Assembly (NCBI GenBank): GCA_965223905.1 | Contig: CBDCXV010000011.1 | Location: 192,001-256,000, forward strand | DNA length: 64,000 bases | DNA from: Candidatus Latescibacterota bacterium | GTDB taxonomy: Bacteria > Latescibacterota > UBA2968 > UBA8231 | Reading direction: 5' to 3' | Shown: positions 1 to 64,000 of the stretch, one piece after another | How the letters are laid out: each line of letters starts with the position of its first letter | Numbering within the stretch: the stretch's first letter is position 1 | Position numbers and translations under genes: made by a program | Notes under the pieces: model-generated | The model's input: the letters and a program-made list of their open reading frames with translations, nothing else | Told to the model about the DNA's origin: nothing | Databases searched by the model: none

Positions 1-282
1 GGCACCCGCCGGCAGAAGAGGGTGGAAGTAATGGTTACTCTGGTAGACTGGCAGGCGGACTTCGACTACGAGCGCATCGGGATCGACGACAAGGGGAAGT
101 TCATCCTCGGGGTCGAAGTTCCAGAGATTACGGTGCCCATCTTCCCCGGGAAAAACATCACCGTGATAGCCGAAGCCATAGCTTTCAACTACCTGCTGCG
201 TCTCGACGGCTATAACGCCGCCCTGGAGTTCAACAAGCGGCTGATCAGAAGGATGCAGCGCAAGAAGCGTGGCGATTCCTGA
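1..282 (+). CDS. hprK: HPr(Ser) kinase/phosphorylase, C-terminal part (5'-truncated by window edge)
   Basis: Frame is open from base 1. 'YERIG...ILGVEVPEITVPIFPGKNITVIAEAIAFNYLLRLDGYNAALEFNKRL' matches the HprK C-terminal pattern. Confidence 0.9.
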   Translation, partial: GTRRQKRVEVMVTLVDWQADFDYERIGIDDKGKFILGVEVPEITVPIFPGKNITVIAEAIAFNYLLRLDGYNAALEFNKRLIRRMQRKKRGDS

Positions 283-410
283 ACATGCCCGCCTCCTACG
301 GTGCGCGTTGATCTCACCTGGGTACCAGGATATCTTCCAAAAGTCATCCGGGCTTTCAGCTACTCCCCCCGAAATTCGGCTCGCAGACCTTCATTTCCCA
401 GAGCAGGTCG

Positions 411-1307
411 ATGCCCCACCCGGTGTTCGAACTGGCGATCGTCGGTTCGGATCGCATCGCCGAGCACGAAACAGCGATTCGTAAGCAGCGGCATCTGCGG
501 CTGTCCACCCGCGGTGGGGAATCCTCCCCTGACCGGATATCGAGCCCCGGGACGTTTGGAGATTTCGATTTCAATGCCGATATCCGGGGGGTTGTCGTCT
601 GCACACCGGCTTCCGAAAGGGAGTACTGGGCTCTCGAGAGCGCTCGGGCCAACAAGCCTGTCCTCGTCGACGGGCAGCTGGCCGGATCGTCGGCGGGACT
701 GCAGGAATTGCGGCGCCTCGACCAGCGCATGGGAGAGCTGGTCCTCATGGCCTCGCCCGTTCTGGCAGCCGACATCGCAACCGACCTGCTGGCAGCACGC
801 TGCCACATCGGGCGCTGCCTGTACATGGATCTCCACATGAGCATACCGAAGGAGACCCTGCCGTCGACGCGCTCTGGCGTCTCCTTCCTCGGTGCAACCG
901 AGCTTCTCCTGCTGAGCGAGCGTTTCGCCGGACCTGTCGATTCGGTCCACGCCCGTAGCCGCAGCCTGCTGACCAACCGGCCCAGCGAAGACGCGGTCTG
1001 GGCAATGCTTCGTTTCGTCAACGGCGTCGAGGCGGTGCTTCAGGTGCGCGGACTCGACTCAACGGAACGAGTGACAATCACTGTCCATGGAAGTGAGGGT
1101 ACCTTGGAGCTGACGACCAGCCTCTCGCGGCAGACCGAGGCAATCCGGGACAGGCAGTACGAAAATCTGGTGCAGGTCCTGACGGGACGCGGCAGACCGG
1201 CGTGCGGAGTCGGGGACATCTACCGCTGCCTGTTCCTGGGCACCTGGCTGGAGCAGTCGGCCAAGCAGGACCGGGAGCTCTTCAGCTCCGACGTGAGAGT
1301 GGAGTGA
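411..1307 (+). CDS. Gfo/Idh/MocA-fold oxidoreductase-like protein (degenerate motifs)
   Basis: Rossmann-like start LAIVGSDRIA, 'VVVCTP...ANKPVLVD', and C-terminal 'EDAVWAMLRFVNGV...VHGSEGTL' are typical of the family. Confidence 0.7.
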   Translation: MPHPVFELAIVGSDRIAEHETAIRKQRHLRLSTRGGESSPDRISSPGTFGDFDFNADIRGVVVCTPASEREYWALESARANKPVLVDGQLAGSSAGLQELRRLDQRMGELVLMASPVLAADIATDLLAARCHIGRCLYMDLHMSIPKETLPSTRSGVSFLGATELLLLSERFAGPVDSVHARSRSLLTNRPSEDAVWAMLRFVNGVEAVLQVRGLDSTERVTITVHGSEGTLELTTSLSRQTEAIRDRQYENLVQVLTGRGRPACGVGDIYRCLFLGTWLEQSAKQDRELFSSDVRVE

Positions 1308-1311
1308 GCCG

Positions 1312-1932
1312 ATGCTGGAGCGCGAACCGAAAGTTGGACCTTCTTCCCGGCCGGACTCGGAGACTCCGGCCATAGGGCCGGTCAGGTTGGCCCTGATGCT
1401 GGCCTCCGGTCTTATGGCCGTGCTCGTTATGATCAACGCACTGGGTGGGGAAGCGACCCCGGTGGACGAGGATCGTTTCCTCGAGCTCTCTCAGGCGGGA
1501 GTGGTGGAAAGTATCGTCATCCAGGGGCCAGCGAGTCTGACCGCGGAGCTGCGCAGCGCCGTTAATTTGCGCGATGCAGGTGACCCGCGCGCTCCCGAGT
1601 ACGTCGAAAACCAGGGAGGAACGGCCGCCAGCTCTGTCTTTGTCGAGTTCAGCCAGCCGATCTCTGCAGCGCAGCGGCAGGTGTGGGGCAAGCTCGGGAT
1701 TTCCGTAAGGGAAGGGGAGCCGGGTACGCACCGCAAGACCGGACTGTGGGCAGCCGTCGTGTTCGGCATGCTCGGGCTGGGGATCTGGCACCTGGTCGCC
1801 CAGGCACGCAACAATCTCCGCTTCGGCAGTCCTCGACAGATGCTGCAGGAAGTAGAAAGCCAGTTCCGCGAAGGACTGATCTCTAGAGAGGAGCGCGACC
1901 TCAAGGTGGAGGAAATCTCCGCGCGCCTGTAA
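1312..1932 (+). CDS. Two-TM membrane protein with FtsH-periplasmic-like domain and SHOCT-like C-terminus
   Basis: TM1, then 'FLELSQAGVVESIVI', TM2 'GLWAAVVFGMLGLGIW', and tail 'FREGLISREERDLKVEEI'. Confidence 0.55.
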   Translation: MLEREPKVGPSSRPDSETPAIGPVRLALMLASGLMAVLVMINALGGEATPVDEDRFLELSQAGVVESIVIQGPASLTAELRSAVNLRDAGDPRAPEYVENQGGTAASSVFVEFSQPISAAQRQVWGKLGISVREGEPGTHRKTGLWAAVVFGMLGLGIWHLVAQARNNLRFGSPRQMLQEVESQFREGLISREERDLKVEEISARL

Positions 1933-1953
1933 CTCCGGTAAGCCCCCGAAACC

Positions 1954-3768
1954 ATGAGTGCGACCATACACAGACTGTCCGAAAACGTAATCGGCAAGAT
2001 CGCCGCGGGAGAGGTGATCGAAAGACCGGCCTCAGCGGTCAAGGAACTGGTCGAGAACTCTCTCGATGCGGGCGCGGAACGCATCTACGTCGACATCGCT
2101 GCCGGGGGCAGGCAGCTGATCCGCGTGGCCGACGACGGCGCCGGGATGACCGCCGAGGACGCCTGCCTGTCGGTGGAGCGCCACGCCACCAGCAAGATGC
2201 AGAGTCCCAGTGACCTGTTCGCCATCGACACACTGGGATTTCGAGGGGAGGCCTTGGCCAGCATCGCCGCGGTTTCCCGGGTGACCATCGAAACCTGCAA
2301 TGGGGGAGAGGGAGAAGGCACCCGAATCGAGGTGGAAGGTGGAATCCGTACTCATCTCGGTGCCATCGCCAGGGACAGCGGCACTACGGTCAGTGCACGC
2401 AGCCTGTTCTTCAACACCCCGGCGCGTCGAAAATTCCTCCGTCACATGGACACCGAAGCCCGTTACATCACCCTGTGTGTCTCCCAGTTGGCCGTCGCCT
2501 ATCCTGAGGTGGCGTTCCGCGTGACCCACAACGACCGCGTGACCCTCGACCTCCACTCCGGTGACCGCGCGAAGCGCGTCTCGGAGGTGGTTGCGGTCGA
2601 CCCGGCGCTCCTACTGCACGCAGCCTCAAATATCGATGCGGGAGCGGCCGGTCGAATCTCGGTAGAGGTGCTGGCAGGATCCCCGCAAATATGTCAGCGC
2701 AGTCGCACCCGGCAGTACGCGACAGTCCGCCAGCGGCCTGTTTACCACCGGAAATTGAACTCCGCGGTATACGAAGCTTACGGCAGCCTGTTGCCCCACA
2801 ATGCGCACCCGGTTTTTGCGCTCTGGCTCGATATCGATCCCAGGACCGTCGACGTAAACGTCCATCCCACCAAGAAAGAGGTCCACTTCTCCTCGGAAGG
2901 GGATCTCGTCAAAGCAGTGCAATCTATTGTGCGACAGGCACTAGACGTTCCTGAGGCAAGCGCGTTCAGAGCTTCTTCCGGAATCGGCTCGACGGGGGAG
3001 AGACCTGCTTACGGGACATCTACCGGGGCAGCGGGCCACGGCAGGGTCCTGGAGACTCCCGCCGAGCCGTTCGGTCCGGAACACGATACCAACCTCGATC
3101 AGCTGTCACTTTCCCTGTTGCCACCGGTCAGGTTGGGGACCGCTGAAAGTGCTGGTCAACCTCTGACGGGGCAGGAGATTGACCAGCTGTCATCGGACGC
3201 AGAGTCAGCGCCGATTTGGCAGATCCACAACAAGTACATCGCGCTGCCGACCTCGGACGGCATCGCCATAGTCGATCAGCACGTCGCCCACGAACGCATC
3301 CGTTTCGAGGAGGTGCTGGAGGAGCTCGACCGGGAGCAGGGAACCTCCCAGCAGCTGTTGTTGCCTCTGACGCTCGACCTGTCACCCGTAGAGATGATTG
3401 CTTTTCAGGATGCTCGCGGCTTGTTCGAAAAAATCGGCTTTGGAGCACGTGAATTCGGTCCTACCAGCCTGATAGTGGATTCCATCCCTGGCGAACTCAG
3501 GAATTGGGGTGACGGCGCAGTATTTCAGGAGATCATCAGCGACCTGATCGAGGAGAACGAGACTCGTTCGACGACAGGGCAAGCCCTTGCGGCATCGATG
3601 GCTTGCCACACTTCAATTCGGGCAGGAGAACGCCTGAACCAGGAAGAGATGCGGACCCTCGTTCAGCGATTGCTCAAGGCGCGTGAGCCTTTTGCCTGTC
3701 CTCACGGAAGACCCATAATAATCCGGATTCCCCTCAGTAATCTCGACAGGCTGTTCGGTCGCACCTGA
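1954..3768 (+). CDS. mutL: DNA mismatch repair endonuclease MutL
   Basis: IAAGEVIERPASAVKELVENSLDAGA, GFRGEAL, VDVNVHPTK, endonuclease motif DQHVAHERIRFE, CPHGRP. Confidence 0.97.
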   Translation: MSATIHRLSENVIGKIAAGEVIERPASAVKELVENSLDAGAERIYVDIAAGGRQLIRVADDGAGMTAEDACLSVERHATSKMQSPSDLFAIDTLGFRGEALASIAAVSRVTIETCNGGEGEGTRIEVEGGIRTHLGAIARDSGTTVSARSLFFNTPARRKFLRHMDTEARYITLCVSQLAVAYPEVAFRVTHNDRVTLDLHSGDRAKRVSEVVAVDPALLLHAASNIDAGAAGRISVEVLAGSPQICQRSRTRQYATVRQRPVYHRKLNSAVYEAYGSLLPHNAHPVFALWLDIDPRTVDVNVHPTKKEVHFSSEGDLVKAVQSIVRQALDVPEASAFRASSGIGSTGERPAYGTSTGAAGHGRVLETPAEPFGPEHDTNLDQLSLSLLPPVRLGTAESAGQPLTGQEIDQLSSDAESAPIWQIHNKYIALPTSDGIAIVDQHVAHERIRFEEVLEELDREQGTSQQLLLPLTLDLSPVEMIAFQDARGLFEKIGFGAREFGPTSLIVDSIPGELRNWGDGAVFQEIISDLIEENETRSTTGQALAASMACHTSIRAGERLNQEEMRTLVQRLLKAREPFACPHGRPIIIRIPLSNLDRLFGRT

Positions 3769-3782
3769 ACAGCCGGAATATG

Positions 3783-3845
3783 TAAATCCCTTGGGATTTA
3801 GTGAGGATTTGTTCGGAATTTCCAGAACACCCTGTTCTGCGGAAT
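3783..3845. terminator. Two palindromes between convergent mutL and recombinase genes; possible terminator or binding sites
   Basis: TAAATCCC-TT-GGGATTTA (3783-3800) and CAGAACA-CCC-TGTTCTG (3823-3839). Confidence 0.35.
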
Positions 3846-3873
3846 ATCAACTGTTCCTTGGGACCTCGACCGG

Positions 3874-4800
3874 TCAGGAACCGTAACGGATTCTCGCTAC
3901 GGCGCCGCGCGCTGCCAACTGGCCGCGCGCATAGTGACCGGGCATTTGCGGCGATGTCCAACGGCCGGCAGTCTGCATCTCCGCAATCGAAGCGCCTCCC
4001 GCAGCAAGAGACTGGGCGCCACCTACCCGTAGGGAGTGACCTGAGACATTTCCCTCGATTCCCGCCGCGGCACACCGGTGCTTGATGATATTCCGGACTG
4101 ATACGGTGCTCAAGGCATGTCTTCCAATCCGGTCGCCGCGGTGAAGACGCCTGAAAACGGCCCCCTCGTCAATCCCGGCTGCATCCATCCAGGTCTTGAT
4201 TCTCCATGCGGTCGGCGCGCCAAGGAACACAACGACCCCGGCTCCTTCCTGGTCGGTTTTCGATTGGCTTATCGTTAGCCGGGCGGATCCGTCGCTTTCA
4301 AAGAAGATGTCCGCCACCTGGACAGCGGAGATCTCCGAAACGCGGAGTAGACCGTCCGAAGCGACCGCCACCAGGGCGGAGTCTCTCAAACCGGCCAACG
4401 AGCCATCGGAAGCTACTGCCGCGGCGGCGTCAGCCTGGGCAAACTGGACACCCTGCACCTGACCCCGTCCGCGGCCCTTTCCCGCGCGACGAATTCCTCC
4501 CAACACTCTGTCCGTGGCCGGACCGGATGGGGAAGTCCCACCTTGCAACTTCGCACGGAACTTGACCGCAGCGACTACCTGGGAGCAGGTCGCCGGAGAC
4601 TTTCCTGCGGCGTGCAAGCCCGCGATATAGTCGGCAAGCAATCCGTCCGTCAAAGGATGGCCGGCAAGGTGCCTGTCGATCCTCCTCAACGCGTGCTGGT
4701 AAGCCCGGCGGGTGTTCTCGGAAACGCTGGCCATGACCAAATCCCGCACTGTCCCGGAATTGGCAAGCCCTTGAGGGGATTCTGTTGTAGTCAGTTCCAT
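3874..4800 (-). CDS. Cre-like tyrosine recombinase (SAM-like N-domain plus catalytic domain)
   Basis: Complete catalytic set: R (LLRVSE), K (SKTDQEG), HxxR (GHSLR), W (GRW), Y (HYAR). N-terminal 'SENTRRAY' and 'SPATCSQ' helices. Confidence 0.92.
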   Translation of the reverse strand: MELTTTESPQGLANSGTVRDLVMASVSENTRRAYQHALRRIDRHLAGHPLTDGLLADYIAGLHAAGKSPATCSQVVAAVKFRAKLQGGTSPSGPATDRVLGGIRRAGKGRGRGQVQGVQFAQADAAAAVASDGSLAGLRDSALVAVASDGLLRVSEISAVQVADIFFESDGSARLTISQSKTDQEGAGVVVFLGAPTAWRIKTWMDAAGIDEGAVFRRLHRGDRIGRHALSTVSVRNIIKHRCAAAGIEGNVSGHSLRVGGAQSLAAGGASIAEMQTAGRWTSPQMPGHYARGQLAARGAVARIRYGS

Positions 4801-4816
4801 TGCATTTCTGGTTGAA

Positions 4817-4850
4817 ATTACTTTTGTTAACTGTAATTATACAAAGTTTA
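4817..4850. promoter_or_regulatory. Candidate lox-like recombination/operator site (13-8-13)
   Basis: ATTACTTTTGTTA-ACTGTAAT-TATACAAAGTTTA. The arms match loxP arms at 8/13 and 10/13. It lies 17 bp upstream of the recombinase ATG. Confidence 0.45.
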
Positions 4851-4864
4851 TTTCCAGGAGTCAA
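4836..4864 (-). promoter_or_regulatory. Sigma70 promoter of the recombinase gene
   Basis: Minus strand TTGACT (4864-4859), 17-bp spacer, TATAAT (4841-4836). Confidence 0.75.
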
Positions 4865-4974
4865 GCAAGGGGTGTCTTGGCGGGCTGTTCACCAGCCGAG
4901 GCGAGATTTGTTTACAAAATAATTTTTACAGGTAATTCTTTTTCAGAAAATCGGACACCCCAAATCAGCCAGGA

Positions 4975-7905
4975 TCAGACTACGATATTGAAAATTCTTC
5001 CCGGGACGTACACAAACCGCCTGGGCCCCCTTGAATCCGGAAGGTAGCGGCGCACGTTGTCAAGCTCGAGGATCAACTCTCTTGCCTCGTCTTCGGTAAT
5101 CCCGGCAGGAACTTCAACGCTCGCCCTAACCTTGCCGTTGACCTGCACAGGCAAGATAACGGTCTCCTCGACCATCAGATCTGTCTGGGGCCGCGGCCAT
5201 TCCTGGACCGAGAGATTCCCGTCGCCGAAACCCCAGATGCTCCACAGCTCCTCTCCAAGGTGAGGGGCGAAGGGTGAGAGCATCAGAATAAGGGAACGCG
5301 CCATCTCGTCCGAAACAGCCTCCTTTTTTACCAGGTCGTTGTTGAGCTCGATCAAGGCCGCGATGGCGGTGTTGAGCCGCAGTCCCTCGATATCATCCGT
5401 CACCTTGGAGATCGTCCGGTGAAGCTTCTTGCGCAACGCGACGTCTTCCTCTTGTCCCGAAGGCATCCTTCTGGCCCTTCCCTCCTGAGAAACCAGGTTG
5501 CGCCACACGCGCTGCAGAAAGCGCTGCATTCCGCGTATTCCCTCCATGCTCCACGGCGTGCTCTGCTCGAGGGGCCCCATGTACATCTCGTACAGGCGCA
5601 GGGTGTCGACGCCGTACTCCTCCCCAACCTCCTCCGGGGGCAGCCCGTTCTTGTAGCGCTTCCCCATCTTGCCGCCGGAACGGGTCAGGGGCTCTCCCGT
5701 CCGCGAGTGGAAGGGCTTGCCATCGCGCAGCTCGACCTCGCGGATGTCGATGTAGACGCCGCGGGCGTCGGTGAAAGCATCGGCCGTTATCATTCCCTGA
5801 TTGAACAGCTTCTTGAACGGCTCGGGTGAGGAGACGTGCCCCAGGTCGAACAGCACCTTGTGCCAGAACCGGGAATACAGAAGGTGGAGCACCCCGTGCT
5901 CGGCGCCGCCGATGTAGAGATCGACCGGCATGAAATGCCGCTCCTTGTCAGCGTCGCAGAAAGCCTCTGGGTTGGCGGGATCGATAAAGCGCACGAAGTA
6001 CCAGCAGGATCCCGCCCACTGGGGCATAACGTTCAGTTCCCTCTCGCATTCGATTTCATTTAGGGAGACCACCCGCCAGTCGTCGCCGGCTCGCCCCAGA
6101 GGCAGCGAAACCGGAGTGTCGGGATCATCCGAGGTTTGCGGACGGAAGTCCTCCATCTCTGGGAGCAGGACAGGCAGGTCGGTAGCGACCGAATAACCCT
6201 CGGGGGTGGTAGCCAGCGGGAAGGGTTCTCCCCAGTACCTTTGCCTGGAAAAGATCCAGTCGCGCAGCTTGTAGCGAACCGCAAATCGTCCCACGCCAGC
6301 GCTTTCCAGTGCGGAGGTGATTGCTGCCTTTGCCCGGGCCGTCGACAGGCCTGTGATGGAGAAGTCGCTACCGCCATCGGCGGACGAATTGATGCTGGTG
6401 CCATCGGCGGTGAAGCACTCCCCCGCTTCCACCCGGGCGGTCTCCGGCGCCTGGACGACTTGGATCACCTCGAGATCGTATTTGCTCGCAAAATCGAAAT
6501 CGCGGTCGTCGTGCGCGGGAACCGCCATAATGGCGCCGGTTCCGTATTCCATCGAGACATAGTCGGCGACAAAAACCGGAATGACAGTGCCGCTGGCCGG
6601 GTTGCGGGCCCATATCCCTGTGAAAATCCCCGACTTCTCCCGCTCGTCGATTTCCCTTGAAACTTCAGTGACTCCCACCGCCGCGGCGACATAGTCGGCA
6701 ACTGCTTCCCGCGGTCCGGACGCCTCCCAGTTCTTCCAGCTTTCTCTCGTGCCTTCGGGCCAGTGTTCCGGAACGAGATACTCGGTACTGTCGGGATCGA
6801 GGAGCGGGTGGCCGGGAGCGACCACCATGAAGGTTGCCCCGAACAAGGTGTCGGGACGAGTCGTGAACACTTCCTGGCGCGACGCCGTTTCGCGGGATTC
6901 CGGCAGCAACAGGTCGAACAGAATTTCCGCCCCCTCGCTGCGCCCGATCCAGTTCCGCTGCATCAGCTTGATCGGTTCCGGCCAATCCAGGGCGTAGCGG
7001 CCGCCGCGTCCGTCGGGGAGGTCCGTTGAATCCAGATCGTGCAAAAGGCGATCGGCGTAGGCGGTGATACGCAGCATCCACTGCCTCAGCGGCCGCTTGT
7101 ACACTGGGAAATCGCCGATTTCGCTACGGCCCTCCCCGGTGACTTCCTCGTTGGCAAGGACCGTGCCCAGCCCAGGGCACCAGTTGACCGTCACCTCCCT
7201 CTGATACGCCAGCCGGTAGTTGTTTAACACCGCGGCCCGCTCCGGTTCCGTCAGCTGGGACCAGTCGGCAGGTGAACGGTCTCTGCGTTCCCCTCCCGGA
7301 AGTGAAACGAGGGTTTCGAGATCGCGGTCGGAGAGAGCACGCCGTCCATTGGCAAGTGCATCTTCCAGCTCCCGGATCGGCACTGCCTTTCCCTTGATCT
7401 CGCGACCTGCGGCGTCCGACTGAACCGCTTCCGGATCGAACCAGCAGTCGTAGAGCTGCAGAAAGATCCACTGGGTCCAGCGGTAGTAGTCCGAGTCCGA
7501 AGTCGCCAGCTCCCGATCCCAGTCGTAGGCCAGACCCAAGGCCTGAAGCTGTCCGCGCATGCGATCGATACATTCGCGTATCGCCGTGGACGGATGCACG
7601 TTGTTGGCGATCGCGTACTGCTCCGCAGGCAGGCCGAAGCTGTCGAATCCCATCGGGTGAAGAACGTTGAATCCCCGCATCCTCTTGAAGCGGCTGTAGA
7701 TGTCGCTGGCGATATAACCCTTGGGGTGGCCAATGTGGAGCCCGTCCCCGCTAGGATAAGGGAACATGTCGAGGACATAGCACTTGGGCCGGGAATCGGC
7801 GAATGGACTTTCCCCGGGACCGTGCGTCTTGAACGTCTTCTCCCTCAGCCAGCCCTGACGCCAGCGACGTTCAATCTCCTGAAACTGATAGCTTCCCCTC
7901 TTCAT
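4975..7905 (-). CDS. leuS: Leucine--tRNA ligase
   Basis: MFPYPSGDGLHIGH, FTTRPDT, YGTGAIMAVPAHD, LRDWIFSRQRYWG, VQVNGKVR. Start placed at MKRGSY (7905) because the longer ORF overlaps asnS. Confidence 0.97.
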   Translation of the reverse strand: MKRGSYQFQEIERRWRQGWLREKTFKTHGPGESPFADSRPKCYVLDMFPYPSGDGLHIGHPKGYIASDIYSRFKRMRGFNVLHPMGFDSFGLPAEQYAIANNVHPSTAIRECIDRMRGQLQALGLAYDWDRELATSDSDYYRWTQWIFLQLYDCWFDPEAVQSDAAGREIKGKAVPIRELEDALANGRRALSDRDLETLVSLPGGERRDRSPADWSQLTEPERAAVLNNYRLAYQREVTVNWCPGLGTVLANEEVTGEGRSEIGDFPVYKRPLRQWMLRITAYADRLLHDLDSTDLPDGRGGRYALDWPEPIKLMQRNWIGRSEGAEILFDLLLPESRETASRQEVFTTRPDTLFGATFMVVAPGHPLLDPDSTEYLVPEHWPEGTRESWKNWEASGPREAVADYVAAAVGVTEVSREIDEREKSGIFTGIWARNPASGTVIPVFVADYVSMEYGTGAIMAVPAHDDRDFDFASKYDLEVIQVVQAPETARVEAGECFTADGTSINSSADGGSDFSITGLSTARAKAAITSALESAGVGRFAVRYKLRDWIFSRQRYWGEPFPLATTPEGYSVATDLPVLLPEMEDFRPQTSDDPDTPVSLPLGRAGDDWRVVSLNEIECERELNVMPQWAGSCWYFVRFIDPANPEAFCDADKERHFMPVDLYIGGAEHGVLHLLYSRFWHKVLFDLGHVSSPEPFKKLFNQGMITADAFTDARGVYIDIREVELRDGKPFHSRTGEPLTRSGGKMGKRYKNGLPPEEVGEEYGVDTLRLYEMYMGPLEQSTPWSMEGIRGMQRFLQRVWRNLVSQEGRARRMPSGQEEDVALRKKLHRTISKVTDDIEGLRLNTAIAALIELNNDLVKKEAVSDEMARSLILMLSPFAPHLGEELWSIWGFGDGNLSVQEWPRPQTDLMVEETVILPVQVNGKVRASVEVPAGITEDEARELILELDNVRRYLPDSRGPRRFVYVPGRIFNIVV

Positions 7906-7952
7906 CTCTGTTGTCTTCAAGGTCGTTGTCTCGTCCGATTTGACGGACCTGC

Positions 7953-9242
7953 TCAAGGATACAGCCGCTGCAGCATCCGAGGAAACGGTATGGTCTCGCG
8001 CACGTGCCTGATCCCACAAAGCCACCCTACTACACGTTCTATCCCCATCCCGAAACCGGAGTGCGGCACGGAACCGAATCGGCGCAGGTCGAGATACCAC
8101 TCGAAGGCCGCTCGCGGCAGGCCGTGTTCTTCGAGACGCTCCTCGAGGACCGGGAGATCATCTTCGCGCTGGCCGCCGCCGATGATCTCCCCGTATCCCT
8201 CGGGAGCCAGCATGTCGACGCAGAGAGCGAGCTCGTCTTTCTCCGGATCTCGCTTCATGTAAAATGCTTTAACCTCCGCAGGGTAGCGATGCACGAGGAC
8301 CGGTGAAGTGAACTGTTCCGAAAGAAGGGTTTCGTCGTCTCCGCCCAGATCGGCTCCCCACTCGATATCGCTGCCATTGTTCCGAAGGGTTACGACCGCC
8401 TCGTCGTAGGTCATGCGTGGGAACGGCTTCGACACCGCTTCCAGGGGGGCGAGGTCACGCTCCAGCACGGCGAGTTCGTCACCGCCCTGTTCGAGTACCC
8501 GCTGGACAACGAAACAGAGGAGGTCTTCCGCCACCTGCATGTTGCCGTCGAGGTCGCAGTAGGCGATCTCCGGCTCCATCATCCAGAACTCCGTCAGGTG
8601 TCGCCGCGTCTTCGATTTCTCCGCCCGAAAGGTCGGTCCCAGACAGTAGACCTTTCCGAAGGCCATAGCCGCAGCTTCCATATACAGCTGACCGCTCTGG
8701 GTAAGGAAGGCAGTGTCCCCGAAATAGTCGGTCTCGAAAAGCGTGGTGGTTCCCTCGCAGGCAGCAGGAGTCAGAATCGGGGCATCGATCAGGATGAACC
8801 CCTCCCGAGCCATGAAGTCACGGCAGGCCTGGATGACGTAGCTGCGGATTCTCAGCGTAGCGTGTGGGCGCGAGGAGCGCAGCCAGAGGTGCCTGTTCTC
8901 CATCAGGAAGGACACCCCGTGTTCCTTCGGTGAAATCGGGTATTCGGCGGCCTTGTGAACCGCTTCGATCGAGGAGACCCCCAGTTCGTAGCCGAGCGGG
9001 GAACGCTCATCCTGGCGCACCACCCCCCTGACGATAATCGCTGACTCCTGGGGCAGGTTTCCGGCGCGTTCGAACACCTCCACCCCGACATCCCCCTTGA
9101 ACAGTACACACTGGATGAGACCGGTCCCGTCCCTGACCTGAAGAAAGTGGAGCCTGCCGCTCGACCGCTTGTTGTAGAGCCATCCCCTCAGCTCGACTTC
9201 GCGGCCATCGACGGCGATGTCCCGTATTTCTACTCGTTCCAT
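7953..9242 (-). CDS. asnS: Asparagine--tRNA ligase
   Basis: [53 protein letters not shown]. Confidence 0.96.
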
Positions 9243-9377
9243 AACTTCCGGAAGGACCGTTTGTTCAGTCTGCCCCGCTGCGGGGCGTCTACAACCAAAA
9301 GACTACCGAACAGAAAGCCTGCGCGGTAGTCTTTTTCAGTTGCCCGTGGGCAAGTGGCTATGTTTCCCCGGACCTGA

Positions 9378-11495
9378 TCAGCGGCTTCTTTCGAAGTTCC
9401 TTTCCCTGCTGCGGCGGATATTCGGCTTGTCGAGAGTAGCCTTGTGACTGAGTCGAATCTTTCCCGAGTTGTCGATTTCGAGAACCTTCACGGCAATTCT
9501 ACCACCTTCCTCGACGACATCTTCCACTGATTCTACGCGCTTGTGGTCCAGCTCTGAGATGTGGAGGAGCCCTTCCTTTCCTGGGAGGATCTCTACAAAG
9601 GCCCCGAAGGGCATGATGCGCTTGACCGTCCCTTCGTACTGCCGACCGATCTCGGCATCGGCGGTGATAGCTTCGATCATCTCGCGGGCGCTAGCCGCCG
9701 CTCCCGATTGGACGGAAGAGATCGTGATCTTGCCGTCGTCCTCGACGTTGACGGTAGCGCCCGTCTTCTCGATCTCCCGAATCATCTTGCCGCCCGGGCC
9801 GATAACCGCTCCTATTTTCTCGACGTCGATTTTCATGAACTCGATGCGAGGGGCGAATTCGGACAGCTCCTCGCGGTGGCTGGCTATGGCTTGGTTCATG
9901 ATTTCGAGAATCTGCAGACCTGCCTTACGGGCACGGGCGAACGCCTCTTCGAGGATTCCGATCTCCACACCCTGGATCTTGTTCTCCATCTGGATTGCAG
10001 TGATACCGTCGACGGTACCGGCCACTTTCAGATCCATATCCCCTAGAAAATCCTCGGCTCCCTGAATGTCGGTCAACAGCTCCCATTCCTCCCCTTCGCT
10101 GATCAACCCGACACCGGAAGCAGTGACTGGGTTCTTGATCGGCACTCCGGCATCCATCAGCGCCAGCGAACAGCCGCATACCGTCGCCATCGAGGTCGAC
10201 CCATTGGACTCTTCGATATCGGAGACCAAGCGAATGGTGTAAGGGAAAGAATCAACCCCCGGGACTACGGGCTCGATGGCGCTTTCGGCCAGGTGTCCAT
10301 GCCCGATCTCCCGCCTTCCGGGCCCGCGCGGGAAGGATACTTCCCCGGTGCTGTAGGAGGGAAAGTTGTAGTCGAGGAAATACGACTTGAACGACTTGCC
10401 ACTGAGGTCGTCAATCATCTTCTCGTCGAGCTTGCTGCCCAGGGTCGCCACGCAAAGGGCCTGGGTCTGGCCACGCGTGAACAACGCCGAACCGTGAGCT
10501 CTCGGAAGTATCTGCGTCTCGCAAGTGACCGCCCTGACCTCATCTAGGGCCCTGCCATCTATGCGACGCTTTTCCTCGAGAACCATGCGCCGCATGTCCG
10601 CCTTGATCAGACCGTAAATGATATCGTCGATCTGCTGGCCCGACTCGGGGAAGCGTTCGGAAAGAGCTTCACGCGTATTCTTGTAGATCCCGTCGACGAG
10701 GTGGTGGCGCTCCTCGCGGCTGGTGGTGTGGTTGGCTTCGGTTATGCGCTCAGCCGCCAACTCGCGAACCGCGGCCTCTAATTCCGAGTCAACGGCGGGC
10801 GCTTCAATTGCCATCTTCTCCTTGCCGGCCTGGGAGATGAGCTCTTCCTGAAGGTCGATGAATTTCACGATATGCTCATGGCCGAACTTCAGGGCCGCAA
10901 GCAGGTCCTTTTCGGAAACCTCGTGGGCGCCCCCCTCGACCGTCCCTATCGAATCCCTGGTCCCGGACAGGATCAGGTCCATGTCGCTTTCGTCGCGCTG
11001 GCTCACCGTCGGGTTGACAACGAACTCGCCGTCGACGCGGCCGACGCGGACCGCACCAAGTGGTCCTGCAAAGGGGATGTCCGAAAGGCCCAGTGCTACT
11101 GAACTGCCCACCATTCCCAGCACATCGGCGTCGTTTTCGTTGTCTGAGGACAGGACGGTGATGAAAACCTGGACCTCGTGAGCAAAACCTTTCGGAAACA
11201 TCGGGCGAATCGAGTGGTCGGTAAGGCGAGCGCTGAGGGTTTCCTTTTCCCCCATCCGCCCCTCGCGGCGGAAAAAATTGCCGGGGATCCGTCCTGCGGC
11301 ATACGATTTCTCCCGGTACTCCACGGTCAACGGCAGAAAATCGCGATCGGTCGCGTCTTTCGACCTGCAGGCAGTGACCAGACAAATGGTGTCCGCATAT
11401 CGGACCCATACCGCTCCATGCGCCTGTTTGGCTACCTTTCCGGTCTCCAGGGACAGGGTGCGCCCACCTATTTGAGCTTCTACTTTGTGAATCAT
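9378..11495 (-). CDS. pnp: Polyribonucleotide nucleotidyltransferase
   Basis: DFLPLTVEY, RAHGSALFTRGQTQ, RREIGHG, ESNGSTSMA, plus KH and S1 domains. Start at MIHKVE. Confidence 0.97.
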   Translation of the reverse strand: MIHKVEAQIGGRTLSLETGKVAKQAHGAVWVRYADTICLVTACRSKDATDRDFLPLTVEYREKSYAAGRIPGNFFRREGRMGEKETLSARLTDHSIRPMFPKGFAHEVQVFITVLSSDNENDADVLGMVGSSVALGLSDIPFAGPLGAVRVGRVDGEFVVNPTVSQRDESDMDLILSGTRDSIGTVEGGAHEVSEKDLLAALKFGHEHIVKFIDLQEELISQAGKEKMAIEAPAVDSELEAAVRELAAERITEANHTTSREERHHLVDGIYKNTREALSERFPESGQQIDDIIYGLIKADMRRMVLEEKRRIDGRALDEVRAVTCETQILPRAHGSALFTRGQTQALCVATLGSKLDEKMIDDLSGKSFKSYFLDYNFPSYSTGEVSFPRGPGRREIGHGHLAESAIEPVVPGVDSFPYTIRLVSDIEESNGSTSMATVCGCSLALMDAGVPIKNPVTASGVGLISEGEEWELLTDIQGAEDFLGDMDLKVAGTVDGITAIQMENKIQGVEIGILEEAFARARKAGLQILEIMNQAIASHREELSEFAPRIEFMKIDVEKIGAVIGPGGKMIREIEKTGATVNVEDDGKITISSVQSGAAASAREMIEAITADAEIGRQYEGTVKRIMPFGAFVEILPGKEGLLHISELDHKRVESVEDVVEEGGRIAVKVLEIDNSGKIRLSHKATLDKPNIRRSRERNFERSR

Positions 11496-11726
11496 CTGCT
11501 TTCTTCTCGTTTCTCTTTTTTTCGTTTCGTGTGACTTCCCCACGTGATGCGGATGCCCCGGTGCGGGGAATTTCTCCAATGACTCGCGGAATCAAGGCCG
11601 CTTGTGAAACGGCTGCCGGGGTTGCCGGAACACGACGATCGCGTTATGTCGCAAGCGGAGGCAAGTCGCCGAATGAATCTTCAGCCACGGGAGACGCACG
11701 GCGAGCTTCCACCGGCCCGACGTTGA

Positions 11727-11996
11727 TCAGCGCCGAAGTTGGAGATCCTTTATGAGCTGCGCGTAGCCTTCCGGGTTTTTTTTCTGGTAGTATTTCTGCA
11801 GCCGCCTGCGCCGCCCAATCAATTGCAGCAATCCGCGACGAGTCGCGAAATCCTGGCGGTGAGCCTGCAAATGGACGGTGAGGTTCCCGATCCGCTCCGA
11901 CAGGATCGCAATCTGCACGGTCACAGCCCCCGAGTCAGTTTCGTTCTTTCCGTATTTGGCGGTCAGTTGCCTGGTACGCTCTGCAGTGATGGACAA
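11727..11996 (-). CDS. rpsO: 30S ribosomal protein S15
   Basis: DSGAVTVQIAILSERI..LTVHL...D..TRRGLL; TTG start after GGAGG. Confidence 0.95.
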   Translation of the reverse strand: MSITAERTRQLTAKYGKNETDSGAVTVQIAILSERIGNLTVHLQAHRQDFATRRGLLQLIGRRRRLQKYYQKKNPEGYAQLIKDLQLRR

Positions 11997-12024
11997 AGCC
12001 TGCCTCCATGGAATTTCGAAAGTG

Positions 12025-12426
12025 TTAATCCTTAACGGCGGTTAGTTCAGTGGACTGAATCAGCTCTCGTGCTCTCTCGACATCCCTTCCCAGCTGTCCG
12101 ACCAAGGTATCCAGGTTGGGAAAGCGCCGTTCGTCTCGCAATTTCTTGACTGTTCGTATCCGCAAAGTCTTCCCGTACAAATCTCCGACGAAATCGATGA
12201 TGTGGGCTTCAACAGCCAACTCTCCCGATGAAAATGTCGGTCTGACCCCCACGTTCACTACCGCGGGATGTTCCCTCTCGGAACCCTCCCAGACGGCCAT
12301 TGCCGCATATACACCGCTCTCGACAATCTTCTCTATGTTCCCTTCGACATCAAGATTGGCGGTAGGAAAGCCGAGCGACCGCCCGCGACCGTAGCCGGCT
12401 ACCACCTTGCCAGTCAGCATGGACAT
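12025..12426 (-). CDS. Riboflavin kinase (RibF C-terminal domain only)
   Basis: GxVVxGxGRGRSLGFPTANL, GVRPTF, EAHIIDF, LRDERRF. Only 133 aa, with no adenylyltransferase domain. Confidence 0.9.
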   Translation of the reverse strand: MSMLTGKVVAGYGRGRSLGFPTANLDVEGNIEKIVESGVYAAMAVWEGSEREHPAVVNVGVRPTFSSGELAVEAHIIDFVGDLYGKTLRIRTVKKLRDERRFPNLDTLVGQLGRDVERARELIQSTELTAVKD

Positions 12427-12462
12427 CCGACCCGTATCAGAAGACCGGAGGGGTCAAAGCTG

Positions 12463-13416
12463 CTATTTGTCAACTCCACCCGGCAGGAGGACCTTGGACG
12501 GCCGCAAACTCGACCGGCTACCATCAACCCAGGACCCCAGACCGCACAGGCGTTCCGCCTCGTCATACACTGCGCACGTTTCGATCTCACCATCTTCCAA
12601 TTCCGCGCCAGTTTCGAGCGCTGTTTCGCTAATCGATCCCGTAGCGACGGTTCCGCCGTGCAAAAACGTATTAACCTGCCTGCACGACAGCGTAACCGCA
12701 GGGAGTGAACTCAGTGCACGCCAAGTCGGTACGAGTAGCTCCTCGAGCCGCCTCCCATCAACTGCCTTCTGCACTTCTTCCACGGTCAGGGCAACCGACA
12801 GATCCAGGCTCCCGACTCTCATCCTGCGCAGGTCGGCCACATACGCACCGCAACCCAGGGCGGCGCCAATATCCCTTGCCAGCGAACGAATATAAGTTCC
12901 CTTGGAGCAGACAACGCGCATTTCGAAGTCGGGATATTCACACTTCAAAACCTCGAGCTGCAAAATACGAACCGATCTTGCAGGTATCTCAACCGCCTTT
13001 TTCCGGCGTGCCAGATGGTAACTGCGAACGCCGCCTACCTTCACCGCGGAGTAAGCAGGCGGGACTTGCCTGATATTACCGCGGAAGCGGACCAGAACCC
13101 CGTCGACTTCATCATCGCTTGGAACCCGGATTTCAGCGACCGGTTCGATGGCGCCCTCAGCGTCCCCCGTATCGCTTGTGGCTCCGAGACACAAGCGCAC
13201 CAGGTATTCCTTGTCGGTTCCTGCAATTGCTTCGCTCAGTCGAGTGTAGGTGCCAAAACAGAGCACCAGGACCCCCGTGGCGAGTGGATCGAGGGTACCG
13301 CAGTGACCAATGCGATGCAAACCAAGGATCCGACGTATCCGGGCGACAATATCATGCGACGTCGGTCCTGCTTTCTTGTCAATGACGAGAATGCCTCGAC
13401 TGGCCTTCATCGCCAC
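12463..13416 (-). CDS. truB: tRNA pseudouridine(55) synthase
   Basis: GHCGTLDPLATGVL, QVPPAYSAVK, CSKGTYIRSLARDIG. Confidence 0.96.
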   Translation of the reverse strand: MAMKASRGILVIDKKAGPTSHDIVARIRRILGLHRIGHCGTLDPLATGVLVLCFGTYTRLSEAIAGTDKEYLVRLCLGATSDTGDAEGAIEPVAEIRVPSDDEVDGVLVRFRGNIRQVPPAYSAVKVGGVRSYHLARRKKAVEIPARSVRILQLEVLKCEYPDFEMRVVCSKGTYIRSLARDIGAALGCGAYVADLRRMRVGSLDLSVALTVEEVQKAVDGRRLEELLVPTWRALSSLPAVTLSCRQVNTFLHGGTVATGSISETALETGAELEDGEIETCAVYDEAERLCGLGSWVDGSRSSLRPSKVLLPGGVDK

Positions 13417-13774
13417 CGCCGGCAGATCCTGTTGTGGGAACCGCCTCTTCTATGAGTGCGGTCAGTCGGGCCGCCCTCTCCGAGGTGTCGTCGTAGGCCA
13501 CACTGACTTCGGGAACCTGACGCATGGAAATCCGCTGCGCCATCTCACGCCGGATATGGCCGATGGCATTCTCGAGCGCAGCAAGCGCCTCCCTCTTCTG
13601 CTCTTCCGACCCGAGAACGCTGACGAACATCCGCGCGTGTTTCAGATCCGGTGACACCTCCGCGTCGACTACCGTAGCCAATCGGACTCGGGGATCTTTA
13701 AGGTTCCTGACGATATCACTGAACTCACGGTACAGGGATTCGCGAACCCTGCCGGCCCGGTGCGACACACCCAT
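13379..13774 (-). CDS. rbfA: Ribosome-binding factor A
   Basis: LKDPRV..TVVDAEVSPDLKHA; located between infB and truB. Confidence 0.93.
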   Translation of the reverse strand: MGVSHRAGRVRESLYREFSDIVRNLKDPRVRLATVVDAEVSPDLKHARMFVSVLGSEEQKREALAALENAIGHIRREMAQRISMRQVPEVSVAYDDTSERAARLTALIEEAVPTTGSAGGGDEGQSRHSRH

Positions 13775-13783
13775 CGTTTTGGG

Positions 13784-14065
13784 CTACCGTTCTTCGACCG
13801 AAGCGTCGAGCACCTGCACCCTGCCCTCCTCTTCTATATAACGGATCGCTTTGGAGATCACCTGGTCGGCGTGATCAATTCCATTGCTGACGATGGCGAA
13901 GGCCACGGTACTTCGCTGCCAGAGCTCGCTGAAATCTACTTCAGCAACGGAGAGATTGAAGCGGTTGTGCAGGCGATCCTTGAGACTCTTCAAGACCTGT
14001 CGCTTGTCTTTCAGCGATCTGCTTTCAGGCAGGTACAGCTGAACTTCACCTACCAATATGATCAC
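13784..14065 (-). CDS. DUF503 (YlxP-like) protein
   Basis: SLKDKRQVLKSLKDRL..RFNLSVAEVD...WQR; conserved position after infB. Confidence 0.9.
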   Translation of the reverse strand: MIILVGEVQLYLPESRSLKDKRQVLKSLKDRLHNRFNLSVAEVDFSELWQRSTVAFAIVSNGIDHADQVISKAIRYIEEEGRVQVLDASVEER

Positions 14066-14099
14066 TTTCCGGTACGTTCATTTCCAAATGGGGAGGGTA

Positions 14100-16499
14100 T
14101 CAAAGAGAGCGGGCTGATTCCACTACTTCCAGAACTTCAAGGGAATCCCCTTCGACAATTTCGTCGAAACCCGCTACCGCTACTCCGCACTCGAATCCCT
14201 CGAGCACCTCTCGCACATCGTCCTTGAAGCGCCGCAGAGAAGCGATTCCGCCTTCAAAGACCGACTCGCCATCGCGCATCACACGGACCTGGTTGTTGCG
14301 CGTAATCTTCCCACTCTGGACATAACAGCCCCCGATCTTGCCATCCCGGGAGGAGGAGAAGATCTGTCGAATCTCAACGGTTCCGATTACGCGCTCCTGG
14401 AGCTCTGGAGCGAGCAAACCGGAAAGTGCGGCGCGCAGCTCTTCGAAGACCTCGTAGATGACCTCGTAGTTGCGAATGTCGACGCCGTCCCTGGCGGCAA
14501 CCTCTCGCGCTTTCGCCTCCGTCGGCACGTGAAAGGCAATGATGATCGCGTCCGACGCCGCCGCCAGAAGCACGTCGGATTCCGATATCTGGCCGACGCC
14601 GCTGTGAATGACCGAAATGCGCACCTCTTCATGGGTTATGCTGCCAAGTTCCTGGGTTATCGCCTCGACGGAGCCGTCGACATCCGCCTTGACGATGACC
14701 TTGAGTTCGTTGATTCGCTTTTCCTGGATCTGGAACTGAAGATCGCCCAGGGTCATTCCGCGACTACTGCGGATTTCATGCTCGCGCTTGATCTGCTGTC
14801 GCCTCTGGATGATCTCCCGCGCCTCCCGCTCGGATGGAGCCACGGCAAAGTTGTCACCTGCCTGGGGTACTCCGCTTCCGCCCAGGACCTGGACAGGAAT
14901 AGACGGCCCTGCTTCCCTGACTCTCTGCTGATGCTCGTCGAACAGGGCTCTCACCCGACCACCGTAAACCCCCGTTACGAACGGATCCCCGACGCGCAGA
15001 GTGCCTTCCTGAACAAGCACGGTGGCGACGGGACCCCTACCCTTGTCCAGCTGGGCTTCGACAATCGTGCCACGACATCTTCTGTCGCGCTCTGCCTTGA
15101 GCTCGAGGAGTTCCGCTTCCAAAATCATCAGTTCGAGCAGCTTGTCGATTCCCTGCCCCGTTATCGCCGAAATCTCCGCGCAGGGAACCTTGCCTCCCCA
15201 ATCCTCCAACAGAACACCGCGCTCGCCCAGCTGCCGCTTTACCTTATCGGAATCGGCAGTCGGCAGATCCATCTTGTTGATGGCCACTACCATGGGAACC
15301 TGGGCGGCCCTGGCATGGTCGATGGCTTCGACCGTCTGGGGCATGACGTCGTCATCGGCGGCAACGACCAGTATCACCAAGTCGGTGACCCGCGCACCTC
15401 GGGCGCGCATCGCCGTGAAAGCGGCGTGACCCGGGGTATCGAGGAAAGTAATGGGTTGGCCGTCGGGGGCGCTCACCACGTAGGCGCCGATATGCTGAGT
15501 GATTCCCCCAGATTCGCCTTCGACCACATCGGTTTTCCGCAGGAAATCGAGCAATGACGTTTTTCCGTGATCCACGTGGCCCATAACCGTGACAACCGGG
15601 GATCGCGGTTCGAGCTCTCCGGTTACTTCTTCCTCGAGCCCGAGATCCTCCTGCAGTTCCTCCTCTTCTTCTTCTTCTTCCATCGGCCTCGCTTCAAAAC
15701 CGAATTCGTCCGAAACGGTAACGATCGTGTCCATGTCGAGACGCTGGTTGATGGTAACGACCACTCCGAGCTGCAGACAGGTGGCGATTACCTCGGCGGA
15801 ACGCACCCCCATTATTTCAGCCAACTCCCCGACAGTGGAAAACTCCCTGACCCTGATCTGTTGCGCTCCCTCTCGGAGTCCCTCCTCGCCCTCCTCGTCG
15901 CGCCCGCGATCATAGCGGCGCCGAGTTCTGCCTTCGGCGATCTCACTCAGCGTCTTGCGGACGTTGTCCTGAACGGACTGGGTATCGATTTGCCGCCGAC
16001 GCCTCGGCCTTCCTCCGCCACGCCAACGACCGCTCATGTCGGACGCAGTGTCGGGAGCCGTATCTCCAGGTTTGCCGGAATGTTCACGACGCTCGGGACT
16101 ATCGCCGCGTTTTCCCCGCCGCTTCGAGCGCCTGCGATCCCCCTCTTCTTTTGTCGGGAGCGGAGTAACTCCGGGAGTCCGTTGTCGCCCGATGATCTCC
16201 CGTACGCGCTGACCGGCTCCGCGTTCTCCCGATGCGTTGGTATCGCTTCGCGTCCGTCCGGCTCGGGCCTGACGTTCCTGTCGGCGCCGAGATTGCTCTT
16301 TCTCCTTCTGTCGCTGCACCTCCTCCTTGGAGGCGGTTTTTTCTTCTTCTATTTTCCGCGTGATCGCCTCGGTCATCTCGGGCGTCACGACACTCATGTG
16401 GCTCCTGACCTCGTGACCGAGCGACTTGAGCATCGAGATCAGCGCGTCGCTCGAGAGCTTGATTTCCTTTGCTACCTGGTAAACCCTGCGTTTTTCCAA
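14100..16499 (-). CDS. infB: Translation initiation factor IF-2
   Basis: VMGHVDHGKTSLLD, GGITQHIGAY, DTPGHAAF, NKMD, KADVDGS, GFECG. Confidence 0.98.
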   Translation of the reverse strand: MEKRRVYQVAKEIKLSSDALISMLKSLGHEVRSHMSVVTPEMTEAITRKIEEEKTASKEEVQRQKEKEQSRRRQERQARAGRTRSDTNASGERGAGQRVREIIGRQRTPGVTPLPTKEEGDRRRSKRRGKRGDSPERREHSGKPGDTAPDTASDMSGRWRGGGRPRRRRQIDTQSVQDNVRKTLSEIAEGRTRRRYDRGRDEEGEEGLREGAQQIRVREFSTVGELAEIMGVRSAEVIATCLQLGVVVTINQRLDMDTIVTVSDEFGFEARPMEEEEEEEELQEDLGLEEEVTGELEPRSPVVTVMGHVDHGKTSLLDFLRKTDVVEGESGGITQHIGAYVVSAPDGQPITFLDTPGHAAFTAMRARGARVTDLVILVVAADDDVMPQTVEAIDHARAAQVPMVVAINKMDLPTADSDKVKRQLGERGVLLEDWGGKVPCAEISAITGQGIDKLLELMILEAELLELKAERDRRCRGTIVEAQLDKGRGPVATVLVQEGTLRVGDPFVTGVYGGRVRALFDEHQQRVREAGPSIPVQVLGGSGVPQAGDNFAVAPSEREAREIIQRRQQIKREHEIRSSRGMTLGDLQFQIQEKRINELKVIVKADVDGSVEAITQELGSITHEEVRISVIHSGVGQISESDVLLAAASDAIIIAFHVPTEAKAREVAARDGVDIRNYEVIYEVFEELRAALSGLLAPELQERVIGTVEIRQIFSSSRDGKIGGCYVQSGKITRNNQVRVMRDGESVFEGGIASLRRFKDDVREVLEGFECGVAVAGFDEIVEGDSLEVLEVVESARSL

Positions 16500-16514
16500 A
16501 AGGAGATCCGCCCT

Positions 16515-18119
16515 TTACTTACTCGTTTCCTTGTTTTGGTTCGCTGTAGCCGATTCATCGCTCCGGATAGCATTGATCGACACTACTCCGGCGAGGGACG
16601 AATCTGCCTCTGAAACTGCCTCTCCAGAGTTGCTCGCATTGGCTGAGCTGTGCACGCCTGTAGATTCGGGACCCGCGTCATCGGGGGGGCTGGTTGGCGA
16701 CTGTAGAACACCGGAGGCCTCAGCGGCCACACCGTCGTGTGCAGAATCTTCTCGATCCGGGTACGCCTCACTCGCCTCCGCTGCTGCTTCCTTGGCAGCT
16801 GTAGATTCCATCGCTTCCAACTCCTGGATCGTCGCAGGTCGCAACTCCTCCCCGCGCGCCTCGGCGGCGCTCACATACGCTTCGGCCTTCGCCTTGAGCC
16901 CGGCAGCAAGGGCCCCTTCTTCGCCTTCGAGACCGGGAACGGTCTGCAGAAGTTTGACCTCCACCTCCGCAATCGACCGGATCGAAATAAAGCCCGAACT
17001 CGCCAGACTGATGGCGATTAGCTCGCTGACTCCTTCGAGCTTTCGCAGCTCCTGCTGGCTCTCATCGATTCGCCGCCGGCGAGCCTGGTACTCTTCATCC
17101 GTGAGGATATCCAGTCCCCACCCGGTCAGCTGTACGGCGAGGCGGGAATTCTGCCCGGATTTTCCAATCGCCAAGGACAACTGATCCGTGCCGACGATTG
17201 CGGAGGCGCGTTGGCGCCGCTCGTCGACAATGACACGAGAAATCGTAGCCGGACTGAGCGCACGGGCTATGAATATCTGAGGTTCGTCAATCCAAGGCAC
17301 GATGTCGATGCGCTCACCGCTTAGCTCCCGGACGATTGCCTGTACCCGCGATCCCTTCACTCCGACACATGCGCCAACGGGGTCGACCCTTTCGTCATTG
17401 GAACTCACGGCGATTTTCGCCCTTTCACCCGGCTCTCTGGCGACGGCGTGTATTTTCACGATACCTTCGGCGATTTCAGGCACCTCGATGGAAAAGAGCT
17501 TGCGCAGGAACTCGGGATGGGTGCGCGAAAGGAGAACCTGAGGGCCGCGGCTCGACTTAAGGACTTCGTAGATATACCCGCGAACGCTGTCCCCCTGGCG
17601 GTATCTCTCTCGCCGAATCTGCTCCTTGAGGGGAATCGCCGCTTCAGCGCGCCCGAGGTTCATAATGATATCACCGTGGCTGATCTGCTGAACGATCCCT
17701 GACTCGATCTGAGTCAATCTACCGCTGAATTCGTCGTAAATTCGGTCGCGCTCTGCCTCGCGCACCCGCTGGATAAGAATCTGCTTGGCTGCCTGAATCG
17801 CATTACGACCGAAATCGGCGAGGTTCAACTCCTCGAAGACGACCGATCCTAGCTGCGCCTGCTTGTTTATTTGACGCGCATCTTCCAGGTCGATTTCTAG
17901 TTCCGGCTCATTGACATCTTCAACCACGGTCTTGCGGGCCAGAACTGCCATATGGCCAGTATCTGCATTGAGTTCGACTTCGAAGTTGTCGGCATTGACA
18001 AAGCGCTTTTTTGCCGCCGAGACCAGCGCGTCGGTCAAAGTCTCGATAACCAGCCGACGATCCACGTTCTTCTCTCTGGCTATCTGACTCAGCGCTTCGA
18101 CTATGTTGATGTTGTTCAT
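16515..18119 (-). CDS. nusA: Transcription termination factor NusA with acidic C-terminal extension
   Basis: FGRNAIQAAKQ, AREPGERAKIAV, DPVGACVG..GSRV, SLAIGKSGQN. Start at MNNINI. Confidence 0.97.
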   Translation of the reverse strand: MNNINIVEALSQIAREKNVDRRLVIETLTDALVSAAKKRFVNADNFEVELNADTGHMAVLARKTVVEDVNEPELEIDLEDARQINKQAQLGSVVFEELNLADFGRNAIQAAKQILIQRVREAERDRIYDEFSGRLTQIESGIVQQISHGDIIMNLGRAEAAIPLKEQIRRERYRQGDSVRGYIYEVLKSSRGPQVLLSRTHPEFLRKLFSIEVPEIAEGIVKIHAVAREPGERAKIAVSSNDERVDPVGACVGVKGSRVQAIVRELSGERIDIVPWIDEPQIFIARALSPATISRVIVDERRQRASAIVGTDQLSLAIGKSGQNSRLAVQLTGWGLDILTDEEYQARRRRIDESQQELRKLEGVSELIAISLASSGFISIRSIAEVEVKLLQTVPGLEGEEGALAAGLKAKAEAYVSAAEARGEELRPATIQELEAMESTAAKEAAAEASEAYPDREDSAHDGVAAEASGVLQSPTSPPDDAGPESTGVHSSANASNSGEAVSEADSSLAGVVSINAIRSDESATANQNKETSK

Positions 18120-18204
18120 CTGTCTCCAGGAAATTGTGAACAATTCTTTGCGTGGCAGGCTTCCGAGGCCGGAAAGACCGGGATTCGAGCGTTACCGGTC
18201 CAAA

Positions 18205-18747
18205 TTACATTCCAGCTTCAATCGTCGCCTTCACTATTTCCGAGCGAGGGATGCGATTCACCACCTCTTTCTCGATCTGCAACTCGATCGCGTCGGGGTC
18301 CCAATTGGCCAGCCGCCCCGAAACCGAGCGTCCTGAATAGAGCAGCACTTTCAATTGTTTGGCCGAGGCTCGCGCGAAGTCGCTGTCGGTGACGAGGGGT
18401 CGGTCAAGGCCGGGAGAAGTAACCTCAAGTCGGTAGCGACCCGAAACCGGATCTTCGAAATCGAGCAGGTCGCCAATCTCCCGAGAGATCGACTCGCACA
18501 GGTCAAGCGTGATCCCATGGTCTTTGTGAACCAACACACGGATGGAGCGCGAGTTTCTCTTTCCCATAATCTCAACATCCACCAGCGATGCCTCGTAGTC
18601 GACGACAATCGGCTCAACAAGCTCGATCAGGAGGTGCCGCAAAGCCTGTGGATCAGCGTCGAGTTCACGATGGCGGTCAGAATAGATCTCCGGCGTATCG
18701 GGTTGCCGACTCACAGTCAACCTGCTCCACGCGGGAACGCCCTCCAA
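18205..18747 (-). CDS. rimP: Ribosome maturation factor RimP (start uncertain)
   Basis: GITLDLCESISR..LD..DP...YRLEVTSPGLDRPL. Confidence 0.93.
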   Translation of the reverse strand: MEGVPAWSRLTVSRQPDTPEIYSDRHRELDADPQALRHLLIELVEPIVVDYEASLVDVEIMGKRNSRSIRVLVHKDHGITLDLCESISREIGDLLDFEDPVSGRYRLEVTSPGLDRPLVTDSDFARASAKQLKVLLYSGRSVSGRLANWDPDAIELQIEKEVVNRIPRSEIVKATIEAGM

Positions 18748-18830
18748 CCCTCAGGAGTCCGATCAACAATTCGGAACTTAGAATCAGAAATAGACATAGA
18801 AAGATAGAGGCTTGCTTGGATTTAAGCAAG

Positions 18831-18987
18831 CTTGACTCCTTCGTATAAAACCCATTTTGAGGATGTTCAGCGATTCAGCACATTAGAGCGCCACTATATA
18901 TTGGCCAACGAAGACAACGCATGCACTATATGTTGTATGACAAACCGGGCATTCTGAGCGACGTAGGGTTTTTACGAGAGAATCAAG
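18831..18987. mobile_element. 157-bp MITE sharing terminal inverted repeats with the adjacent IS
   Basis: Left end CTTGACTCCTTCGTATAAAACCC and right end GGGTTTTTACGAGAGAATCAAG; non-coding interior. Confidence 0.75.
18891..18938. promoter_or_regulatory. Tandem NrdR-box-like sites inside the MITE
   Basis: CCACTATATATTGGCC (18891) and GCACTATATGTTGTAT (18923), 32 bp apart. NrdR consensus is acaCwAtATaTwGtgt. Confidence 0.6.
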
Positions 18988-20408
18988 CTTGACTCCCTCG
19001 TAACAACCCCGTTTTCAAGACAGATATTTTTCTTTGAAACTTTAGTTTCACCAACATGAAAAGAATCGAGAATGAGCGCAATTCGCCGCCATTAAGCTGC
19101 TTCAGCGCTCTATCGTCTGATGGCCTCGAATCGGGCTAATAGGTCCTTTTTTCGGCGCCGAAAGCGTCCTCCGGCCCCTTTTTCAGCCCCTTGCCGGGCT
19201 TATGGACACAGGTTTGGGCGCCAGCGCGCGCACCATTCCCTTGATCAGGTAGACGGCCAACTCCACTCTCCAGCGTCCGCGCACGCGCAGGGCGCCCAGA
19301 CCGTGTCTTCGTTTGAGCTCCGAGACCGTGGCCTCGATGCCGGCGCGAATGCGATAGCGTTCCCGGAAGGCGCCGCTGGCGATGGCGCGGCGGCGGCGTT
19401 CGAGGTTGGCCGCCTTCAGGTCCACGGTTGCAGCGAGGCGCTGCCGACTTTCTCAGGCGCCTTCAGCGCCACCGGCACGCCGCCTTCGCCGGCGTCGTCG
19501 TCCTCCTCCGAGGGGCGTTGCTTGTTCGCGACCGCGTCGCACTGCTCGGCCAGCAGGCGCTGCAGCAGCGCGTAGGACTCCAAGCCCTCCGCCGCAGTGC
19601 CCGCAAACAGCTGATGGAGACGGTAGAGGTCGCGGGCGCACACCGGCAGCCGCCTCTTCCCCGTGCCGGAAGGCGCGTCCTGGTAGGCCGTGGCACTGCC
19701 GTCCTTCTTCAGGTAGCGAAGGAAGGCGCAGGCGCTTCGACACCCGCCCGCACAGACGCGGATGCTGAACCGCCAGGGTCTTCAGAAAGTGACGGAGGGT
19801 CTCACAGAACAGCCCCAGACGCGACAACACCGCGATGTTGCTGATCACGTGGGTGGAGTCCAGACGCTTGCCGGGTGACCTTCGTACCCAACGCTTGGAG
19901 AATGCGATCCGTGGTCGCCTCGAACGCCTGCCGGCCGCGGTCATGGGCCAGCAAGCGCGCGCGGAAGTTGTGCAGCGTGTCCTGCGCCAGGTGGGCCTCG
20001 TCCGGGGTCAGCTCCAGGTCGTGCTGCCACAGCAGGCTGAACTCCAGCTGCTCCAGCGTCTCGGCGTCGGTCAGAGCGAACATCTCCTTGAGCAGAAGAA
20101 CGCCCAAGACCGTCGGCACCGGCTGGTTGGGACGACCGTTGTCGTCGCAATACAAGGACGAAAACTGCGCTTCGTCGATCAGCGCCAAGGCGTGCGCGCG
20201 AAAGGTCTCGGCCCAGCTCGCCTGCAGGCGCCGCTGCTTGGCCGGAGGCACCAGGTTGCGGCTCTCGAACAGGTTGCGTTGCGAATCCTTCTTACGAAAC
20301 ATCAGCCCCATCCACTAGAGAGGAAGTGTGTGACGGATTGGTATACCCCAATATACCAAGAACCCCTGATTATCAGGGCTGTGAGGGGGGGGTTACGAGA
20401 GAATCAAG
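18988..20408 (-). mobile_element. Decayed IS1182-like insertion sequence
   Basis: Ends CTTGACTCCCTCGTAACAACCCC (18988) and GGGGGGTTACGAGAGAATCAAG (20408) enclose transposase fragments. Confidence 0.8.
19183..20311 (-). pseudogene. IS1182-like DDE transposase, frameshifted and internally deleted
   Basis: Fragments lie in several frames: DUF772-like 'GRPN..VLLLKEMF.LTD...TLHNFR', 'RLDSTHV', 'SASLQ', and C-terminal 'YRIRAGIEATVSELKR.HGL..LRVRG'. The central portion is missing. Confidence 0.85.
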
Positions 20409-20490
20409 GTTGGATTGTACAGATACGCAGGTATTGCCTATAATTTACTCTGGTTCAGGGCGTTGTCAGAAATAGCCCGCAGGTGTTCGG

Positions 20491-20994
20491 TCACGAAAGC
20501 AGCTTCAGGAGACTTTCGAGCTCAGTCCGCAACTCGGACAGGAACTGGAACACTTGCCGGTGATCAGTCTGCCCATTTGAGACCGCCCCAGGGGTCGAGG
20601 TTGCAGCGGCAGGCACCCTTGCATGTCGCTTGGCGGCAGGGGTCTGCAATGTGGCCGAGACTTCTACCTCTCCCGCAGCAACTAGGAATGCCCTCAGTGA
20701 CTCACCGGCTCTGCGGACCAGCTCGGGCTCGTTCTTCAGTTTCTGCCGTGCACCGCGGGTCGAATAGCGATCATGGTGCAGGAGGCGCTTTATGAGGAAA
20801 ATGATGCCGATATCGCGCTCGCGATAGGCGCGGTTCTTTCCGCGCACCCGGCGAGGCCTCAGACAGGAAAATTCCTTTTCCCAAGCGCGCAAGGTGTAAT
20901 GCGGCAACTGGGTAATCTCTGCAACCTCGCCAATGCTGTAATAGAGTTTCGTATCCAGAGCCCGTCTGGATTCAGATGATCCGAATGGAGACAC
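20491..20994 (-). CDS. MerR-family HTH regulator
   Basis: KLYYSIGEVAE....YTLRAWEKEF..LRP.R...NRAYRERDI. Confidence 0.88.
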   Translation of the reverse strand: MSPFGSSESRRALDTKLYYSIGEVAEITQLPHYTLRAWEKEFSCLRPRRVRGKNRAYRERDIGIIFLIKRLLHHDRYSTRGARQKLKNEPELVRRAGESLRAFLVAAGEVEVSATLQTPAAKRHARVPAAATSTPGAVSNGQTDHRQVFQFLSELRTELESLLKLLS

Positions 20995-21009
20995 CTGTAT
21001 TGAAAACTC

Positions 21010-22389
21010 CTAATTTGCTGATTTCCGTTTGTCCCGTCGGCTTCGCCAGAAGATCCTGAGAGGAGAACCCTTGAAATCAAATTCCTCCCGTAGGCTTTTT
21101 TCCAGATTTCGAGAGTAGGAATCGGACACCAGTTCGGGATGATCTGCAAAAACAACAAAAGAAGGCGGCGATATTGCCTGTTGTGTAGCGTACAGGATAT
21201 TTACAGCACGACCACTTCTGCGAGCTGCGTTTTTCGCCGTGACTTGCCCAAGGAGCCTGTTCAGACGTGCAGTGGGCACTCGACGCCGCCGGCTGTCGAA
21301 GATTGCCGCGGCTGTTTCCAAACATCGAGAGACCCGGCTCCCTGTCAAGGCGGAAAGAACGACAACCGGAAAATCCCGCAGGAATGGGTATCGATCTCGG
21401 ATGCTGTTGGCAAACTGTCCGGCGTCCTTCGGGTAGTCGACGACATCCCATTTGTTGATCGCGACAGCCATCCCGCTGCCGGAGTCCACGATCTTTGACA
21501 TGATCCGGGCGTCCTGCGTCGTGACTCCCTCGGCGGCGTCGATGATCGCCAAGGTGACATCGGTCTGTTCTATCGCACGCGCCGCGCGTAGCGAACTGTA
21601 GTACTCCACCCGGTCATCTATCCGACGGCGCCGGCGCACCCCAGCTGTGTCCATCAGCAGGAAACGGCGTCCCCCCCAGTGGATGCGGATTTCGGTGGTG
21701 TCGCGGGTTGTACCCGGCCTTTGGTGGACGATGGAAACCCGAGATCCTGCGAGTCGATTCATCAACGTCGACTTTCCAACGTTTGGCCTGCCGGCAAGTA
21801 CGACCCGGATTGCATCCGCCTCTTCCCCGGACCCGGAGGTGGCTTCAGGGACTTCGAACCGAGCTGTCAGGAGATCGAGAAGGTCCCCCGACAACCGCCC
21901 GGATGCCGCCGAAACTGGGATCGGTGTCCCCAACCCGAGGCTGAAAAAATCCCCCAACAAGGCCTCCTCCTGCCCAGGGGAATCGAGTTTGTTGACGACA
22001 GGGAGGGACTCTACACCGTTTCGTCGCAGCACCTCAGCGACTTCACAGTCGGTAGCGGTGGCACCGGAAGTGGCGTCGCACACTAGCATGACAATGTCCG
22101 CTTGCTCGACGGCGAGCTCTGCCTGCTCTCGCACCGCCGATTCAATGGCATCCTTTGAAAAGGGAACGAATCCGCCGGTATCCATCAGGGAAAACCGGCA
22201 GCCATTCCACTCAACCTCAACAGCGATGCAGTCCCTTGTTATGCCGGGGTGATCATCGGTAATTGCCTGCCGCCGACCTGCAAGCCTGTTGAATAACGTC
22301 GACTTGCCGACATTTGGACGGCCGACGATGGCCACAAGCGGCCGTACCAATCCGATCCGACGATCCCTTTCGGCCGATTTACCGCTCAT
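21010..22389 (-). CDS. der: Ribosome biogenesis GTPase Der
   Basis: Two G domains (GRPNVGKSTL twice, DTGG/DTAG, NKLD/NKWD) and a KH-like C-terminus. Confidence 0.96.
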   Translation of the reverse strand: MSGKSAERDRRIGLVRPLVAIVGRPNVGKSTLFNRLAGRRQAITDDHPGITRDCIAVEVEWNGCRFSLMDTGGFVPFSKDAIESAVREQAELAVEQADIVMLVCDATSGATATDCEVAEVLRRNGVESLPVVNKLDSPGQEEALLGDFFSLGLGTPIPVSAASGRLSGDLLDLLTARFEVPEATSGSGEEADAIRVVLAGRPNVGKSTLMNRLAGSRVSIVHQRPGTTRDTTEIRIHWGGRRFLLMDTAGVRRRRRIDDRVEYYSSLRAARAIEQTDVTLAIIDAAEGVTTQDARIMSKIVDSGSGMAVAINKWDVVDYPKDAGQFANSIRDRYPFLRDFPVVVLSALTGSRVSRCLETAAAIFDSRRRRVPTARLNRLLGQVTAKNAARRSGRAVNILYATQQAISPPSFVVFADHPELVSDSYSRNLEKSLREEFDFKGSPLRIFWRSRRDKRKSAN

Positions 22390-23789
22390 CTTCCCGAGTC
22401 CTCGCCTCTTTGCCCGGACCCGACGAAAAAGCCGAACTCGGACAGCTGCCTGCCGTCGCCGCGGGAACGCACCGCCGAGAAATTACCATCCCCAAGGGAA
22501 TTTCCAATCCCGCGAGCGAGGTCGTACTCTCCGATCGAGACCGGGATTCCTGTCGCAGCCTGTAGATCGGCAACGGTCATATCGTCGATCGTCAGGCCAT
22601 CCCCGTTAATGCAGTTCGGGGGCAGTATCGCCAAGTCCCACGGGCTGTTTTTCAACGAGGCGATGATATCTCGACCCGCCAAAAGGCCGGAGACGGTGAT
22701 TCCGTGCCCGAAGAAGTCGTTTTCGATTGGAACAAGGGTGGCCTTGGGTACGGCGAGATCCCTGAGCTCTTCGACAACGGGAGCCAGGAACCTAGCCGCC
22801 AAGGTTCCGGTTACCAAAGCCATCCGCACTGGAGTTCCCCGACCTGCATCTCGGATGGCAAGGTCTCGAAGGTGGAGCTTTCCCTGTTCCCAACGATCGA
22901 GAAACGCTCTCACCATACCGATGCCGTTTTCGATCTGGGGAAAGCTGTCGTAGTAGGGGATCTGCGGCGGCAGCCGTCCGCTAAGCAGAAACAGCTCGTC
23001 GGCAGCATAGATGAAACGCTCTCCGAGTTTGTTGACAAACCGCGAACCCCAAGTCTCAGCAGCATCGAGGTATTCGATGGCGAGTTCGGGCGTAACCGTC
23101 CGCAGCCTGGGCAAGTGAGAACGGAAACGGGTCAGCCCAACCGGGACCAGGGCTACGGAGCGCAGATCCGGATAGAATTCGGCCAAGTCACGGACGGTGC
23201 GCTCCAGATGCGACCCGTCGTTTATCCCGGGACAGATTACGACCTGTGCATGCATCTCGATTTCGTGCTCTGCGAGCAGTCGAATTCTGTCGAGTATCGG
23301 AACGGTTGGTTTCCTGCGGCCGAGAAGCTGCTGCCGGAGTTCCGGATCGGTCGCGTGAACGGAGATGTACTGGGGCGAAAGTCTCTGCTCGACAATGCGG
23401 TGGAGATCGGCGTCCCGCATGTTCGTCAGGGTCACGTACGATCCGTGCAGAAAGGACAACCGGTAGTCGTCGTCCTCAAAGTATAGGCTGCGCCGCAAGC
23501 CCTTTGGCATCTGATGCAAGAAACAGAATACACACTTGTTGTTGCAGCGCCTAAGTCGCATCTCATCGAAGTGAATCCCCATATTCTCGCCATGCACCCT
23601 GTCGACCTCGACGGTATAGATTTCTCCTTCGCGTTCTACTTCGAACAGGAGCAGGGGATCCGCGCTGTGAACCTGAAAGTCGATGAGATCGCGGATCTCC
23701 TCCCCATTTACCGCCAGAATGCGGTCCCCACTCCGAAAGCCTGCCCGCGCTGCGAGCGAACTTTCTTCGATATGCTTGACCGAAATCAC
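22386..23789 (-). CDS. PDZ plus radical-SAM-like DUF512 protein
   Basis: N-terminal PDZ-like segment, CNNKCVFC, DDDYRLSFLHG.YVTLTN, PQIENGIG. Confidence 0.88.
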   Translation of the reverse strand: MISVKHIEESSLAARAGFRSGDRILAVNGEEIRDLIDFQVHSADPLLLFEVEREGEIYTVEVDRVHGENMGIHFDEMRLRRCNNKCVFCFLHQMPKGLRRSLYFEDDDYRLSFLHGSYVTLTNMRDADLHRIVEQRLSPQYISVHATDPELRQQLLGRRKPTVPILDRIRLLAEHEIEMHAQVVICPGINDGSHLERTVRDLAEFYPDLRSVALVPVGLTRFRSHLPRLRTVTPELAIEYLDAAETWGSRFVNKLGERFIYAADELFLLSGRLPPQIPYYDSFPQIENGIGMVRAFLDRWEQGKLHLRDLAIRDAGRGTPVRMALVTGTLAARFLAPVVEELRDLAVPKATLVPIENDFFGHGITVSGLLAGRDIIASLKNSPWDLAILPPNCINGDGLTIDDMTVADLQAATGIPVSIGEYDLARGIGNSLGDGNFSAVRSRGDGRQLSEFGFFVGSGQRGEDSGR

Positions 23790-24076
23790 GTCTGGCCTGA
23801 CCCCCAGTGTATCAACCGTGGTAACAACTGCCAGAGAGGTGGGCTAAACGGTTGAATGTTCACGGACTATCGATTCTGACCCCATGCCACGTTTATCGGA
23901 CCGACCTGAGCAGGCTGCCCCTCTGTATCGACGGTTTTTGGGGTTTAGGGTGAATCGGGGCCAAGTTCACTGGCATCGGTGAGAAGCTTCCCGGCGAGAC
24001 CCAGATCGGCCCCCGAAATCAGGCTTCTGGGTCCCTTGGCCCGCTTGAATAAAGGCGCGTTCGGTGGGCAAATTAA

Positions 24077-24151
24077 TGGAGCGGGAGACGGGAATCGAAC
24101 CCGCGACATCAAGCTTGGGAAGCTTGCGTTCTACCCCTGAACTACTCCCGC
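24077..24151 (-). tRNA. tRNA-Gly(CCC)
   Basis: GCGGGAG acceptor stem, anticodon loop TT-CCC-AA, GGTTCGATTCC, encoded CCA. Confidence 0.96.
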
Positions 24152-24250
24152 TCCCAAAGACGCTGCCTTCGACCATCGTCTCTCGAACTACGGCGAGAAG
24201 GTTTTCGGGCAGCAGCCAGTTGAAGCCAACTCTATGTTGTTTAACGGTTT

Positions 24251-24278
24251 AAGATAACAGTTCCAAGATTTGTGTCAA
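24251..24278 (-). promoter_or_regulatory. Putative sigma70 promoter of tRNA-Gly
   Basis: Minus strand TTGACA, 16-bp spacer, TATCTT. Confidence 0.5.
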
Positions 24279-24317
24279 TGTTTTTCATCCTTGAAAGTGG
24301 AGGTATGCCATGCTATT

Positions 24318-25271
24318 TCAGCAGTTCCCTCGACGCCAGCCCACCTGAGCTGCAACTCGATCGAACGTCCCTTGTTGTCCAAGGCGGTTGAGATCGAGCC
24401 AGCGCAGGCGCCGGTCTTTTCTGAACCAGGTATTTTGGCGCTTGGCATACCTGCGCGAGCGCTGTTTGATCGCATCAACCTCTCTCGCCAAGTTGGTTCC
24501 TTCCTCGAGATGACGGGCAAGTTCATCATACCCAAGTGAACCGAAACCTGCACTGGATCTGGTGAATCCCATTTCCAGTAGCTTGGCGGTTTCACGCATC
24601 CATCCCTCGGCCATCATCCTATCGACGCGGTCATTCACGCGCCGGTACAAGGTTTCCCGATCGCGCCACAAACCGAACATCATCGGTGTATCTGGAAGCC
24701 CTGTCTGCGAATGCAGTCGAAAGTGTTGCGACCGATTTTCCGAGGTCCCCAGGGAGATCTCGAGGGCCCGCAGGATGCGGGGCGTATCGTTAGGGGATAT
24801 GCTGGCATAAGCGATGGGATCGAGCTTGCCCAGTTCATGATGGAGACTTGCCAGACCTTCTTCTTCAAGCTTGCTTGTCAACGTTTTCCTAAGATCGGGA
24901 GTGGGGATGTCGGTCTCGAACAGTCCGTCTACGAGGGCTGACAAGTACAGACCAGATCCCCCTATCACTATCGGCATAGTCCCCCGACTGTGGAGCGCCG
25001 AAATCAGGGGTCGCGCCTCGCGAGCGAATCTGCCTGCGCTATAATATTCGTCGGGATTGCAAATGTCGATGAAATGGTGGACGATCTGTTCCTGGTCTTC
25101 CCGGGACGGCTTGGCAGTACCGATATCCATGAAACGATAGATCTGACAGCTGTCTACGGAGACTATCTCGCCATTGAAAGCCCGCGCCAATTGGAGTCCA
25201 AGGGATGACTTTCCCACAGCTGTAGGGCCGGTAATTACGATTGTTTCTCGTTTTTCTACGCGATCAGGCAA
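24318..25271 (-). CDS. miaA: tRNA dimethylallyltransferase
   Basis: GPTAVGKS, EIVSVDSCQIY..MDIGTAKP, GGSGLY, YAKRQ.TWF. Confidence 0.96.
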   Translation of the reverse strand: MPDRVEKRETIVITGPTAVGKSSLGLQLARAFNGEIVSVDSCQIYRFMDIGTAKPSREDQEQIVHHFIDICNPDEYYSAGRFAREARPLISALHSRGTMPIVIGGSGLYLSALVDGLFETDIPTPDLRKTLTSKLEEEGLASLHHELGKLDPIAYASISPNDTPRILRALEISLGTSENRSQHFRLHSQTGLPDTPMMFGLWRDRETLYRRVNDRVDRMMAEGWMRETAKLLEMGFTRSSAGFGSLGYDELARHLEEGTNLAREVDAIKQRSRRYAKRQNTWFRKDRRLRWLDLNRLGQQGTFDRVAAQVGWRRGNC

Positions 25272-25378
25272 GGGTCGGTTCTGATGCCATTTCGGGCAAA
25301 TCCGTTCCGCAACGACCCGCCTTGAGAGATGGAACCAAAAACTCCTGCAATCATGTTCTGATCAAAGGAGTATTAGGA

Positions 25379-25456
25379 TGGTCGGGGTGGGCGGATTCGA
25401 ACCGCCGACCCCCTGCTCCCGAAGCAGGTGCGCTAACCGGACTGCGCTACACCCCG
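25379..25456 (-). tRNA. tRNA-Pro(CGG)
   Basis: CGGGGTG acceptor, CCTGC-TT-CGG-GA-GCAGG, GGTTCGAATCC, CCA. Confidence 0.96.
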
Positions 25457-25549
25457 AATGCCGACGTTGTGCACGTACTTAAATGGTAAATGGGCCATGA
25501 GTTGTTCACCCTGCGAGGGGCGATGACCCATGACCCATTTGTGAAAAGA

Positions 25550-25626
<77 letters not shown>

Positions 25627-25657
25627 ACGACCTGTCTACCTCACGAAACGGAAGAAA

Positions 25658-25734
25658 TGGCGAGCTATACAGGATTCGAACCTGTGACCTCTAGCTCCGG
25701 AGGCTAGCGCTCTATCCAGCTGAGCTAATAGCTC
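25658..25734 (-). tRNA. tRNA-Arg(CCG)
   Basis: GAGCTAT acceptor, CTAGC-CT-CCG-GA-GCTAG, GGTTCGAATCC, CCA. Confidence 0.96.
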
Positions 25735-25773
25735 GCAACTGCGACCGAATCCCGGTCGAAGCGACCAAAACGC

Positions 25774-25869
25774 TTACAGAGCGCGCTTCTTGTGTCGATT
25801 TTTTCGCAAACGCTTTTTGCGTTTGTGTGTGTTGATCTTATGCCGCTTTCTCTTCTTCCCACACGGCAT
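25774..25869 (-). CDS. Small basic ribosomal protein, bS22/AURKAIP1-COX24 family (31 aa; absent from ORF track)
   Basis: Translated by hand as MPCGKKRKRHKINTHKRKKRLRKNRHKKRAL*. Confidence 0.85.
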   Translation of the reverse strand: MPCGKKRKRHKINTHKRKKRLRKNRHKKRAL

Positions 25870-26170
25870 CTTTCTTTGCTCCTGTCGGGGAACCGCTATT
25901 TTCCACACGGCCCCTCAGTTCCTTGGATGGTTTGAAAACGGGCGCTCGACGCCTAGATATCTTGACCTCTGACCCGGTACGAGGATTGCGACCAGTTCGC
26001 GGCGCCCTGCTAATGGCTTTGAAAGTTCCGAATCCCCTGATCTCGATGTGCTCCCCACTCTGCAGCGCATCGACCACCGATTCGATAAAGCCATCGACCA
26101 CTGCTGCCGTGTCGGTTTTCGTCAAGCCCGTGGCATGGGCGATCTGCCGAACGATATCAGCCTTGGTCAA
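25838..26170 (-). CDS. HU/IHF-family DNA-binding protein
   Basis: TKADIV...IEIRGFGTF...R.GRNPRTG...PVFKPSKEL; probable TTG start after AAAGGGAGGAG. Confidence 0.93.
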   Translation of the reverse strand: MTKADIVRQIAHATGLTKTDTAAVVDGFIESVVDALQSGEHIEIRGFGTFKAISRAPRTGRNPRTGSEVKISRRRAPVFKPSKELRGRVENSGSPTGAKKDAVWEEEKAA

Positions 26171-26421
26171 GACCGCTCCTCCCTTTGTCAACCATAACGC
26201 GAAGGCTTCGAAACATCCTTCATTTAGGTATGATACACTGAGAAAACCAAAACGTCTGTTGGTCTACGATCCGTTCTGGAGCCCACCTCGAACTTCAATC
26301 GGATTTCTGAGCTAGTGTCCCGTCGCAGAGATAGATTGTCATAATTGGGACGCCGTGAGCCGGGCGCCTCGGCGTCCCAATGGCGACATATTTCTGCGAC
26401 GAGACAATAGATCGAATACTG

Positions 26422-26450
26422 ATGATAACCAAACCCACGGGGGTTGTCAA
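26422..26450 (-). promoter_or_regulatory. Sigma70 promoter upstream of HU-bS22-tRNA cluster
   Basis: Minus strand TTGACA (26450-26445), 17-bp spacer, TATCAT (26427-26422). Confidence 0.65.
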
Positions 26451-26529
26451 GGGACTAAAATGCTCATGAATCACGCTATCACGCTCAGGTCCAGACGCTT
26501 ACGCCGTTTCATCTACAGGGGACGACCCG

Positions 26530-27300
26530 TCACCGGACGGCTGTGTCACCCATGACGAAAACCTCTTCCAAGTCCCAGAAGTCGACATCCGACTGCAGGA
26601 ATACTGCCTTGAAAAGAGGGTCCTTCTGCTGTTCCTTGACCTCGGTGACATAGCCGACTGTAATACCCTTGGGATATCGACCGCCGAGACCTGATGTAAC
26701 GACGCGATCACCTGGCTCGATAATGCTGCTTGCATCGACGTACCGAAGCTGAAACCTCCCCCCGGGAACCCACGAAATGATCCCTTGAGCGCGGCCCCGC
26801 TGTACCACGGAACTGACTCGGGAACGCATTATCAACTGAACTGTAGAAGCGTTCTCCCCGACGTGAATTACGTGGCCCACCAGACCCGCTGCCGTCACAA
26901 CCGGCTGTTCGGTCTCGATTCCTGCGTTGCTTCCGGCGTTGATGACGATGGTGTCGTACAGCTGATCAGGGTCCCTCCCAATGACCTCGGCCGGAATCAG
27001 GTTGCTGAACGGCCTTCGTTGTGGAAACTCAAGCTCCAATCGCAGGCGGCGATTCTCTTCGGCGGCCTCTCGCAGTTGCATGTTTTCCAGTGAAAGACGG
27101 ACGTTCTCGGCGAGCAGGTAGCGGGATTTCCTCTCACTCCGCGAATATCTGGCTACCCGGGAGAATAACCACTGCCCCGAATTCAGAATTGTGGACCGGG
27201 AGTAGTCGGAAATTTTGTTCTGGTGCACTTCGGGTAGTCCCATCATCGTCAGAGACAGAACTACTAGGATGAAGATGACAAGACGACTTCTGTTAGGCAT
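26530..27300 (-). CDS. mreC: Rod shape-determining protein MreC
   Basis: N-terminal TM, coiled coil ENRRLR, AEVIGRDP, GLVG.V, GDRVVTSGLGG.YPKGI.VG. Confidence 0.93.
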   Translation of the reverse strand: MPNRSRLVIFILVVLSLTMMGLPEVHQNKISDYSRSTILNSGQWLFSRVARYSRSERKSRYLLAENVRLSLENMQLREAAEENRRLRLELEFPQRRPFSNLIPAEVIGRDPDQLYDTIVINAGSNAGIETEQPVVTAAGLVGHVIHVGENASTVQLIMRSRVSSVVQRGRAQGIISWVPGGRFQLRYVDASSIIEPGDRVVTSGLGGRYPKGITVGYVTEVKEQQKDPLFKAVFLQSDVDFWDLEEVFVMGDTAVR

Positions 27301-27385
27301 TCAGCGCTCTCACGAGCCGCCCTGTTTCCGAACTGCCGACAGCAGCATACCCCTAGCGAGGCGCGAAATCAGTACCTCAGCAGCG

Positions 27386-28405
27386 TCAGAAAAGAACCTT
27401 CTGGTAGCGATCGAACTCATCGAGGACGCGCGCATTTCCGCGGACCACAGCGGAAAGGGGATCTTCCGTGTCTAGATAGGTAGGCAGGCTCGTCGCCTCG
27501 ATCAAACGCTCGCGCAAACCCCGCAGCTTTCCCCCACCGCCACTGAGAACCATGCCGCGGTCGAGGATGTCAGCCGCCAATTCGGGTGGAGTCCTTTCCA
27601 AGGCGCGGCGCACCCCCGCAATGATCTGCTCGACAGGTTCACTCAGGGCCTCCCGTATTTCTCGGGAGTCTACGGTCAGCGTCTTTGGAATCGCCGCTAC
27701 GAGATCTCTGCCGCGTACCGGCGCTTCCTCTTCGGGCTCCAGCGGAACGGCCGAACCGATCTGGAATTTCACTTGCTCCGCATTGCGGGGACCGATCAGC
27801 AGATTGTACTTCTTGCGCATCCACTCGATGATGGCGAGATCCATCTCATCACCTGCAACGCGGATCGATTCGGGAGTTACCATTCCGGACAGAGCGATAA
27901 CGGCGATCTCCGTTGTGCCTCCACCGACGTCTATCACCATCGATCCGACTGCTTGCTCGACCGGAAGACCGATCCCGATGGCAGCCGCCATCGGTTCACT
28001 GACCAAGTAGACATCGCGGGCCCCCACCCTCTCGCAGGAATTCCGAACCGCCCGCTTCTCCACCTGGGTGGCTCCGGAAGGGACGGAGACGATGATCCTT
28101 GGCCGCACGAACAGCTTGTTGCGCTGCACTTTACGAATAAAATGCCGAATCATTTCTTCGGTGACTTCGAAATCGGCGATGACCCCATCTTTCAATGGCC
28201 GTATCGTCTCGATCTCGGAATTCTCACGGCCCATCATCTCTTTGGCTTCGGCTCCGACGGCAATGGTCTTTTTCGTTATTATGTGCCGCGCCACGATGCT
28301 CGGCTCGTTCAATACGATACCCTCGCCCTTGATGTATATCAGAGTGTTGGCGGTACCGAGGTCAATTCCGATGTCGTTGGAAAGAAATCCATTCAGGAAA
28401 GCCAT
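27386..28405 (-). CDS. mreB: Rod shape-determining protein MreB
   Basis: GIDLGTANT, RPLKDGVIADF, EPMAAAIG, DVGGGTTE, LERTPPEL. Confidence 0.97.
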   Translation of the reverse strand: MAFLNGFLSNDIGIDLGTANTLIYIKGEGIVLNEPSIVARHIITKKTIAVGAEAKEMMGRENSEIETIRPLKDGVIADFEVTEEMIRHFIRKVQRNKLFVRPRIIVSVPSGATQVEKRAVRNSCERVGARDVYLVSEPMAAAIGIGLPVEQAVGSMVIDVGGGTTEIAVIALSGMVTPESIRVAGDEMDLAIIEWMRKKYNLLIGPRNAEQVKFQIGSAVPLEPEEEAPVRGRDLVAAIPKTLTVDSREIREALSEPVEQIIAGVRRALERTPPELAADILDRGMVLSGGGGKLRGLRERLIEATSLPTYLDTEDPLSAVVRGNARVLDEFDRYQKVLF

Positions 28406-28789
28406 TGCAGGAATACTCTCCCTCTTCACGCTCGGCGTTCACAAACAGCCGTTTGTTTGAATTTCGGGACTATGTGCTTCGGCTTCCAGCTTGCCGACGG
28501 GCCGGCAGAACGCCCAGAACCCCCCAGCCCTTCTCAGAATTCGGGGATCCGAAGGGATGACTCGCCGCGAAAAAAGCGTCTACGCGGAGGTGCCAAACAG
28601 AGCGCCGAACCTTCATTTCGACATATGCGAGGCGCGCGGAAAGATAAGGACACCGTTCGGGTTCGCCAACTGGCAACGTTTCGCATAGATGATGCTAACC
28701 TTATATTATTTCACGGCATAAGGATGGTCGCAGTTCCCGAACATCTACGTCTATGCTGACAACACAATAGTCGCAAGGGAGGCTCCAGA

Positions 28790-29290
28790 ATGAACCGCGC
28801 TGCCCGCTCCGTGCTTCGAAAAATCGGCACCGATCCCAGTCTCGAGGCGGAACAGGAGCGACGCCTAGAAGGGGAAGCGGATGACGCCAAGAGTCGCCTG
28901 AACGAGCTTCGTCGCGAATCGGGTGCCGGCGAACCGGATGGATTGAGCCAAGTTCCCCAAGAAATGCTGAGCGAATCCGAGAAACGCCACGAGAAATACA
29001 GGCGACAGCAGGAGGTCGCCGGTCGGTTCGCCCCAGCAGCGGAACGCCTACCGATCATGACTTCAGACGAACGCAAGGAGCGCGACAAGGACCGTCCGAA
29101 GTGGAGGGCGACCAGCTTCGAAGGTCCGATCGAGAAACTGATCGAAAAATACGATCGTGACCTCAACGAGGTTCGGCGACACCTCACCCTTGGCCAGTCC
29201 ATGAAGTACGAGTTCACGGATGACGGCAAGGTCCTCGACACAGAAGGCAACACCATATTCGACGGGGAAAAAATCCTCACGTCCCCGTAG
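28790..29290 (+). CDS. Hypothetical charged protein
   Basis: ATG after AGGGAGG; coding-like composition; no family recognised. Confidence 0.65.
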   Translation: MNRAARSVLRKIGTDPSLEAEQERRLEGEADDAKSRLNELRRESGAGEPDGLSQVPQEMLSESEKRHEKYRRQQEVAGRFAPAAERLPIMTSDERKERDKDRPKWRATSFEGPIEKLIEKYDRDLNEVRRHLTLGQSMKYEFTDDGKVLDTEGNTIFDGEKILTSP

Positions 29291-30083
29291 CGCCCCAACT
29301 CCCAAGAGTGCCGAACAACCAACACGTCACTGCCACAATCCTCACTCGCACGACCTGAATATCACCCGCTTTCTACCCCCAATTTGTGCTGTTGCTCTAC
29401 TCTGCTGCAACGAGAAAGCCGAGTCACCACCCGGACCATCGGAACAGATCGATCTGCTTGCGAAACGCGGCCGGGATCATCTCAAGAAGGGAGAACCGTT
29501 CCGGGCGATTGCCAGCTTTCGCATGATCCTGCACATCGATAGCCTGAACGTCGAGGCCCTTGTTGGACTGGCTGAATCGTTTCACCAGCAGAAAAGATCG
29601 GAATTGGCGGCCAGGTATCGGCGCAGGGCGACCTACCTCACCTATTCTCAAGGTCGGAATTCCCTCGCCAACAACAAGCTGCGCGACGCGATCACAGCCT
29701 TTGAGCGCACTCTCGCGATCGAACCGAACCATCCCCTCGCTTCGACAGGTCTCGGAGAAATCGCCCTGAAAAAAGGCCGAAGGGAAGAGGCACTCGAGCA
29801 CTTCAAAAGCACTACCGAGTCCGCTCCCAACTACTCCCTCGGGTTTTTTTACCTTGGCCACACCCTTGCTGCACTAGGACGCTACTCCGAAGCGCGGGCG
29901 GCGTACGAACGGGCAATTGAACTCAACATCAACTTCCTCGATGCCTACATCGGCCTCGGAGAGGTGCTGATCGCACTGGGAGAACCTCGGCTCGCTGTAG
30001 AGCAGTTCGACAATGCCTTGCTGGTCGATCCGCAATCGACTGTGGCGAAATCGGGTCGGGATCAGGCGATGAAGGCTTTGTGA
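29220..30083 (+). CDS. TPR-repeat protein, probable lipoprotein (true start probably near 29355)
   Basis: Hydrophobic stretch ending in LLCC, then repeated TPR helices (LG..A...G...EA..Y..A). Confidence 0.8.
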   Translation: MTARSSTQKATPYSTGKKSSRPRSAPTPKSAEQPTRHCHNPHSHDLNITRFLPPICAVALLCCNEKAESPPGPSEQIDLLAKRGRDHLKKGEPFRAIASFRMILHIDSLNVEALVGLAESFHQQKRSELAARYRRRATYLTYSQGRNSLANNKLRDAITAFERTLAIEPNHPLASTGLGEIALKKGRREEALEHFKSTTESAPNYSLGFFYLGHTLAALGRYSEARAAYERAIELNINFLDAYIGLGEVLIALGEPRLAVEQFDNALLVDPQSTVAKSGRDQAMKAL

Positions 30084-30213
30084 AGCAGAGGCCTTGTCTC
30101 GCGACGAATGGGATTCGGGCCGCGGCAGGCTTTCGCGCGCGAATCCCTCGTTTTCTTTCTCCCAGTTTTCGCACATTCTGCAATTTCCAACCTGCCAACG
30201 AGGTTTGACCCGC

Positions 30214-31335
30214 ATGCGAACCGGTGAACGGGTGCGCACGCGCCGGCTCGGGCTGGTGAGTATCGTGGCGATATTCACTCTCGGCGCCATGCTCGGATGC
30301 GGCTTTCGGGTAGGCGACCTTCCCTATTTCTGGCATCTCACAAAAGGCCAGTTGAGGCTGATTCTCAACTGCCGACCCATCCCGGAACTGGTCCGTGAGA
30401 AATCTGTCGGAGCGACAGTAGTCGAAAGGCTCGAGTTCGTTTCCGACGTCAAAGCCTACGCTTTCGAGAAGATCGGACTGACTGCCTCCGACAACTACAG
30501 CTGTTTTTTGGACACCGAAGGCCTACCTGTTCTCTGGAATACAAGCGCCTCGCCACCGGACCGCTTCGAGCCTTACCAATGGCATTTTCCCATCGCGGGA
30601 TCCGTACCCTACAAGGGGTTCTTCCGGCGTGAACTGGCGATCGCCGAAAGGGATTCCCTCAGAGCAGGCGGGTACGACGCCATTGCACGACCGGTAGCGG
30701 CGTACAGCACACTCGGGTTTTTTGCCGACCCGGTGCTCAGCACCATGTTACAGTATCCGGAGGATGCCCTTGCGGACCTCATCATCCATGAACTCACCCA
30801 CTCTGCGATTTACGTTCCCGATCACACGGATTTCAACGAAAGCCTGGCGACGTACGTCGGAAACGTCGGCTCCCTCCGCTTCCTTGAGCACCGCTACGGA
30901 GTCGGCAGCGAAGCGGTGGCCCAGGCACGGGCTCGTCGCGCCGATGTCGAGCTGTTCCGGGTTTTCATGCAGGAGGTGGTCGCCGACCTCGACAGTCTCT
31001 ACAACCAGCAACTGCAACGGAAACAGGTGCTTCGCTTGCGGATCGACCTTTTCCGCGCATGGCAGCGGCGATTCGAAGCAAAACTCCCGAAGTTTTCCGA
31101 TCCTTCGCGATACCGGGGATTTCTCGAATGGGAAATTAACAACGCCCGCCTTCTATCTTATCGACGCTACAACAGCCGCCAGGAGCTCTTCGCTGAATTG
31201 TACGGCTTGACAGGAAACGATCTGCGCCAATCCTTGGAGTTGCTCAAAGATTGCGAGAATGCCGAGGATCCCTGGAGGTTCGCGGAGGATCTCCTTTCCC
31301 GAGTTCGCGACTTCGTCGCCCCCGGCAAGACATGA
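30214..31335 (+). CDS. Putative zinc aminopeptidase (lipoprotein-like)
   Basis: W.FPIAGSVPYKGFF, AAYSTLGFF.DP, IIHELTH, FNESLA. Confidence 0.85.
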   Translation: MRTGERVRTRRLGLVSIVAIFTLGAMLGCGFRVGDLPYFWHLTKGQLRLILNCRPIPELVREKSVGATVVERLEFVSDVKAYAFEKIGLTASDNYSCFLDTEGLPVLWNTSASPPDRFEPYQWHFPIAGSVPYKGFFRRELAIAERDSLRAGGYDAIARPVAAYSTLGFFADPVLSTMLQYPEDALADLIIHELTHSAIYVPDHTDFNESLATYVGNVGSLRFLEHRYGVGSEAVAQARARRADVELFRVFMQEVVADLDSLYNQQLQRKQVLRLRIDLFRAWQRRFEAKLPKFSDPSRYRGFLEWEINNARLLSYRRYNSRQELFAELYGLTGNDLRQSLELLKDCENAEDPWRFAEDLLSRVRDFVAPGKT

Positions 31336-31345
31336 TGGAGGCAGT

Positions 31346-32116
31346 ATGAAATCGGTGCTGGATCGATTCCGTCTAGACGACTCCATCGCCATGGTGACGG
31401 GGGCCAGTTTCGGACTTGGAAAGGCCATGGCGGAGGGTCTAGCGGAAGCTGGAGCGGATATCGTCGGAATCAGCCGCGAACGGGTCAATCTTGCCGAGGT
31501 CGAGCAAGCGGTCGAAGCCTGTGGGGGCCGTTTTCTCGCCCTGGAGTGCGATGTCGGCGACCGACGCCAGTTGCGGAAAGCCGTATCCGCTGCCCACGGC
31601 TGGCAGAAACGGCTGGACATCCTTATCAACAACGCGGGAATCATCCACCGGGACGCCGCCGCCGAACACCCTGAAGAAGCCTGGGACGAGGTCCTGCGCG
31701 TCAATCTTGACGCCGTCTGGTTCGGCAGCCAGGCAGCGGGCAAGCTGATGCTGCAGCAGGGTCGCGGGAAGATCATCTCCACTGCTTCAGTGCTCAGTTT
31801 TTCAGGAGGGATTCTCGTTCCCGGGTACGCCGCCAGCAAAGGGGCTATCGCGCAGCTGACCAAGGCGCTGGCCAATGAATGGGCACCTCACGGCGTCAAC
31901 GTAAACGCAATTGCCCCCGGCTACATGGTAACCCGGAACACCACGGCTCTTCGGGCAGACAGCTCCCGCTCGCAGGCGATTCTCGAGCGCATTCCCGCGG
32001 GGCGCTGGGGCGATCCGGATGACCTCAAGGGGGCCGCGGTTCTGCTCTCCTCCGCAGCTGGCGACTACATTCACGGCCACCTGCTGGTAGTCGACGGAGG
32101 CTGGTGCGCCCGGTAG
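31346..32116 (+). CDS. kduD: KduD-like 2-keto-3-deoxygluconate dehydrogenase (SDR)
   Basis: ASVLSFSGGILVPGYAASKGAIAQLTKALANEWA, ERIPAGRWG.P.DL.G. Confidence 0.8.
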   Translation: MKSVLDRFRLDDSIAMVTGASFGLGKAMAEGLAEAGADIVGISRERVNLAEVEQAVEACGGRFLALECDVGDRRQLRKAVSAAHGWQKRLDILINNAGIIHRDAAAEHPEEAWDEVLRVNLDAVWFGSQAAGKLMLQQGRGKIISTASVLSFSGGILVPGYAASKGAIAQLTKALANEWAPHGVNVNAIAPGYMVTRNTTALRADSSRSQAILERIPAGRWGDPDDLKGAAVLLSSAAGDYIHGHLLVVDGGWCAR

Positions 32117-32129
32117 CTCAGGAATCCTC

Positions 32130-32996
32130 ATGCACAGCTACAGCTGGACTCTCTGCTTTCTAATGGTATTAGCCGCGCTGGCCTCCACCGGGTGCGGTTA
32201 CGCCCGCAGCAGCCTCGCAGGATCCCTGATGGCCGATGTCGCCGCGGCAACGGCGAAACACGATGACGTCACGCTTGTTTCCCAGGCAGTTCCGACGTTC
32301 CTGCTGCTGCTTGAGGGAATGATCGAAGAGGACCCCGACAACCGCAGGCTCCTGATCGAAGCTGCAAAGGGGTATACCAGCTACGGTGTCCTCGTCGAGG
32401 CCGAAGATCCGGAGCGCGCGCACCGGGTCTACAGCCGGGCAATGGATTTCGGTCGCCGGGCAGTATTGGGTAACGACCGCGCCGCAGGGCTCTTAAATGC
32501 CCCCTACCGGGATTTCGCAAAAATCACCATAATCCTCGACAGGAAAGACCTAGAGGCTGTTTTCTGGACAGCGAGCGCTTGGGGAGCATGGATCAGCCTG
32601 AACACCGGATCGATGGCGGCACTGGCGGATCTCCCGCGCGTTATACTGTTGATGGAATGGGTGCTGGAACAGGACGAAACCTATCAGGGCGGCAGCCCTC
32701 ACATCTTTCTCGGCGTCTACCACGCCGCCCTCCCGCCGATGCTGGGAGGCAAACCGGAGAAAGCCCGGTTCCATTTCGAGCGGGCCCTGGAATTGACGGA
32801 GGAGCAATCGGCCATTGTTTTCGTCCAGATGGCCAAGTTCTACGCGGTGCAGCAATTCGACAGAGAACTCTACGTCTCCCTGCTGGAGCGGGCTCTCGCC
32901 ATTCCAACCGGCTCGGCCCCGGAGCTGACCTTGCAAAACGAGGCTGCCCATCGCCAAGCCCGCCGGCTACTGCTGGCAACCGACGATATTTTCTAG
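32130..32996 (+). CDS. TPAT (TRAP-T) TatT component, lipoprotein
   Basis: Lipobox STGC; 'LPPMLGGKPEKARFHFERA'; lies immediately before dctPQM. Confidence 0.85.
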   Translation: MHSYSWTLCFLMVLAALASTGCGYARSSLAGSLMADVAAATAKHDDVTLVSQAVPTFLLLLEGMIEEDPDNRRLLIEAAKGYTSYGVLVEAEDPERAHRVYSRAMDFGRRAVLGNDRAAGLLNAPYRDFAKITIILDRKDLEAVFWTASAWGAWISLNTGSMAALADLPRVILLMEWVLEQDETYQGGSPHIFLGVYHAALPPMLGGKPEKARFHFERALELTEEQSAIVFVQMAKFYAVQQFDRELYVSLLERALAIPTGSAPELTLQNEAAHRQARRLLLATDDIF

Positions 32997-33174
32997 AGTG
33001 AAAAGTCGCTTTGAAGGAGAAGGCGAACGCCTGTCTGGGACTGTATCGCCGTCACAAGCCGGGCGTCCAAGCCGAATCAACTTTATTTCGCCGCGGCCAG
33101 CAGCCAGTCTCCGACTCAACCCGGAATCGGCGAAATGGGCGACTGAGTCTGACCACGATTCTCCGAAAAGAGCT

Positions 33175-34236
33175 GTGGATACTACCCCAAAGACACCAGT
33201 CTGCATAGCGACCTCAGACCGCGCTACACGCAAGTACCTGATCTCCGCGACGGCGGCGATAGCAATCGGCCTGACGGGTCTCGCCCATGGCCAGACCCTC
33301 AAAATCGCCACCTTGGCTCCCGATGGGAGCGGCTGGGTGCAAACCTTTCGCGACATCGACAGCGAAGTGAGAGAACGCACGGAAAACAAGGTGCGCCTGA
33401 AGATCTATCCGGGAGGCGTCCAGGGTAACGAGGACGTGATGATCCGTAAAATCAGGGTCGGACAACTGCACGGCGGTGGATTCGGGGGAACCGGCACCAG
33501 CACGATCTTTCCAGACGTCCTCGCCCTCGAGATCCCCTTCCTGTTCGAGGGCTACGACGAGATCGAGCATGTCCTTGCCGGGACCCAGGAGTATTATCGC
33601 CGCGGGTACGCCGGCAAGGGCTACATCCTCCTCGGGTGGTTCGATATCGGTTTCGTGTACCTTTTCTCGCAGCAGCCGATCGCCGGGGTAGACGACATTC
33701 GCGGTCTGAAGGTCTGGCGGCTGCAGGGTGAGCCGGTAAGCGAGGTCCTGTTCGCCAAGATCGGCGTAACCTCCGTGCCGCTGTCGATTCCCGATGTGCT
33801 TCTCGGCTTGCAAACCGGCCTCGTCGAAGTGGTTTACACCTCCCCGGCCGCGGCGATCGTGCTCCAATGGTTCACCCGCGTCGGCTACTATACGACCCTG
33901 CCGATCAACTACGTTCTCGGCGCCTTCCTCGTCGACCGCCGTGCGTTTGCCAAACTCTCGGAGGAGCATCAGCAAATCCTCCAAGAGGTTTCCGAGCGCC
34001 ACATCCGCTCACAGAGGATTCTCAACCGCTCAGAAAACGAGGATGCCCTGCGAGTGATAACCGACCACGGGGTTGTCGCGGTGGACTTTCCCGCTCTGGA
34101 GGTCGAACTGTTCAAGCAGGTTGTAGCCCATTCATTGCCCGAGCTCAAAGGTCGCGCCTTCTCGGACGAATCATACGAAATGGTTCGAAGATATCTGGGC
34201 GAGTACCGGCATCGTCAGGGCGAGGCCCAACCATAG
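33175..34236 (+). CDS. dctP: TRAP substrate-binding protein DctP/TatP (start uncertain)
   Basis: LKIATLAPDGS.W, IYPGGVQG.E, KIRVGQLHG, VL.GLQTG, LQWF. Confidence 0.9.
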   Translation: MDTTPKTPVCIATSDRATRKYLISATAAIAIGLTGLAHGQTLKIATLAPDGSGWVQTFRDIDSEVRERTENKVRLKIYPGGVQGNEDVMIRKIRVGQLHGGGFGGTGTSTIFPDVLALEIPFLFEGYDEIEHVLAGTQEYYRRGYAGKGYILLGWFDIGFVYLFSQQPIAGVDDIRGLKVWRLQGEPVSEVLFAKIGVTSVPLSIPDVLLGLQTGLVEVVYTSPAAAIVLQWFTRVGYYTTLPINYVLGAFLVDRRAFAKLSEEHQQILQEVSERHIRSQRILNRSENEDALRVITDHGVVAVDFPALEVELFKQVVAHSLPELKGRAFSDESYEMVRRYLGEYRHRQGEAQP

Positions 34237-34246
34237 GGGTAGGGTT

Positions 34247-34735
34247 ATGTCGGATTACCGGGCTCCCTGGCACCGCATCGAAGACGGCGTCCTCGCCCTC
34301 CTGACATTCTCCCTCGTCCTGCTGGCGGTGGGTGAGATCCTGTTGCGCAACCTGTTCGGGTTGACACTGCTGTGGGGGGATCCGGCAATCCGCCACCTTG
34401 TGTTGTGGGCGGGTTTCGTCGGCGCGGGCGTGGCCGCCCGGAGTGGCAGACATCTGCGCATTGACGCTGTTCTGCGGGCGCTGCCCCCTCGCCTGCGGGA
34501 GTGGGCGGACGGCCTCGGTTCTCTGTTCGCATGCGGGACCTGCATCCTTCTCTGTCACCTCGCCGTGCGTTTCGTCAACGACGAACGGACCTTTGGCTCC
34601 GCCGGCGATCTCGCCGTGCCAACCTGGGTGCTTCAACTCATCTTCCCCGTTACCTTCGCCGTCCTCGCCTTCCGCTTCGGAGTGCAGGGCTGCAGAAACT
34701 GGCTCCGGGCAAAATCGCCGGATGAAGGTCCGTGA
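34247..34735 (+). CDS. dctQ: TRAP small permease
   Basis: Four TMs; ILLRNLF, RHLVLW.GF.GA..A, HLRID. Confidence 0.9.
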   Translation: MSDYRAPWHRIEDGVLALLTFSLVLLAVGEILLRNLFGLTLLWGDPAIRHLVLWAGFVGAGVAARSGRHLRIDAVLRALPPRLREWADGLGSLFACGTCILLCHLAVRFVNDERTFGSAGDLAVPTWVLQLIFPVTFAVLAFRFGVQGCRNWLRAKSPDEGP

Positions 34736-35988
34736 CCGCCCTCGCCGCGGTCCTGCTCGCCGCTTCCGGCACCCCGCTGTTCGTCATCATCGCCGCGCTG
34801 GCCTTGGCCGGCTTTGCTGCCGGCGAGCTCGATCTCACCATCCTCTTCATCGAGATGTACAGACTCGCCGACACCCCGGTGCTGTCGGCGATACCGTTGT
34901 TCGCCTTTACCGGCTTCCTCCTCTCTCACAGTGACGCCGCGCGGCGTCTGGTGCGGCTCTCGGAGGAGCTGCTGGGTTGGCTTCCGGGCGGTCTGGCGAT
35001 CATGGCCCTGACAGTTTGTGCGTTGCTGACGGCTTTCACCGGGGCCTCGGGAATGACTATCGTCGCCCTCGGGGGGCTACTGTATCCGGCCCTGAAAGCC
35101 GCCCGTTATCCAGAGCGGTTTTCCCTCGGCCTGCTGACGACCTCCGGCTCGCTGGGACTGCTGTTCCCTCCAAGCATACCGCTCATCCTCTACGCAATCG
35201 TCGCCGAAGCTCCCGTAGATCAGCTTTTCGTCGCCGGGATACTTCCCGGCCTCATGCTGGTACTGGCCCTTTCGATCTACAGCTACATGGTCGGGAGGCG
35301 AACTGCACCGGACCGGCGGCATGCGTTCTCCGCAACCCGCGCCCTTCGGGCAGTGCGCGCCAGCGCTTGGGAGCTCCTTCTGCCGCCGGTGGTAGTAGCC
35401 GGCATCTACGGCGGCTACATCGCAGTGAGTGAAGCGGCTGCCCTGAGCGCGCTCTACGTCTTCATAATCGAGGTCGCCGTCCATCGCGAAATCCCGCTGC
35501 GCCAACTGCCTGCCATCGCGCGCGATACCATGGTCCTCGTAGGCAGCATCCTCATCCTTCTCGCCGCGGCATTGTCATACACCAACTACGTCGTCGACGC
35601 CGAGATCCCCACGCGTCTGTTGGCCTTCATCCAGGGGGAAATCTCCAGTCGCTTTCTGTTTCTCATTCTGCTGAATCTCTTCCTGCTGGCAGTCGGCTGC
35701 ATGATCGACATGTTCGCCGCCCTCGTAATCGTCGTCCCCCTGGTCCTGCCGATCGCCGCCGCCTACGACGTCCACCCCATTCATCTCGGCATCATTTTCC
35801 TGACCAATCTCGAAATCGGGTACTCGACCCCACCAGTAGGCATCAACCTCTTCATCGCCAGCGCTCGGTTCGACCAATCCGTGCTGACCCTCTACCGGGC
35901 ATCACTCCCCTTTCTCGGGATTTTGCTGGCCGCCCTGTTGGTCATCACCTACGTGCCGGAATTAAGCCTGCTTTTCGTCGGCAAATAG
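34732..35988 (+). CDS. dctM: TRAP large permease
   Basis: AIPLF, FTGASG, GSLGLLFPPSIPLILY, EIGYSTPPVGINLF. Confidence 0.93.
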   Translation: MTALAAVLLAASGTPLFVIIAALALAGFAAGELDLTILFIEMYRLADTPVLSAIPLFAFTGFLLSHSDAARRLVRLSEELLGWLPGGLAIMALTVCALLTAFTGASGMTIVALGGLLYPALKAARYPERFSLGLLTTSGSLGLLFPPSIPLILYAIVAEAPVDQLFVAGILPGLMLVLALSIYSYMVGRRTAPDRRHAFSATRALRAVRASAWELLLPPVVVAGIYGGYIAVSEAAALSALYVFIIEVAVHREIPLRQLPAIARDTMVLVGSILILLAAALSYTNYVVDAEIPTRLLAFIQGEISSRFLFLILLNLFLLAVGCMIDMFAALVIVVPLVLPIAAAYDVHPIHLGIIFLTNLEIGYSTPPVGINLFIASARFDQSVLTLYRASLPFLGILLAALLVITYVPELSLLFVGK

Positions 35989-36034
35989 ATTGAACCGGCG
36001 ACGCTGGCTCCCAGCCAAGGAGGACACCTCAAGA

Positions 36035-37243
36035 GTGGCAAAGATAAAGGAGATTCGCTGCATCAGGAGCCGGGCGGGCGGGCATTGGGTCATCGTAAAG
36101 GTGATCACCGACCAGCCAGGCCTGTGGGGGATCGGTTCCGCAAACGACTACCACCACTCTTCTGCCGTGGTAACGGCCATGGAAGAGGTGGTTGCCCCCC
36201 GTTTGATCGGCCGCGACGCCGCTGATATCGAGGATATCTGGCAGAGCACCAACACCAGCGCCTACTGGCGCAACAGCTCGATTCTCAATGTCCTCCTCGG
36301 AGGCATCGACATGGCACTGTGGGACATCAAGGGGAAAGAGGCCGGCATGCCGGTCTACGAACTGCTCGGTGGGCGCTGCCGCACCGCTGTGCCCTGTTAC
36401 GCCCACGCCAGCGGGAACGATTTCGAGAGCCTCGGCGATGATATCCAGCGCTACCTCGAAGAGGGGTATCCCGTGGTCCGCTGCCAGATGGGCGGGTACG
36501 GAGGGGGCGGTTTCATCGAGTCGGAGCGCGCCGGGCGGCCGAAAGGCGCCTGGCCGGCCGCCCAGGTCTTCGATGACGAGGCGTACCTGGAAACCATCCC
36601 GAAAATGTTCGAACACCTCCGGGCGAGGCTCGGTTTCGGGCCCAAACTTACTCACGACGTGCACGAGCACCTCAGGCCGCAGAGCGCCGTGGCGCTGTCG
36701 AAGCTGCTGGAACCCTACCGCCTGTTCTTTCTCGAAGACGTGCTGCCGCCGGAACAGATCGCCTGGTTCCGGATGATCCGAGAGCAGTGCACGACTCCGC
36801 AGGCGATGGGTGAGTTGTTCGTCAACCCTCACGAGTACGTGCCCCTAATATCCGAGCGGCTGATAGACTACGTGCGCGTGCGGGTGTCGAAGGCAGGTGG
36901 GATCACCCCTTGTCGCAAGATCGCCGCCCTGTGCGAATTCTTCGGGGTTCAGACCGCCTGGCAGGAAGGAGGTGACAACGATCCCGTGAACCAGGCGGCT
37001 GCAATGCATCTCGATATGGCTTCCCCCAGCTTCGGCATTCAGGAGGAGAACCACTTCAGCGAAGAGGAACTCGAAGCCTTCCCAGGCCATGCAGTGCTGG
37101 AAGGCGGGTACCTCTATCCCAGCGACAACCCCGGGCTCGGCGTCGACATCGACGAGGAGAAAGCATCTGCCCTTTTCGACAGGCCTCGTCCGAGTTACGC
37201 CGCCGAGGATCGGCGTGCGGACGGTTCCGTGGTGCGCCCGTAG
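36035..37243 (+). CDS. Enolase-superfamily dehydratase, RspA/mannonate-dehydratase-like
   Basis: YWR, DMALWDIKGK, RCQ, HDVH, FLED, MGEL, PGLGVDID. Confidence 0.88.
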   Translation: MAKIKEIRCIRSRAGGHWVIVKVITDQPGLWGIGSANDYHHSSAVVTAMEEVVAPRLIGRDAADIEDIWQSTNTSAYWRNSSILNVLLGGIDMALWDIKGKEAGMPVYELLGGRCRTAVPCYAHASGNDFESLGDDIQRYLEEGYPVVRCQMGGYGGGGFIESERAGRPKGAWPAAQVFDDEAYLETIPKMFEHLRARLGFGPKLTHDVHEHLRPQSAVALSKLLEPYRLFFLEDVLPPEQIAWFRMIREQCTTPQAMGELFVNPHEYVPLISERLIDYVRVRVSKAGGITPCRKIAALCEFFGVQTAWQEGGDNDPVNQAAAMHLDMASPSFGIQEENHFSEEELEAFPGHAVLEGGYLYPSDNPGLGVDIDEEKASALFDRPRPSYAAEDRRADGSVVRP

Positions 37244-37249
37244 TTCCCC

Positions 37250-38671
37250 GTGCGTTTCCGGTCGCGTGCGACTATGGCGCTCGAGGGCGGTTTTTCCATC
37301 GGGAAGGTCGTCCCATCCCTCCTCGCACTGGCCCTGCTAGGTACCGGGCTTGCGGCCCCTTTCGATCTCCTTTCTCCTGCGGCCCAGCGCTCCCTCGGGG
37401 TGACTGTCTGCGCGGTGATCCTTTGGACTGCGCGGCCGATTCCGATCGAGCTGACCTCCCTCCTCCTGCTGCTGCTGATACCTTTGACGGGGCTGCTCTC
37501 CTTCAAGGAGACTTTTCAGCCGTTCGCCAATCCCGCGGTCTGGCTCGTATTCGCTGGTCTGGTGATCAGTCTTGCGCTCAGCTCATCGGGGCTCGATCGC
37601 GCCCTTGCAGCGAGGGCGAGGTGCGTGTTGGGAGGCAGCAGGTTTCGCCTGCTCGTTTCACTTCACGCCCTGGGCTTGGCCGCCGCGATCCTCATCCCTT
37701 CCGGAGTCGTGCGGGTCATGCTTCTGGTGCCCTTCGGCGTCGCCCTGATCGAGGGCGACCGCGGCAAAAACAACCCTCTTCTCGAAGCGACCATTCTGCT
37801 GTCGCTGGTCTGCAGCACCTACTACGGGGGCTGTGGCATCCTCACGGGGGCGGTGCCCAACCTCGTGGTCGCCGGACGGTTGGAAGAGGCAACCGGTCGC
37901 GTTCTCTTCTGGGGGGAGTGGCTGCAGTGGATGTTTCCCGTCATCGGTGTCATGCGCACCTCCCTCTGCGTCGGAGTGGTCTGGCTCCTTTTCGCACGCC
38001 GTCTGGCCCCATCCGACTGGGGACAGGAGCTGAGGACCCCTGCTCCCCCCCTGGACAGAAGCCAGCGCCGCATGCTTGGGATCCTGCTTTCGGGGGTAGC
38101 GCTGTGGGCGACCGATTCACTGCACCATGTGCCCCCCGTGTACATAGGACTCGTCCTCGTGGTTGCGTGCGTTCTGCCGCGGTGGGGACCGCTTCGCGTC
38201 AGTCAGATCCGCGAGGCCAATCTCCCCTTCCTGTTCTATCTCGTGGCGCTCTTCGGGATCGGCACGATCCTGCAACAGAGCGGCTTCACCGGGCTCGCCC
38301 TGGACTACATGCTTTCCCGCGCCGACATCGAGTCGCTCCCGGTGCCGGCGCAGCACCTGGCGATAACCGCAGTGGTGCTGCCCCTGGATTTCCTGATGGA
38401 TATCGCCGCGGTAGCGGCCGTGGTGACCCCGACCATGCTCGAATTCGGCGGCCTCCTCGGACTATCACCGGTAGCCGCGGCCATGAGCGTCGCCATGGCC
38501 ACGACCCTCGTTTTCCTGCCGTACCAGTCCGCGCCTTTCATGGTCGCCCTCGGGTCCGGGCGTTTCACCATGGGACAGCTCGTGGCTTGCATGATGACCA
38601 TATCCATTTTCTCTGCCCTGGTGTTGTGTCCCCTCAACGTCCTCTACTGGCACGCTTTCGGGTTGATCTGA
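37250..38671 (+). CDS. SLC13/DASS-family anion permease
   Basis: Multi-TM; FANPAVWLVFAG, LTGAVPNLV, FLPYQSAP. Confidence 0.85.
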   Translation: MRFRSRATMALEGGFSIGKVVPSLLALALLGTGLAAPFDLLSPAAQRSLGVTVCAVILWTARPIPIELTSLLLLLLIPLTGLLSFKETFQPFANPAVWLVFAGLVISLALSSSGLDRALAARARCVLGGSRFRLLVSLHALGLAAAILIPSGVVRVMLLVPFGVALIEGDRGKNNPLLEATILLSLVCSTYYGGCGILTGAVPNLVVAGRLEEATGRVLFWGEWLQWMFPVIGVMRTSLCVGVVWLLFARRLAPSDWGQELRTPAPPLDRSQRRMLGILLSGVALWATDSLHHVPPVYIGLVLVVACVLPRWGPLRVSQIREANLPFLFYLVALFGIGTILQQSGFTGLALDYMLSRADIESLPVPAQHLAITAVVLPLDFLMDIAAVAAVVTPTMLEFGGLLGLSPVAAAMSVAMATTLVFLPYQSAPFMVALGSGRFTMGQLVACMMTISIFSALVLCPLNVLYWHAFGLI

Positions 38672-38866
38672 CAGGCTATCGGTGCCTTTCTGCCGCTGGC
38701 GACCATCGATTTCAATGGTTATTATCTGCCACCATGGTTGCAGCTTGCCCCAGGTTCCGGATCGGCTCCAGCCAGGTAGTTTCCGATGTGGCTCATGCGG
38801 CTTCCCGTGTCGTCTCTCCCCTCCCCTGCTACAACATCGAAACACCACAATCGCAATGATCGCCCG

Positions 38867-40294
38867 ATGACGGTCCGCGTTGCCAACGTTCTGGCATCTC
38901 GCTACGCGAGCCAGTCGTTGTGTTATCTGTGGTCCGAACGCGGCAAGATTCTGCTCGAGCGAGAGCTGTGGATAGCCGTGCTCAAGGCACAGCGCGATCT
39001 CGGCCTCGACGTTCCCGCAGCAGCTATCGACGCGTACGAGCGCACAAAGGAACAGATCGACCTCGTTTCGATCCGCCGGCGTGAAGCCGAGTCCAGGCAC
39101 GACATAAAGGCGAAAATCGAGGAATTCTGCGCCCTGGCCGGTCACGAGCAGATCCACAAGGGGATGACCAGCCGCGATCTCACCGACAATGTCGAGCAGT
39201 TCCAGATCCTCAGAAGTCTACAGCTCATCGCGCCGAAGTACGTCCACCTGCTCGACTTACTGAGCCGGCGCAGCAGCGAGTGGCAGACCCTCGCCGTCGT
39301 CGGTCGCACCCATCACGCCGCGGCCCAGCCGACCACCATGGGCAAACGGCTTGCCATGTTCGGCCAGGAGATGGTGATCGCCTTCCGCCGGCTCGAGGAA
39401 CTGATCGAGCGCTACCCCCTTCGCGGATTGCAAGGGGCAGTAGGTACCGGCCTGGATCAATTGACCTTGTTCGAAGGGGACGTCGACAAGCTCTCCCGGC
39501 TGCAGCAGAAGGTTTTCACCTATCTGGGGTTCCGGGGACAGCTCATCGCGGTGGGCCAGATCTATCCCCGCAGCCTCGACTTCGACGTCATCAGCTGCCT
39601 TTACCAACTAGGGGGCGGCATCGCCAATCTTGCGCGCACCCTGCGCCTTATGGCGGGAGCGGAAACCGCGACGGAGGGGTTTGCGGAAGGTCAGGTCGGG
39701 TCCTCGGCCATGCCGCACAAGATGAACACGCGCAGCAGCGAGCGCATCAACGGGCTGGAGGTTGTCCTTTCCGGGTACGTGCAGATGGCGGCCGGGATGG
39801 TCGGCGACCAGTGGTTCGAAGGGGACGTCGCCTGCTCCGTGGTGCGCAGGGTAGCCCTGCCCGACTCCTTTTTCGCTTTCGACGGCATGGTCGAAACCGC
39901 CCTGCACGTGGTTGACGACATGGGGGTCTACCCGGGCGCCCTGCAGCGGGAGCTGGAGAAATACATGCCCTTCCTTTCCACCACCACCCTGCTGATGGAA
40001 TCGGTGCGACGGGGTGCCGGTCGCGAGCAGGTCCACGAGGCGGTCAGGGAACTGGCTGTCGACGCCGCCCTGCGCATGCGGGACGGCCGTGAAACCGACG
40101 GCAGCGGGCTGGTCGAGCGGCTCGGAGAGGACGACCGCATTCCGCTGACGACCCGGGAGATAGAGGAGATTCTCGGCAATCGCGATTTTGTCGGCGGTGC
40201 CCCCGACCAGGTGAGCCGCTTCAACGCGGAAGTCGATACTCTCGTCAAACGCTATCCGGAATCCCGGGAAGTCTCGAAAGGCCGCCTTTTGTAG
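38867..40294 (+). CDS. purB: Adenylosuccinate lyase
   Basis: H.GMTSRD, GRTH..AAQPTT.GKR, GAVGT, GSSAMPHKMN. Confidence 0.95.
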   Translation: MTVRVANVLASRYASQSLCYLWSERGKILLERELWIAVLKAQRDLGLDVPAAAIDAYERTKEQIDLVSIRRREAESRHDIKAKIEEFCALAGHEQIHKGMTSRDLTDNVEQFQILRSLQLIAPKYVHLLDLLSRRSSEWQTLAVVGRTHHAAAQPTTMGKRLAMFGQEMVIAFRRLEELIERYPLRGLQGAVGTGLDQLTLFEGDVDKLSRLQQKVFTYLGFRGQLIAVGQIYPRSLDFDVISCLYQLGGGIANLARTLRLMAGAETATEGFAEGQVGSSAMPHKMNTRSSERINGLEVVLSGYVQMAAGMVGDQWFEGDVACSVVRRVALPDSFFAFDGMVETALHVVDDMGVYPGALQRELEKYMPFLSTTTLLMESVRRGAGREQVHEAVRELAVDAALRMRDGRETDGSGLVERLGEDDRIPLTTREIEEILGNRDFVGGAPDQVSRFNAEVDTLVKRYPESREVSKGRLL

Positions 40295-40307
40295 GCGGCC
40301 TTTTTAT
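40277..40307 (+). terminator. Rho-independent terminator after purB
   Basis: AAAGGCCGCCT-tttgt-AGGCGGCCTTT followed by TTATT. Confidence 0.75.
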
Positions 40308-40347
40308 TGGCGCACAACCAGTTGGAAACCAGGAAGGGGCAAGCTGG

Positions 40348-41091
40348 ATGAAATACGGACGGGTCTTGTTGAAGCTGAGCGGGCGGGCGGTTTCGGGGGA
40401 GCGGGAGTTCGGATTCTCTCCCGAGTCACTGGAGCATATTGCCGACGAGATCCTCGCCCTGCATGCCCGGGGGGTTCAGATCTCGATCGTTATTGGGGGT
40501 GGCAACATCTTTCACGGCCATCTCGCCGCACAGTGGGGAATCGAGCGCGCCGAGGCGGACAACATCGGCATGATGGGGACGATCATTAACAGTCTGATGT
40601 TGCGAGGCGTCCTCAAAGGGCGCTCCAACTCATCCGTTGAAGTCCGCGTCATGACCGCCATCCCCGTCAACACGGTCGCCGAACCGTTCATTCGTCTGCG
40701 CGCCATCCATCACCTCGAAAAGGGCTACATCGTCATCTTCGCAGGCGGTACCGGCAACCCTTACGTCACCACCGATTACACCGCGGCGCAACGAGCCCTC
40801 GAAACCCGTTGCAACGGTCTCCTTTTCGCAAAGAACAGGGCACGCGGGATCTTCACCGCCGACCCACGGAAGGAACCGTCCGCCCGCATGTATCGCCGCA
40901 TGAGCTATGATACGATCCTGCGAAACAACCTCACAGTGGTCGATCAGCAGTCCGTCATCCTTTCCCGGGACCACCACCTGCCGTTTCACGTCTTCGACTT
41001 CGCCGAAAAGTCGACGATCGCGCGCCTCTGCTGCGGCGACACCGAAACCGGGACGTTCGTAGGGGATGTCGAAGAGGACATTGTGGCGTAA
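40348..41091 (+). CDS. UMP kinase-family protein (orphan paralog type)
   Basis: LLKLSG, GGGNIF, AD.IGM.GTIIN, GGTGNPYVTTD, ADP.K.P.A. Confidence 0.88.
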   Translation: MKYGRVLLKLSGRAVSGEREFGFSPESLEHIADEILALHARGVQISIVIGGGNIFHGHLAAQWGIERAEADNIGMMGTIINSLMLRGVLKGRSNSSVEVRVMTAIPVNTVAEPFIRLRAIHHLEKGYIVIFAGGTGNPYVTTDYTAAQRALETRCNGLLFAKNRARGIFTADPRKEPSARMYRRMSYDTILRNNLTVVDQQSVILSRDHHLPFHVFDFAEKSTIARLCCGDTETGTFVGDVEEDIVA

Positions 41092-41284
41092 GGCCTGTTT
41101 TCCGGCAGGACTCGGGGCTGCTCTGTTACCTCCTGGCACGGCAACATGCTTCCTGGCTTGCAGCGTTATCCATTCCCGGCGGGAGACAGCGCCAGAACGG
41201 TTGAATCCTTACAATTCCTGATATGGACCGGTAGTCTCCGTCGGCGGTTTCACGCCGACCCCGCAGAAACGAAGGAGGAACGAA

Positions 41285-41941
41285 TTGTCAGCGGCTGAGA
41301 GCAAGGCAACCAACATAACTTGGCACGAAGGCCACGTGGCGAGGCCGCAGCGAGAGGCTCGACTCTGCCAGAGCGGCGTACTTGTCTGGCTCACCGGACT
41401 TCCCAGTTCCGGAAAGAGCACCATCGCCTTCACCGCCGAACACGCACTCGCCGCCCGGGGCTTCCACGCCTATGTCCTCGATGGGGACAACATCCGCCAC
41501 GGCCTCAATTCAAACCTGGGCTTTTCCGCGGCGGACCGCGCTGAAAATATCCGCCGCATCGGCGAGGTGGGTAAACTGTTCGTCGATGCCGGTATCATCA
41601 CGTTGAGCAGCTTTGTGAGCCCCTACCGGGAAGATCGCGACCATGTGCGCGCCAGTCTCGGGGAGGGAGACTTCCTCGAGGTCTTCATCGACACCCCTGT
41701 GAAGCTCTGTGAGGAGAGGGACCCGAAGGGGCTGTACGCCAAGGCCAGAGCGGGTGAAATCCCGAACTTCACCGGGGTATCGGACCCGTACGAGCCTCCC
41801 GAAAATCCCGAACTGGTGATCTCCACGGCATCGTGCAACCCTGAAGAAGCAGCTGCCATGCTGCTCGACCTGCTCGAGGGGCGCGGCAAGACCGGCCCGC
41901 CTCCTCGGAACCGCGGCGGAGATGGCGATGTCTCTGGTTGA
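41285..41941 (+). CDS. cysC: Adenylyl-sulfate kinase
   Basis: WLTGLPSSGKST, LDGDNIRHGL, RDPKGLY.KA..G.I.NFTG. Confidence 0.95.
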   Translation: MSAAESKATNITWHEGHVARPQREARLCQSGVLVWLTGLPSSGKSTIAFTAEHALAARGFHAYVLDGDNIRHGLNSNLGFSAADRAENIRRIGEVGKLFVDAGIITLSSFVSPYREDRDHVRASLGEGDFLEVFIDTPVKLCEERDPKGLYAKARAGEIPNFTGVSDPYEPPENPELVISTASCNPEEAAAMLLDLLEGRGKTGPPPRNRGGDGDVSG

Positions 41942-42317
41942 CCAGGTCCGATTAGATTCTTCAGGTCTGGTCCCGGCAGCGGTAACCGACTGCGAATCGG
42001 GGCGCCTGCTCGTTCTCTGCTACATGAACGCCGAGGCCCTCGAGAAGACACTTGCAGAGGGCAGGGTGCACGTATTTCGGCGTTCCCGGGGAGAGGTGGT
42101 TCCCAAAGGAGTCGACTCGGGCCACGTGCAGGAGGTCGAGGAGATCCGTATCAACTGCGACAGCAACTCCCTTGAAATCAGGGTGCGTCAGAAGGTGGCG
42201 GCCTGCGCATACGGCTACTATTCCTGCTATTTCCGGCGTTGGGACGAGGGAATCCAGGGATGGGTTGTCGACGACGAGCAGGTTTTCGATCCAGACGAAG
42301 TCTACCGCAAGCGCTAG
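41928..42317 (+). CDS. hisI: Phosphoribosyl-AMP cyclohydrolase-like protein (divergent)
   Basis: GLVPA..D..SG..L...YMN.EAL..T, RSR, KG..SG..Q, CD, AC...SC.F. Confidence 0.75.
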   Translation: MSLVDQVRLDSSGLVPAAVTDCESGRLLVLCYMNAEALEKTLAEGRVHVFRRSRGEVVPKGVDSGHVQEVEEIRINCDSNSLEIRVRQKVAACAYGYYSCYFRRWDEGIQGWVVDDEQVFDPDEVYRKR

Positions 42318-42588
42318 TTCCATCGCTTGGTGTCCGGGCAGGAACAAGGCACCGAAAGAGATGCGGGGTCGCACGAAAGAAACGGTTGGATTGAGCTGCG
42401 ATTTCCCCCTTCAACGCTGCTGCGTCCATCCGCGCCACATCGCGCGCACCAAAACCGTTGTCTTTCCGAATTCCCTTTGAGGAACCCCAATCGGGTGCCC
42501 AGGCTCCTGGTCGGTCTCCCGACAGGTCGGCGATAACCCCTCGTGGCCCCGGCGTCGCTCTGAGGCAACCACCGGCGGCCCCTATCTG

Positions 42589-43611
42589 GTGATCACTTCA
42601 TTCAAACGGCTGGCGCGCTACCTCCTCAGCCTGGGGCTCATGGGGATGTTCCTGTACTGGGCTTTCCGGGGGATCGACTCGCGGGCATTGTGGGAGTCGG
42701 TCAAGCTGATCTCCCCACCCTGGGTCGCCGTCATCGTCGCGACTACACTCGGCACCATCGCCCTGCGCGCCTGGCGCTGGATCGCGCTGATGCGTCCGTT
42801 CACACGCGAGGTCACCCTGCTGGACGCCTGCCTCGCCCTCCTTATCTGCTACGCCGGAAACACCGTCATTCCCCGCTCGGGGGAGGCTCTGCGAGCGCTG
42901 AGTCTCAACTGGAGACGCGGAGTCAGCATCGGCTCCGTTCTGGGAACGGTGGTCGTCGAACGCACCCTCGACATGTTCTGGCTGGTGTTCCTGATCGGAG
43001 CAACCATACTGCTGCTGCGCGGACAGAACGACAACACCTTTCCCTGGATGGAGCCGCTCGCGCTGCTGGCCTTGGCCGGTTGTATGGTGACCCTGATCCT
43101 GCTGGTAGCGGTTTCAGTGTACCGCGACAGGGCCGTCGCCCGCGTCCACACCATCCTCGACCGGCTGTCGCACCGGCTGGCGGAACGGGCTACCGGCTTC
43201 CTCGATACGTTCGTGCACGGGCTTCAGGCACTGCACGCCCGGTCTGCGTACACGGAAATCCTGATCGCTTCGCTGCTGCTGAATGCCGGGTACCTGCTGA
43301 TGATCTACCAGGCCTTCCTCGCCTTCGGATTCGACGAATCTCCCCATTTCCTGGGCATATTGGCCTCCTTCGTGGTCTCGGCGATCTCCTCGCTGGGGAT
43401 GGTCATGCCTACATCCGGGGGAATCGGATCATACCACTTCTTTTTCGCCGAAGCCTTGAACCTACTGTACTCGGTTCCACTGACCTCCGCCCTCGCATGC
43501 GCCACCGTCCTTCACGCCATTTCCACGGCGACGTACCTGGCTTTCGGGGGCCCAGGCTTCTTCATCCAGCGCCACCTGAGCAGGGACGACGCCCTTGGCC
43601 GCCGGAGTTAA
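42589..43611 (+). CDS. Lysylphosphatidylglycerol-synthase-TM/flippase-like membrane protein
   Basis: LRAWRW, GN.VIPRSGE..RA, GTVVVER..D, P..GGIG.Y. Confidence 0.85.
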   Translation: MITSFKRLARYLLSLGLMGMFLYWAFRGIDSRALWESVKLISPPWVAVIVATTLGTIALRAWRWIALMRPFTREVTLLDACLALLICYAGNTVIPRSGEALRALSLNWRRGVSIGSVLGTVVVERTLDMFWLVFLIGATILLLRGQNDNTFPWMEPLALLALAGCMVTLILLVAVSVYRDRAVARVHTILDRLSHRLAERATGFLDTFVHGLQALHARSAYTEILIASLLLNAGYLLMIYQAFLAFGFDESPHFLGILASFVVSAISSLGMVMPTSGGIGSYHFFFAEALNLLYSVPLTSALACATVLHAISTATYLAFGGPGFFIQRHLSRDDALGRRS

Positions 43612-43799
43612 TGCCGCCTGTCAGGTATTGAAGTTCACATCCCCCACCCGGGACGACCGGAGGACCTGTTCCGGGCGGCCAGGGAAATCGCCTGCGAACC
43701 TCACGCTCGCAGTTCTTGTTTCGGGAACTTCAGGTAGGGAGAGGAGACCCGTCCCGGGTTTCGGCTACAGAAGCGGGGAAGCGGAAGCCAGAGCGGTAA

Positions 43800-44645
43800 T
43801 CAGAAGACCCAGACGATAAGCATCGACCCGCCCACGTATCCGAACGCCTCCAGCAGTCCCGCTCCAGTCCTCGGAGTCTCCGCGGTCTGTTCCTTCGCGA
43901 GACTCACCCCTGGGGCGAGCAGCAGATCGGTCAGTTTCTTGATGATATAGAGAGCGACCAGGCCGAAGAGGACGTCCGCGGCGAACGTCTGCAGGCTCTC
44001 CCCCCACCCTGCGAAATCGCCGCCGACCGAGATGCTGACGATGTTCCCCATGCCGACCAGAACCCCGCCGAAAGCCAGGCCTACGGCGGCGTTGTCGCGC
44101 TCGATCTCGTCGTGGATGCTGTGCGGCGTGGTCCATTCGTACAGCAGTCCCGCCATCAGCAGAACGACCTGGGCAATTGCCCAGAACGCGATTCCGGTCA
44201 ACCAGGGTCCCGCCCCCTGCTGTATGGACAGAAGAATCAGCCCATTGGCGATATGTAATCCCGCCTCGACGAAAGCGGTCCCGAGGTTCTGGTCCTCGAC
44301 CACCTCTCGGGTGTTGTCGAAGTGGGGCAGCAGCAGCTTTTCGCAGATAAAGCTGGCGATCAGCATCATCACCACCGTCTGCAGACCGAAGAGGGCTATG
44401 GAGGTCAGGTCCGCCTGCCATCCTGCGGATGGACCGGTGAGCACCCCGCCTAGAGCAATTGAGATCCCGAGCAGGTACCCGGCGGTGGAAACCGCGAGGG
44501 CGCTGTTGGAGCGCCCGAAGATCTCATCCTTCAGGGAGACCCGCCGGTAGATGCGGGTATAGGCGAACTTGGCGATCCACATCAGCACGAATGCTTCGAG
44601 GACGTAGACCGCGGAGCGGGCCATGAAGCTCAGTTGTTCCGCCAT
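43800..44645 (-). CDS. DUF350 membrane protein (repeated units)
   Basis: Repeated motifs: EIFGRSNSALA, EVVEDQNLGTA, EIERDNAAVG. Confidence 0.85.
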   Translation of the reverse strand: MAEQLSFMARSAVYVLEAFVLMWIAKFAYTRIYRRVSLKDEIFGRSNSALAVSTAGYLLGISIALGGVLTGPSAGWQADLTSIALFGLQTVVMMLIASFICEKLLLPHFDNTREVVEDQNLGTAFVEAGLHIANGLILLSIQQGAGPWLTGIAFWAIAQVVLLMAGLLYEWTTPHSIHDEIERDNAAVGLAFGGVLVGMGNIVSISVGGDFAGWGESLQTFAADVLFGLVALYIIKKLTDLLLAPGVSLAKEQTAETPRTGAGLLEAFGYVGGSMLIVWVF

Positions 44646-44720
44646 GCCGACCGTATCCTTCCCCGGCTGTCAGCCGAACCTCGGATTGTTCCGAGCCATA
44701 TCACTTGATTTCCGGACATT

Positions 44721-45419
44721 TCATTTTCCCCGGCCGAATCCACCTCGCATGGAGGCGCTCCGGGCACGCGTGCCGAAGCCGCGGCCCCCGGAGCTTACAC
44801 GCTGGCGGTAGCGATTGTAAAAATTGGGACGCGTCTTCTGCGTCACGCTTCCGCGTGTGCCGAAGGCCGACCGTCCCCCTTCCTTGGGGCCGAAGTACGG
44901 ACGCCCGCGCTCGTGGTTGCGCCGGTAGTTCTGATAGTCGCCCCGGCCGATGTTCCATCCCCCCAGCATCTGGCTCATGAAGGCGTACTGGCCGTAAAAC
45001 TGCCAGAATCCCCCGCCTCCCCAGTGTCCGTAGTGGGAATTGCCGACATACTGGTACCCCGGAGGATGAGCCTGCCTGACCCCGGTGGTCCGGCCGTCAG
45101 GGGATTTCGACGACACCACCATGCCCAGGTAATGCTCGTAGCGGGCGAAGGTCTCCTCGGGAACCTCCATCCACTCCGTGGTTTTCGGCTCGTACACGAG
45201 GGTGTCCCGCCCCGCGATCCGCTGTCCGGACGCGGTCAGCACTCTGAACCGGATGAAATAGTCGGGAAAGAACCCGTCTTCGACGCGCAGGTCGTCGACG
45301 ATGAGCGAGTATTCCGGGTAGCGGCCCAGATCCCGGATCAGGCTGTTCACCGGATCGGCAGACCTGCCGCAGCTGAAGATGCCGGCGAAACAGAGGGTCA
45401 CCCCTACGACCCGAAGCAA
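44721..45419 (-). CDS. Lipoprotein with Gly/Arg-rich tail (start uncertain)
   Basis: Lipobox IFSC; 'PPGYQYVGN..YG.W....FW.FYGQYAFMS'; ends RGGFGRGK. Confidence 0.75.
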   Translation of the reverse strand: MLRVVGVTLCFAGIFSCGRSADPVNSLIRDLGRYPEYSLIVDDLRVEDGFFPDYFIRFRVLTASGQRIAGRDTLVYEPKTTEWMEVPEETFARYEHYLGMVVSSKSPDGRTTGVRQAHPPGYQYVGNSHYGHWGGGGFWQFYGQYAFMSQMLGGWNIGRGDYQNYRRNHERGRPYFGPKEGGRSAFGTRGSVTQKTRPNFYNRYRQRVSSGGRGFGTRARSASMRGGFGRGK

Positions 45420-45474
45420 GCCGCAGGCGCCGCGGTCCCGGCGTGGGGCCGCATCGGAAGCAATCGGGGTGGGA

Positions 45475-46029
45475 TCAGCCGGCAGGCAGGATGTTTGTGA
45501 ACTGGTACTCTTCGACATACTCACCTTCGTAGGCGAAAAAATCGCGGTCCCCGGACTGGACGACGTAGAGGACGCGCGCGCCCTCTCCTTCGTAGCTCCA
45601 ACTGACGAACTCCCGCGCCTCCGACGCTCCCGGGTCTCCCGTTGTCTCGACCATGGACCCGGACCCGGATTCAACCGCGGCGTACTTGCCGTCTTCGAAC
45701 CAGACCTGCTCAGGGGGTTCCCCTTCGTCTAGGATGGTCCCGGCGACATCCCCGTCGACATCGCGCAGGGGAATGCGCCGGGTCAGGGTCCACTCCACCT
45801 TGCCGTCCTCGGCAGCACGCTCGAGAAAGCGCACCTGATCACCGCTTGCAAGCTGCCACTCTTCCGTCTCCAGGCCATCGTAGTCGTACTCGGTAATCGA
45901 GGTTACCTCCCAGGTCTGGAGATCGTAGTCGACCAAAAAGCCGATCCTCATCTTGTCGAGGGTGTAGTCGACCAGCGGGTCGACCTCGGGCTCTTTGTCG
46001 CGGCGCCACAGCTTTTTGAAACTCACCAT
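45475..46029 (-). CDS. DUF4178-like beta-rich protein
   Basis: G..V.YD..TW.V....EYD.....EW.L; SW.Y; operon context. Confidence 0.75.
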   Translation of the reverse strand: MVSFKKLWRRDKEPEVDPLVDYTLDKMRIGFLVDYDLQTWEVTSITEYDYDGLETEEWQLASGDQVRFLERAAEDGKVEWTLTRRIPLRDVDGDVAGTILDEGEPPEQVWFEDGKYAAVESGSGSMVETTGDPGASEAREFVSWSYEGEGARVLYVVQSGDRDFFAYEGEYVEEYQFTNILPAG

Positions 46030-46089
46030 ATCGATTCGACCAGAGGCACATTCCGGGGAAGGGATTCGAGCAGCGGGAACGTCCCGAAC

Positions 46090-47640
46090 CTACCAGCGAC
46101 CCCAGTCCTCCATATAGTACTGCGCCAGGAGAGGCCGGTCCAGGTGATTCGCCTCCACCTCTACCGGTCTCATGTCCGGCGGAAAAACCGTCATTGGCCG
46201 CAACATTTCCCGCCGCAGGTAGCTTGTCGGCACGGCCAGGGGTGCCTCCGTCAAGGGAGGAAGGGCATCCGCGGCGAGGAAAAAACCCCATTCCCCCAGG
46301 GACGGCACCGGCACGTGGTATGGAACGGCGCGCAACCCGGACTCGGCCAGGGTTTTTCCGATGCTCCAGAAGGTCTTCCTCGTGAAATACGGACTGGTCG
46401 CCTGCGTAACCAGCATCCCCCCCCGAGCCAGATGCCTGCGGAGAAGCCGGTACCCTTCGACCGAATACAGCTTGCTCAGCGAATCGAACCGGGGATCGGG
46501 CAGGTCGACGATGATGACCCCGTAGGGGATTTGCTCCTGCTGAATGAACAGGAAAGCGTCCTCGTTGAGGATGCGGACTTGGGAACGGTTCAGGGCATTG
46601 CGATTGAGATTCGTCATGCGCACGTCGCGACGGGCGAGGTTGGTCACAGCCTCGTCGATGTCGACGAGATCGACTTCTGCGACGTCGGGATACTTCAACA
46701 CCTCGCGTGCCGATAGGCCGTCCCCACCGCCGACGATCAACACCCTTTCCCGGCTGCTGGCCAGGGACATCGCGGGGTGGACGAGGGCCTCGTGATAGCG
46801 GTACTCGTCGGTGGATGAGAACTGCAGATGTCCGTCGAGAAACAGGCTGATCTCCCCCTTCCACTGCGTCAGCACCACCTTCTGATACGGGGATTGAACG
46901 CTGTAGACGATACGATCGCTGTATAGGTTGCTTTCCCAGCGCTCACGCAGTGCTTCCGCGCGCAGCAGAAGGCCCCCGAGCACTGCCGCGAACAGGACGG
47001 ATTGCAGTGCGAGCAAGCGCTTGCGCCTCCCGTTCAGGGCACCGCGGAAGGCGACCAGCAGGGCCACCCCGATACCGACGTTGATACCCCCGGTGACGAG
47101 CGCGGTGTCGAACGTCCCGAGAAGGGGCAGCAGCAGGTAGGGAAAGAGCAGGGCCGCGATCAGCGAGCCGAGGTAGTCGAGGGACAGCAGGTCCGCCAGC
47201 ACCTGCCTCAGGGTTCCGTACTGCCTCAGGATGCGCGCCAGCAGCGGCAACTCCAGTCCGACCATGCCCCCGATGGCCAGAATGAAGAGGATCATCCAGT
47301 AGCGATACTGCCCCGAATACGAGAAGACCGCGTACAAAGCCGGCACAGAACACCCTCCAGCCAGCCCGAGCCAGAGCTCAATCGATATGAACTTGGCCAG
47401 AAGGTCGCGCTCGCAAAGCCTTGAGGCCCAGGAACCTGCTCCCATTGCGGCCAGAAAGAAGCCGATCGTCAGCGAAAACTGTTCGACGCTGTCGCCGAGG
47501 AAGTAGGAAGAAATGGTCCCGATGAGCAGCTCGTAGATGATGGCGCACGCCGCGGCGGCGAAAATCGATGCCAGCAGCAGCGCGACGCCGAGGGTAGATG
47601 TGGCGCTTTCGGCGGATGGAGGGGGCGCCTCGTCAGGCAC
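46090..47640 (-). CDS. Membrane-fused polyamine aminopropyltransferase (spermidine synthase family)
   Basis: About seven N-terminal TMs; QSPYQ, LFLDG.LQFS..DEYRYHEALVH, GGGDG..AREVL, DLPDP. Confidence 0.93.
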   Translation of the reverse strand: MPDEAPPPSAESATSTLGVALLLASIFAAAACAIIYELLIGTISSYFLGDSVEQFSLTIGFFLAAMGAGSWASRLCERDLLAKFISIELWLGLAGGCSVPALYAVFSYSGQYRYWMILFILAIGGMVGLELPLLARILRQYGTLRQVLADLLSLDYLGSLIAALLFPYLLLPLLGTFDTALVTGGINVGIGVALLVAFRGALNGRRKRLLALQSVLFAAVLGGLLLRAEALRERWESNLYSDRIVYSVQSPYQKVVLTQWKGEISLFLDGHLQFSSTDEYRYHEALVHPAMSLASSRERVLIVGGGDGLSAREVLKYPDVAEVDLVDIDEAVTNLARRDVRMTNLNRNALNRSQVRILNEDAFLFIQQEQIPYGVIIVDLPDPRFDSLSKLYSVEGYRLLRRHLARGGMLVTQATSPYFTRKTFWSIGKTLAESGLRAVPYHVPVPSLGEWGFFLAADALPPLTEAPLAVPTSYLRREMLRPMTVFPPDMRPVEVEANHLDRPLLAQYYMEDWGRW

Positions 47641-49309
47641 GGGGCAACCCTTTCAGAGAGGTCTCGTAGGGGATATCGAGAAGATCGAGACACTCCTCGG
47701 CTGCGCGCATCCCGTGGAAGGCCGCCTCCTCAAACAGGGGAAGTCCGGACACGTCGCAGGTGGCGAAGCAGATGGCGCCGCAACGGAGCTTCCTGAGTTG
47801 AAGGTCTCTGCCCCACATGACGTTTGCTTCCGGCCTCACCATCGCGTGCCCCCACAGGTAGAGATCGAGGCGCTCGACGAGGTCCTCGAGTTCGGGGTGA
47901 GCAGGGGTCAGGTCGGACATCACAGCGTCTGCCCAGAACCTGTGGCCCCGGTGCAGCAGGGAGCGGCGGTCCTTTTCGGGATCGCGGGCGAACGGCCGGT
48001 AGTAGACCAGGGTCCTTCCACGTTGCGACACCGGTCCCTGATGGCCGGCGTCGAGGTAGCCGACGGAGGGCCCATCGAAAAGGACGTTGTCCCATGCCAT
48101 CCGTCCGGGTGACAGGTCGTCGGCACCAACCTTGTTAAGGTGCAGGGCAGCGACCAGCCAGGGAGAGTAACGCAACCGGGACATCGCACGGCGCTGCTCC
48201 GCAGGCATTTCCGGGACGACAAAAGGAGCCGTGTGCAGCTTGCCGGCATAGACGACGGAGCGGGAACGCACCCGGTAACTCCGGCCGGATACTACGTCGA
48301 CGCAGGCAAGCTCAGCCCCTTCGGAAGCGGGTCCGATCGCCACTACCGCGGTTTGGGTGCGTAGCTCTTCGGGCAGCAACCGCGTCGCCACCGCCTCCGT
48401 CAGGTAAGCGTTTCCCTGTTCCCAGGTCAGGGTGTCGCTGGGGTATTGGTCGGAGATCCGCGGGTCGTAGAGCCGGCAGGCGAAATAGTGGATCCCGGCC
48501 CAGGCCGAGACATCGCTGCTGAGACAGCCGTAATCATCCCGGCAACAGAAGTCCACCAGCCAGCGCAGCGGCGCGGCCGTCCACTTCCGGCTTTCCATGT
48601 AGTCGGCCATCGATATCCGGTCCAGATCACGGACCCCCGAATCCGCGGTGCTGTAGGCGGCCGGCATGGCGAAACCGCGGCGGCCGTCGCGGCCTGTCAT
48701 AATCGTCCAGCGCAACATCTCGTCCTCGAACTCGCGCCCCTGTTCCACCGCTTCGGAGCCGGCGTTGCGGAGCGGGTCGAGCCCTTCTTCCCAATCCCCT
48801 TCGAGGAAGAGCCGCTCGCGCGGGAATTTGACGAGGTGCTCCGGATTAACCCGCGGCCTTCCGGCGGCGTCGTACCCGGCAATGACCCCGATGTCGGCGA
48901 GCAGCTCGTGGATGCAGTCGGCTTCCGCAGGAGGGATGTTGATGTAGTGTGCTCCCCACGGAAAAACGCGGCCGTCGGTCGACCCGGACATCGAGGTTCC
49001 ACCGGTCCGGGGTTCGAGCTCGAACAGACATAGCCGGTCAACTCCCGCGGCCTTGAGCTTCCAGGCCGCGGCCAGTCCGGAGACACCGCCACCCACGATG
49101 GCGACATCGAGAACCGGCCCCGCGGCAGCGGGGAAATCCTCGGGTGCGTGGCGTGAGCGCAGCAGATGCCCGCGTTGCGCGGAGTGAGCGTTGGCGATCT
49201 CTCCGGGGATCCCGAAAGTGCGGTTTGGCCTGTCTCCGGCGCTTCCGCAGCCGAGGGCAATACCACCCGCCAAGGCCCGCAGGAAGGCTCTCCGCGTCAG
49301 AGGTCTCAT
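47633..49309 (-). CDS. FAD-dependent amine-oxidase-family protein with Tat signal
   Basis: TRRAFL; IVGGGVSGL.AA; PWGAHY; CRDDYG; SAWAGIHYF; WGHAM. Confidence 0.88.
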   Translation of the reverse strand: MRPLTRRAFLRALAGGIALGCGSAGDRPNRTFGIPGEIANAHSAQRGHLLRSRHAPEDFPAAAGPVLDVAIVGGGVSGLAAAWKLKAAGVDRLCLFELEPRTGGTSMSGSTDGRVFPWGAHYINIPPAEADCIHELLADIGVIAGYDAAGRPRVNPEHLVKFPRERLFLEGDWEEGLDPLRNAGSEAVEQGREFEDEMLRWTIMTGRDGRRGFAMPAAYSTADSGVRDLDRISMADYMESRKWTAAPLRWLVDFCCRDDYGCLSSDVSAWAGIHYFACRLYDPRISDQYPSDTLTWEQGNAYLTEAVATRLLPEELRTQTAVVAIGPASEGAELACVDVVSGRSYRVRSRSVVYAGKLHTAPFVVPEMPAEQRRAMSRLRYSPWLVAALHLNKVGADDLSPGRMAWDNVLFDGPSVGYLDAGHQGPVSQRGRTLVYYRPFARDPEKDRRSLLHRGHRFWADAVMSDLTPAHPELEDLVERLDLYLWGHAMVRPEANVMWGRDLQLRKLRCGAICFATCDVSGLPLFEEAAFHGMRAAEECLDLLDIPYETSLKGLPRA

Positions 49310-49431
49310 TTGAGATGGCGGAAACGACCGCTGGGCGGGAGGTCATCCCAATGCAAGGACGCCCGGCAGTGGAGAGAAACCCGCGATGTGAGAAGGGTGG
49401 GAGTAGGTCCTTCCGGTCCTTCCGGTCGGGG

Positions 49432-50139
49432 CTACGACATCCCCATCTTCGACTTGAGCTGGGCCAACGAGTCGTTGGCCTTGGAGGAGGACTCCCCGGC
49501 TAGAGCTTTGTCGATCTCGTCGTCGACTGAGCGCGAGGAATCGGCCATCTCTCCGTACGCTTCGGCCAGCGACTCCTGCTCGTCCACTTTTTCCTTCATG
49601 CGCTCGAGCAGGGCAACCGTGCCGCGGGAATCGACGTTTGCGAGTCTCTGGTTGATCTTCCGGGTCGCGTCCGCGGTCTTGGCCCGCGCTTTGAGCATGG
49701 TCAGGTCGTTTTCGTACGAGGCGAGCTTCGACTTCAGCTCGTTCACGTTGGCCTGGATCTTGTCGACCATTGCGTGCTGGGCCTGGGCCTGCCGGGTCGA
49801 CTCGAGGGCGCGGGTGGTTCCCTCCTCCTTGCGGGTGAGAGCCTCCGTGGCGAGACGCTCGGCATCGCCCATTTCCATGTCACCGGACTGCGCCTTCTGC
49901 AGCAGCAGCATCGCTTTGCGCTCGTAGTCGCCAGCGAGCCGTTTGGCGTCTTCGGCATCTTTGTCCATGCGAATGGCCAGAGCCTTGACTTCGGCCAGAC
50001 TCTTTAGGCTGTCGGCGAGATCCTTCTTGAGGTCCCTGATCGCCTGTTCGCTGATCTTGATCGGATCTTCGAGCTTGTCGACAAGGGCGTGCGCTTCGGC
50101 CTGTCCGGTTTTGAACAGACGTTGAAAAATACCCCCCAT
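49432..50139 (-). CDS. PspA/IM30 (ESCRT-III-like) protein
   Basis: IFQRLF......A.ALVDKLEDP....QAIRDL, long coiled coil, LERMKEKV...E..AEA, LAQLK.KM. Confidence 0.92.
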   Translation of the reverse strand: MGGIFQRLFKTGQAEAHALVDKLEDPIKISEQAIRDLKKDLADSLKSLAEVKALAIRMDKDAEDAKRLAGDYERKAMLLLQKAQSGDMEMGDAERLATEALTRKEEGTTRALESTRQAQAQHAMVDKIQANVNELKSKLASYENDLTMLKARAKTADATRKINQRLANVDSRGTVALLERMKEKVDEQESLAEAYGEMADSSRSVDDEIDKALAGESSSKANDSLAQLKSKMGMS

Positions 50140-50165
50140 GAGTTACCTGCTCCTTCTCTATTGAT

Positions 50166-50579
50166 CTAGGTTTCGGACCCGGGCTGTTGCGCGAACCTCA
50201 GCAGCTCTTCCCCGTTCTCGGCAAGGCCGAGACTGAGGGCGTTGATGGTGGTTTCGAGCTCGTTGAGATCGAGAGTGTCGAGGGCGAGGGTGTTCCGGTA
50301 CAAGAAGGTATCAGCGACATCGTTGAGGACGAAGGCGCCAAACACGAGCTCGCGGTTCATCTGCAAAATTCGTCGGTAAACCTCCGCCCCCGCTTCGGTA
50401 TCGATTTTCATGATCAACTGTTCGAGCACGAGCACCGACTCTTCGCAGTCGATGACGAGGTTGTGAATACCGCGCTCGTGGTCGTTGATGATGACGATCT
50501 CCTCCTCGGGGATTTCCTCGTCGATCTCGAAACCCAGCTCGAGGACATAATCCTTGACCATTTCAAAGCGCTCCGACAT
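50166..50579 (-). CDS. YbjN/CesT-like chaperone
   Basis: Small acidic protein; 'ILQMNRELVFGAFVL....FLYRNTL...LD.NELE..IN'. Confidence 0.8.
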   Translation of the reverse strand: MSERFEMVKDYVLELGFEIDEEIPEEEIVIINDHERGIHNLVIDCEESVLVLEQLIMKIDTEAGAEVYRRILQMNRELVFGAFVLNDVADTFLYRNTLALDTLDLNELETTINALSLGLAENGEELLRFAQQPGSET

Positions 50580-50947
50580 CAATGCTCCTTCTCCCGGTTT
50601 GACAACGCGGTTTCAAGCTCCCTGTAGGCCTTCGTGAGTCGCGCCGTCAGCTCGCCGGCCGTGCGGCGCTTCTCCTCGTCCCGGGCATGTCTGTCTGGGT
50701 GGTATTGCTTCATCATCCGGCGCCATGCGGCGCGCACGGTCTCCAGATCCGACCCGTACGGCAATTCGAGGTTTGCGTAGTACTCGGCCAGAGCCGGGTC
50801 GACATCTGGCCCGGACCCCGTACGCTCCCCCTTGGAATCGGTGTTGTCCCCGTCGAACCCTTCCGCTTCGAACCAGGGTGCCTGCCCGGGTTGGCGATCC
50901 TGAAGCCGCGAGCGGCCGATCTCAAAGAGGCGACGGAAAAGGTTCAT
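50579..50947 (-). CDS. Small J-domain (DnaJ) protein
   Basis: YYANLELP.G...VR.AWR.MMKQYHPD...AY.EL. Confidence 0.9.
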   Translation of the reverse strand: MNLFRRLFEIGRSRLQDRQPGQAPWFEAEGFDGDNTDSKGERTGSGPDVDPALAEYYANLELPYGSDLETVRAAWRRMMKQYHPDRHARDEEKRRTAGELTARLTKAYRELETALSNREKEH

Positions 50948-51011
50948 GGCCCTCGGTGAGCACGGTTCGAATATAGAAGCGCGTGTTCCCCTGGTCCATA
51001 CGGAAACCGCG

Positions 51012-53660
51012 CTAGTACGGCAGGGCCGAGACTGCCTTGCTGATCATCGCCAGGGCCGCGCAGAACATGCCGATCAACGCCATCCCTACCCCGAAGCCGA
51101 CCATCAGGACCATGGCGTAGCGCCGCCACTCCTGTTTGCCGTACCGCTTCCAGAAGTAGAAGCGCGCCATCAGGGCTCCTCCGATCTGCGGCAACAGGTC
51201 GTGGGGAATTCCGTTTACGCTCTGGACGTACCCCCATATCAGGAAAATCGGCAAGCCGAGAAATGCCATGGTGAAGTAGGCGACGAGGCCGAAACCCGCC
51301 GCGAACAGCGAGATCGGCCACTTGCGTCCGTCGAGCGGATGCTGCATGTCGGACTCGTCCGTAACCCCGTCGCCGTCGTCGTCCTCCCCGTTCTTCAGCT
51401 CTTCGTCGACCAGCCCGTCGCCGTCGTTGTCGAGCCGGTCCCCGGTGATGCTGAGATCGCGCCAGTGCGCCTCGAACAGCAGGGGAATGTCGGAGGACCG
51501 TTGCAGGAACTCGCCGTCGAAGGTCGGCAGGCGATCGACCTCGAAGTAGAACTCGACGGAATCCCGGGGAACCGTGCTCAGACGGGCGTCGAAGTTCGGA
51601 TTCGGCGTGTCGATGGTTTCACCGGGCGGCGGCAAAACCAGTTCCGGGGCGGGTGGTTGCCCCTCGAAGGCCCTTTCCTGCGGCGGTGAAAAAGCCCGCA
51701 TGTGCGGCGCTGCGGCAACATCGGGTGGCTGGCGGCCGCTGAAATCGGTGTAGAAATAGCCGGTCTTCGACCACTCGCCGTAGCGGCGCTTGTCGGGGTC
51801 CGGTATCTCGACGTCATGCGAGGCGCGCACCCGCCAGTACCACCAGTAGCCGTCCTGCAGGTTGTGCGGGCTCCACACGATCTGGCCTCGGGAGATGGCC
51901 GTGCCGTCGGCAAGGGACTCCCCTGCTCGCCAGCTTCGGCTGTACATCGTGCTGGAGTAAAAGAGCGCCTGTTGGTACGCCTTGAGGGGCCATATCAGTT
52001 GGGCATAGGGATAACTTTCCGAGGGGATCGGGCCGAGCCGCCACAGGAAGCTCCAGTACATCATGCTGACCACGAGGATGATTGGCAGCATGAAAAGCTC
52101 GGCCTTGAGAAGGCTCGTGAAGCGCATACCGGTCAACTCGACCACCCGGAACCCCTCGGCGTGGCCGCCGTAGTTCCGCGTCGGAAACGGAACGAACCAG
52201 ACGTCTACCCCGCGGTACCCGGTTAGAAAAATGACGGCCTCGTTGACGTATGGTATGGAGACCTCGCGGCCGATCATACCGTCGAGGCGGGCGCTGACGA
52301 ACGACATGATCGGGGCGTACACGAAGGCGATGCAGAAGAAGGTGAGGAGCAGTCCGGTGGTGACCAGCGTCGGGAACAGGGTTTTTGCGAGCACGATCGG
52401 ATAGAAAGCCGCGAGCCCGAACAGCACCAGACAGACCCAGATGTTGAAATCGCCGCGCCCGAGGTGAGTCAGGCAGTACCCGCGTACCTCCGAGGGCCGA
52501 TTACAGCCGTCGTGCCGGCAGGTTCTCGGGTATTCCTTCCGCTGACCTAGGATCCGTTCACGAGCTGCGGCGCGCTCGCGGCGGCCGCTGGCCAGGAGCT
52601 GGTAAAAGCTGATGACGGTGACCGCGGCCGTGATGCCTATGGAGAAGGCCTGCCAGAAATCGATGCTGGTGGCGATCATGGTGTTGATCGTCGTCATCCC
52701 CGGGGCCCAGCTCGGAAGCATTCCTTCCCAGTAGAGAAAGGGGCTGACGACGGTGTGCACGACTACCCCGGAGAAGGAACCGATAACCGCCCAGAAAGGC
52801 ATCAGCAATCCGGCGAATATCGGGCCGAGGTGGAGGGTGATCCCGAGCGGGGTGGCAGGCAGGAGACTTCCGAAAAACGGCGTAAGGTCCCAGAACGGGA
52901 TCGGGATCACCTGGATCCTGGAACCCATCGCCGCGGTCACCTCCGGGATCCCGACGTACACGGAGCCGAAGATCGCGCCGATGACGCCGCCGATGCTGAA
53001 AACCGGCCACTTCCATGTCTCGGCCTCGTCGCCGCTCTCCTCGGCGAGGGCCATGGCGGACAGGGCCGACATCGGCGCCGTCGGAAACGGCAGCTGCTCG
53101 CGGTCCGACATCAACCGGAACAGCAGGTACCCGGACGTGAACCAGGAAATGCGGCCGACGATGGTGCCGATGATGAGCAGGCCGATCGGCCACAGCCAGT
53201 CCGGGTGCAGGAAGGTGCGCTCGGCGAGGGCGACCGAGTCGGGCGGCGGCGCCCACCACGTCGGCAGCAGCTTGGAGATTCCGAACTGTTCCGCCTCCGC
53301 GGAGCGCACGAAATACTGGCGCCACAGCAGGTCGAGAAAAGCCCCTTCCTCGCGCGCCACAAGCGCGCTGCCCACGTACACGAGCAGGAAGATCTCCTGC
53401 CTCTTCAGCGACGTAAACGAGCGCTTGGCGACTTCGAGAAAGAGAATGACGGTTACCCACTGAGCGGCTGACCCAATCGACCCTCCCGTCACCAGGCCGA
53501 GGTACATCTCCCCCGGGGTCATGATCAGGGAGATGAAGAGGACACCGATGATCGTCCGGATCGTAAAGCCGTCCTCGAACTTGTCGGGTGGCTCGAGAAG
53601 CGCCCGGTACTCCTCTACCTCCTGCCACTGGTTCTGCTTGAGCTTGCGCCTGAAGTTCAT
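51012..53660 (-). CDS. OPT-like polytopic transporter with inserted soluble domains
   Basis: Many TMs; 'DREQLPFPTAP' resembles the OPT L.FP motif. Insertions include a Cys/His finger, an FN3-like region and DxDGDG repeats. Confidence 0.7.
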   Translation of the reverse strand: MNFRRKLKQNQWQEVEEYRALLEPPDKFEDGFTIRTIIGVLFISLIMTPGEMYLGLVTGGSIGSAAQWVTVILFLEVAKRSFTSLKRQEIFLLVYVGSALVAREEGAFLDLLWRQYFVRSAEAEQFGISKLLPTWWAPPPDSVALAERTFLHPDWLWPIGLLIIGTIVGRISWFTSGYLLFRLMSDREQLPFPTAPMSALSAMALAEESGDEAETWKWPVFSIGGVIGAIFGSVYVGIPEVTAAMGSRIQVIPIPFWDLTPFFGSLLPATPLGITLHLGPIFAGLLMPFWAVIGSFSGVVVHTVVSPFLYWEGMLPSWAPGMTTINTMIATSIDFWQAFSIGITAAVTVISFYQLLASGRRERAAARERILGQRKEYPRTCRHDGCNRPSEVRGYCLTHLGRGDFNIWVCLVLFGLAAFYPIVLAKTLFPTLVTTGLLLTFFCIAFVYAPIMSFVSARLDGMIGREVSIPYVNEAVIFLTGYRGVDVWFVPFPTRNYGGHAEGFRVVELTGMRFTSLLKAELFMLPIILVVSMMYWSFLWRLGPIPSESYPYAQLIWPLKAYQQALFYSSTMYSRSWRAGESLADGTAISRGQIVWSPHNLQDGYWWYWRVRASHDVEIPDPDKRRYGEWSKTGYFYTDFSGRQPPDVAAAPHMRAFSPPQERAFEGQPPAPELVLPPPGETIDTPNPNFDARLSTVPRDSVEFYFEVDRLPTFDGEFLQRSSDIPLLFEAHWRDLSITGDRLDNDGDGLVDEELKNGEDDDGDGVTDESDMQHPLDGRKWPISLFAAGFGLVAYFTMAFLGLPIFLIWGYVQSVNGIPHDLLPQIGGALMARFYFWKRYGKQEWRRYAMVLMVGFGVGMALIGMFCAALAMISKAVSALPY

Positions 53661-56600
53661 TTCGTAGGTACGGGGGAGCCGAGCATGGCCTTGGCTTTCT
53701 CCCGATGATAATCCCGGGCGTCCGCCTTGAGGGTATGCCAGAGGAGGAACTGCTTGCGCAAGGTGTTCATGAAGCGCTGGTTGACCCGCTGCCAGTAGGT
53801 ATCCTGGCCGCTCAGTCGCTGAATGAATACTTCCACGGAATAGATACCGCTGCCGTCGTTGGCTGGCAGAAAATCGAGCTGCAGGTACTGGCTGACCCCC
53901 ATGTCGAACGGGGCGAGCCAGGTGAGCATCTGCAGAGAGTACTGCCGGACCCCGGGCGCCGGCTCCTCACTGACGAGAGTCACCTTTTCGGCGTAGAAGT
54001 CGCCGATCGACTCTTCCTTGTAGGCGTCGAAAAAGTTCGCCAGGAAACCGGAGATGCCCACAACCTCCCCGGAGCTGACCATGAACGGGAACTCGAACTC
54101 CCAGCGGTCTCCCGTGGGCCGGGGAGGCTTCCATCGTCGCACCAGGTCCGGAACCGCCGCTCGCGACGCGACCCGTGCCGGATAGACCGTAGAGGCGAGC
54201 ACGATCGCCATGACTACCGCCGCAGAGGCCATCGCCGCGTACGAGGAGTAGTTCAAATTGACGCCTGCGGAGAGGTCGAAGGTGACAATCGCCTTTCCGA
54301 GGGTCTGCCCAAGCAGGTAACCCATCGTAACCCCGATGACGGCGTACACACAGGCCTCGGCAATGAACAGCAGGGCGATGTGCATCGGCGCCAGCCCGAC
54401 CGCCGAGTAGATGTCGATCTCGCGAAAACGCTCGTACACCGCCCCCATCATGGCGTTGAGGACGATCAGTCCGGCGATCAACATCGGGATCAGCAGGGCC
54501 TGGAACCCCTCGACCGAGGTCAGCCCCAGGGAGGTGTACGAGGCAACCCTGATGCGGTCCCTTTCCGGGTCGCGCGTCCCCGCGAACAGCGTCATCGGGG
54601 TCTGGGTGATGAACCCTTCGATCATCCCCCGAATGTCGGCCCCGGATTCGAAACGCATGGCCACGGACCTCAGCTCCCCTCCTGCACCGCGCAACGTCTC
54701 GAAGGGCAGAATGACGACGTTGTCCGGATGCAGATGGACAAAGGCCCTGGTCTCTTCCTCCCTTTCCGAGGTGTCCTTGACGTCCTGCGGCCGGGAGCCC
54801 ATCAGTTCGGCCGAGGAGCGGTGAAAATCGACGGGAGTCAGCGGTTCGTCATCGAGGTCGTGCAGGGCGAAAAGGGCATCGGCATCGAACAGTCCCCGCA
54901 CTCGCAGCATGGCCCCGAGGACGCGCACGCTGTCTTCGAGCGTTGGGGCCGCACCGATACCGAGGATCGCCGCCATTTCGACAGGGATCAGGCAGCTCTT
55001 CTCTTCCGGGGAATCGAAATAGTCTCCGGCGACCAAGGCGGCGTGAACCCTCGTTACATCGCGTTCCTGCGGTGAGAGGCCGAGCATCGCGGTGGCCAGT
55101 GAGGAGCGTTCTCCGTGGCTGACCCGGATGTACTTCTTCGCCTCGGAGGGATCGGCGATGTACCAGTTGCGTGGGGAGAGGACGGCGCGTTCGCCGAAGT
55201 AGGACCTCGCCGCCTCAATCTTCCACCTTCCGATCCAGTCCCAGTTGTGATGGCGGATCAGGGCGCCTTCGTATGCCCCCTCGTGCGGGTGAGAAAAGGC
55301 GAAAAACTGGACGTCCGGCTTGAAGGAGGAGAACGACAGGACCGTGAAGGTCAGCAGGGTGATGGTGCCCAAGGTCAGGCTTGTCCGCAGCTTGCGCCTG
55401 CGCATGTTGGAAATCCCGAGCATGAAGGCGGTGTAGGCGGCGCTGAACCGGCTTATGTCGGTCTGGTGCACCCTCGCCTGCTCGGCGCGGTATTCGCGCA
55501 GGTAGCGGTTGAAGCGAGTCACCACCATCAGCAGCACGAAAACCGCCATCGCCATGATGGCGAAAGCGAGCAGGACGACCAGCGGATGGGCGATCGCGAA
55601 GGCGGGATGGACCTGGGAGAGGATCGCCCAGATCACTATCAGGACCGCGACCAAGCCAGTCAGTTGCTTGCGGATATCCGGCGAGGCCAGAAGCAGACGC
55701 TCGGCGAAGAAGGCTGCCGGAATCACCAGTGCGAGGAAAAAAACCATCCCAAGGATCACGTCGTTCAGGGTACCGATCACCGCTGGATAGGCCCGGAAGA
55801 TCATCCCGCCCGCTTCGCGTATGTGGCTTGTGTAGTCGTCCCAGCGGTGCTCGGAAAGGGCAGCCTCAGCCCGATGCAGCAAGCGGCGCCCGTTCTCCTG
55901 AAAACGGGAAACGCTGTGGTTCTCGATGGCGTGCTTGCGCATGGTGTGGAGGCGCGCATCGTTGAGGCGCATCATGTCGCGAACGACGTAGAAGTCCGTC
56001 GGAGTCAGAGTGTCGCGTCTGAAGTGGTAGCCGATTCCCCGCGCCTCGCTCTCGTCGTTTCCGCCCGGGCTGTTCAGTAAATAGCGGGCACCCCCTAACG
56101 TTCCGGCCATGACTTTCAGGCCGTCGGTCTTCTCCGGAAGGTCGCGGTCCGCGTAGACCAAGGCTGCGAAGCTGCTGCGCGAGTACCCGAACTGCCGCGG
56201 TGCGCGGCCGCTGCGGTCGAGGATTTTGAAGCTGTCGGAGCTACCGCCAAGGCCGAAAAGCTCCCCGGGGACACAGGGAAACAGGACGAGGGTCTTCTCG
56301 TCCGCAGTCCACCGGGTTACCCACGATATCTTTCCGCTGAATCCCGGTTCTCCCGCAAACCTCTGCGCCCTTTTACTCAGGTCCGGGGCAAACTGGACCT
56401 CACCCGTCTCCGGATCCAGAACGAAGGCGGAAATACCGGTGGTTTTTCCGACCACGAGGCCTTTCAACGTCACGTCGCCGTCCTGGTTCGTCAGATAATA
56501 GCGTTCCTGTTGGACTCCCTTGTCGACCAGGTCGAACCCTTCGCTGACCACGGCCTGCGGCACCGGGCGGTTGGGAATCTGCGCCCGCCTTGGAAAGGAC

Positions 56601-58078
56601 CGAACCTTGATCTGATGAGTCCGGATGTTGTCGCGAAGAACAGGGTCGAACTCCTCGATATTCGACAGCAGTTCCGGATCGTCGAAAGCCATCGACAGGA
56701 TCCCGTTCAGAAACCGGATCTGGGCGGCCAGCTGTCCGAAGCGGACGCCCTCCGCCCGGTCGAGCGGACTGTTGAGGGAGAGCCTGGCGTCGTGTGTGGT
56801 GACGAAACTGAGGGCGAGTTGCCCGGCTTCCATCGCCACAGTTCCGCTCGTCGGCACTCCGCCGGGTGCCAGGGTGGACCAGTCGATCCCCTTGATCGGG
56901 CTGATGCCGTTGGCGAAAGCCGCGGTTGGCTCACGCCCCTGGGCCGCTGCAACATCTTTGGCGTTCCTGGTGAATCGGCGTGAGAATGGAACGAACAGCC
57001 GCTTGAGCTCAAACCGGTCCGAGTTGTTCCAGATGGCGACCTGGTCGGTCCGCGAGCTCAGGTCGAGACTGATGAAGAGATCGGCATTGAGCGGCTCCTC
57101 CATCCACTTGGCATATTCCTCGTTCTTTCTCGCATGGCGGTCGAGGAACTCGATCATGCCGCGCTGCCCTTGGAAGTGGGCCCCTGTCGCAGACAGGATC
57201 ACCGTGCGGGCCGGCGGGTGCGCTTGCAGGTGCCGCGCCAACTCGAGGAGGGCGACGATGCTGCACGAGGTCTCCGCGGAGGGTGCGAGGGCGGGAACGA
57301 CCGAAATTCCGTCGTAATAGGCGTCGACGACTATGGTCTGGTCCCTCAGCTCCGGGTCCGACCCGACCACCTTTCCCCATATGTTCCACGCCGGCTGCTC
57401 CCGCCAGTCCATGCGGCTGTGGATGACGACGGAAACCGGGTCGCCGCCGGCCACTCGGCGGCGGAGCTTCAGGCCGTTCTCGCGGTCGATCCAGAACCGG
57501 GGGATGTCCAAGGGGACGCTGGTGTACTTGTCGAGGGTCTGCAGGTAGCCGGTGTCCTCCGGCTCGATGAAGATAAAGGCGCGGGCGCCGAACCTGGCTG
57601 CCCGCGTCCAGTGGTCCCAGGTGTTGAACTCCATGAGCACCGCACTGCCCTCCAGCGGAAGTCCCTCGAAGTCGGCGTACTCCCCAAACCCTCCGTACAC
57701 CAGCGACAGCTCGATCCCATCAACCGGTGTAGTGGTGGTGCGCACCTGGTTGGGCCATAACCCAAAAATGGGAATGACCATATCGGAGTCCGAAAGCACC
57801 AGTCGGCTGCCTTCCTCGATCGGTACCCCGACGCCGTACTGTTCGCGACGTATGTCGACACAGTCGCTGCGGCGCAGGTTTTCCTCGATGTAGGAGGCGG
57901 CGCGCGCATTCCCGGGGTACCCCGTGACACGGGACCCTGAGGAAAGGGTTTGTACGGCGGCCTCGACACGGGCGATGAGGTCGGGGGCGACTGTTTCCGG
58001 GGGGTTTGGAAGGGCCCCGGCCGAGGAGGCCACTGCTGCGGCAATGAGGGCGGAGCGGCAGGCGGGCGGCAACCTCAT
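53657..58078 (-). CDS. Giant membrane protein: signal peptide, PA/M28-fold domain, TM block and FtsX/MacB-like permease
   Basis: SRVTGYPGN..A; PA-like segment; 'NIWG...G.DP.L....IVV.AYYD'; 'GISNMRRRKLRTSLT'; 'VYERFREI..YSAVGL.P..I..LF.AEA'; 'YPARVA'. Confidence 0.8.
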   Translation of the reverse strand: MRLPPACRSALIAAAVASSAGALPNPPETVAPDLIARVEAAVQTLSSGSRVTGYPGNARAASYIEENLRRSDCVDIRREQYGVGVPIEEGSRLVLSDSDMVIPIFGLWPNQVRTTTTPVDGIELSLVYGGFGEYADFEGLPLEGSAVLMEFNTWDHWTRAARFGARAFIFIEPEDTGYLQTLDKYTSVPLDIPRFWIDRENGLKLRRRVAGGDPVSVVIHSRMDWREQPAWNIWGKVVGSDPELRDQTIVVDAYYDGISVVPALAPSAETSCSIVALLELARHLQAHPPARTVILSATGAHFQGQRGMIEFLDRHARKNEEYAKWMEEPLNADLFISLDLSSRTDQVAIWNNSDRFELKRLFVPFSRRFTRNAKDVAAAQGREPTAAFANGISPIKGIDWSTLAPGGVPTSGTVAMEAGQLALSFVTTHDARLSLNSPLDRAEGVRFGQLAAQIRFLNGILSMAFDDPELLSNIEEFDPVLRDNIRTHQIKVRSFPRRAQIPNRPVPQAVVSEGFDLVDKGVQQERYYLTNQDGDVTLKGLVVGKTTGISAFVLDPETGEVQFAPDLSKRAQRFAGEPGFSGKISWVTRWTADEKTLVLFPCVPGELFGLGGSSDSFKILDRSGRAPRQFGYSRSSFAALVYADRDLPEKTDGLKVMAGTLGGARYLLNSPGGNDESEARGIGYHFRRDTLTPTDFYVVRDMMRLNDARLHTMRKHAIENHSVSRFQENGRRLLHRAEAALSEHRWDDYTSHIREAGGMIFRAYPAVIGTLNDVILGMVFFLALVIPAAFFAERLLLASPDIRKQLTGLVAVLIVIWAILSQVHPAFAIAHPLVVLLAFAIMAMAVFVLLMVVTRFNRYLREYRAEQARVHQTDISRFSAAYTAFMLGISNMRRRKLRTSLTLGTITLLTFTVLSFSSFKPDVQFFAFSHPHEGAYEGALIRHHNWDWIGRWKIEAARSYFGERAVLSPRNWYIADPSEAKKYIRVSHGERSSLATAMLGLSPQERDVTRVHAALVAGDYFDSPEEKSCLIPVEMAAILGIGAAPTLEDSVRVLGAMLRVRGLFDADALFALHDLDDEPLTPVDFHRSSAELMGSRPQDVKDTSEREEETRAFVHLHPDNVVILPFETLRGAGGELRSVAMRFESGADIRGMIEGFITQTPMTLFAGTRDPERDRIRVASYTSLGLTSVEGFQALLIPMLIAGLIVLNAMMGAVYERFREIDIYSAVGLAPMHIALLFIAEACVYAVIGVTMGYLLGQTLGKAIVTFDLSAGVNLNYSSYAAMASAAVVMAIVLASTVYPARVASRAAVPDLVRRWKPPRPTGDRWEFEFPFMVSSGEVVGISGFLANFFDAYKEESIGDFYAEKVTLVSEEPAPGVRQYSLQMLTWLAPFDMGVSQYLQLDFLPANDGSGIYSVEVFIQRLSGQDTYWQRVNQRFMNTLRKQFLLWHTLKADARDYHREKAKAMLGSPVPTK

Positions 58079-58320
58079 AGAGGGAATCCGAGGGCCCGCG
58101 AAATTACCACGGTGGTGGAAGACAGGCCCCAATACGGTTGGCATGGTTGAAGTAGGAGCCAAGGTATCCCTTCGCCACCGATAGAGCAATCTGGATTTCG
58201 GGCTCCCCCCTTACCGCGTTGACACGGATATCGCACCTGATCGACCTTGTTTCGTAGTTGGACCAGATCCCGAAGCAACAGGCATTGCCAGACTCCGTCC
58301 TCGAGCAGGAGAACGACTGA

Positions 58321-59508
58321 ATGGGCGCCACTGACCGAAAAGCGGAGAAGCAATTCCTGCATCTCGCCCACCGATTTATGTCGCTTCCGACCGCCCCGTT
58401 TCGCGAGCAGTTCGTGATAGAGGCGATCTCGCGCCATGCAGAGGAGCTTGATCTATCGTTTCAGACCGATGCGGCGGGCAATCTCCTGATCGTTTACGAT
58501 GGCGACCGGAATTCGGGACGAGCCCCCCAAGTGGTAATGACGGCCCACATGGACCACCCCGGGCTCCTCTACTCCCAACCTCTCTCCCCCCGCGATCACC
58601 TGTTCGAGCTCGCCGGAAATGTAAATGTCGATCTGGTAAAAAAGGGTGAGGTCGACATCTACGATCCGTCCGGAACCGCCGACCAGACCCCGGTCCGGGG
58701 GGTTATTGGCTCGTATTCCGAGCCAGTTGCAGGAGGGCCGGTTTTTACCGTCCGCATCGCCAAGGCGGATGGCTGGCGGGTAACCTCGGAGTCGTTCGCA
58801 ATGTGGCGGCTTCCCGTGCTGCGGCGACAGGAACGCCGGCTTCGGGGCCGCGCCTGCGACGATCTCGCTGGGGTGGTGGTGGCGCTCGCGGTTATGGAAC
58901 AACTGGCCCGCAGTCGCTCCAAGGTATGCGCCGGCGTGCTGCTGACGCGGGCGGAAGAGACCGGATTCGGCGGCATGATTGCGGCGGTAAGAGGCGATTG
59001 GCTACCGCGAGAGCCGATTTACATCAACATTGAATGCTCAAGCTGCCGCGCCGGGGCGCCCCTGGGGGCAGGTCCGGTAATCCGCGTCGGAGACCGCATA
59101 TCGGTATTCGACCCCGTTCTAAGCGCCGGGCTGGAAGCCATCGCCAAAGGTGAAGTGACCGGCTCCGAGGAGCCGAGATTGCCGTACCAGCGGAAGCTGA
59201 TGGATGGAGGCGCCTGCGAGGCAACGGTCCTGGCGATGGCCGGTTTCCAGGTGGGCGCGGTTGCCCTGCCGCTCGATCATTACCACAATTGGGGAAAGAA
59301 GCGGTTGCGACCCGAAGCAATCGACATCGACGACGCCCTTGCTCTCGTCAACCTCCTTTCCCGCGCCGCGATCTGTCGGGAAGGGGTGGCTGGCGTCGGC
59401 GAAGAAGCGCGGCGTAACATCGAGCGCCGGCTGGACACCCGCTACCAGGGCCAACGGTCGCGCCTGGAGGAAGCCCCATCACCTCGTCCTGTGGGAGCAT
59501 TGCCATGA
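58321..59508 (+). CDS. M20/M25/M40/M42-clan metallopeptidase
   Basis: D..GNL, AHMDH, ACDD.AG, AEE.G, IECS, GG.CE, YHN. Confidence 0.85.
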   Translation: MGATDRKAEKQFLHLAHRFMSLPTAPFREQFVIEAISRHAEELDLSFQTDAAGNLLIVYDGDRNSGRAPQVVMTAHMDHPGLLYSQPLSPRDHLFELAGNVNVDLVKKGEVDIYDPSGTADQTPVRGVIGSYSEPVAGGPVFTVRIAKADGWRVTSESFAMWRLPVLRRQERRLRGRACDDLAGVVVALAVMEQLARSRSKVCAGVLLTRAEETGFGGMIAAVRGDWLPREPIYINIECSSCRAGAPLGAGPVIRVGDRISVFDPVLSAGLEAIAKGEVTGSEEPRLPYQRKLMDGGACEATVLAMAGFQVGAVALPLDHYHNWGKKRLRPEAIDIDDALALVNLLSRAAICREGVAGVGEEARRNIERRLDTRYQGQRSRLEEAPSPRPVGALP

Positions 59509-60269
59509 TGGAAACCGTCGACCTCGGCCTTAGTGGAATCAGAACTTCTCGCCTCTGTTTCGGAACCGGTACCCAAGGGTGGCATCACCGTTCGAACCAG
59601 GGGGATCTCGGTATCGAGCGGCTCTCCTACCTGCTGCGCTACGGCCACGAACGCGGAATCACCTTCTGGGACACAGCCGACATGTACGGAACCCACCCGC
59701 ATGTGGCCGAGGCCCTCCGCCAAGTGGTAAGAGAATCGGTGACAGTTACCTCTAAAACCGTCTCGCGAACCGCGTCAGAGGTGCGCTCGGACGTCGAGCG
59801 ATTCCTGGCGGAGCTGGGAACGGATTACATCGACATCCTGCTGCTGCACTGCCTGACCTCGGCCCATTGGCCGGAGGAGATGAGTGGCCCCATGGACGTT
59901 CTCAGCGAGTTCAAATCCCGAGGTCAGGTGCGGGCCTTGGGCTGTTCCTGCCACGATTTCGGTGCTCTCCGGGCGGCGTCAGAATGCGACTGGGTAGACG
60001 TCAATCTCGTGCGCATCAACCCGGCAGGGCACGCGATGTGTGCGTCTCCCGATCGGGTCATTCCGGTGATCGAGGCGATGGACGCCAGGGGCCAGGGAGT
60101 CTACGGGATGAAGGTCATGGGGGGTGGAAGCGACTTGGCGGCAAATCCCGGCGGGGCGATCGAGTTCATTACGGGCTTACCCGCGGTACACGCCTTTGTC
60201 GTCGGAATGATGGACGAAGGAGAGATCGAGTCCTGCATCGAATTCTCAAACCTCCCCGCCCTGGTCTGA
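59505..60269 (+). CDS. Aldo/keto reductase
   Basis: GITFWDTADMYG, SK, LGTDYIDILLLH, G.VRALG.S.H. Confidence 0.92.
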   Translation: MMETVDLGLSGIRTSRLCFGTGTQGWHHRSNQGDLGIERLSYLLRYGHERGITFWDTADMYGTHPHVAEALRQVVRESVTVTSKTVSRTASEVRSDVERFLAELGTDYIDILLLHCLTSAHWPEEMSGPMDVLSEFKSRGQVRALGCSCHDFGALRAASECDWVDVNLVRINPAGHAMCASPDRVIPVIEAMDARGQGVYGMKVMGGGSDLAANPGGAIEFITGLPAVHAFVVGMMDEGEIESCIEFSNLPALV

Positions 60270-60324
60270 AACCGCCGCGGCTTTTGCCCGGCCTGACCGT
60301 TCTCCGGAAACCAACGGCGGTTCC

Positions 60325-61101
60325 CTAGACGATCGTCCAGCCTCCGTCGACGACGAGGGTGTGACCGGTCACCATGCTGGCGGCCTCGGAAGCGAGGAAA
60401 ATCACCGGGCCTGAGATCTCTTCCGGTTCGGCGAGGTCTCCGCGCAGCAGATTCTTGGTACGCACCGCTTCGCGAAACGCCGCGCTCGCCTTAAGCGCCC
60501 CCTCCGCCAAGGGCGACCGCGTTACCGTAGGGGCCACCGCATTAACGCGGATTCCGAATTCCGCCCATTCCGCGGCCATGGTCCGCGTCAGGTTGTTCAC
60601 CCCGCCCTTAGCACCGCTGTACGGACCCCGTTCAGGAGCACCCACGACGCCGGCCTGCGACGAGATGTTGACGATACTGCCGCCGTTGCCTGCCGCGATC
60701 ATTTTCCTGGCCGCTATCTGACTGCAGAAGAAGACGTTCTTGAGGTTGGCGTCGACGATCTGATGGTAGAGTTCTTCGTCGTAATCGAGGATCTTGCCCA
60801 GCTTGTTGTACCCGGCGTTGTTGACAAGCACGTCGACGCGCCCGAACTCGGCGACCACCGCGTCGAAAAAAGCCTGTATCGAGGCGACGTCGACGACGTC
60901 CAGGGGATGGTAGAAACAGTTCCTCCCGATCTTTTGGATTTCTTCGGCCAGCGTTTCCAGCTCATTCAGGGTGCGGCTGCCGGCAGCCACGTCTGCCCCC
61001 GAGCGCGCCGCGTCGAGGGCAATCGTGCGACCGATACCGCGGCCGGCGCCGGTGACTACGACGATTTTTTCCTTCAGCTCGAAGCGTTCGAGGTGTCCCA
61101 A
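60325..61101 (-). CDS. SDR oxidoreductase
   Basis: TGAGRGIG, NNAG, YSGAK, IRVNAVAP, VDGG. Confidence 0.93.
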   Translation of the reverse strand: MGHLERFELKEKIVVVTGAGRGIGRTIALDAARSGADVAAGSRTLNELETLAEEIQKIGRNCFYHPLDVVDVASIQAFFDAVVAEFGRVDVLVNNAGYNKLGKILDYDEELYHQIVDANLKNVFFCSQIAARKMIAAGNGGSIVNISSQAGVVGAPERGPYSGAKGGVNNLTRTMAAEWAEFGIRVNAVAPTVTRSPLAEGALKASAAFREAVRTKNLLRGDLAEPEEISGPVIFLASEAASMVTGHTLVVDGGWTIV

Positions 61102-61150
61102 ATTTCCTTCCTTCCGGTTGGTTACGAGGCCTGCGAAATCTTTATGGGCC

Positions 61151-61912
61151 TCAGGAAAGCCCCATGGCCTGCAGGTTCTTCAAGCTCGTGCCGAGGCTCT
61201 CGAAAGGGTCGCGCAGGCATTGGTCCTGCTCGACGAGATAATATTCGATGCCGGCTTCCCTGCAGGCGGCCAGGATCGGCCCCCATTCCAGGTTGCCTTC
61301 CCCGACCTCGGCGAACAACTGCCGGCTACCGCTCATCGCCATGTCCTTGAGGTGTACGAGGTGCATGCGCCCGCACAGCCGCCGAACCCAGGAAACCGGG
61401 TTCCCTCCCCCGTGTTGGATCCAGTAGGTATCCACTTCGAAGCAGAACACGTCAGGGTCGCTCTCCGCGGCGAGTATCTCGAGCCCGGTGCGGCCCCCGA
61501 AGCGCTCGAGCTCGAAGCTGTGGTTGTGATAGCTGAACGTCAGTCCTGCATCGATCAGGGGACGTGCCGTCCGCGAGGCATCGGCTGCGAAACGCGCGAA
61601 CCCGTCGGCGTTGCGGTATTCCGCTGGCATGCCTCCGATGCCGACGTGCCGGCAGTTCCACAGCCGGTGTTCCGCGATCACCGACTCGACGTCATCCCGT
61701 ACGCGGTCGTAGCTGACGTGGGTGGCGGCAATGGCGACGCCGGCCTCGTCGGCAAAATCGGAAATCTCCTGCGGGGTTCCGGCTCCGTGGCCGGATAGCT
61801 GCGCTGCGGTATACCCCAACTCGCTGACCCTCCTGAGGGTGGCGCGAATGTCCTCCGTGGTTTGGAGGTAATCCCGCAGGGTGAATAGCTGCGCCCCAAT
61901 CATCGATGACAC
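61151..61912 (-). CDS. Sugar phosphate isomerase/epimerase (TIM barrel)
   Basis: QLFTLRD, YHNHSFE, EVDTYW, HLKD, EVGEG.L.W, VEQD. Confidence 0.9.
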   Translation of the reverse strand: MSSMIGAQLFTLRDYLQTTEDIRATLRRVSELGYTAAQLSGHGAGTPQEISDFADEAGVAIAATHVSYDRVRDDVESVIAEHRLWNCRHVGIGGMPAEYRNADGFARFAADASRTARPLIDAGLTFSYHNHSFELERFGGRTGLEILAAESDPDVFCFEVDTYWIQHGGGNPVSWVRRLCGRMHLVHLKDMAMSGSRQLFAEVGEGNLEWGPILAACREAGIEYYLVEQDQCLRDPFESLGTSLKNLQAMGLS

Positions 61913-61988
61913 GGTTCACATCTCCATTGGCGGGTAGAACGGCCCTACCATAGGGATCGCCCCCGGCACCGGTCAAATCACTTCTCGA

Positions 61989-63245
61989 TCAGCGTGCAGG
62001 ATCGTTTCGTTGAACGAATCCCCGCAGCCCGAAGGCGATGCCGCCAATGACCGACAGGGCCGACGCGGCCATACAGCCGACCGTGACCGGGGCGCTCCAG
62101 GCCTCGGCCATTCCCCCCGCCAGTATGCGCCCCAAGGGGCCGAATCCGATGGCGATCACGAGGGTTCCCATCGCCCGCGCCCGCATCAGGTCGGATGACT
62201 CGACGAGAATGATCGTGCTTTGCATGACACTGAATCCCGCATGTCCGATGCCTACGGCGACCAGAATCGACAACGACACCGGCAACGAGTTCGATTGCGA
62301 GAAACCGATCAACCCCAGACAGGAGACCATGGAAGCGGCTGCGAAGATCCAGGCCTGGCTCCTGGTCCTTCTCAGCAAGGAAATCAGCAGCAGACCGGCC
62401 AGGTTTCCAAGGCCGCTGGCGGCCCCGAGCAAGCCGAGCCCGAGGACATCCGTTCCGAGGATGTCACGGGCGAATACCGGCAGCAGATCCAGGTATGGAA
62501 ACGCCCACAGGTTCATTGCCACGGTTATCAGAAGAACCCCGAGGATGGCTCGGTTGCCGAAGACGTAGCGCAGGCCATCCCGGCAGCGTCGGGCGGAGTC
62601 GGCCAGACCTCCGGGTCGTTGCGGTGAGCGCGACCGGGTTCGGATGCCGGCCAATACCAACACCGAAACGCCTGCGGAGGCCGTCAGGGCGATCAGGGCC
62701 CCCCGGGTGCCGGTGACGGCGACGACGGCGCCTGCGGAAAGCGGGCCGAACACCCGGGTAACGCTCTGAAGCAGGTTGTCGAGGAACATGGCGTCCACCA
62801 CCTTGCTCTTTCCCAGCAGGTCCGGGAAGAGCGAACGGCGCGTGGGCCAGTCCATGGACCAGACAGTGCCGGTAACCGTCGCCGCGGCCGCCAGATGCCA
62901 GTACGACAGTGACCCGTACAGGTGCAGAAGGGTGACCGTGCCGACGGAGAGAAAAGTGACGCTCTGGGCGAAAACGATAACCTGTCGGCGTTGAAATCGC
63001 TCCACGATCACCGGCCCGAAAACTCCTGCCAGCGGCATTGGGGCCGAGCGGAAAAAACCGATCAACGCCACCCACCAGGCCGAATCGGTCAGCTCCAGCG
63101 CCAGCCAGCCGATGACGACCTGCTCGACCCCCATGGCCTGCCACCAGAGGCCGTTGCTTATGAGCAGACGCAGGAAGTCGCGGTTTCGCAGCGGCGCCAG
63201 GAAGCCATTGCCCCCGGACCCGGAGCTTTCGAGGCTTCGGTTCAA
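61989..63245 (-). CDS. MFS transporter
   Basis: About 12 TMs; LRNRDF, WLALELTDS, D.P.RRSL.PDL, LLPVFARDIL, MRARAM. Confidence 0.9.
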   Translation of the reverse strand: MNRSLESSGSGGNGFLAPLRNRDFLRLLISNGLWWQAMGVEQVVIGWLALELTDSAWWVALIGFFRSAPMPLAGVFGPVIVERFQRRQVIVFAQSVTFLSVGTVTLLHLYGSLSYWHLAAAATVTGTVWSMDWPTRRSLFPDLLGKSKVVDAMFLDNLLQSVTRVFGPLSAGAVVAVTGTRGALIALTASAGVSVLVLAGIRTRSRSPQRPGGLADSARRCRDGLRYVFGNRAILGVLLITVAMNLWAFPYLDLLPVFARDILGTDVLGLGLLGAASGLGNLAGLLLISLLRRTRSQAWIFAAASMVSCLGLIGFSQSNSLPVSLSILVAVGIGHAGFSVMQSTIILVESSDLMRARAMGTLVIAIGFGPLGRILAGGMAEAWSAPVTVGCMAASALSVIGGIAFGLRGFVQRNDPAR

Positions 63246-63257
63246 GATCGAGGCCCG

Positions 63258-63380
63258 TCAGCGCGAGCAGGAGCTGCACTTGCGCGCCGCAGCTGCGAAC
63301 AGCTGTACAGGATCGTTCGTAGGGGAGAAACTCAGCCCTGTTGACAAGGTCGATGCCAAGGCGAGAGCGGACTGCACCAT
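63258..63380 (-). CDS. Candidate 40-aa small protein
   Basis: AGGAGG 9 nt before ATG; MVQSALALASTLSTGLSFSPTNDPVQLFAAAARKCSSCSR*; stops 12 nt before the MFS start. Confidence 0.35.
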   Translation of the reverse strand: MVQSALALASTLSTGLSFSPTNDPVQLFAAAARKCSSCSR

Positions 63381-63389
63381 GAGGGCTCT

Positions 63390-63661
63390 CCTCCTGCTTG
63401 CGATGCCCTCGAACTCGGGATTCTTGAAAATAATGGCGGGTGGCTCCTGAACGGAGACCTGTGCGGGATCCCGATCCGTTCCGCACGAACTGCCGAAAAG
63501 GCAGAAGAGGTGCCAGGCCCAGTTCCACCCGACCCGGGGCTTCGGCGGGGGAATCCCGAAGATCAATCTTCGGGAAAGACCTTGTTTGCAGAAGCAGACG
63601 GGCTGCTTCCCAATCAGGCGGTCCAGCCCAAAGTTCAGGGCATCAACTCGGAAGCGGGAGG
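63390..63661. ncRNA. Candidate large structured RNA, family unassigned
   Basis: Closing stems CCTCCTGCTT/AAGCGGGAGG, GATGCCCT/AGGGCATC and GAACT/AGTTC enclose at least five hairpins. Confidence 0.45.
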
Positions 63662-63694
63662 TGTCGGGATGACATCTTCCCTGTCCGGGGTCGT

Positions 63695-64000
63695 TTACTC
63701 TTCGCGGCTCCCGTCGTCGGCGGTGGCGAGGGAGTCGGTGGCAACGGAATCAACACTGACGTCGGAGTCGGCGGTTTTTCCATTACCGGAAGAGTCGGGG
63801 CCGGTTTCCGAATCACTCTCGGACAGGGGTTCGGATTCATCCCCGCTGAGCAGATGACGCAACTCTTCCCCCTCCATTATCTCTTTTTCGAACAGCACCC
63901 CTACGACCTTTTCCAGCACCTCGCGCCGTTCGACGAGCACCTCCTTCGCCCTGGAGTACGACTCGTCGATGATGCGCGCTACCTCGCCGTCGATGCGCCT
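63695..64000 (-). CDS. ftsH: FtsH protease, C-terminal end (5'-truncated by window edge)
   Basis: Frame open to the edge: RRIDGEVARIIDESYSRAKEVLVERREVLEKVVGVLFEKEIMEGEELRHLL, typical of the M41 tail. Confidence 0.85.
   Translation of the reverse strand, partial: RRIDGEVARIIDESYSRAKEVLVERREVLEKVVGVLFEKEIMEGEELRHLLSGDESEPLSESDSETGPDSSGNGKTADSDVSVDSVATDSLATADDGSREE

Follow-up and report, generated by a model that had tools for sequence, protein, structure and literature searches.

A Cre-type recombinase gene with a candidate lox-like target site in the terminus dif locus of a Latescibacterota bacterium

Site-specific recombinases of the Cre type are known from Cre/loxP of P1, Vika/vox, Nigri/nox, Panto/pox, and the YR series, and targets of such enzymes have been sought within 1 kb of the recombinase gene with a success of about 50% (PMC10250229). 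A different group of recombinases, represented by XerS/difSL, XerH/difH, and XerL/dif, is encoded at the replication terminus, where each gene sits right next to its cognate site (PMC5357621; 10.1101/2021.09.12.459815), and xerS adjoins difSL as one module (PMC5357621). Within ter of Escherichia coli, Cre-loxP is reported to be able to take the place of XerCD-dif, with a dependence on FtsK (PMC2680272, citing Leslie and Sherratt 1995). Short modules bounded by inverted XerC/XerD-type sites have been described in Acinetobacter as dif modules (PMC6449649; PMC13141974; PMC12907356).

The locus described here lies in a window of 64,000 nucleotides from a Candidatus Latescibacterota bacterium (genome G000) and shares features with all of these systems. 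With the Cre-type pairs (PMC10250229) it has in common its closest sequence and fold, the catalytic set R-K-H-R-W-Y, and, by the gene, a candidate 34-bp target with lox-like, inverted 13-bp arms and an 8-bp spacer. It differs from P1, in which lox is 419 bases upstream of cre, in that the candidate site lies on the gene's own -10, and it differs from the Cre-type pairs in general in being a chromosomal module, at the terminus and in a dif locus, that has been passed down with the host in two genera. Like the genes for XerS, XerH, and XerL, the recombinase gene stands directly beside its putative site at the terminus; unlike them, the enzyme is not an Xer protein by sequence, the site has 13-8-13 geometry, and XerC/D-like genes and dif-like sites coexist with it. 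What it shares with the engineered E. coli dif::loxP strain with Cre (PMC2680272) is a pair of the Cre type whose one site is in the terminus region; the pair in G000, though, is natural, is accompanied by at least one dif-like site, and has a putative role. The bounds and small size recall the Acinetobacter dif modules, but the G000 module occupies the main terminus of the chromosome, carries as cargo a recombinase together with that enzyme's putative site, and was seen in no other context. Among the papers listed in literature searches, none described a terminus cassette of this kind and none mentioned Latescibacteria, which is weak evidence of absence from print. The recombinase/site pair is new among those of the Cre type, and its setting varies known arrangements: a terminus dif cassette in which it is the resident in place of an Xer-like recombinase. 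Features of the locus are listed in Table 1.

Table 1. Features of the mutL-leuS slot and its borders in G000, in window coordinates.
Feature	Position	Strand	Evidence and remarks
mutL	1954..3768	+	NCBIfam TIGR00585 5e-140; Pfam MutL domains; left border of the slot, likewise in relatives
dif-A remnant, XerD-arm-like half-site ATATGTAAATC	3778..3788	+	Full 28-bp dif-like sites here in G002 and G001
Cre-type tyrosine recombinase gene (P0001)	3874..4800	-	Pfam, Cre sequence match, catalytic residues, fold search, dN/dS
Lox-like site	4817..4850	-	Kept in G002, G001, and G019; one copy per genome; same in the contigs of three studies
Sigma-70-type promoter	4836..4864	-	-35 TTGACT 4864-4859; -10 TATAAT 4841-4836
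dif-B, XerCD-type dif-like site, inverted with respect to dif-A	4909..4936	-	29.0 bits, best in the whole G000 genome
leuS	4975..8100	-	TIGR00396 1.3e-265; borders the slot on the right; start codon possibly called too far upstream

The recombinase open reading frame encodes a protein of 308 amino acids (P0001) that matches the Pfam Phage_integrase family at 2.3e-13. Its closest solved structure is Cre (phmmer 3.9e-16, over residues 55-304), and all 17 of the 17 sequence matches among solved structures are Cre or Cre variants. Residues R153, K181, H255, R258, W281, and Y290 line up with the catalytic residues of Cre and show no variation across eight aligned family members, in agreement with the intact R-K-H-R-W-Y recombinase that a preliminary description of this DNA had reported. 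An AlphaFold model of moderate quality (pLDDT 64.7, with a poor C-terminus) served solely for ranking folds; with it, Foldseek placed Cre and Cre-derived (Tre) chains on top, down to listed rank 30 (best E 6.8e-11), and XerA, IntI, XerD, XerH, and lambda Int below them among the matches listed. Identity to Cre is approximately 21-24% in the fold-search alignment. NCBIfam Xer models score only 28-45 bits (XerA 45, XerD 40, XerC 34) against cut-offs of 220-335, and P0001 is, by sequence, outside the Xer group. Synonymous divergence of the slot recombinase within the genus is 0.6-1.0, and dN/dS among the three species is 0.09-0.12, compared with 0.12-0.16 for mutL; by this measure the slot copies of the Cre-like gene are under strong purifying selection. 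Between G000 and G002, dS of the recombinase is 0.59 and that of the adjacent mutL 0.21, an approximately threefold difference. These comparisons show the G000 gene to be that of an intact, constrained Cre-type recombinase.

Genes converge at the slot, with mutL reading rightwards and the recombinase, leuS, and the next genes reading leftwards; the leuS open reading frame overlaps a neighboring one at 7953-9242. The mutL-leuS gap holds no further gene in the open reading frame list, no tRNA in a tRNA scan, and no RNA in an Rfam scan, and a repeat search of 3700-5050 found no flanking repeats suggestive of element ends. The recombinase thus lies between core genes without cargo, as the preliminary description had it, and the AT-rich patch mentioned there is evident in a GC content of 0.38 at 4801-5000 compared with about 0.6 around it.

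On the coding strand the lox-like site reads TAAACTTTGTATA (4850-4838), ATTACAGT (4837-4830), and TAACAAAAGTAAT (4829-4817). The 34-mer was first placed 17 bp upstream of the gene; it is upstream, but 16 bases separate it from the ATG at 4800. The proposed overlap of the site with the -10 of a TTGACT-17-TATAAT promoter holds: the promoter scores 11 of 12, and four of the six bases of its -10 close one arm while the other two open the spacer. Recounted against the arm taken from the P1 record (TATACGAAGTTAT; L165 5-17), the two arms match loxP at 8/13 and 10/13, the figures given originally. They agree with each other at only 7 of 13 positions, and the best 13-8-13 symmetry in control stretches of 330 bases is mostly 8-9 (range 7-12), so that the G000 site alone, as a palindrome, is no better than chance. 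The genome search for the 34-mer that had been suggested as a check gave a single copy in G000, with no second one at up to 10 mismatches of 34. A site consensus pattern allowing up to three mismatches has one match each in G000, G001, and G002 and one in G019, and the exact arm pattern is absent from IMG/VR viral contigs and JGI metagenome contigs.

Orthologues of the recombinase lie between mutL and leuS in two sister species of the same genus (G002 and G001) and in a member of another genus, g18 (G019). All four orthologues, from two genera, have a 13-8-13 site at the equal place on the promoter (Table 2). The -10 TATAAT is invariant and on the arm/spacer junction in all four, and both genera conserve the right arm, which lies downstream of the -10. 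The arms hold and the center of the spacer is different in every species. Some changes within the arms are paired: position 1 is G in both G019 arms, and position 5 is G in both G001 arms, while G000 and G019 have C there in each arm. Between G001 and G000 or G002 the intergenic DNA cannot be aligned except for a kept block over the site, and at a dS of 0.6-1.0 unconstrained DNA would not be expected to stay so similar. When a majority arm is compiled by eye from the arms of the four orthologues, 11 of its 13 positions agree with the P1 lox arm.

Table 2. The lox-like site in four orthologous loci (coding strand).
Genome	Left arm	Spacer	Right arm	Arm symmetry	-35	Recombinase identity
G000	TAAACTTTGTATA	ATTACAGT	TAACAAAAGTAAT	7/13	TTGACT	
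G002	TAAACTTCGTATA	ATTGTAGT	TAACAAAACTAAT	5/13	TGGGTA (degenerate)	87%
G001	ATTAGTTTGTATA	ATTCACGT	TATCAAAACTAAT	11/13	TTGACG	84%
G019	GTTACTTGGTATA	ATATCCCT	TATAGAAAGTAAC	11/13	TTGACA	66%

Among more distant family members, 13-8-13 repeats of at least 10/13 occur within 300 bases upstream of the gene at 17 of 53 loci, compared with 6 of 53 in-gene and 5 of 51 far-upstream controls and about 6% of shuffled sequences; several of the 53 loci are near-duplicates, and these counts overstate independence. This enrichment agrees with the published search for Cre-type targets within 1 kb of their genes. The preliminary description had itself cautioned that poor arm symmetry might betray a chance match in AT-rich DNA. 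The symmetry is indeed at chance level, but the worry is countered by conservation in the orthologues, on account of which we accept the G000 site as real; loss of the motif upstream of homologs, which would have spoken against the proposal, was not what we found, since all four orthologues keep it. The new recombinase/target pair proposed there gains support from the four-orthologue site and from the family enrichment, and P0001 is predicted to be a functional Cre-type recombinase with the upstream 34-bp, 13-8-13 site as its target. Conservation of the GTATAAT portion could stem from the promoter alone.

Along the contig that carries the locus (C11), cumulative GC skew climbs over the first 150 kb or so, stays level until 195 kb, and then drops steeply, starting in the 195-200 kb bin, inside which the lox-like site is found (C11:196817-196850); dnaA of G000 is at the skew minimum of contig C1. 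In G002 and G001, of which 400 kb each was analyzed, strong skew on the leuS side reaches as far as the recombinase locus, beyond which, on the mutL side, it is flat for 40-60 kb. Measured from dnaA as a fraction of the way round the chromosome, the slot is at 47.7% in G002, 47.3% in G001, about 49% in G019, about 50% in G010, about 48% in G020, and about 46% in G004, the last four values being based on rounded genome sizes. Because of the GC-skew switch and the position opposite dnaA in these six complete relatives, we conclude that the mutL-leuS gap is the replication terminus. Strand-skewed 8-mers (FtsK-guiding words) did not sharpen its position: they were skewed in the training arm, and the test region had no clear flip, with a cumulative minimum at about 186 kb.

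Candidate dif sites were sought with a model built from 19 dif-like sites, all from other genera. It replaced a short canonical core, ATAA-N6-TTATGT-N-AA, which had no exact match in G000 and three with one mismatch, none of them near the terminus. In a scan of the whole G000 genome with the model, the runner-up to dif-B scored 24.9 bits. The dif-B site lies in the interval from leuS to the promoter, in G000 at a distance of 58 bases from the lox-like site, and its counterparts score 28.6 bits in G002 and 32.7 bits in G001. The dif-A site, in the stretch that separates the stop codons of the recombinase gene and mutL, scores 36.8 bits in G002 and 42.3 bits in G001. In the 400-kb stretches of these two species the two best dif matches flank the module on opposite strands, with the next unrelated matches at 21.1 bits in G002 and below 14.3 bits in G001, and G019 has more dif-like sites in inverted orientation around its module. 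In G000, about 40 bases of dif-A are gone, including the other arm and the spacer, and a half-site is left. Contigs of runs X1, X3, and X5, from three studies, are continuous over 3536-3960, so that the half-deletion is not an assembly slip, although one of these runs might derive from the source sample itself. Inverted XerC/XerD-type bounds are hence both present in G001 and G002, and G000 has one full site and one half-site. Genes like xerD and xerC are present in G000 (277 and 158-160 bits, below curated cut-offs); with these genes and with dif-like sites beside the module, XerCD/dif has not been replaced in this genome.

To see what occupies the slot in relatives, we surveyed 25 loci around mutL, from the 25 family genomes, of 31, that gave a match. 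Four hold a Cre-like recombinase, 18 an Xer-like one, and two none; one was too short. In the two loci without a recombinase within 1.5 kb, leuS is not adjacent either. Where both mutL and leuS are seen (15 loci), the gap measures 1.19-1.37 kb and contains a recombinase in 15 of 15 cases. The empty mutL-leuS site for which a comparison of relatives had been suggested was therefore not encountered; they carry a different recombinase instead. This Xer-like protein has 315-350 residues, scores 128 bits on the XerC model, and is usually preceded in its gene's upstream region by a 28-bp palindrome of dif-like build, e.g., ACTAACGATAATACCCGTTATCGTTAGT. XerCD-type dif-like sites are found in the Xer-like gaps as well, often one per side and inverted. 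The Xer-like slot type was not found in G000, G001, G002, or G019 and was found in the slot of G010; its absence wherever the Cre-like type is present indicates that the two modules exclude each other. Genus g18 is split, with the Cre-like module in G019 and the Xer-like one in G044. Judged from these slot contents, the survey shows that the Cre-like module has displaced the Xer-like module at the terminus dif cassette.

Outside the family the picture is different. A search at E 1e-20 found the Xer-like slot recombinase in none of five complete sister-family genomes. Cre-like homologues in the sister family, considered as candidates for a similar terminus position, were rejected, since they lie at 7.5-13% (one at 43%) from dnaA; they have perfect 13/13 palindromes 150-166 bases upstream. 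These data indicate that the terminus module is a trait of one family and not a general need.

The gene is not solitary, as it had been called. G000 contains five other full-length paralogues with 65-69% identity, as well as several fragments and a 35% relative in two identical copies, and its paralogues are in mobile-looking, integrative-looking contexts; no lox-like repeat was recognised at the ends of one such element of 2.56 kb. Related public loci are from Candidatus Latescibacterota metagenome-assembled genomes (MAGs), by title, and relatives with 40-60% identity come from MAGs titled Poribacteria, Acidobacteriota, Binatia, Gammaproteobacteria, Dehalococcoidia, and others, often in several copies. 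In a quick tree, three groups fall in one clade (SH-aLRT 99), namely the slot copy from G019, those from the three species of the genus, and nine non-slot paralogues, with the branching order of the groups unsettled. The slot-clade recombinase is confined to the mutL-leuS slot: among 77 related loci, two have these neighbors, and it was found nowhere else. One module in several contexts, the mark of mobility in dif modules, was thus not seen for the slot clade.

Our best reading, to which we give a probability of about 0.45 and which is tentative to that extent, is that the Xer-like module gave way to a Cre/lox-like pair that regulates itself and probably recombines the sister copies of its single site. 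The recombinase would bind the 34-bp site in front of its gene. Transcription is expected to start inside that site, and bound recombinase would then shut its own promoter. We infer such autorepression from the placement of the -10 on the arm/spacer junction in all four orthologues, which it would fit. Regulation of this kind has a precedent in the Tn3-type resolvases, which act by like logic at res. Gene and site would together constitute a 1.2-kb module in the terminus dif locus, between inverted dif-like sites. With one site per chromosome, the only partner is the same site on the sister chromosome or in a dimer, and the most likely activity, by analogy with Cre/loxP placed at dif in E. coli, would be sister-site recombination at the terminus that resolves or unlinks dimers alongside XerCD/dif. 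Evidence against this reading includes the XerC/XerD-like genes and dif-like sites, which leave no obvious need for a second system of dimer resolution, as well as the low arm symmetry in G000 (7/13) and G002 (5/13), the degenerate G002 -35, and the paralogues in mobile-looking contexts. A stronger version, which we regard as rather doubtful, would make the locus a natural counterpart of dif::loxP: a Cre-type pair would have taken the terminus cassette in two Latescibacterota genera and would serve the host by unlinking dimers, G000 with its destroyed dif-A may rely on it more, and unrelated pairs would be interchangeable in the slot.

A role useful to the host is favored by replacement without loss and by strong purifying selection; inverted dif-like flanks, polymorphism within a genus, and mobile relatives favor a selfish cassette. 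In the latter case the pair would be cargo of an XerCD-driven dif cassette, swapped in by Xer-mediated exchange as proposed for the Acinetobacter dif modules, and its recombinase would work solely towards its own spread or upkeep, with no benefit to the host. The flanks in G001 and G002, the additional sites in G019, and the presence of both module types in different genomes of g18 agree with this idea, as do the close multi-copy paralogues and a family spread over MAGs of many phyla, and the approximately threefold higher dS of the recombinase relative to mutL between G000 and G002 could mean a separate history. Yet the slot clade occurs only at mutL-leuS (2 of 77 related loci), its recombinase is under strong purifying selection, the slot has a recombinase in 15 of 15 cases, replaced but never lost, and the G000 gene is intact although one flanking dif is destroyed. 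We consider selfish cargo possible but on balance unlikely.

Two further explanations concern the site itself, and both seem to us quite improbable. It might be a landing pad, at which mobile DNA with a matching lox-like site integrates, parts the -35 and -10 from the gene, silences it, and so locks the insert in place. The geometry of promoter and site would suit such a device and paralogues are found in integrative-looking elements, but there is no second copy of the site in the four genomes, no exact arm-pattern match in IMG/VR or JGI contigs, and no occupied form in any relative. Or the site might be a promoter/operator or leader element only, its likeness to lox a product of chance in AT-rich DNA, with a recombinase that acts elsewhere or not at all. 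The chance-level 7/13 symmetry of the G000 arms and the TATAAT within the invariant core are what this would predict. Against it, the right arm is conserved downstream of the -10 in two genera, the G001 and G019 sites are symmetric at 11/13 with arm positions that change symmetrically, the majority arm is 11/13 identical to the P1 lox arm, and 13-8-13 repeats are enriched across the family.

For the builders of genetic tools, the locus adds to the natural enzymes of the Cre type one whose native target is well supported, in three to four natural enzyme/site variants. For chromosome biology, it presents a whole bacterial family that keeps a module of recombinase and site in the terminus dif locus, one that can be exchanged for an unrelated Cre-type module. 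Whether dimer resolution needs Xer or any well-placed recombinase with its site has been probed only by engineering in E. coli, and this locus is a natural case.

Public sequencing runs were available as contigs throughout, in which strand, level, transcript ends, and inversion joints are not visible and regions without RNA cover are uninformative. One metatranscriptome contig (n = 1, from a run labelled sponge metagenome) spans 4339-4494 inside the recombinase gene, a weak hint of its transcription. In the DNA samples, the 34-mer is identical in the contigs of three studies. Just outside the site, an extra C follows position 4816 in two of the three DNA samples.

Across most genera of the family, the mutL-leuS gap at the replication terminus (loci L063-L083) is occupied by a Xer-like recombinase with the C-terminus ..TTMRYYENRE.., encoded on the opposite strand in one genome, L063. 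A 28-bp dif-like palindrome lies upstream of its gene in these relatives, and dif-like sites of the XerCD type are found on both sides of it, often inverted.

The source genome (G000) carries a Cre-type recombinase gene (3874-4800) in this slot. Its synonymous divergence from the counterpart in G002, a sister species of the same genus, is nearly threefold that of the adjacent mutL (1954-3768; 0.59 versus 0.21); the excess is smaller against the other sister species, G001 (0.96 versus 0.66). Exchange of the module between lineages could produce such an excess, as could weaker codon constraint on the recombinase. In all three species GC skew stays near zero for 40-60 kb towards mutL, up to the slot, where it changes abruptly; this flat stretch may represent a termination zone or an old rearrangement.

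Two further Cre-like genes in the source genome are identical to each other and share 35% identity with the slot recombinase. Upstream of both is a lox-like inverted repeat, ..TTGCTCCTGATAAC..GTTATCGGGAGCAA.., and downstream of both is a half-site related to that repeat, an arrangement that suggests a distinct mobile element equipped with sites of its own. Another Cre-like paralogue is associated with a repeat of approximately 2.56 kb, present in three copies of 91-98% identity, which ends about 30 bases past the stop codon of the paralogue. Two copies share GCGATATGAT.GGATAT in their left flanks, and no lox-like ends were recognised (see table).

Cre-like genes, repeat copies, and skew stretch located beyond or partly beyond the window
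Feature	Genome and contig	Position	Remark
Distant Cre-like gene, copy 1	G000, C10	475880-476734	outside window
Distant Cre-like gene, copy 2	G000, C10	1641974-1642828	outside window
~2.56 kb repeat	G000, C10	43648-46212	approximate
~2.56 kb repeat	G000, C9	475020-477582	approximate
~2.56 kb repeat	G000, C9	787845-790433	approximate
Near-zero GC-skew stretch	G000, C11	~150-195 kb	partly left of window; same stretch in G001, G002

Contigs from two of three DNA samples have an extra C at 4816/4817, just outside the lox-like site upstream of the slot recombinase, as a strain variant. In a low-depth contig from one public sequencing run (X5), 98 bases within 4867-4966, including the dif-like site dif-B, are replaced by 106 others; this contig probably derives from a related species, because it is about 93% alike beyond the replaced stretch.

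The leuS open reading frame as called (4975-8100) has a GTG start, encodes 1,041 amino acids, and overlaps the upstream class II tRNA-synthetase frame (7953-9242) by 148 bases. Since its product exceeds the bacterial LeuS model by about 200 residues, the true start probably lies further in, or else the protein contains insertions.

Follow-up and report, generated by a model that had tools for sequence, protein, structure and literature searches.

How does an FtsX-type protein function beside an OPT-like transporter when its locus encodes no ABC ATPase? The question arises from two overlapping minus-strand genes in an uncultured sponge-associated Latescibacterota bacterium, one coding for a giant protein with an FtsX module and the other for a partner that we call type A. 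The known tasks of type VII ABC systems are efflux, lipoprotein release, cell-wall hydrolase control and lipid extraction, and OPT proteins, ion-driven importers of peptides or metal chelates, are seen as working on their own; we know of no type VII ABC system that works with another transporter family.

We analyzed the pair within the whole 64,000-nucleotide stretch of DNA that contains it (the window). A preliminary description had reported open reading frames of about 1470 and 882 residues joined by an ATGA overlap, and both were confirmed in position and on the minus strand (Table 1). The giant reading frame as such spans 53657-58189 (1510 aa) and extends without a stop as far as a TTG at 58189; the gene as tabulated starts at its first ATG. 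Its 3' end reads ...AAA TGA, and the ATG of the partner begins at the last A of AAA.

Table 1. Positions in the window of the two genes, their predicted parts and the adjoining genes
Feature	Position	Strand	Remarks
Giant gene (gene 1)	53657-58078	-	1473 aa from ATG at 58078
Periplasmic PA/M28-like head, residues about 22-450	56729..58015	-	Family profile and relatives' PF04389
Soluble region, ~320 aa, residues 451-772	55763..56728	-	Between head and TM block
Three extra transmembrane helices, residues 773-855	55514..55762	-	Precede FtsX module
MacB/FtsX-type module, residues about 885-1305	54164..55426	-	Pfam, profile, Foldseek, VIA
Cytoplasmic C-terminal alpha/beta domain, residues 1306-1473	53660..54163	-	Model, high pLDDT
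ATGA overlap, giant stop codon/partner start codon	53657-53660	-	4 bases
Partner gene (gene 2, type A)	51012-53660	-	882 aa, polytopic, OPT fold
Cys/His-rich loop C-x4-C-x10-C-x2-H, partner residues 379-399	52464..52526	-	Between TM helices
Extracytoplasmic insert, partner residues about 570-780	51321..51953	-	Beta-rich, with acidic Asp/Gly repeat
J-domain protein	50579-50947	-	Pfam; directly downstream of partner
YbjN/CesT-like protein	50166-50582	-	Pfam
PspA	49432-50139	-	Pfam
M42/M20-type aminopeptidase-like gene	58321..59508	+	Pfam M42, E 3e-16; divergently transcribed

Architecture of the giant protein and its partner

Behind a hydrophobic, signal-like N-terminus the giant carries a head for which its own sequence gives no PA/M28 Pfam match at E≤1; the Pfam and NCBIfam searches of the giant returned FtsX-type matches only. 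The PA/M28 fold proposed earlier is nevertheless borne out by a profile of the giant family (48 members), which matches the PA and N-terminal M28 parts of the PA-containing M28 aminopeptidases 2ek8 (E 7e-15) and YwaD 6hc6 (E 7e-11) over profile positions 22-312 and, more weakly, the non-catalytic M28 relatives transferrin receptor and nicalin. PF04389 is precomputed for 38 of the 120 giant relatives listed, and one giant-paralog piece in this genome matches it as well (E 1.9e-5). We take the M28 motif H, D, E-E, D/E, H to comprise the co-catalytic zinc ligands and the general-base Glu. When the giant head is aligned to 2ek8 and 6hc6, HHD becomes YYD (Y253/Y254, with Tyr at the His of HxD; D256 is kept), the bridging Asp becomes Glu269, and the catalytic/ligand Glu-Glu becomes His301-Phe302; the last (fifth) metal ligand, a His, falls outside the alignment. 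The invariant columns of the head across 48 sequences are D256, E269, H301 and D339. Judged by this alignment, the head is an M28 homologue without the canonical catalytic residues and is predicted to be catalytically altered; in contrast to the aminopeptidases, it is tethered to a membrane module. The soluble region that follows (residues 451-772) gave no Pfam or PDB-profile match, and an Atlas look-up of residues 450-772 returned unnamed clusters alone, with scores of 0.82 or less.

The membrane part has the layout that the preliminary description gave it. Hydropathy places the three extra transmembrane helices at residues 774-792, about 805-827 and 834-852, and the predicted model of residues 773-1473 (the C-half model, pLDDT 79) places them at model residues 2-24, 30-51 and 60-95. 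Residues 1196-1306 match the FtsX C-terminal permease domain PF02687 directly, with 42 bits (cut-off 25.5) and E 8e-11. The whole module consists of TM1, a MacB-like periplasmic domain of ~250 aa and TM2-4, so that the model displays the type VII trait of four transmembrane helices with a large periplasmic domain between the first two. The giant-family profile also matches MacB, YtrF, LolC and LolF; Foldseek with the C-half model found MacB 5gko (E 2e-12) and also LolCDE, HrtBA, YtrEF and YbbAP, while VIA aligned the same model with YtrF (Z 16.2) and with the MacB periplasmic region 3ftj (Z 13.9, rmsd 3.2, 176 aligned). Few stretches of the protein are as well conserved as the cytoplasmic TM2-TM3 loop, which is densely invariant in 48 sequences (N1208, M1210, V1214, E1216, R1217, Y1224, G1228, L1229, A1230, P1231, H1233). 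The giant thus possesses the conserved TM2-TM3 coupling helix of type VII permeases, at the position of what the available text of PMC5985334 describes as the major coupling helix of MacB.

The soluble C-domain announced in the preliminary description is confidently folded as an alpha/beta structure over residues about 1320-1452, and it is not an ATPase. VIA gave it a weak likeness to helix-grip, Aha1-C, START and KA1-type folds (Z 7.0-7.9, rmsd about 3.3-3.6, about 111-114 aligned). An assignment to the Aha1, START or KA1 families was dropped because Z values of 7-8 lie in a middling, common and chance-prone range. An Atlas look-up of this domain returned no usable match.

The partner is OPT-like in its fold rather than in its own Pfam signature. 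Its model (pLDDT 82, pTM 0.82) has structural matches at E≤0.001 to barley Yellow Stripe 1 only, in the entries 7wst and 7wsr, the next match lying at E 0.05; the best, 7wst, has E 9.5e-8, probability 1.00 and a target-normalised TM of 0.53 over 573 columns. The sequence of the partner gave no OPT (PF03169) match at E≤1 and sub-threshold matches only in Pfam and NCBIfam; a PF03169 search of the whole genome found no match, and the partner-family profile gave nothing meaningful against PDB sequences, with a single match at E 0.62. However, 8 of 38 partner-family members do match PF03169 (best E 2e-13), and one relative is named OPT family protein by JGI. Because relatives match the OPT model and the protein itself does not, we regard the partner as belonging to a divergent sister family of OPT, not as a regular member.

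Two elements set the partner apart from OPT/Yellow Stripe-like proteins. One is the Cys/His loop, which is modelled with low confidence (pLDDT 51-57) and weakly matches Zf_WRKY19 (E 0.042; E 0.0011 in one further family member). The other is the large extracytoplasmic insert, which matches acid_disulf_rpt at E 4e-4, below the cut-off of that model. The insert is swappable; other domains occupy the same loop in partner relatives. PDZ domains occur in 44 of the 120 partner relatives listed, and WD40, Reg_prop or FGE-sulfatase domains are present, somewhere along the protein, in single family members.

Conservation of the pairing and a second OPT-like subunit

Both genes recur across this uncultured phylum, as the preliminary description had supposed for poorly cultured lineages: of 151 genomes, 138 contain the giant and 137 the partner. 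In family f10 neither gene was found in any of 13 genomes, and the sole genome in which one occurs without the other is 57% complete. Their order is kept as well, the partner lying less than 130 bp downstream of the giant on the same strand in 46 of the 51 closest partner rows. An OPT-like gene lies within 300 bp of the giant or is fused to it at 71 of 80 related loci; type A is downstream in 58, DUF6785 is adjacent in 39, and fusions number 7. This genome holds the paralogous family that had been predicted, with seven giants and four full-length type-A genes, every one of which adjoins a giant (three within about 90 bp, one about 1.2 kb upstream).

The usual module contains a second OPT-like subunit, DUF6785/DUF6784 (PF20581/PF20580), upstream of the giant or fused to it. 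The alignment of the partner with this subunit by hhalign (probability 98.3%, E 1.7e-14, 580 columns) identifies it as a distant homologue, related to type A only at profile level; the partner itself has no PF20581/PF20580 match, and DUF6785 is absent among the 25 listed of the 34 families matched by partner-family members. DUF6785 is gone from this locus in all three genomes of its genus (3/3). Of the roughly 47 DUF6785 copies that this genome contains, most have no giant nearby. The locus is a reduced form of the module, without the DUF6785 subunit and without a cis ATPase.

It is very improbable that the giant and its partner are neighbors with no common function. The ATGA overlap, the matching presence and absence over 151 genomes, the conserved order and the fusion of giants to the related DUF6785 protein all speak for a real pair whose genes, to judge from their overlap, are translationally coupled rather than brought together by chance. 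Our literature searches, which covered sources other than subscription journals, found no characterised transporter that the pair matches, no publication on a giant/OPT-type pairing and none on DUF6785, DUF6784, PF20581 or PF20580; a search on Latescibacter, FtsX and oligopeptide transporters found nothing relevant, and neither did one on mechanotransmission, type VII ABC, MacB and the OPT family among the matches listed.

The ATPase question

The earlier observation that no ABC ATPase adjoins the pair is correct for this locus, where the nearest ABC_tran match is 187 kb away, but it does not extend to the system. None of the seven giants in this genome has an ABC_tran match within 18 kb, while 37 of the 38 other FtsX matches have one within 8 kb, and 76 of the 80 related loci lack an ABC ATPase within 10 kb of the giant. 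In three of the four exceptions the ABC match was rejected as the ATPase of the giant: at L100 the ATPase is paired with a mini-FtsX, while L041 and L044 hold other ABC types. In the fourth, L084, an ATPase of the MacB/LolD type precedes the cluster, as it does at loci of the sister families f2 and f3. Of 12 loci fetched from those families, 11 have such an ATPase on the same strand as DUF6785-giant and 0.6-1.8 kb upstream of it. The sample is biased, its loci having been picked for an ATPase match near the giant, and in 3 of the 12 the ORF picking retained frames of the opposite strand where the partner would be expected. With 0.6-1.8 kb between these cis ATPases and the next gene, their co-transcription with it is only a possibility.

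This genome encodes an orphan ATPase of the same clade, G000:C11:833623-834375, with orthologues in family f1 (80-98%). The cis ATPases, the orphan and the mini-FtsX-linked ATPase form one clade with 99/99 support. Because f3 genomes keep the mini-FtsX pair as well (5 of 5 tested, with an ATPase 82% identical to that of this genome), the orphan is the apparent counterpart of the cis ATPase; the orthology is one of elimination, since within the clade the orphan, mini-FtsX-linked and cis ATPases form a three-way polytomy. As sister families have a cis ATPase and this genome has the orphan, the absence of an ATPase near the giant is a feature of gene order in the family, not of the system.

We also predicted a complex between the C-half of the giant and the orphan. 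The result is weak (ipSAE 0.34, against 0.00 for the best of three controls) and may reflect memory of solved MacB complexes; partner pLDDT was at least 74, and runs agreed in at least 42% of contacts. Among 157 solved complexes, 116 reach the mark used for such predictions, as do 2 of 215 mismatched pairs; of those that reach it with scores ≤0.60, only 18 are solved complexes, and both mismatched pairs are among them.

Known systems, neighboring genes and the proposed role

The giant shares with type VII ABC systems (MacB of MacAB-TolC, LolCDE, FtsEX-EnvC, YbbAP-TesA, HrtBA, YtrEF, BceAB) the 4-TM FtsX module with its periplasmic domain, the conserved coupling loop and, in sister families, an adjoining MacB/LolD-type ATPase. 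It differs from them in its three extra transmembrane helices, its cytoplasmic C-domain and an ATPase gene that is unlinked in this Latescibacterota family. The main difference is its pairing, and sometimes fusion, with OPT-fold polytopic proteins, for which we found no described type VII counterpart. One unlinked ATPase is shared by several ABC systems in known cases such as MsiK of Streptomyces; here seven giant paralogs accompany one orphan of matching clade, so that sharing is a candidate arrangement, although MsiK-type systems are type I importers with binding proteins. FtsEX-EnvC and YbbAP-TesA likewise combine an FtsX module with a hydrolase-type periplasmic element, according to the available text of PMC12646458, whereas the giant carries its hydrolase-like head on the same chain as the permease, and this head is without canonical catalytic residues.

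The tightly packed J-domain, YbjN/CesT-like and PspA genes (49432..50947) follow right behind the partner here and in 14-16 of 80 related loci, and contigs from RNA libraries bridge both the giant/partner and the partner/J-domain junctions, a hint of expression, though at low depth and with DNA carry-over possible. A promoter/terminator scan of 49300-58700 counted about as many sites as in shuffled sequence (2 versus 1.3; 7 versus 6.4), and it placed no terminator-like site on the minus strand between the partner and the J-domain gene. The M42-type gene lies upstream in 16 of 80 related loci, and giant-paralog loci hold a TonB-dependent receptor with ExbB/ExbD genes.

We hold, with slightly better than even confidence, that the pair makes up the membrane core of a system that joins type VII ABC machinery to an OPT-fold permease, with its ATPase encoded elsewhere and with uptake of a peptide-like nutrient as its proposed task. 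The giant would anchor its altered PA/M28 head and its MacB-type periplasmic domain on the FtsX module, and a MacB/LolD-type ATPase would dock on the TM2-TM3 loop and drive mechanotransmission; the candidate motor is the orphan, possibly common to all seven giant paralogs. Once captured by the head on the periplasmic side, the nutrient would pass to the OPT-fold partner and through it into the cell, which is the form that the capture-and-import role suggested in the preliminary description may take; the interpretation offered there is partly supported overall. We infer from these findings a physical complex, the ATPase that it uses, the direction of transport and the substrate. The pair probably serves peptide-like nutrient uptake, for which the PDZ domains of partners, the upstream aminopeptidase-like gene and the TonB-dependent receptor with ExbB/ExbD at paralog loci all count. 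Against a peptide substrate, the genes around the roughly 47 DUF6785 copies look carbohydrate-related, not peptide-related. Against the reading as a whole stand the seven giants without a linked ATPase, a complex score that is weak and of a textbook kind, the head without canonical catalytic residues, and the conserved downstream Psp-type genes, which fit an envelope role equally well.

Two other explanations are less favored. The giant might need no ATPase at all, serving a proton-driven symporter of the OPT type as a receptor or scaffold that sits in the periplasm on a membrane anchor, with the FtsX module as anchor or conformational relay and the C-domain in place of the ATPase. OPT transporters are ion-driven, the extra cytoplasmic domain after TM4 is conserved, and both this genome and most related loci lack a nearby ABC ATPase; we nevertheless consider this explanation fairly unlikely, since sister families place an ATPase of a specific clade upstream of the cluster, this genome retains an otherwise partnerless member of that clade, and the loop on which it would dock is among the best conserved parts of the giant. 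Alternatively, the pair could act in envelope maintenance or export, the giant working like LolCDE, MacAB or YbbAP-TesA and pulling a molecule that is hydrophobic or periplasmic (a lipid, a lipoprotein or a peptide) out of the inner membrane or the periplasm, with the OPT-fold protein as conduit or flippase and with ties to the downstream Psp-type stress genes. The recurrence of those genes and the bridged junction favor this, as does the weak likeness of the C-domain to lipid-binding helix-grip and KA1 folds, although that likeness is in the chance-prone range. The uptake contexts listed above suit import better, however, and no MacA/HlyD-type adaptor, TolC or LolA-like gene was found by Pfam in the neighborhood of the pair. 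To our knowledge OPT-family members are all importers, and an envelope or export role is, in our judgment, unlikely, even though every type VII ABC system characterised in the available text of PMC5985334 and PMC12646458 works outward or inside the envelope.

The preferred reading, a type VII core with an OPT-fold permease, also admits a bolder form that is possible but that we consider doubtful: a hybrid class of primary and secondary transporter, in which a MacB-type mechanotransmission unit, powered by ATP and bearing a pseudo-peptidase head for capture, gates or feeds OPT-fold channels, and one unlinked ATPase serves seven paralogous heads of differing specificity. If true, this would be an ABC-dependent importer of a new kind, one that does without a classical ABC transmembrane domain and without a free binding protein. 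The missing-ATPase puzzle has in any case become a testable proposal with one named orphan ATPase, and the four-gene ATPase-DUF6785-giant-partner clusters of sister families are better exemplars for experiments. The pairing, sometimes a fusion, occurs in about nine in ten of the phylum genomes sampled, often in several copies each, and it points to an undescribed mode of inner-membrane transport in abundant uncultured bacteria, represented here by a lineage from sponge samples.

Architecture of the giant and its partner

Both genes of the pair lie in the window, which is C11:192001-256000 of a 7.9-Mb assembly in 11 contigs. The giant ends in ...AAA TGA, and the partner's ATG opens with the final A of that AAA codon; the ATGA overlap of a ~1470-aa protein with an 882-aa polytopic protein, as given in the preliminary description, can be read directly in the sequence. 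The named relatives of both proteins belong to Latescibacterota MAGs, some of them filed under Gemmatimonadota.

Coordinates of features in the window and elsewhere in its source genome (G000)
Feature	Position	Strand	Description
Partner ORF	window 51012-53660	minus	open frame, 882 aa
Giant frame	window 53657-58189	minus	open 1510-aa frame; first ATG at 58078 gives 1473 aa
Psp-type cluster	window 43800-50947	minus	also includes 516-aa spermidine-synthase-like protein, one unassigned ORF, DUF350
Upstream block	window 58321-63245		M42/M20-like peptidase (+), aldo-keto reductase (+), SDR (-), unassigned 253-aa ORF with weak myo-inosose dehydratase likeness (-), MFS_3 transporter (-)
Orphan ATPase	G000:C11:833623-834375		250 aa, 3' of uvrB, no permease beside it
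Mini-FtsX pair	G000:C1:853461-854993 (L104 4461-5993, -)		237-aa mini-FtsX directly 5' of 262-aa ATPase
ADOP-like FtsX gene arrays	G000:C1:574543-588394; C11:1653396-1664955		two large arrays of duplicated permease genes, 800-1050 aa
Giant paralog g4	G000:C10:2125012-2127831 (L020 11012-13831, +)		no OPT-like neighbour
Giant paralog g5	G000:C10:604216-610162 (L019)		three frames
Type-A fragment	G000:C11:1927974-1928123		50 residues, between giant paralog g2 and a DUF6785 gene
DUF6785 genes (examples)	G000:C10:1856376-1857863; C11:1746989-1748503

The sole Pfam finding in the giant is FtsX at residues 1196-1306 (E 8e-11), and hydropathy places three TM helices (residues 774-852) before this module. 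The C-terminal part of a giant-family profile built from 48 members (A1) matches MacB, YtrF, LolC and LolF. The AlphaFold model of residues 773-1473 (mean pLDDT 79) matches MacB in Foldseek with E 2e-12, along with LolCDE, HrtBA, YtrEF, YbbAP and BceAB, and gives Z 16.2 against YtrF and Z 13.9 against the isolated MacB periplasmic domain 3ftj (rmsd 3.2, 176 aligned; both VIA). The MacB/FtsX-like permease proposed earlier is thus borne out. The C-terminal 170 residues form a confidently modelled alpha/beta domain in which ATPase features are absent; its best matches are the Aha1 C-domain, Bet v 1/START-like proteins and KA1 at Z 7.0-7.9 (VIA), a range that may reflect a common arrangement. Residues 451-772 received no assignment from the A1 profile search of PDB sequences or the Atlas look-up.

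The PA/M28 assignment of the head stands as a fold: A1 positions 22-312 match PA-domain M28 aminopeptidases (2ek8, E 7e-15; YwaD 6hc6, E 7e-11), with weak matches to the transferrin receptor and nicalin. Among 120 giant relatives listed, precomputed PF04389 is present in 38 and MacB_PCD in 33 (hand count). The canonical catalytic motifs of M28 enzymes (HHD, a bridging Asp and a Glu-Glu pair) are, however, altered: in the A1 alignments to M28 structures, HHD becomes YYD, the bridging Asp aligns with E269, and the Glu-Glu pair aligns with H301 and F302. Because these positions are altered, canonical two-zinc chemistry in the head is unlikely. D256, E269, H301 and D339 are all invariant in A1, and judging from the alignment the head keeps a conserved, remodelled site composed of these four residues.

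The OPT-like nature attributed to the partner is supported by its fold and its relatives, although the window's 882-aa protein itself has no Pfam OPT match. Its model (pLDDT 82, pTM 0.82) has only two structure matches at E<=0.001, 7wst and 7wsr, both barley Yellow Stripe 1 (best E 9.5e-8, with a target-normalised TM of 0.53); the third-ranking match is at E 0.05. An exhaustive representative search with the partner yields 932 cluster representatives at E<=0.001, and Pfam OPT is matched by 8 of 38 diverse members aligned as A2 (best E 2e-13). Comparison with Pfam DUF6785 (PF20581), represented by 33 copies from the source genome, gave an hhalign probability of 98.3% (E 1.7e-14, 580 columns), and at the level of sequence profiles the partner family is a distant homologue of DUF6785. 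In the window's copy, the extracytoplasmic insert (~570-780) consists largely of beta structure and contains an acidic repeat; PDZ domains replace it in 44 of 120 orthologues listed, which are 970-1115-aa forms, and WD40, Reg_prop or FGE-sulfatase domains each occur in single family members.

Conservation of the pairing

A survey of 151 genomes from the phylum detected the giant in 138 and the partner in 137; the one discordant genome is 57% complete, and neither gene was detected in family f10 (0/13 genomes for each). Among the 51 best partner rows (>=65% identity), 46 have a giant among the listed rows 0-128 bp to their 5' side, in the same orientation, and of the five exceptions three are at contig ends and two have an 11.5-kb gap, so the genes co-occur in other genomes, close and ordered. 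The paralogous family suspected in the preliminary description also exists: the source genome holds seven giants and four full-length partners, and each partner adjoins a giant.

In a wider set of 80 loci from GTDB species genomes, an OPT-like gene lies within 300 bp of the giant or is fused to it in 71. A gene of the partner's type (type A) is 3' of the giant in 58 loci (56 of the 76 with adequate flank), DUF6785 is adjacent to the giant in 39 and fused to it in 7, and type A and DUF6785 occur together in 33, the commonest order being DUF6785 - giant - type A. Of the nine loci without a close OPT-like gene, two are short contigs and six have DUF6785 0.7-3.8 kb upstream. Giant-DUF6785 fusions of 2100-2300 aa are seen in the database proteins P0175, P0180 and P0184, and within the source genome in paralog g5. 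The window's locus has no DUF6785 gene. Its giant starts straight after a divergent M42-like gene, as in 3/3 genomes of the genus; outside the genus, DUF6785 stands between these two genes. The window's copy is a reduced form, without the DUF6785 gene and without an ATPase encoded nearby (cis ATPase).

The three frames of g5 are a 453-aa N-terminal M28-like piece, a short middle and a 2315-aa FtsX-DUF6785 frame; the gene is either naturally split and fused or frameshifted. The gene 3' of paralog g4 encodes a UPF0182 membrane protein of 939 aa (PF03699, E 2e-288), and a divergent ExbD gene lies 5' of g4. The type-A fragment beside g2, which is 64% identical and interrupted by one in-frame TGA, is probably the remnant of a partner gene. 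DUF6785 is massively expanded in the source genome (58 matches, ~47 genes), with none in the window and none in 14 control genomes. Genes repeatedly found beside it encode FG-GAP proteins (14 genes, 9 loci), CHU_C/FlgD-Ig-tailed secreted proteins (13 genes, 11 loci), enolase-type MR_MLE enzymes (7), PhyH dioxygenases, GFO/IDH/MocA oxidoreductases, GHL10, DUF4838, FGE-sulfatase and subtilases, and the expansion looks like a phylum-specific nutrient permease family in polysaccharide-utilisation-like loci.

The ATPase question

The absence of an adjacent ABC ATPase, reported earlier, holds for the window but not for a number of loci in the sister families f2 and f3. The source genome contains 76 ABC_tran and 45 FtsX matches; the closest ABC_tran is 187 kb from the window's giant and 21, 32, 177, 18, 34 and 92 kb from the other six. 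For 37 of the 38 other FtsX matches it lies within 8 kb, and for the remaining one, within a large cluster, at 8.3 kb. In 11 of 12 f2/f3 loci, a biased choice fetched for an ATPase match near the giant, the ATPase is 0.6-1.8 kb 5' of DUF6785-giant on the same strand (5.4 kb away in the twelfth); type A is labelled 3' of the giant in eight, in three the ORF selection retained opposite-strand frames where the partner was expected, and one is at a contig end. One of the 80 loci, L084, has the order ATPase - DUF6785 - giant - type A, with no second FtsX gene close by.

The candidate counterpart in the source genome is an orphan MacB/LolD-type ATPase, whose top NCBIfam match is LolD TIGR02211 (221 bits, under the cut-off). 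Family f1 has orthologues at 80-98% identity, and the best f2/f3 matches (51-58%) are often found ~3 kb 5' of a giant. Maximum-likelihood analysis of 34 ATPases groups the orphan with the 13 cis ATPases and the mini-FtsX-linked ATPase in a clade with 99/99 support and a three-way split among the groups. The mini-FtsX pair is kept in 5/5 f3 genomes tested, with 58% identity to the source genome's mini-FtsX and 82% to its ATPase. Because f3 genomes keep this pair as well as the cis ATPase, we infer by elimination that the orphan corresponds to the cis ATPase.

In MacB, the TM2-TM3 loop is described as the major coupling helix contacting the ATPase (PMC5985334); in the giant, the corresponding loop is dense in positions that are invariant across the 48 A1 members. 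A complex prediction for the giant C-half and the orphan gave ipSAE 0.34 (runs 0.38, 0.32, 0.34; best of three controls 0.00), with partner pLDDT >=74 and contact agreement between runs >=42%. The mark applied is passed by 116/157 solved complexes and 2/215 mismatched pairs; at scores <=0.60 it is passed by 18/157 solved complexes and both mismatches. The prediction hints that the orphan may dock on the giant C-half, and its pass may be explained by likeness to solved MacB complexes.

The mini-FtsX protein leaves no room for a periplasmic domain, and in L100 only 4 kb separate the mini-FtsX pair from a giant and its partner. The mini-FtsX may belong to a small type VII system of its own, or it may form heterodimers with the giants. 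The two ADOP-like arrays contain near-identical ATPases (tree branch lengths 0-0.005), as would be expected if a large segment had recently been duplicated between C1 and C11.

Gene context and probable function

Tightly 3' of the partner, on the same strand, are genes for J-domain, YbjN/CesT-like, PspA, amine oxidase and membrane spermidine-synthase-like proteins, with DUF350 further 3'. Among the 80 loci, the 14-16 that make up the orthologous group have the first five of these genes after the partner. Presumably the cluster resembles the E. coli yjf PspA-paralog cluster. A divergent M42-like aminopeptidase gene is upstream in 16/80 loci. All genes of the upstream block are conserved within the genus, and the aldo-keto reductase is found in 1/80 wider loci. 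Paralog loci in the source genome hold a TonB-dependent receptor, ExbB, ExbD and GFO/IDH/MocA oxidoreductases. Four metatranscriptome runs from one study, labelled sponge metagenome, contain 21-28% of the stretch's sampled words. Contigs from these runs span the giant/partner junction (53432-53957, 53468-53732) and the partner/J-domain junction (50527-51140, 50862-51084) at >=95% identity and low depth, with DNA carry-over possible; a contig over two genes is not proof of a single transcript.

The most likely function of the giant-partner system is peptide-like nutrient uptake, given its PA/M28-type head, the conservation of an M42-like peptidase gene upstream, the TonB-type surroundings of paralogs and the PDZ domains present in many orthologues. 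The carbohydrate-type neighbours of the many stand-alone DUF6785 genes leave room for other substrates, and the Psp-type neighbours of the pair for an envelope role. The closest described systems are type VII ABC transporters, above all FtsEX-EnvC and YbbAP-TesA, which are described as working with a periplasmic hydrolase (PMC12646458). Our literature search found no described type VII ABC system with an OPT-fold partner and no publication on DUF6785/DUF6784 or on the giant-partner pairing, in keeping with the earlier statement that no characterised system joining MacB/FtsX and OPT was known. All parts of the module belong to known superfamilies, but neither their combination nor the way in which it probably works has been described, and the four-gene clusters of the sister families (ATPase - DUF6785 - giant - type A) are better experimental objects than the window's copy.
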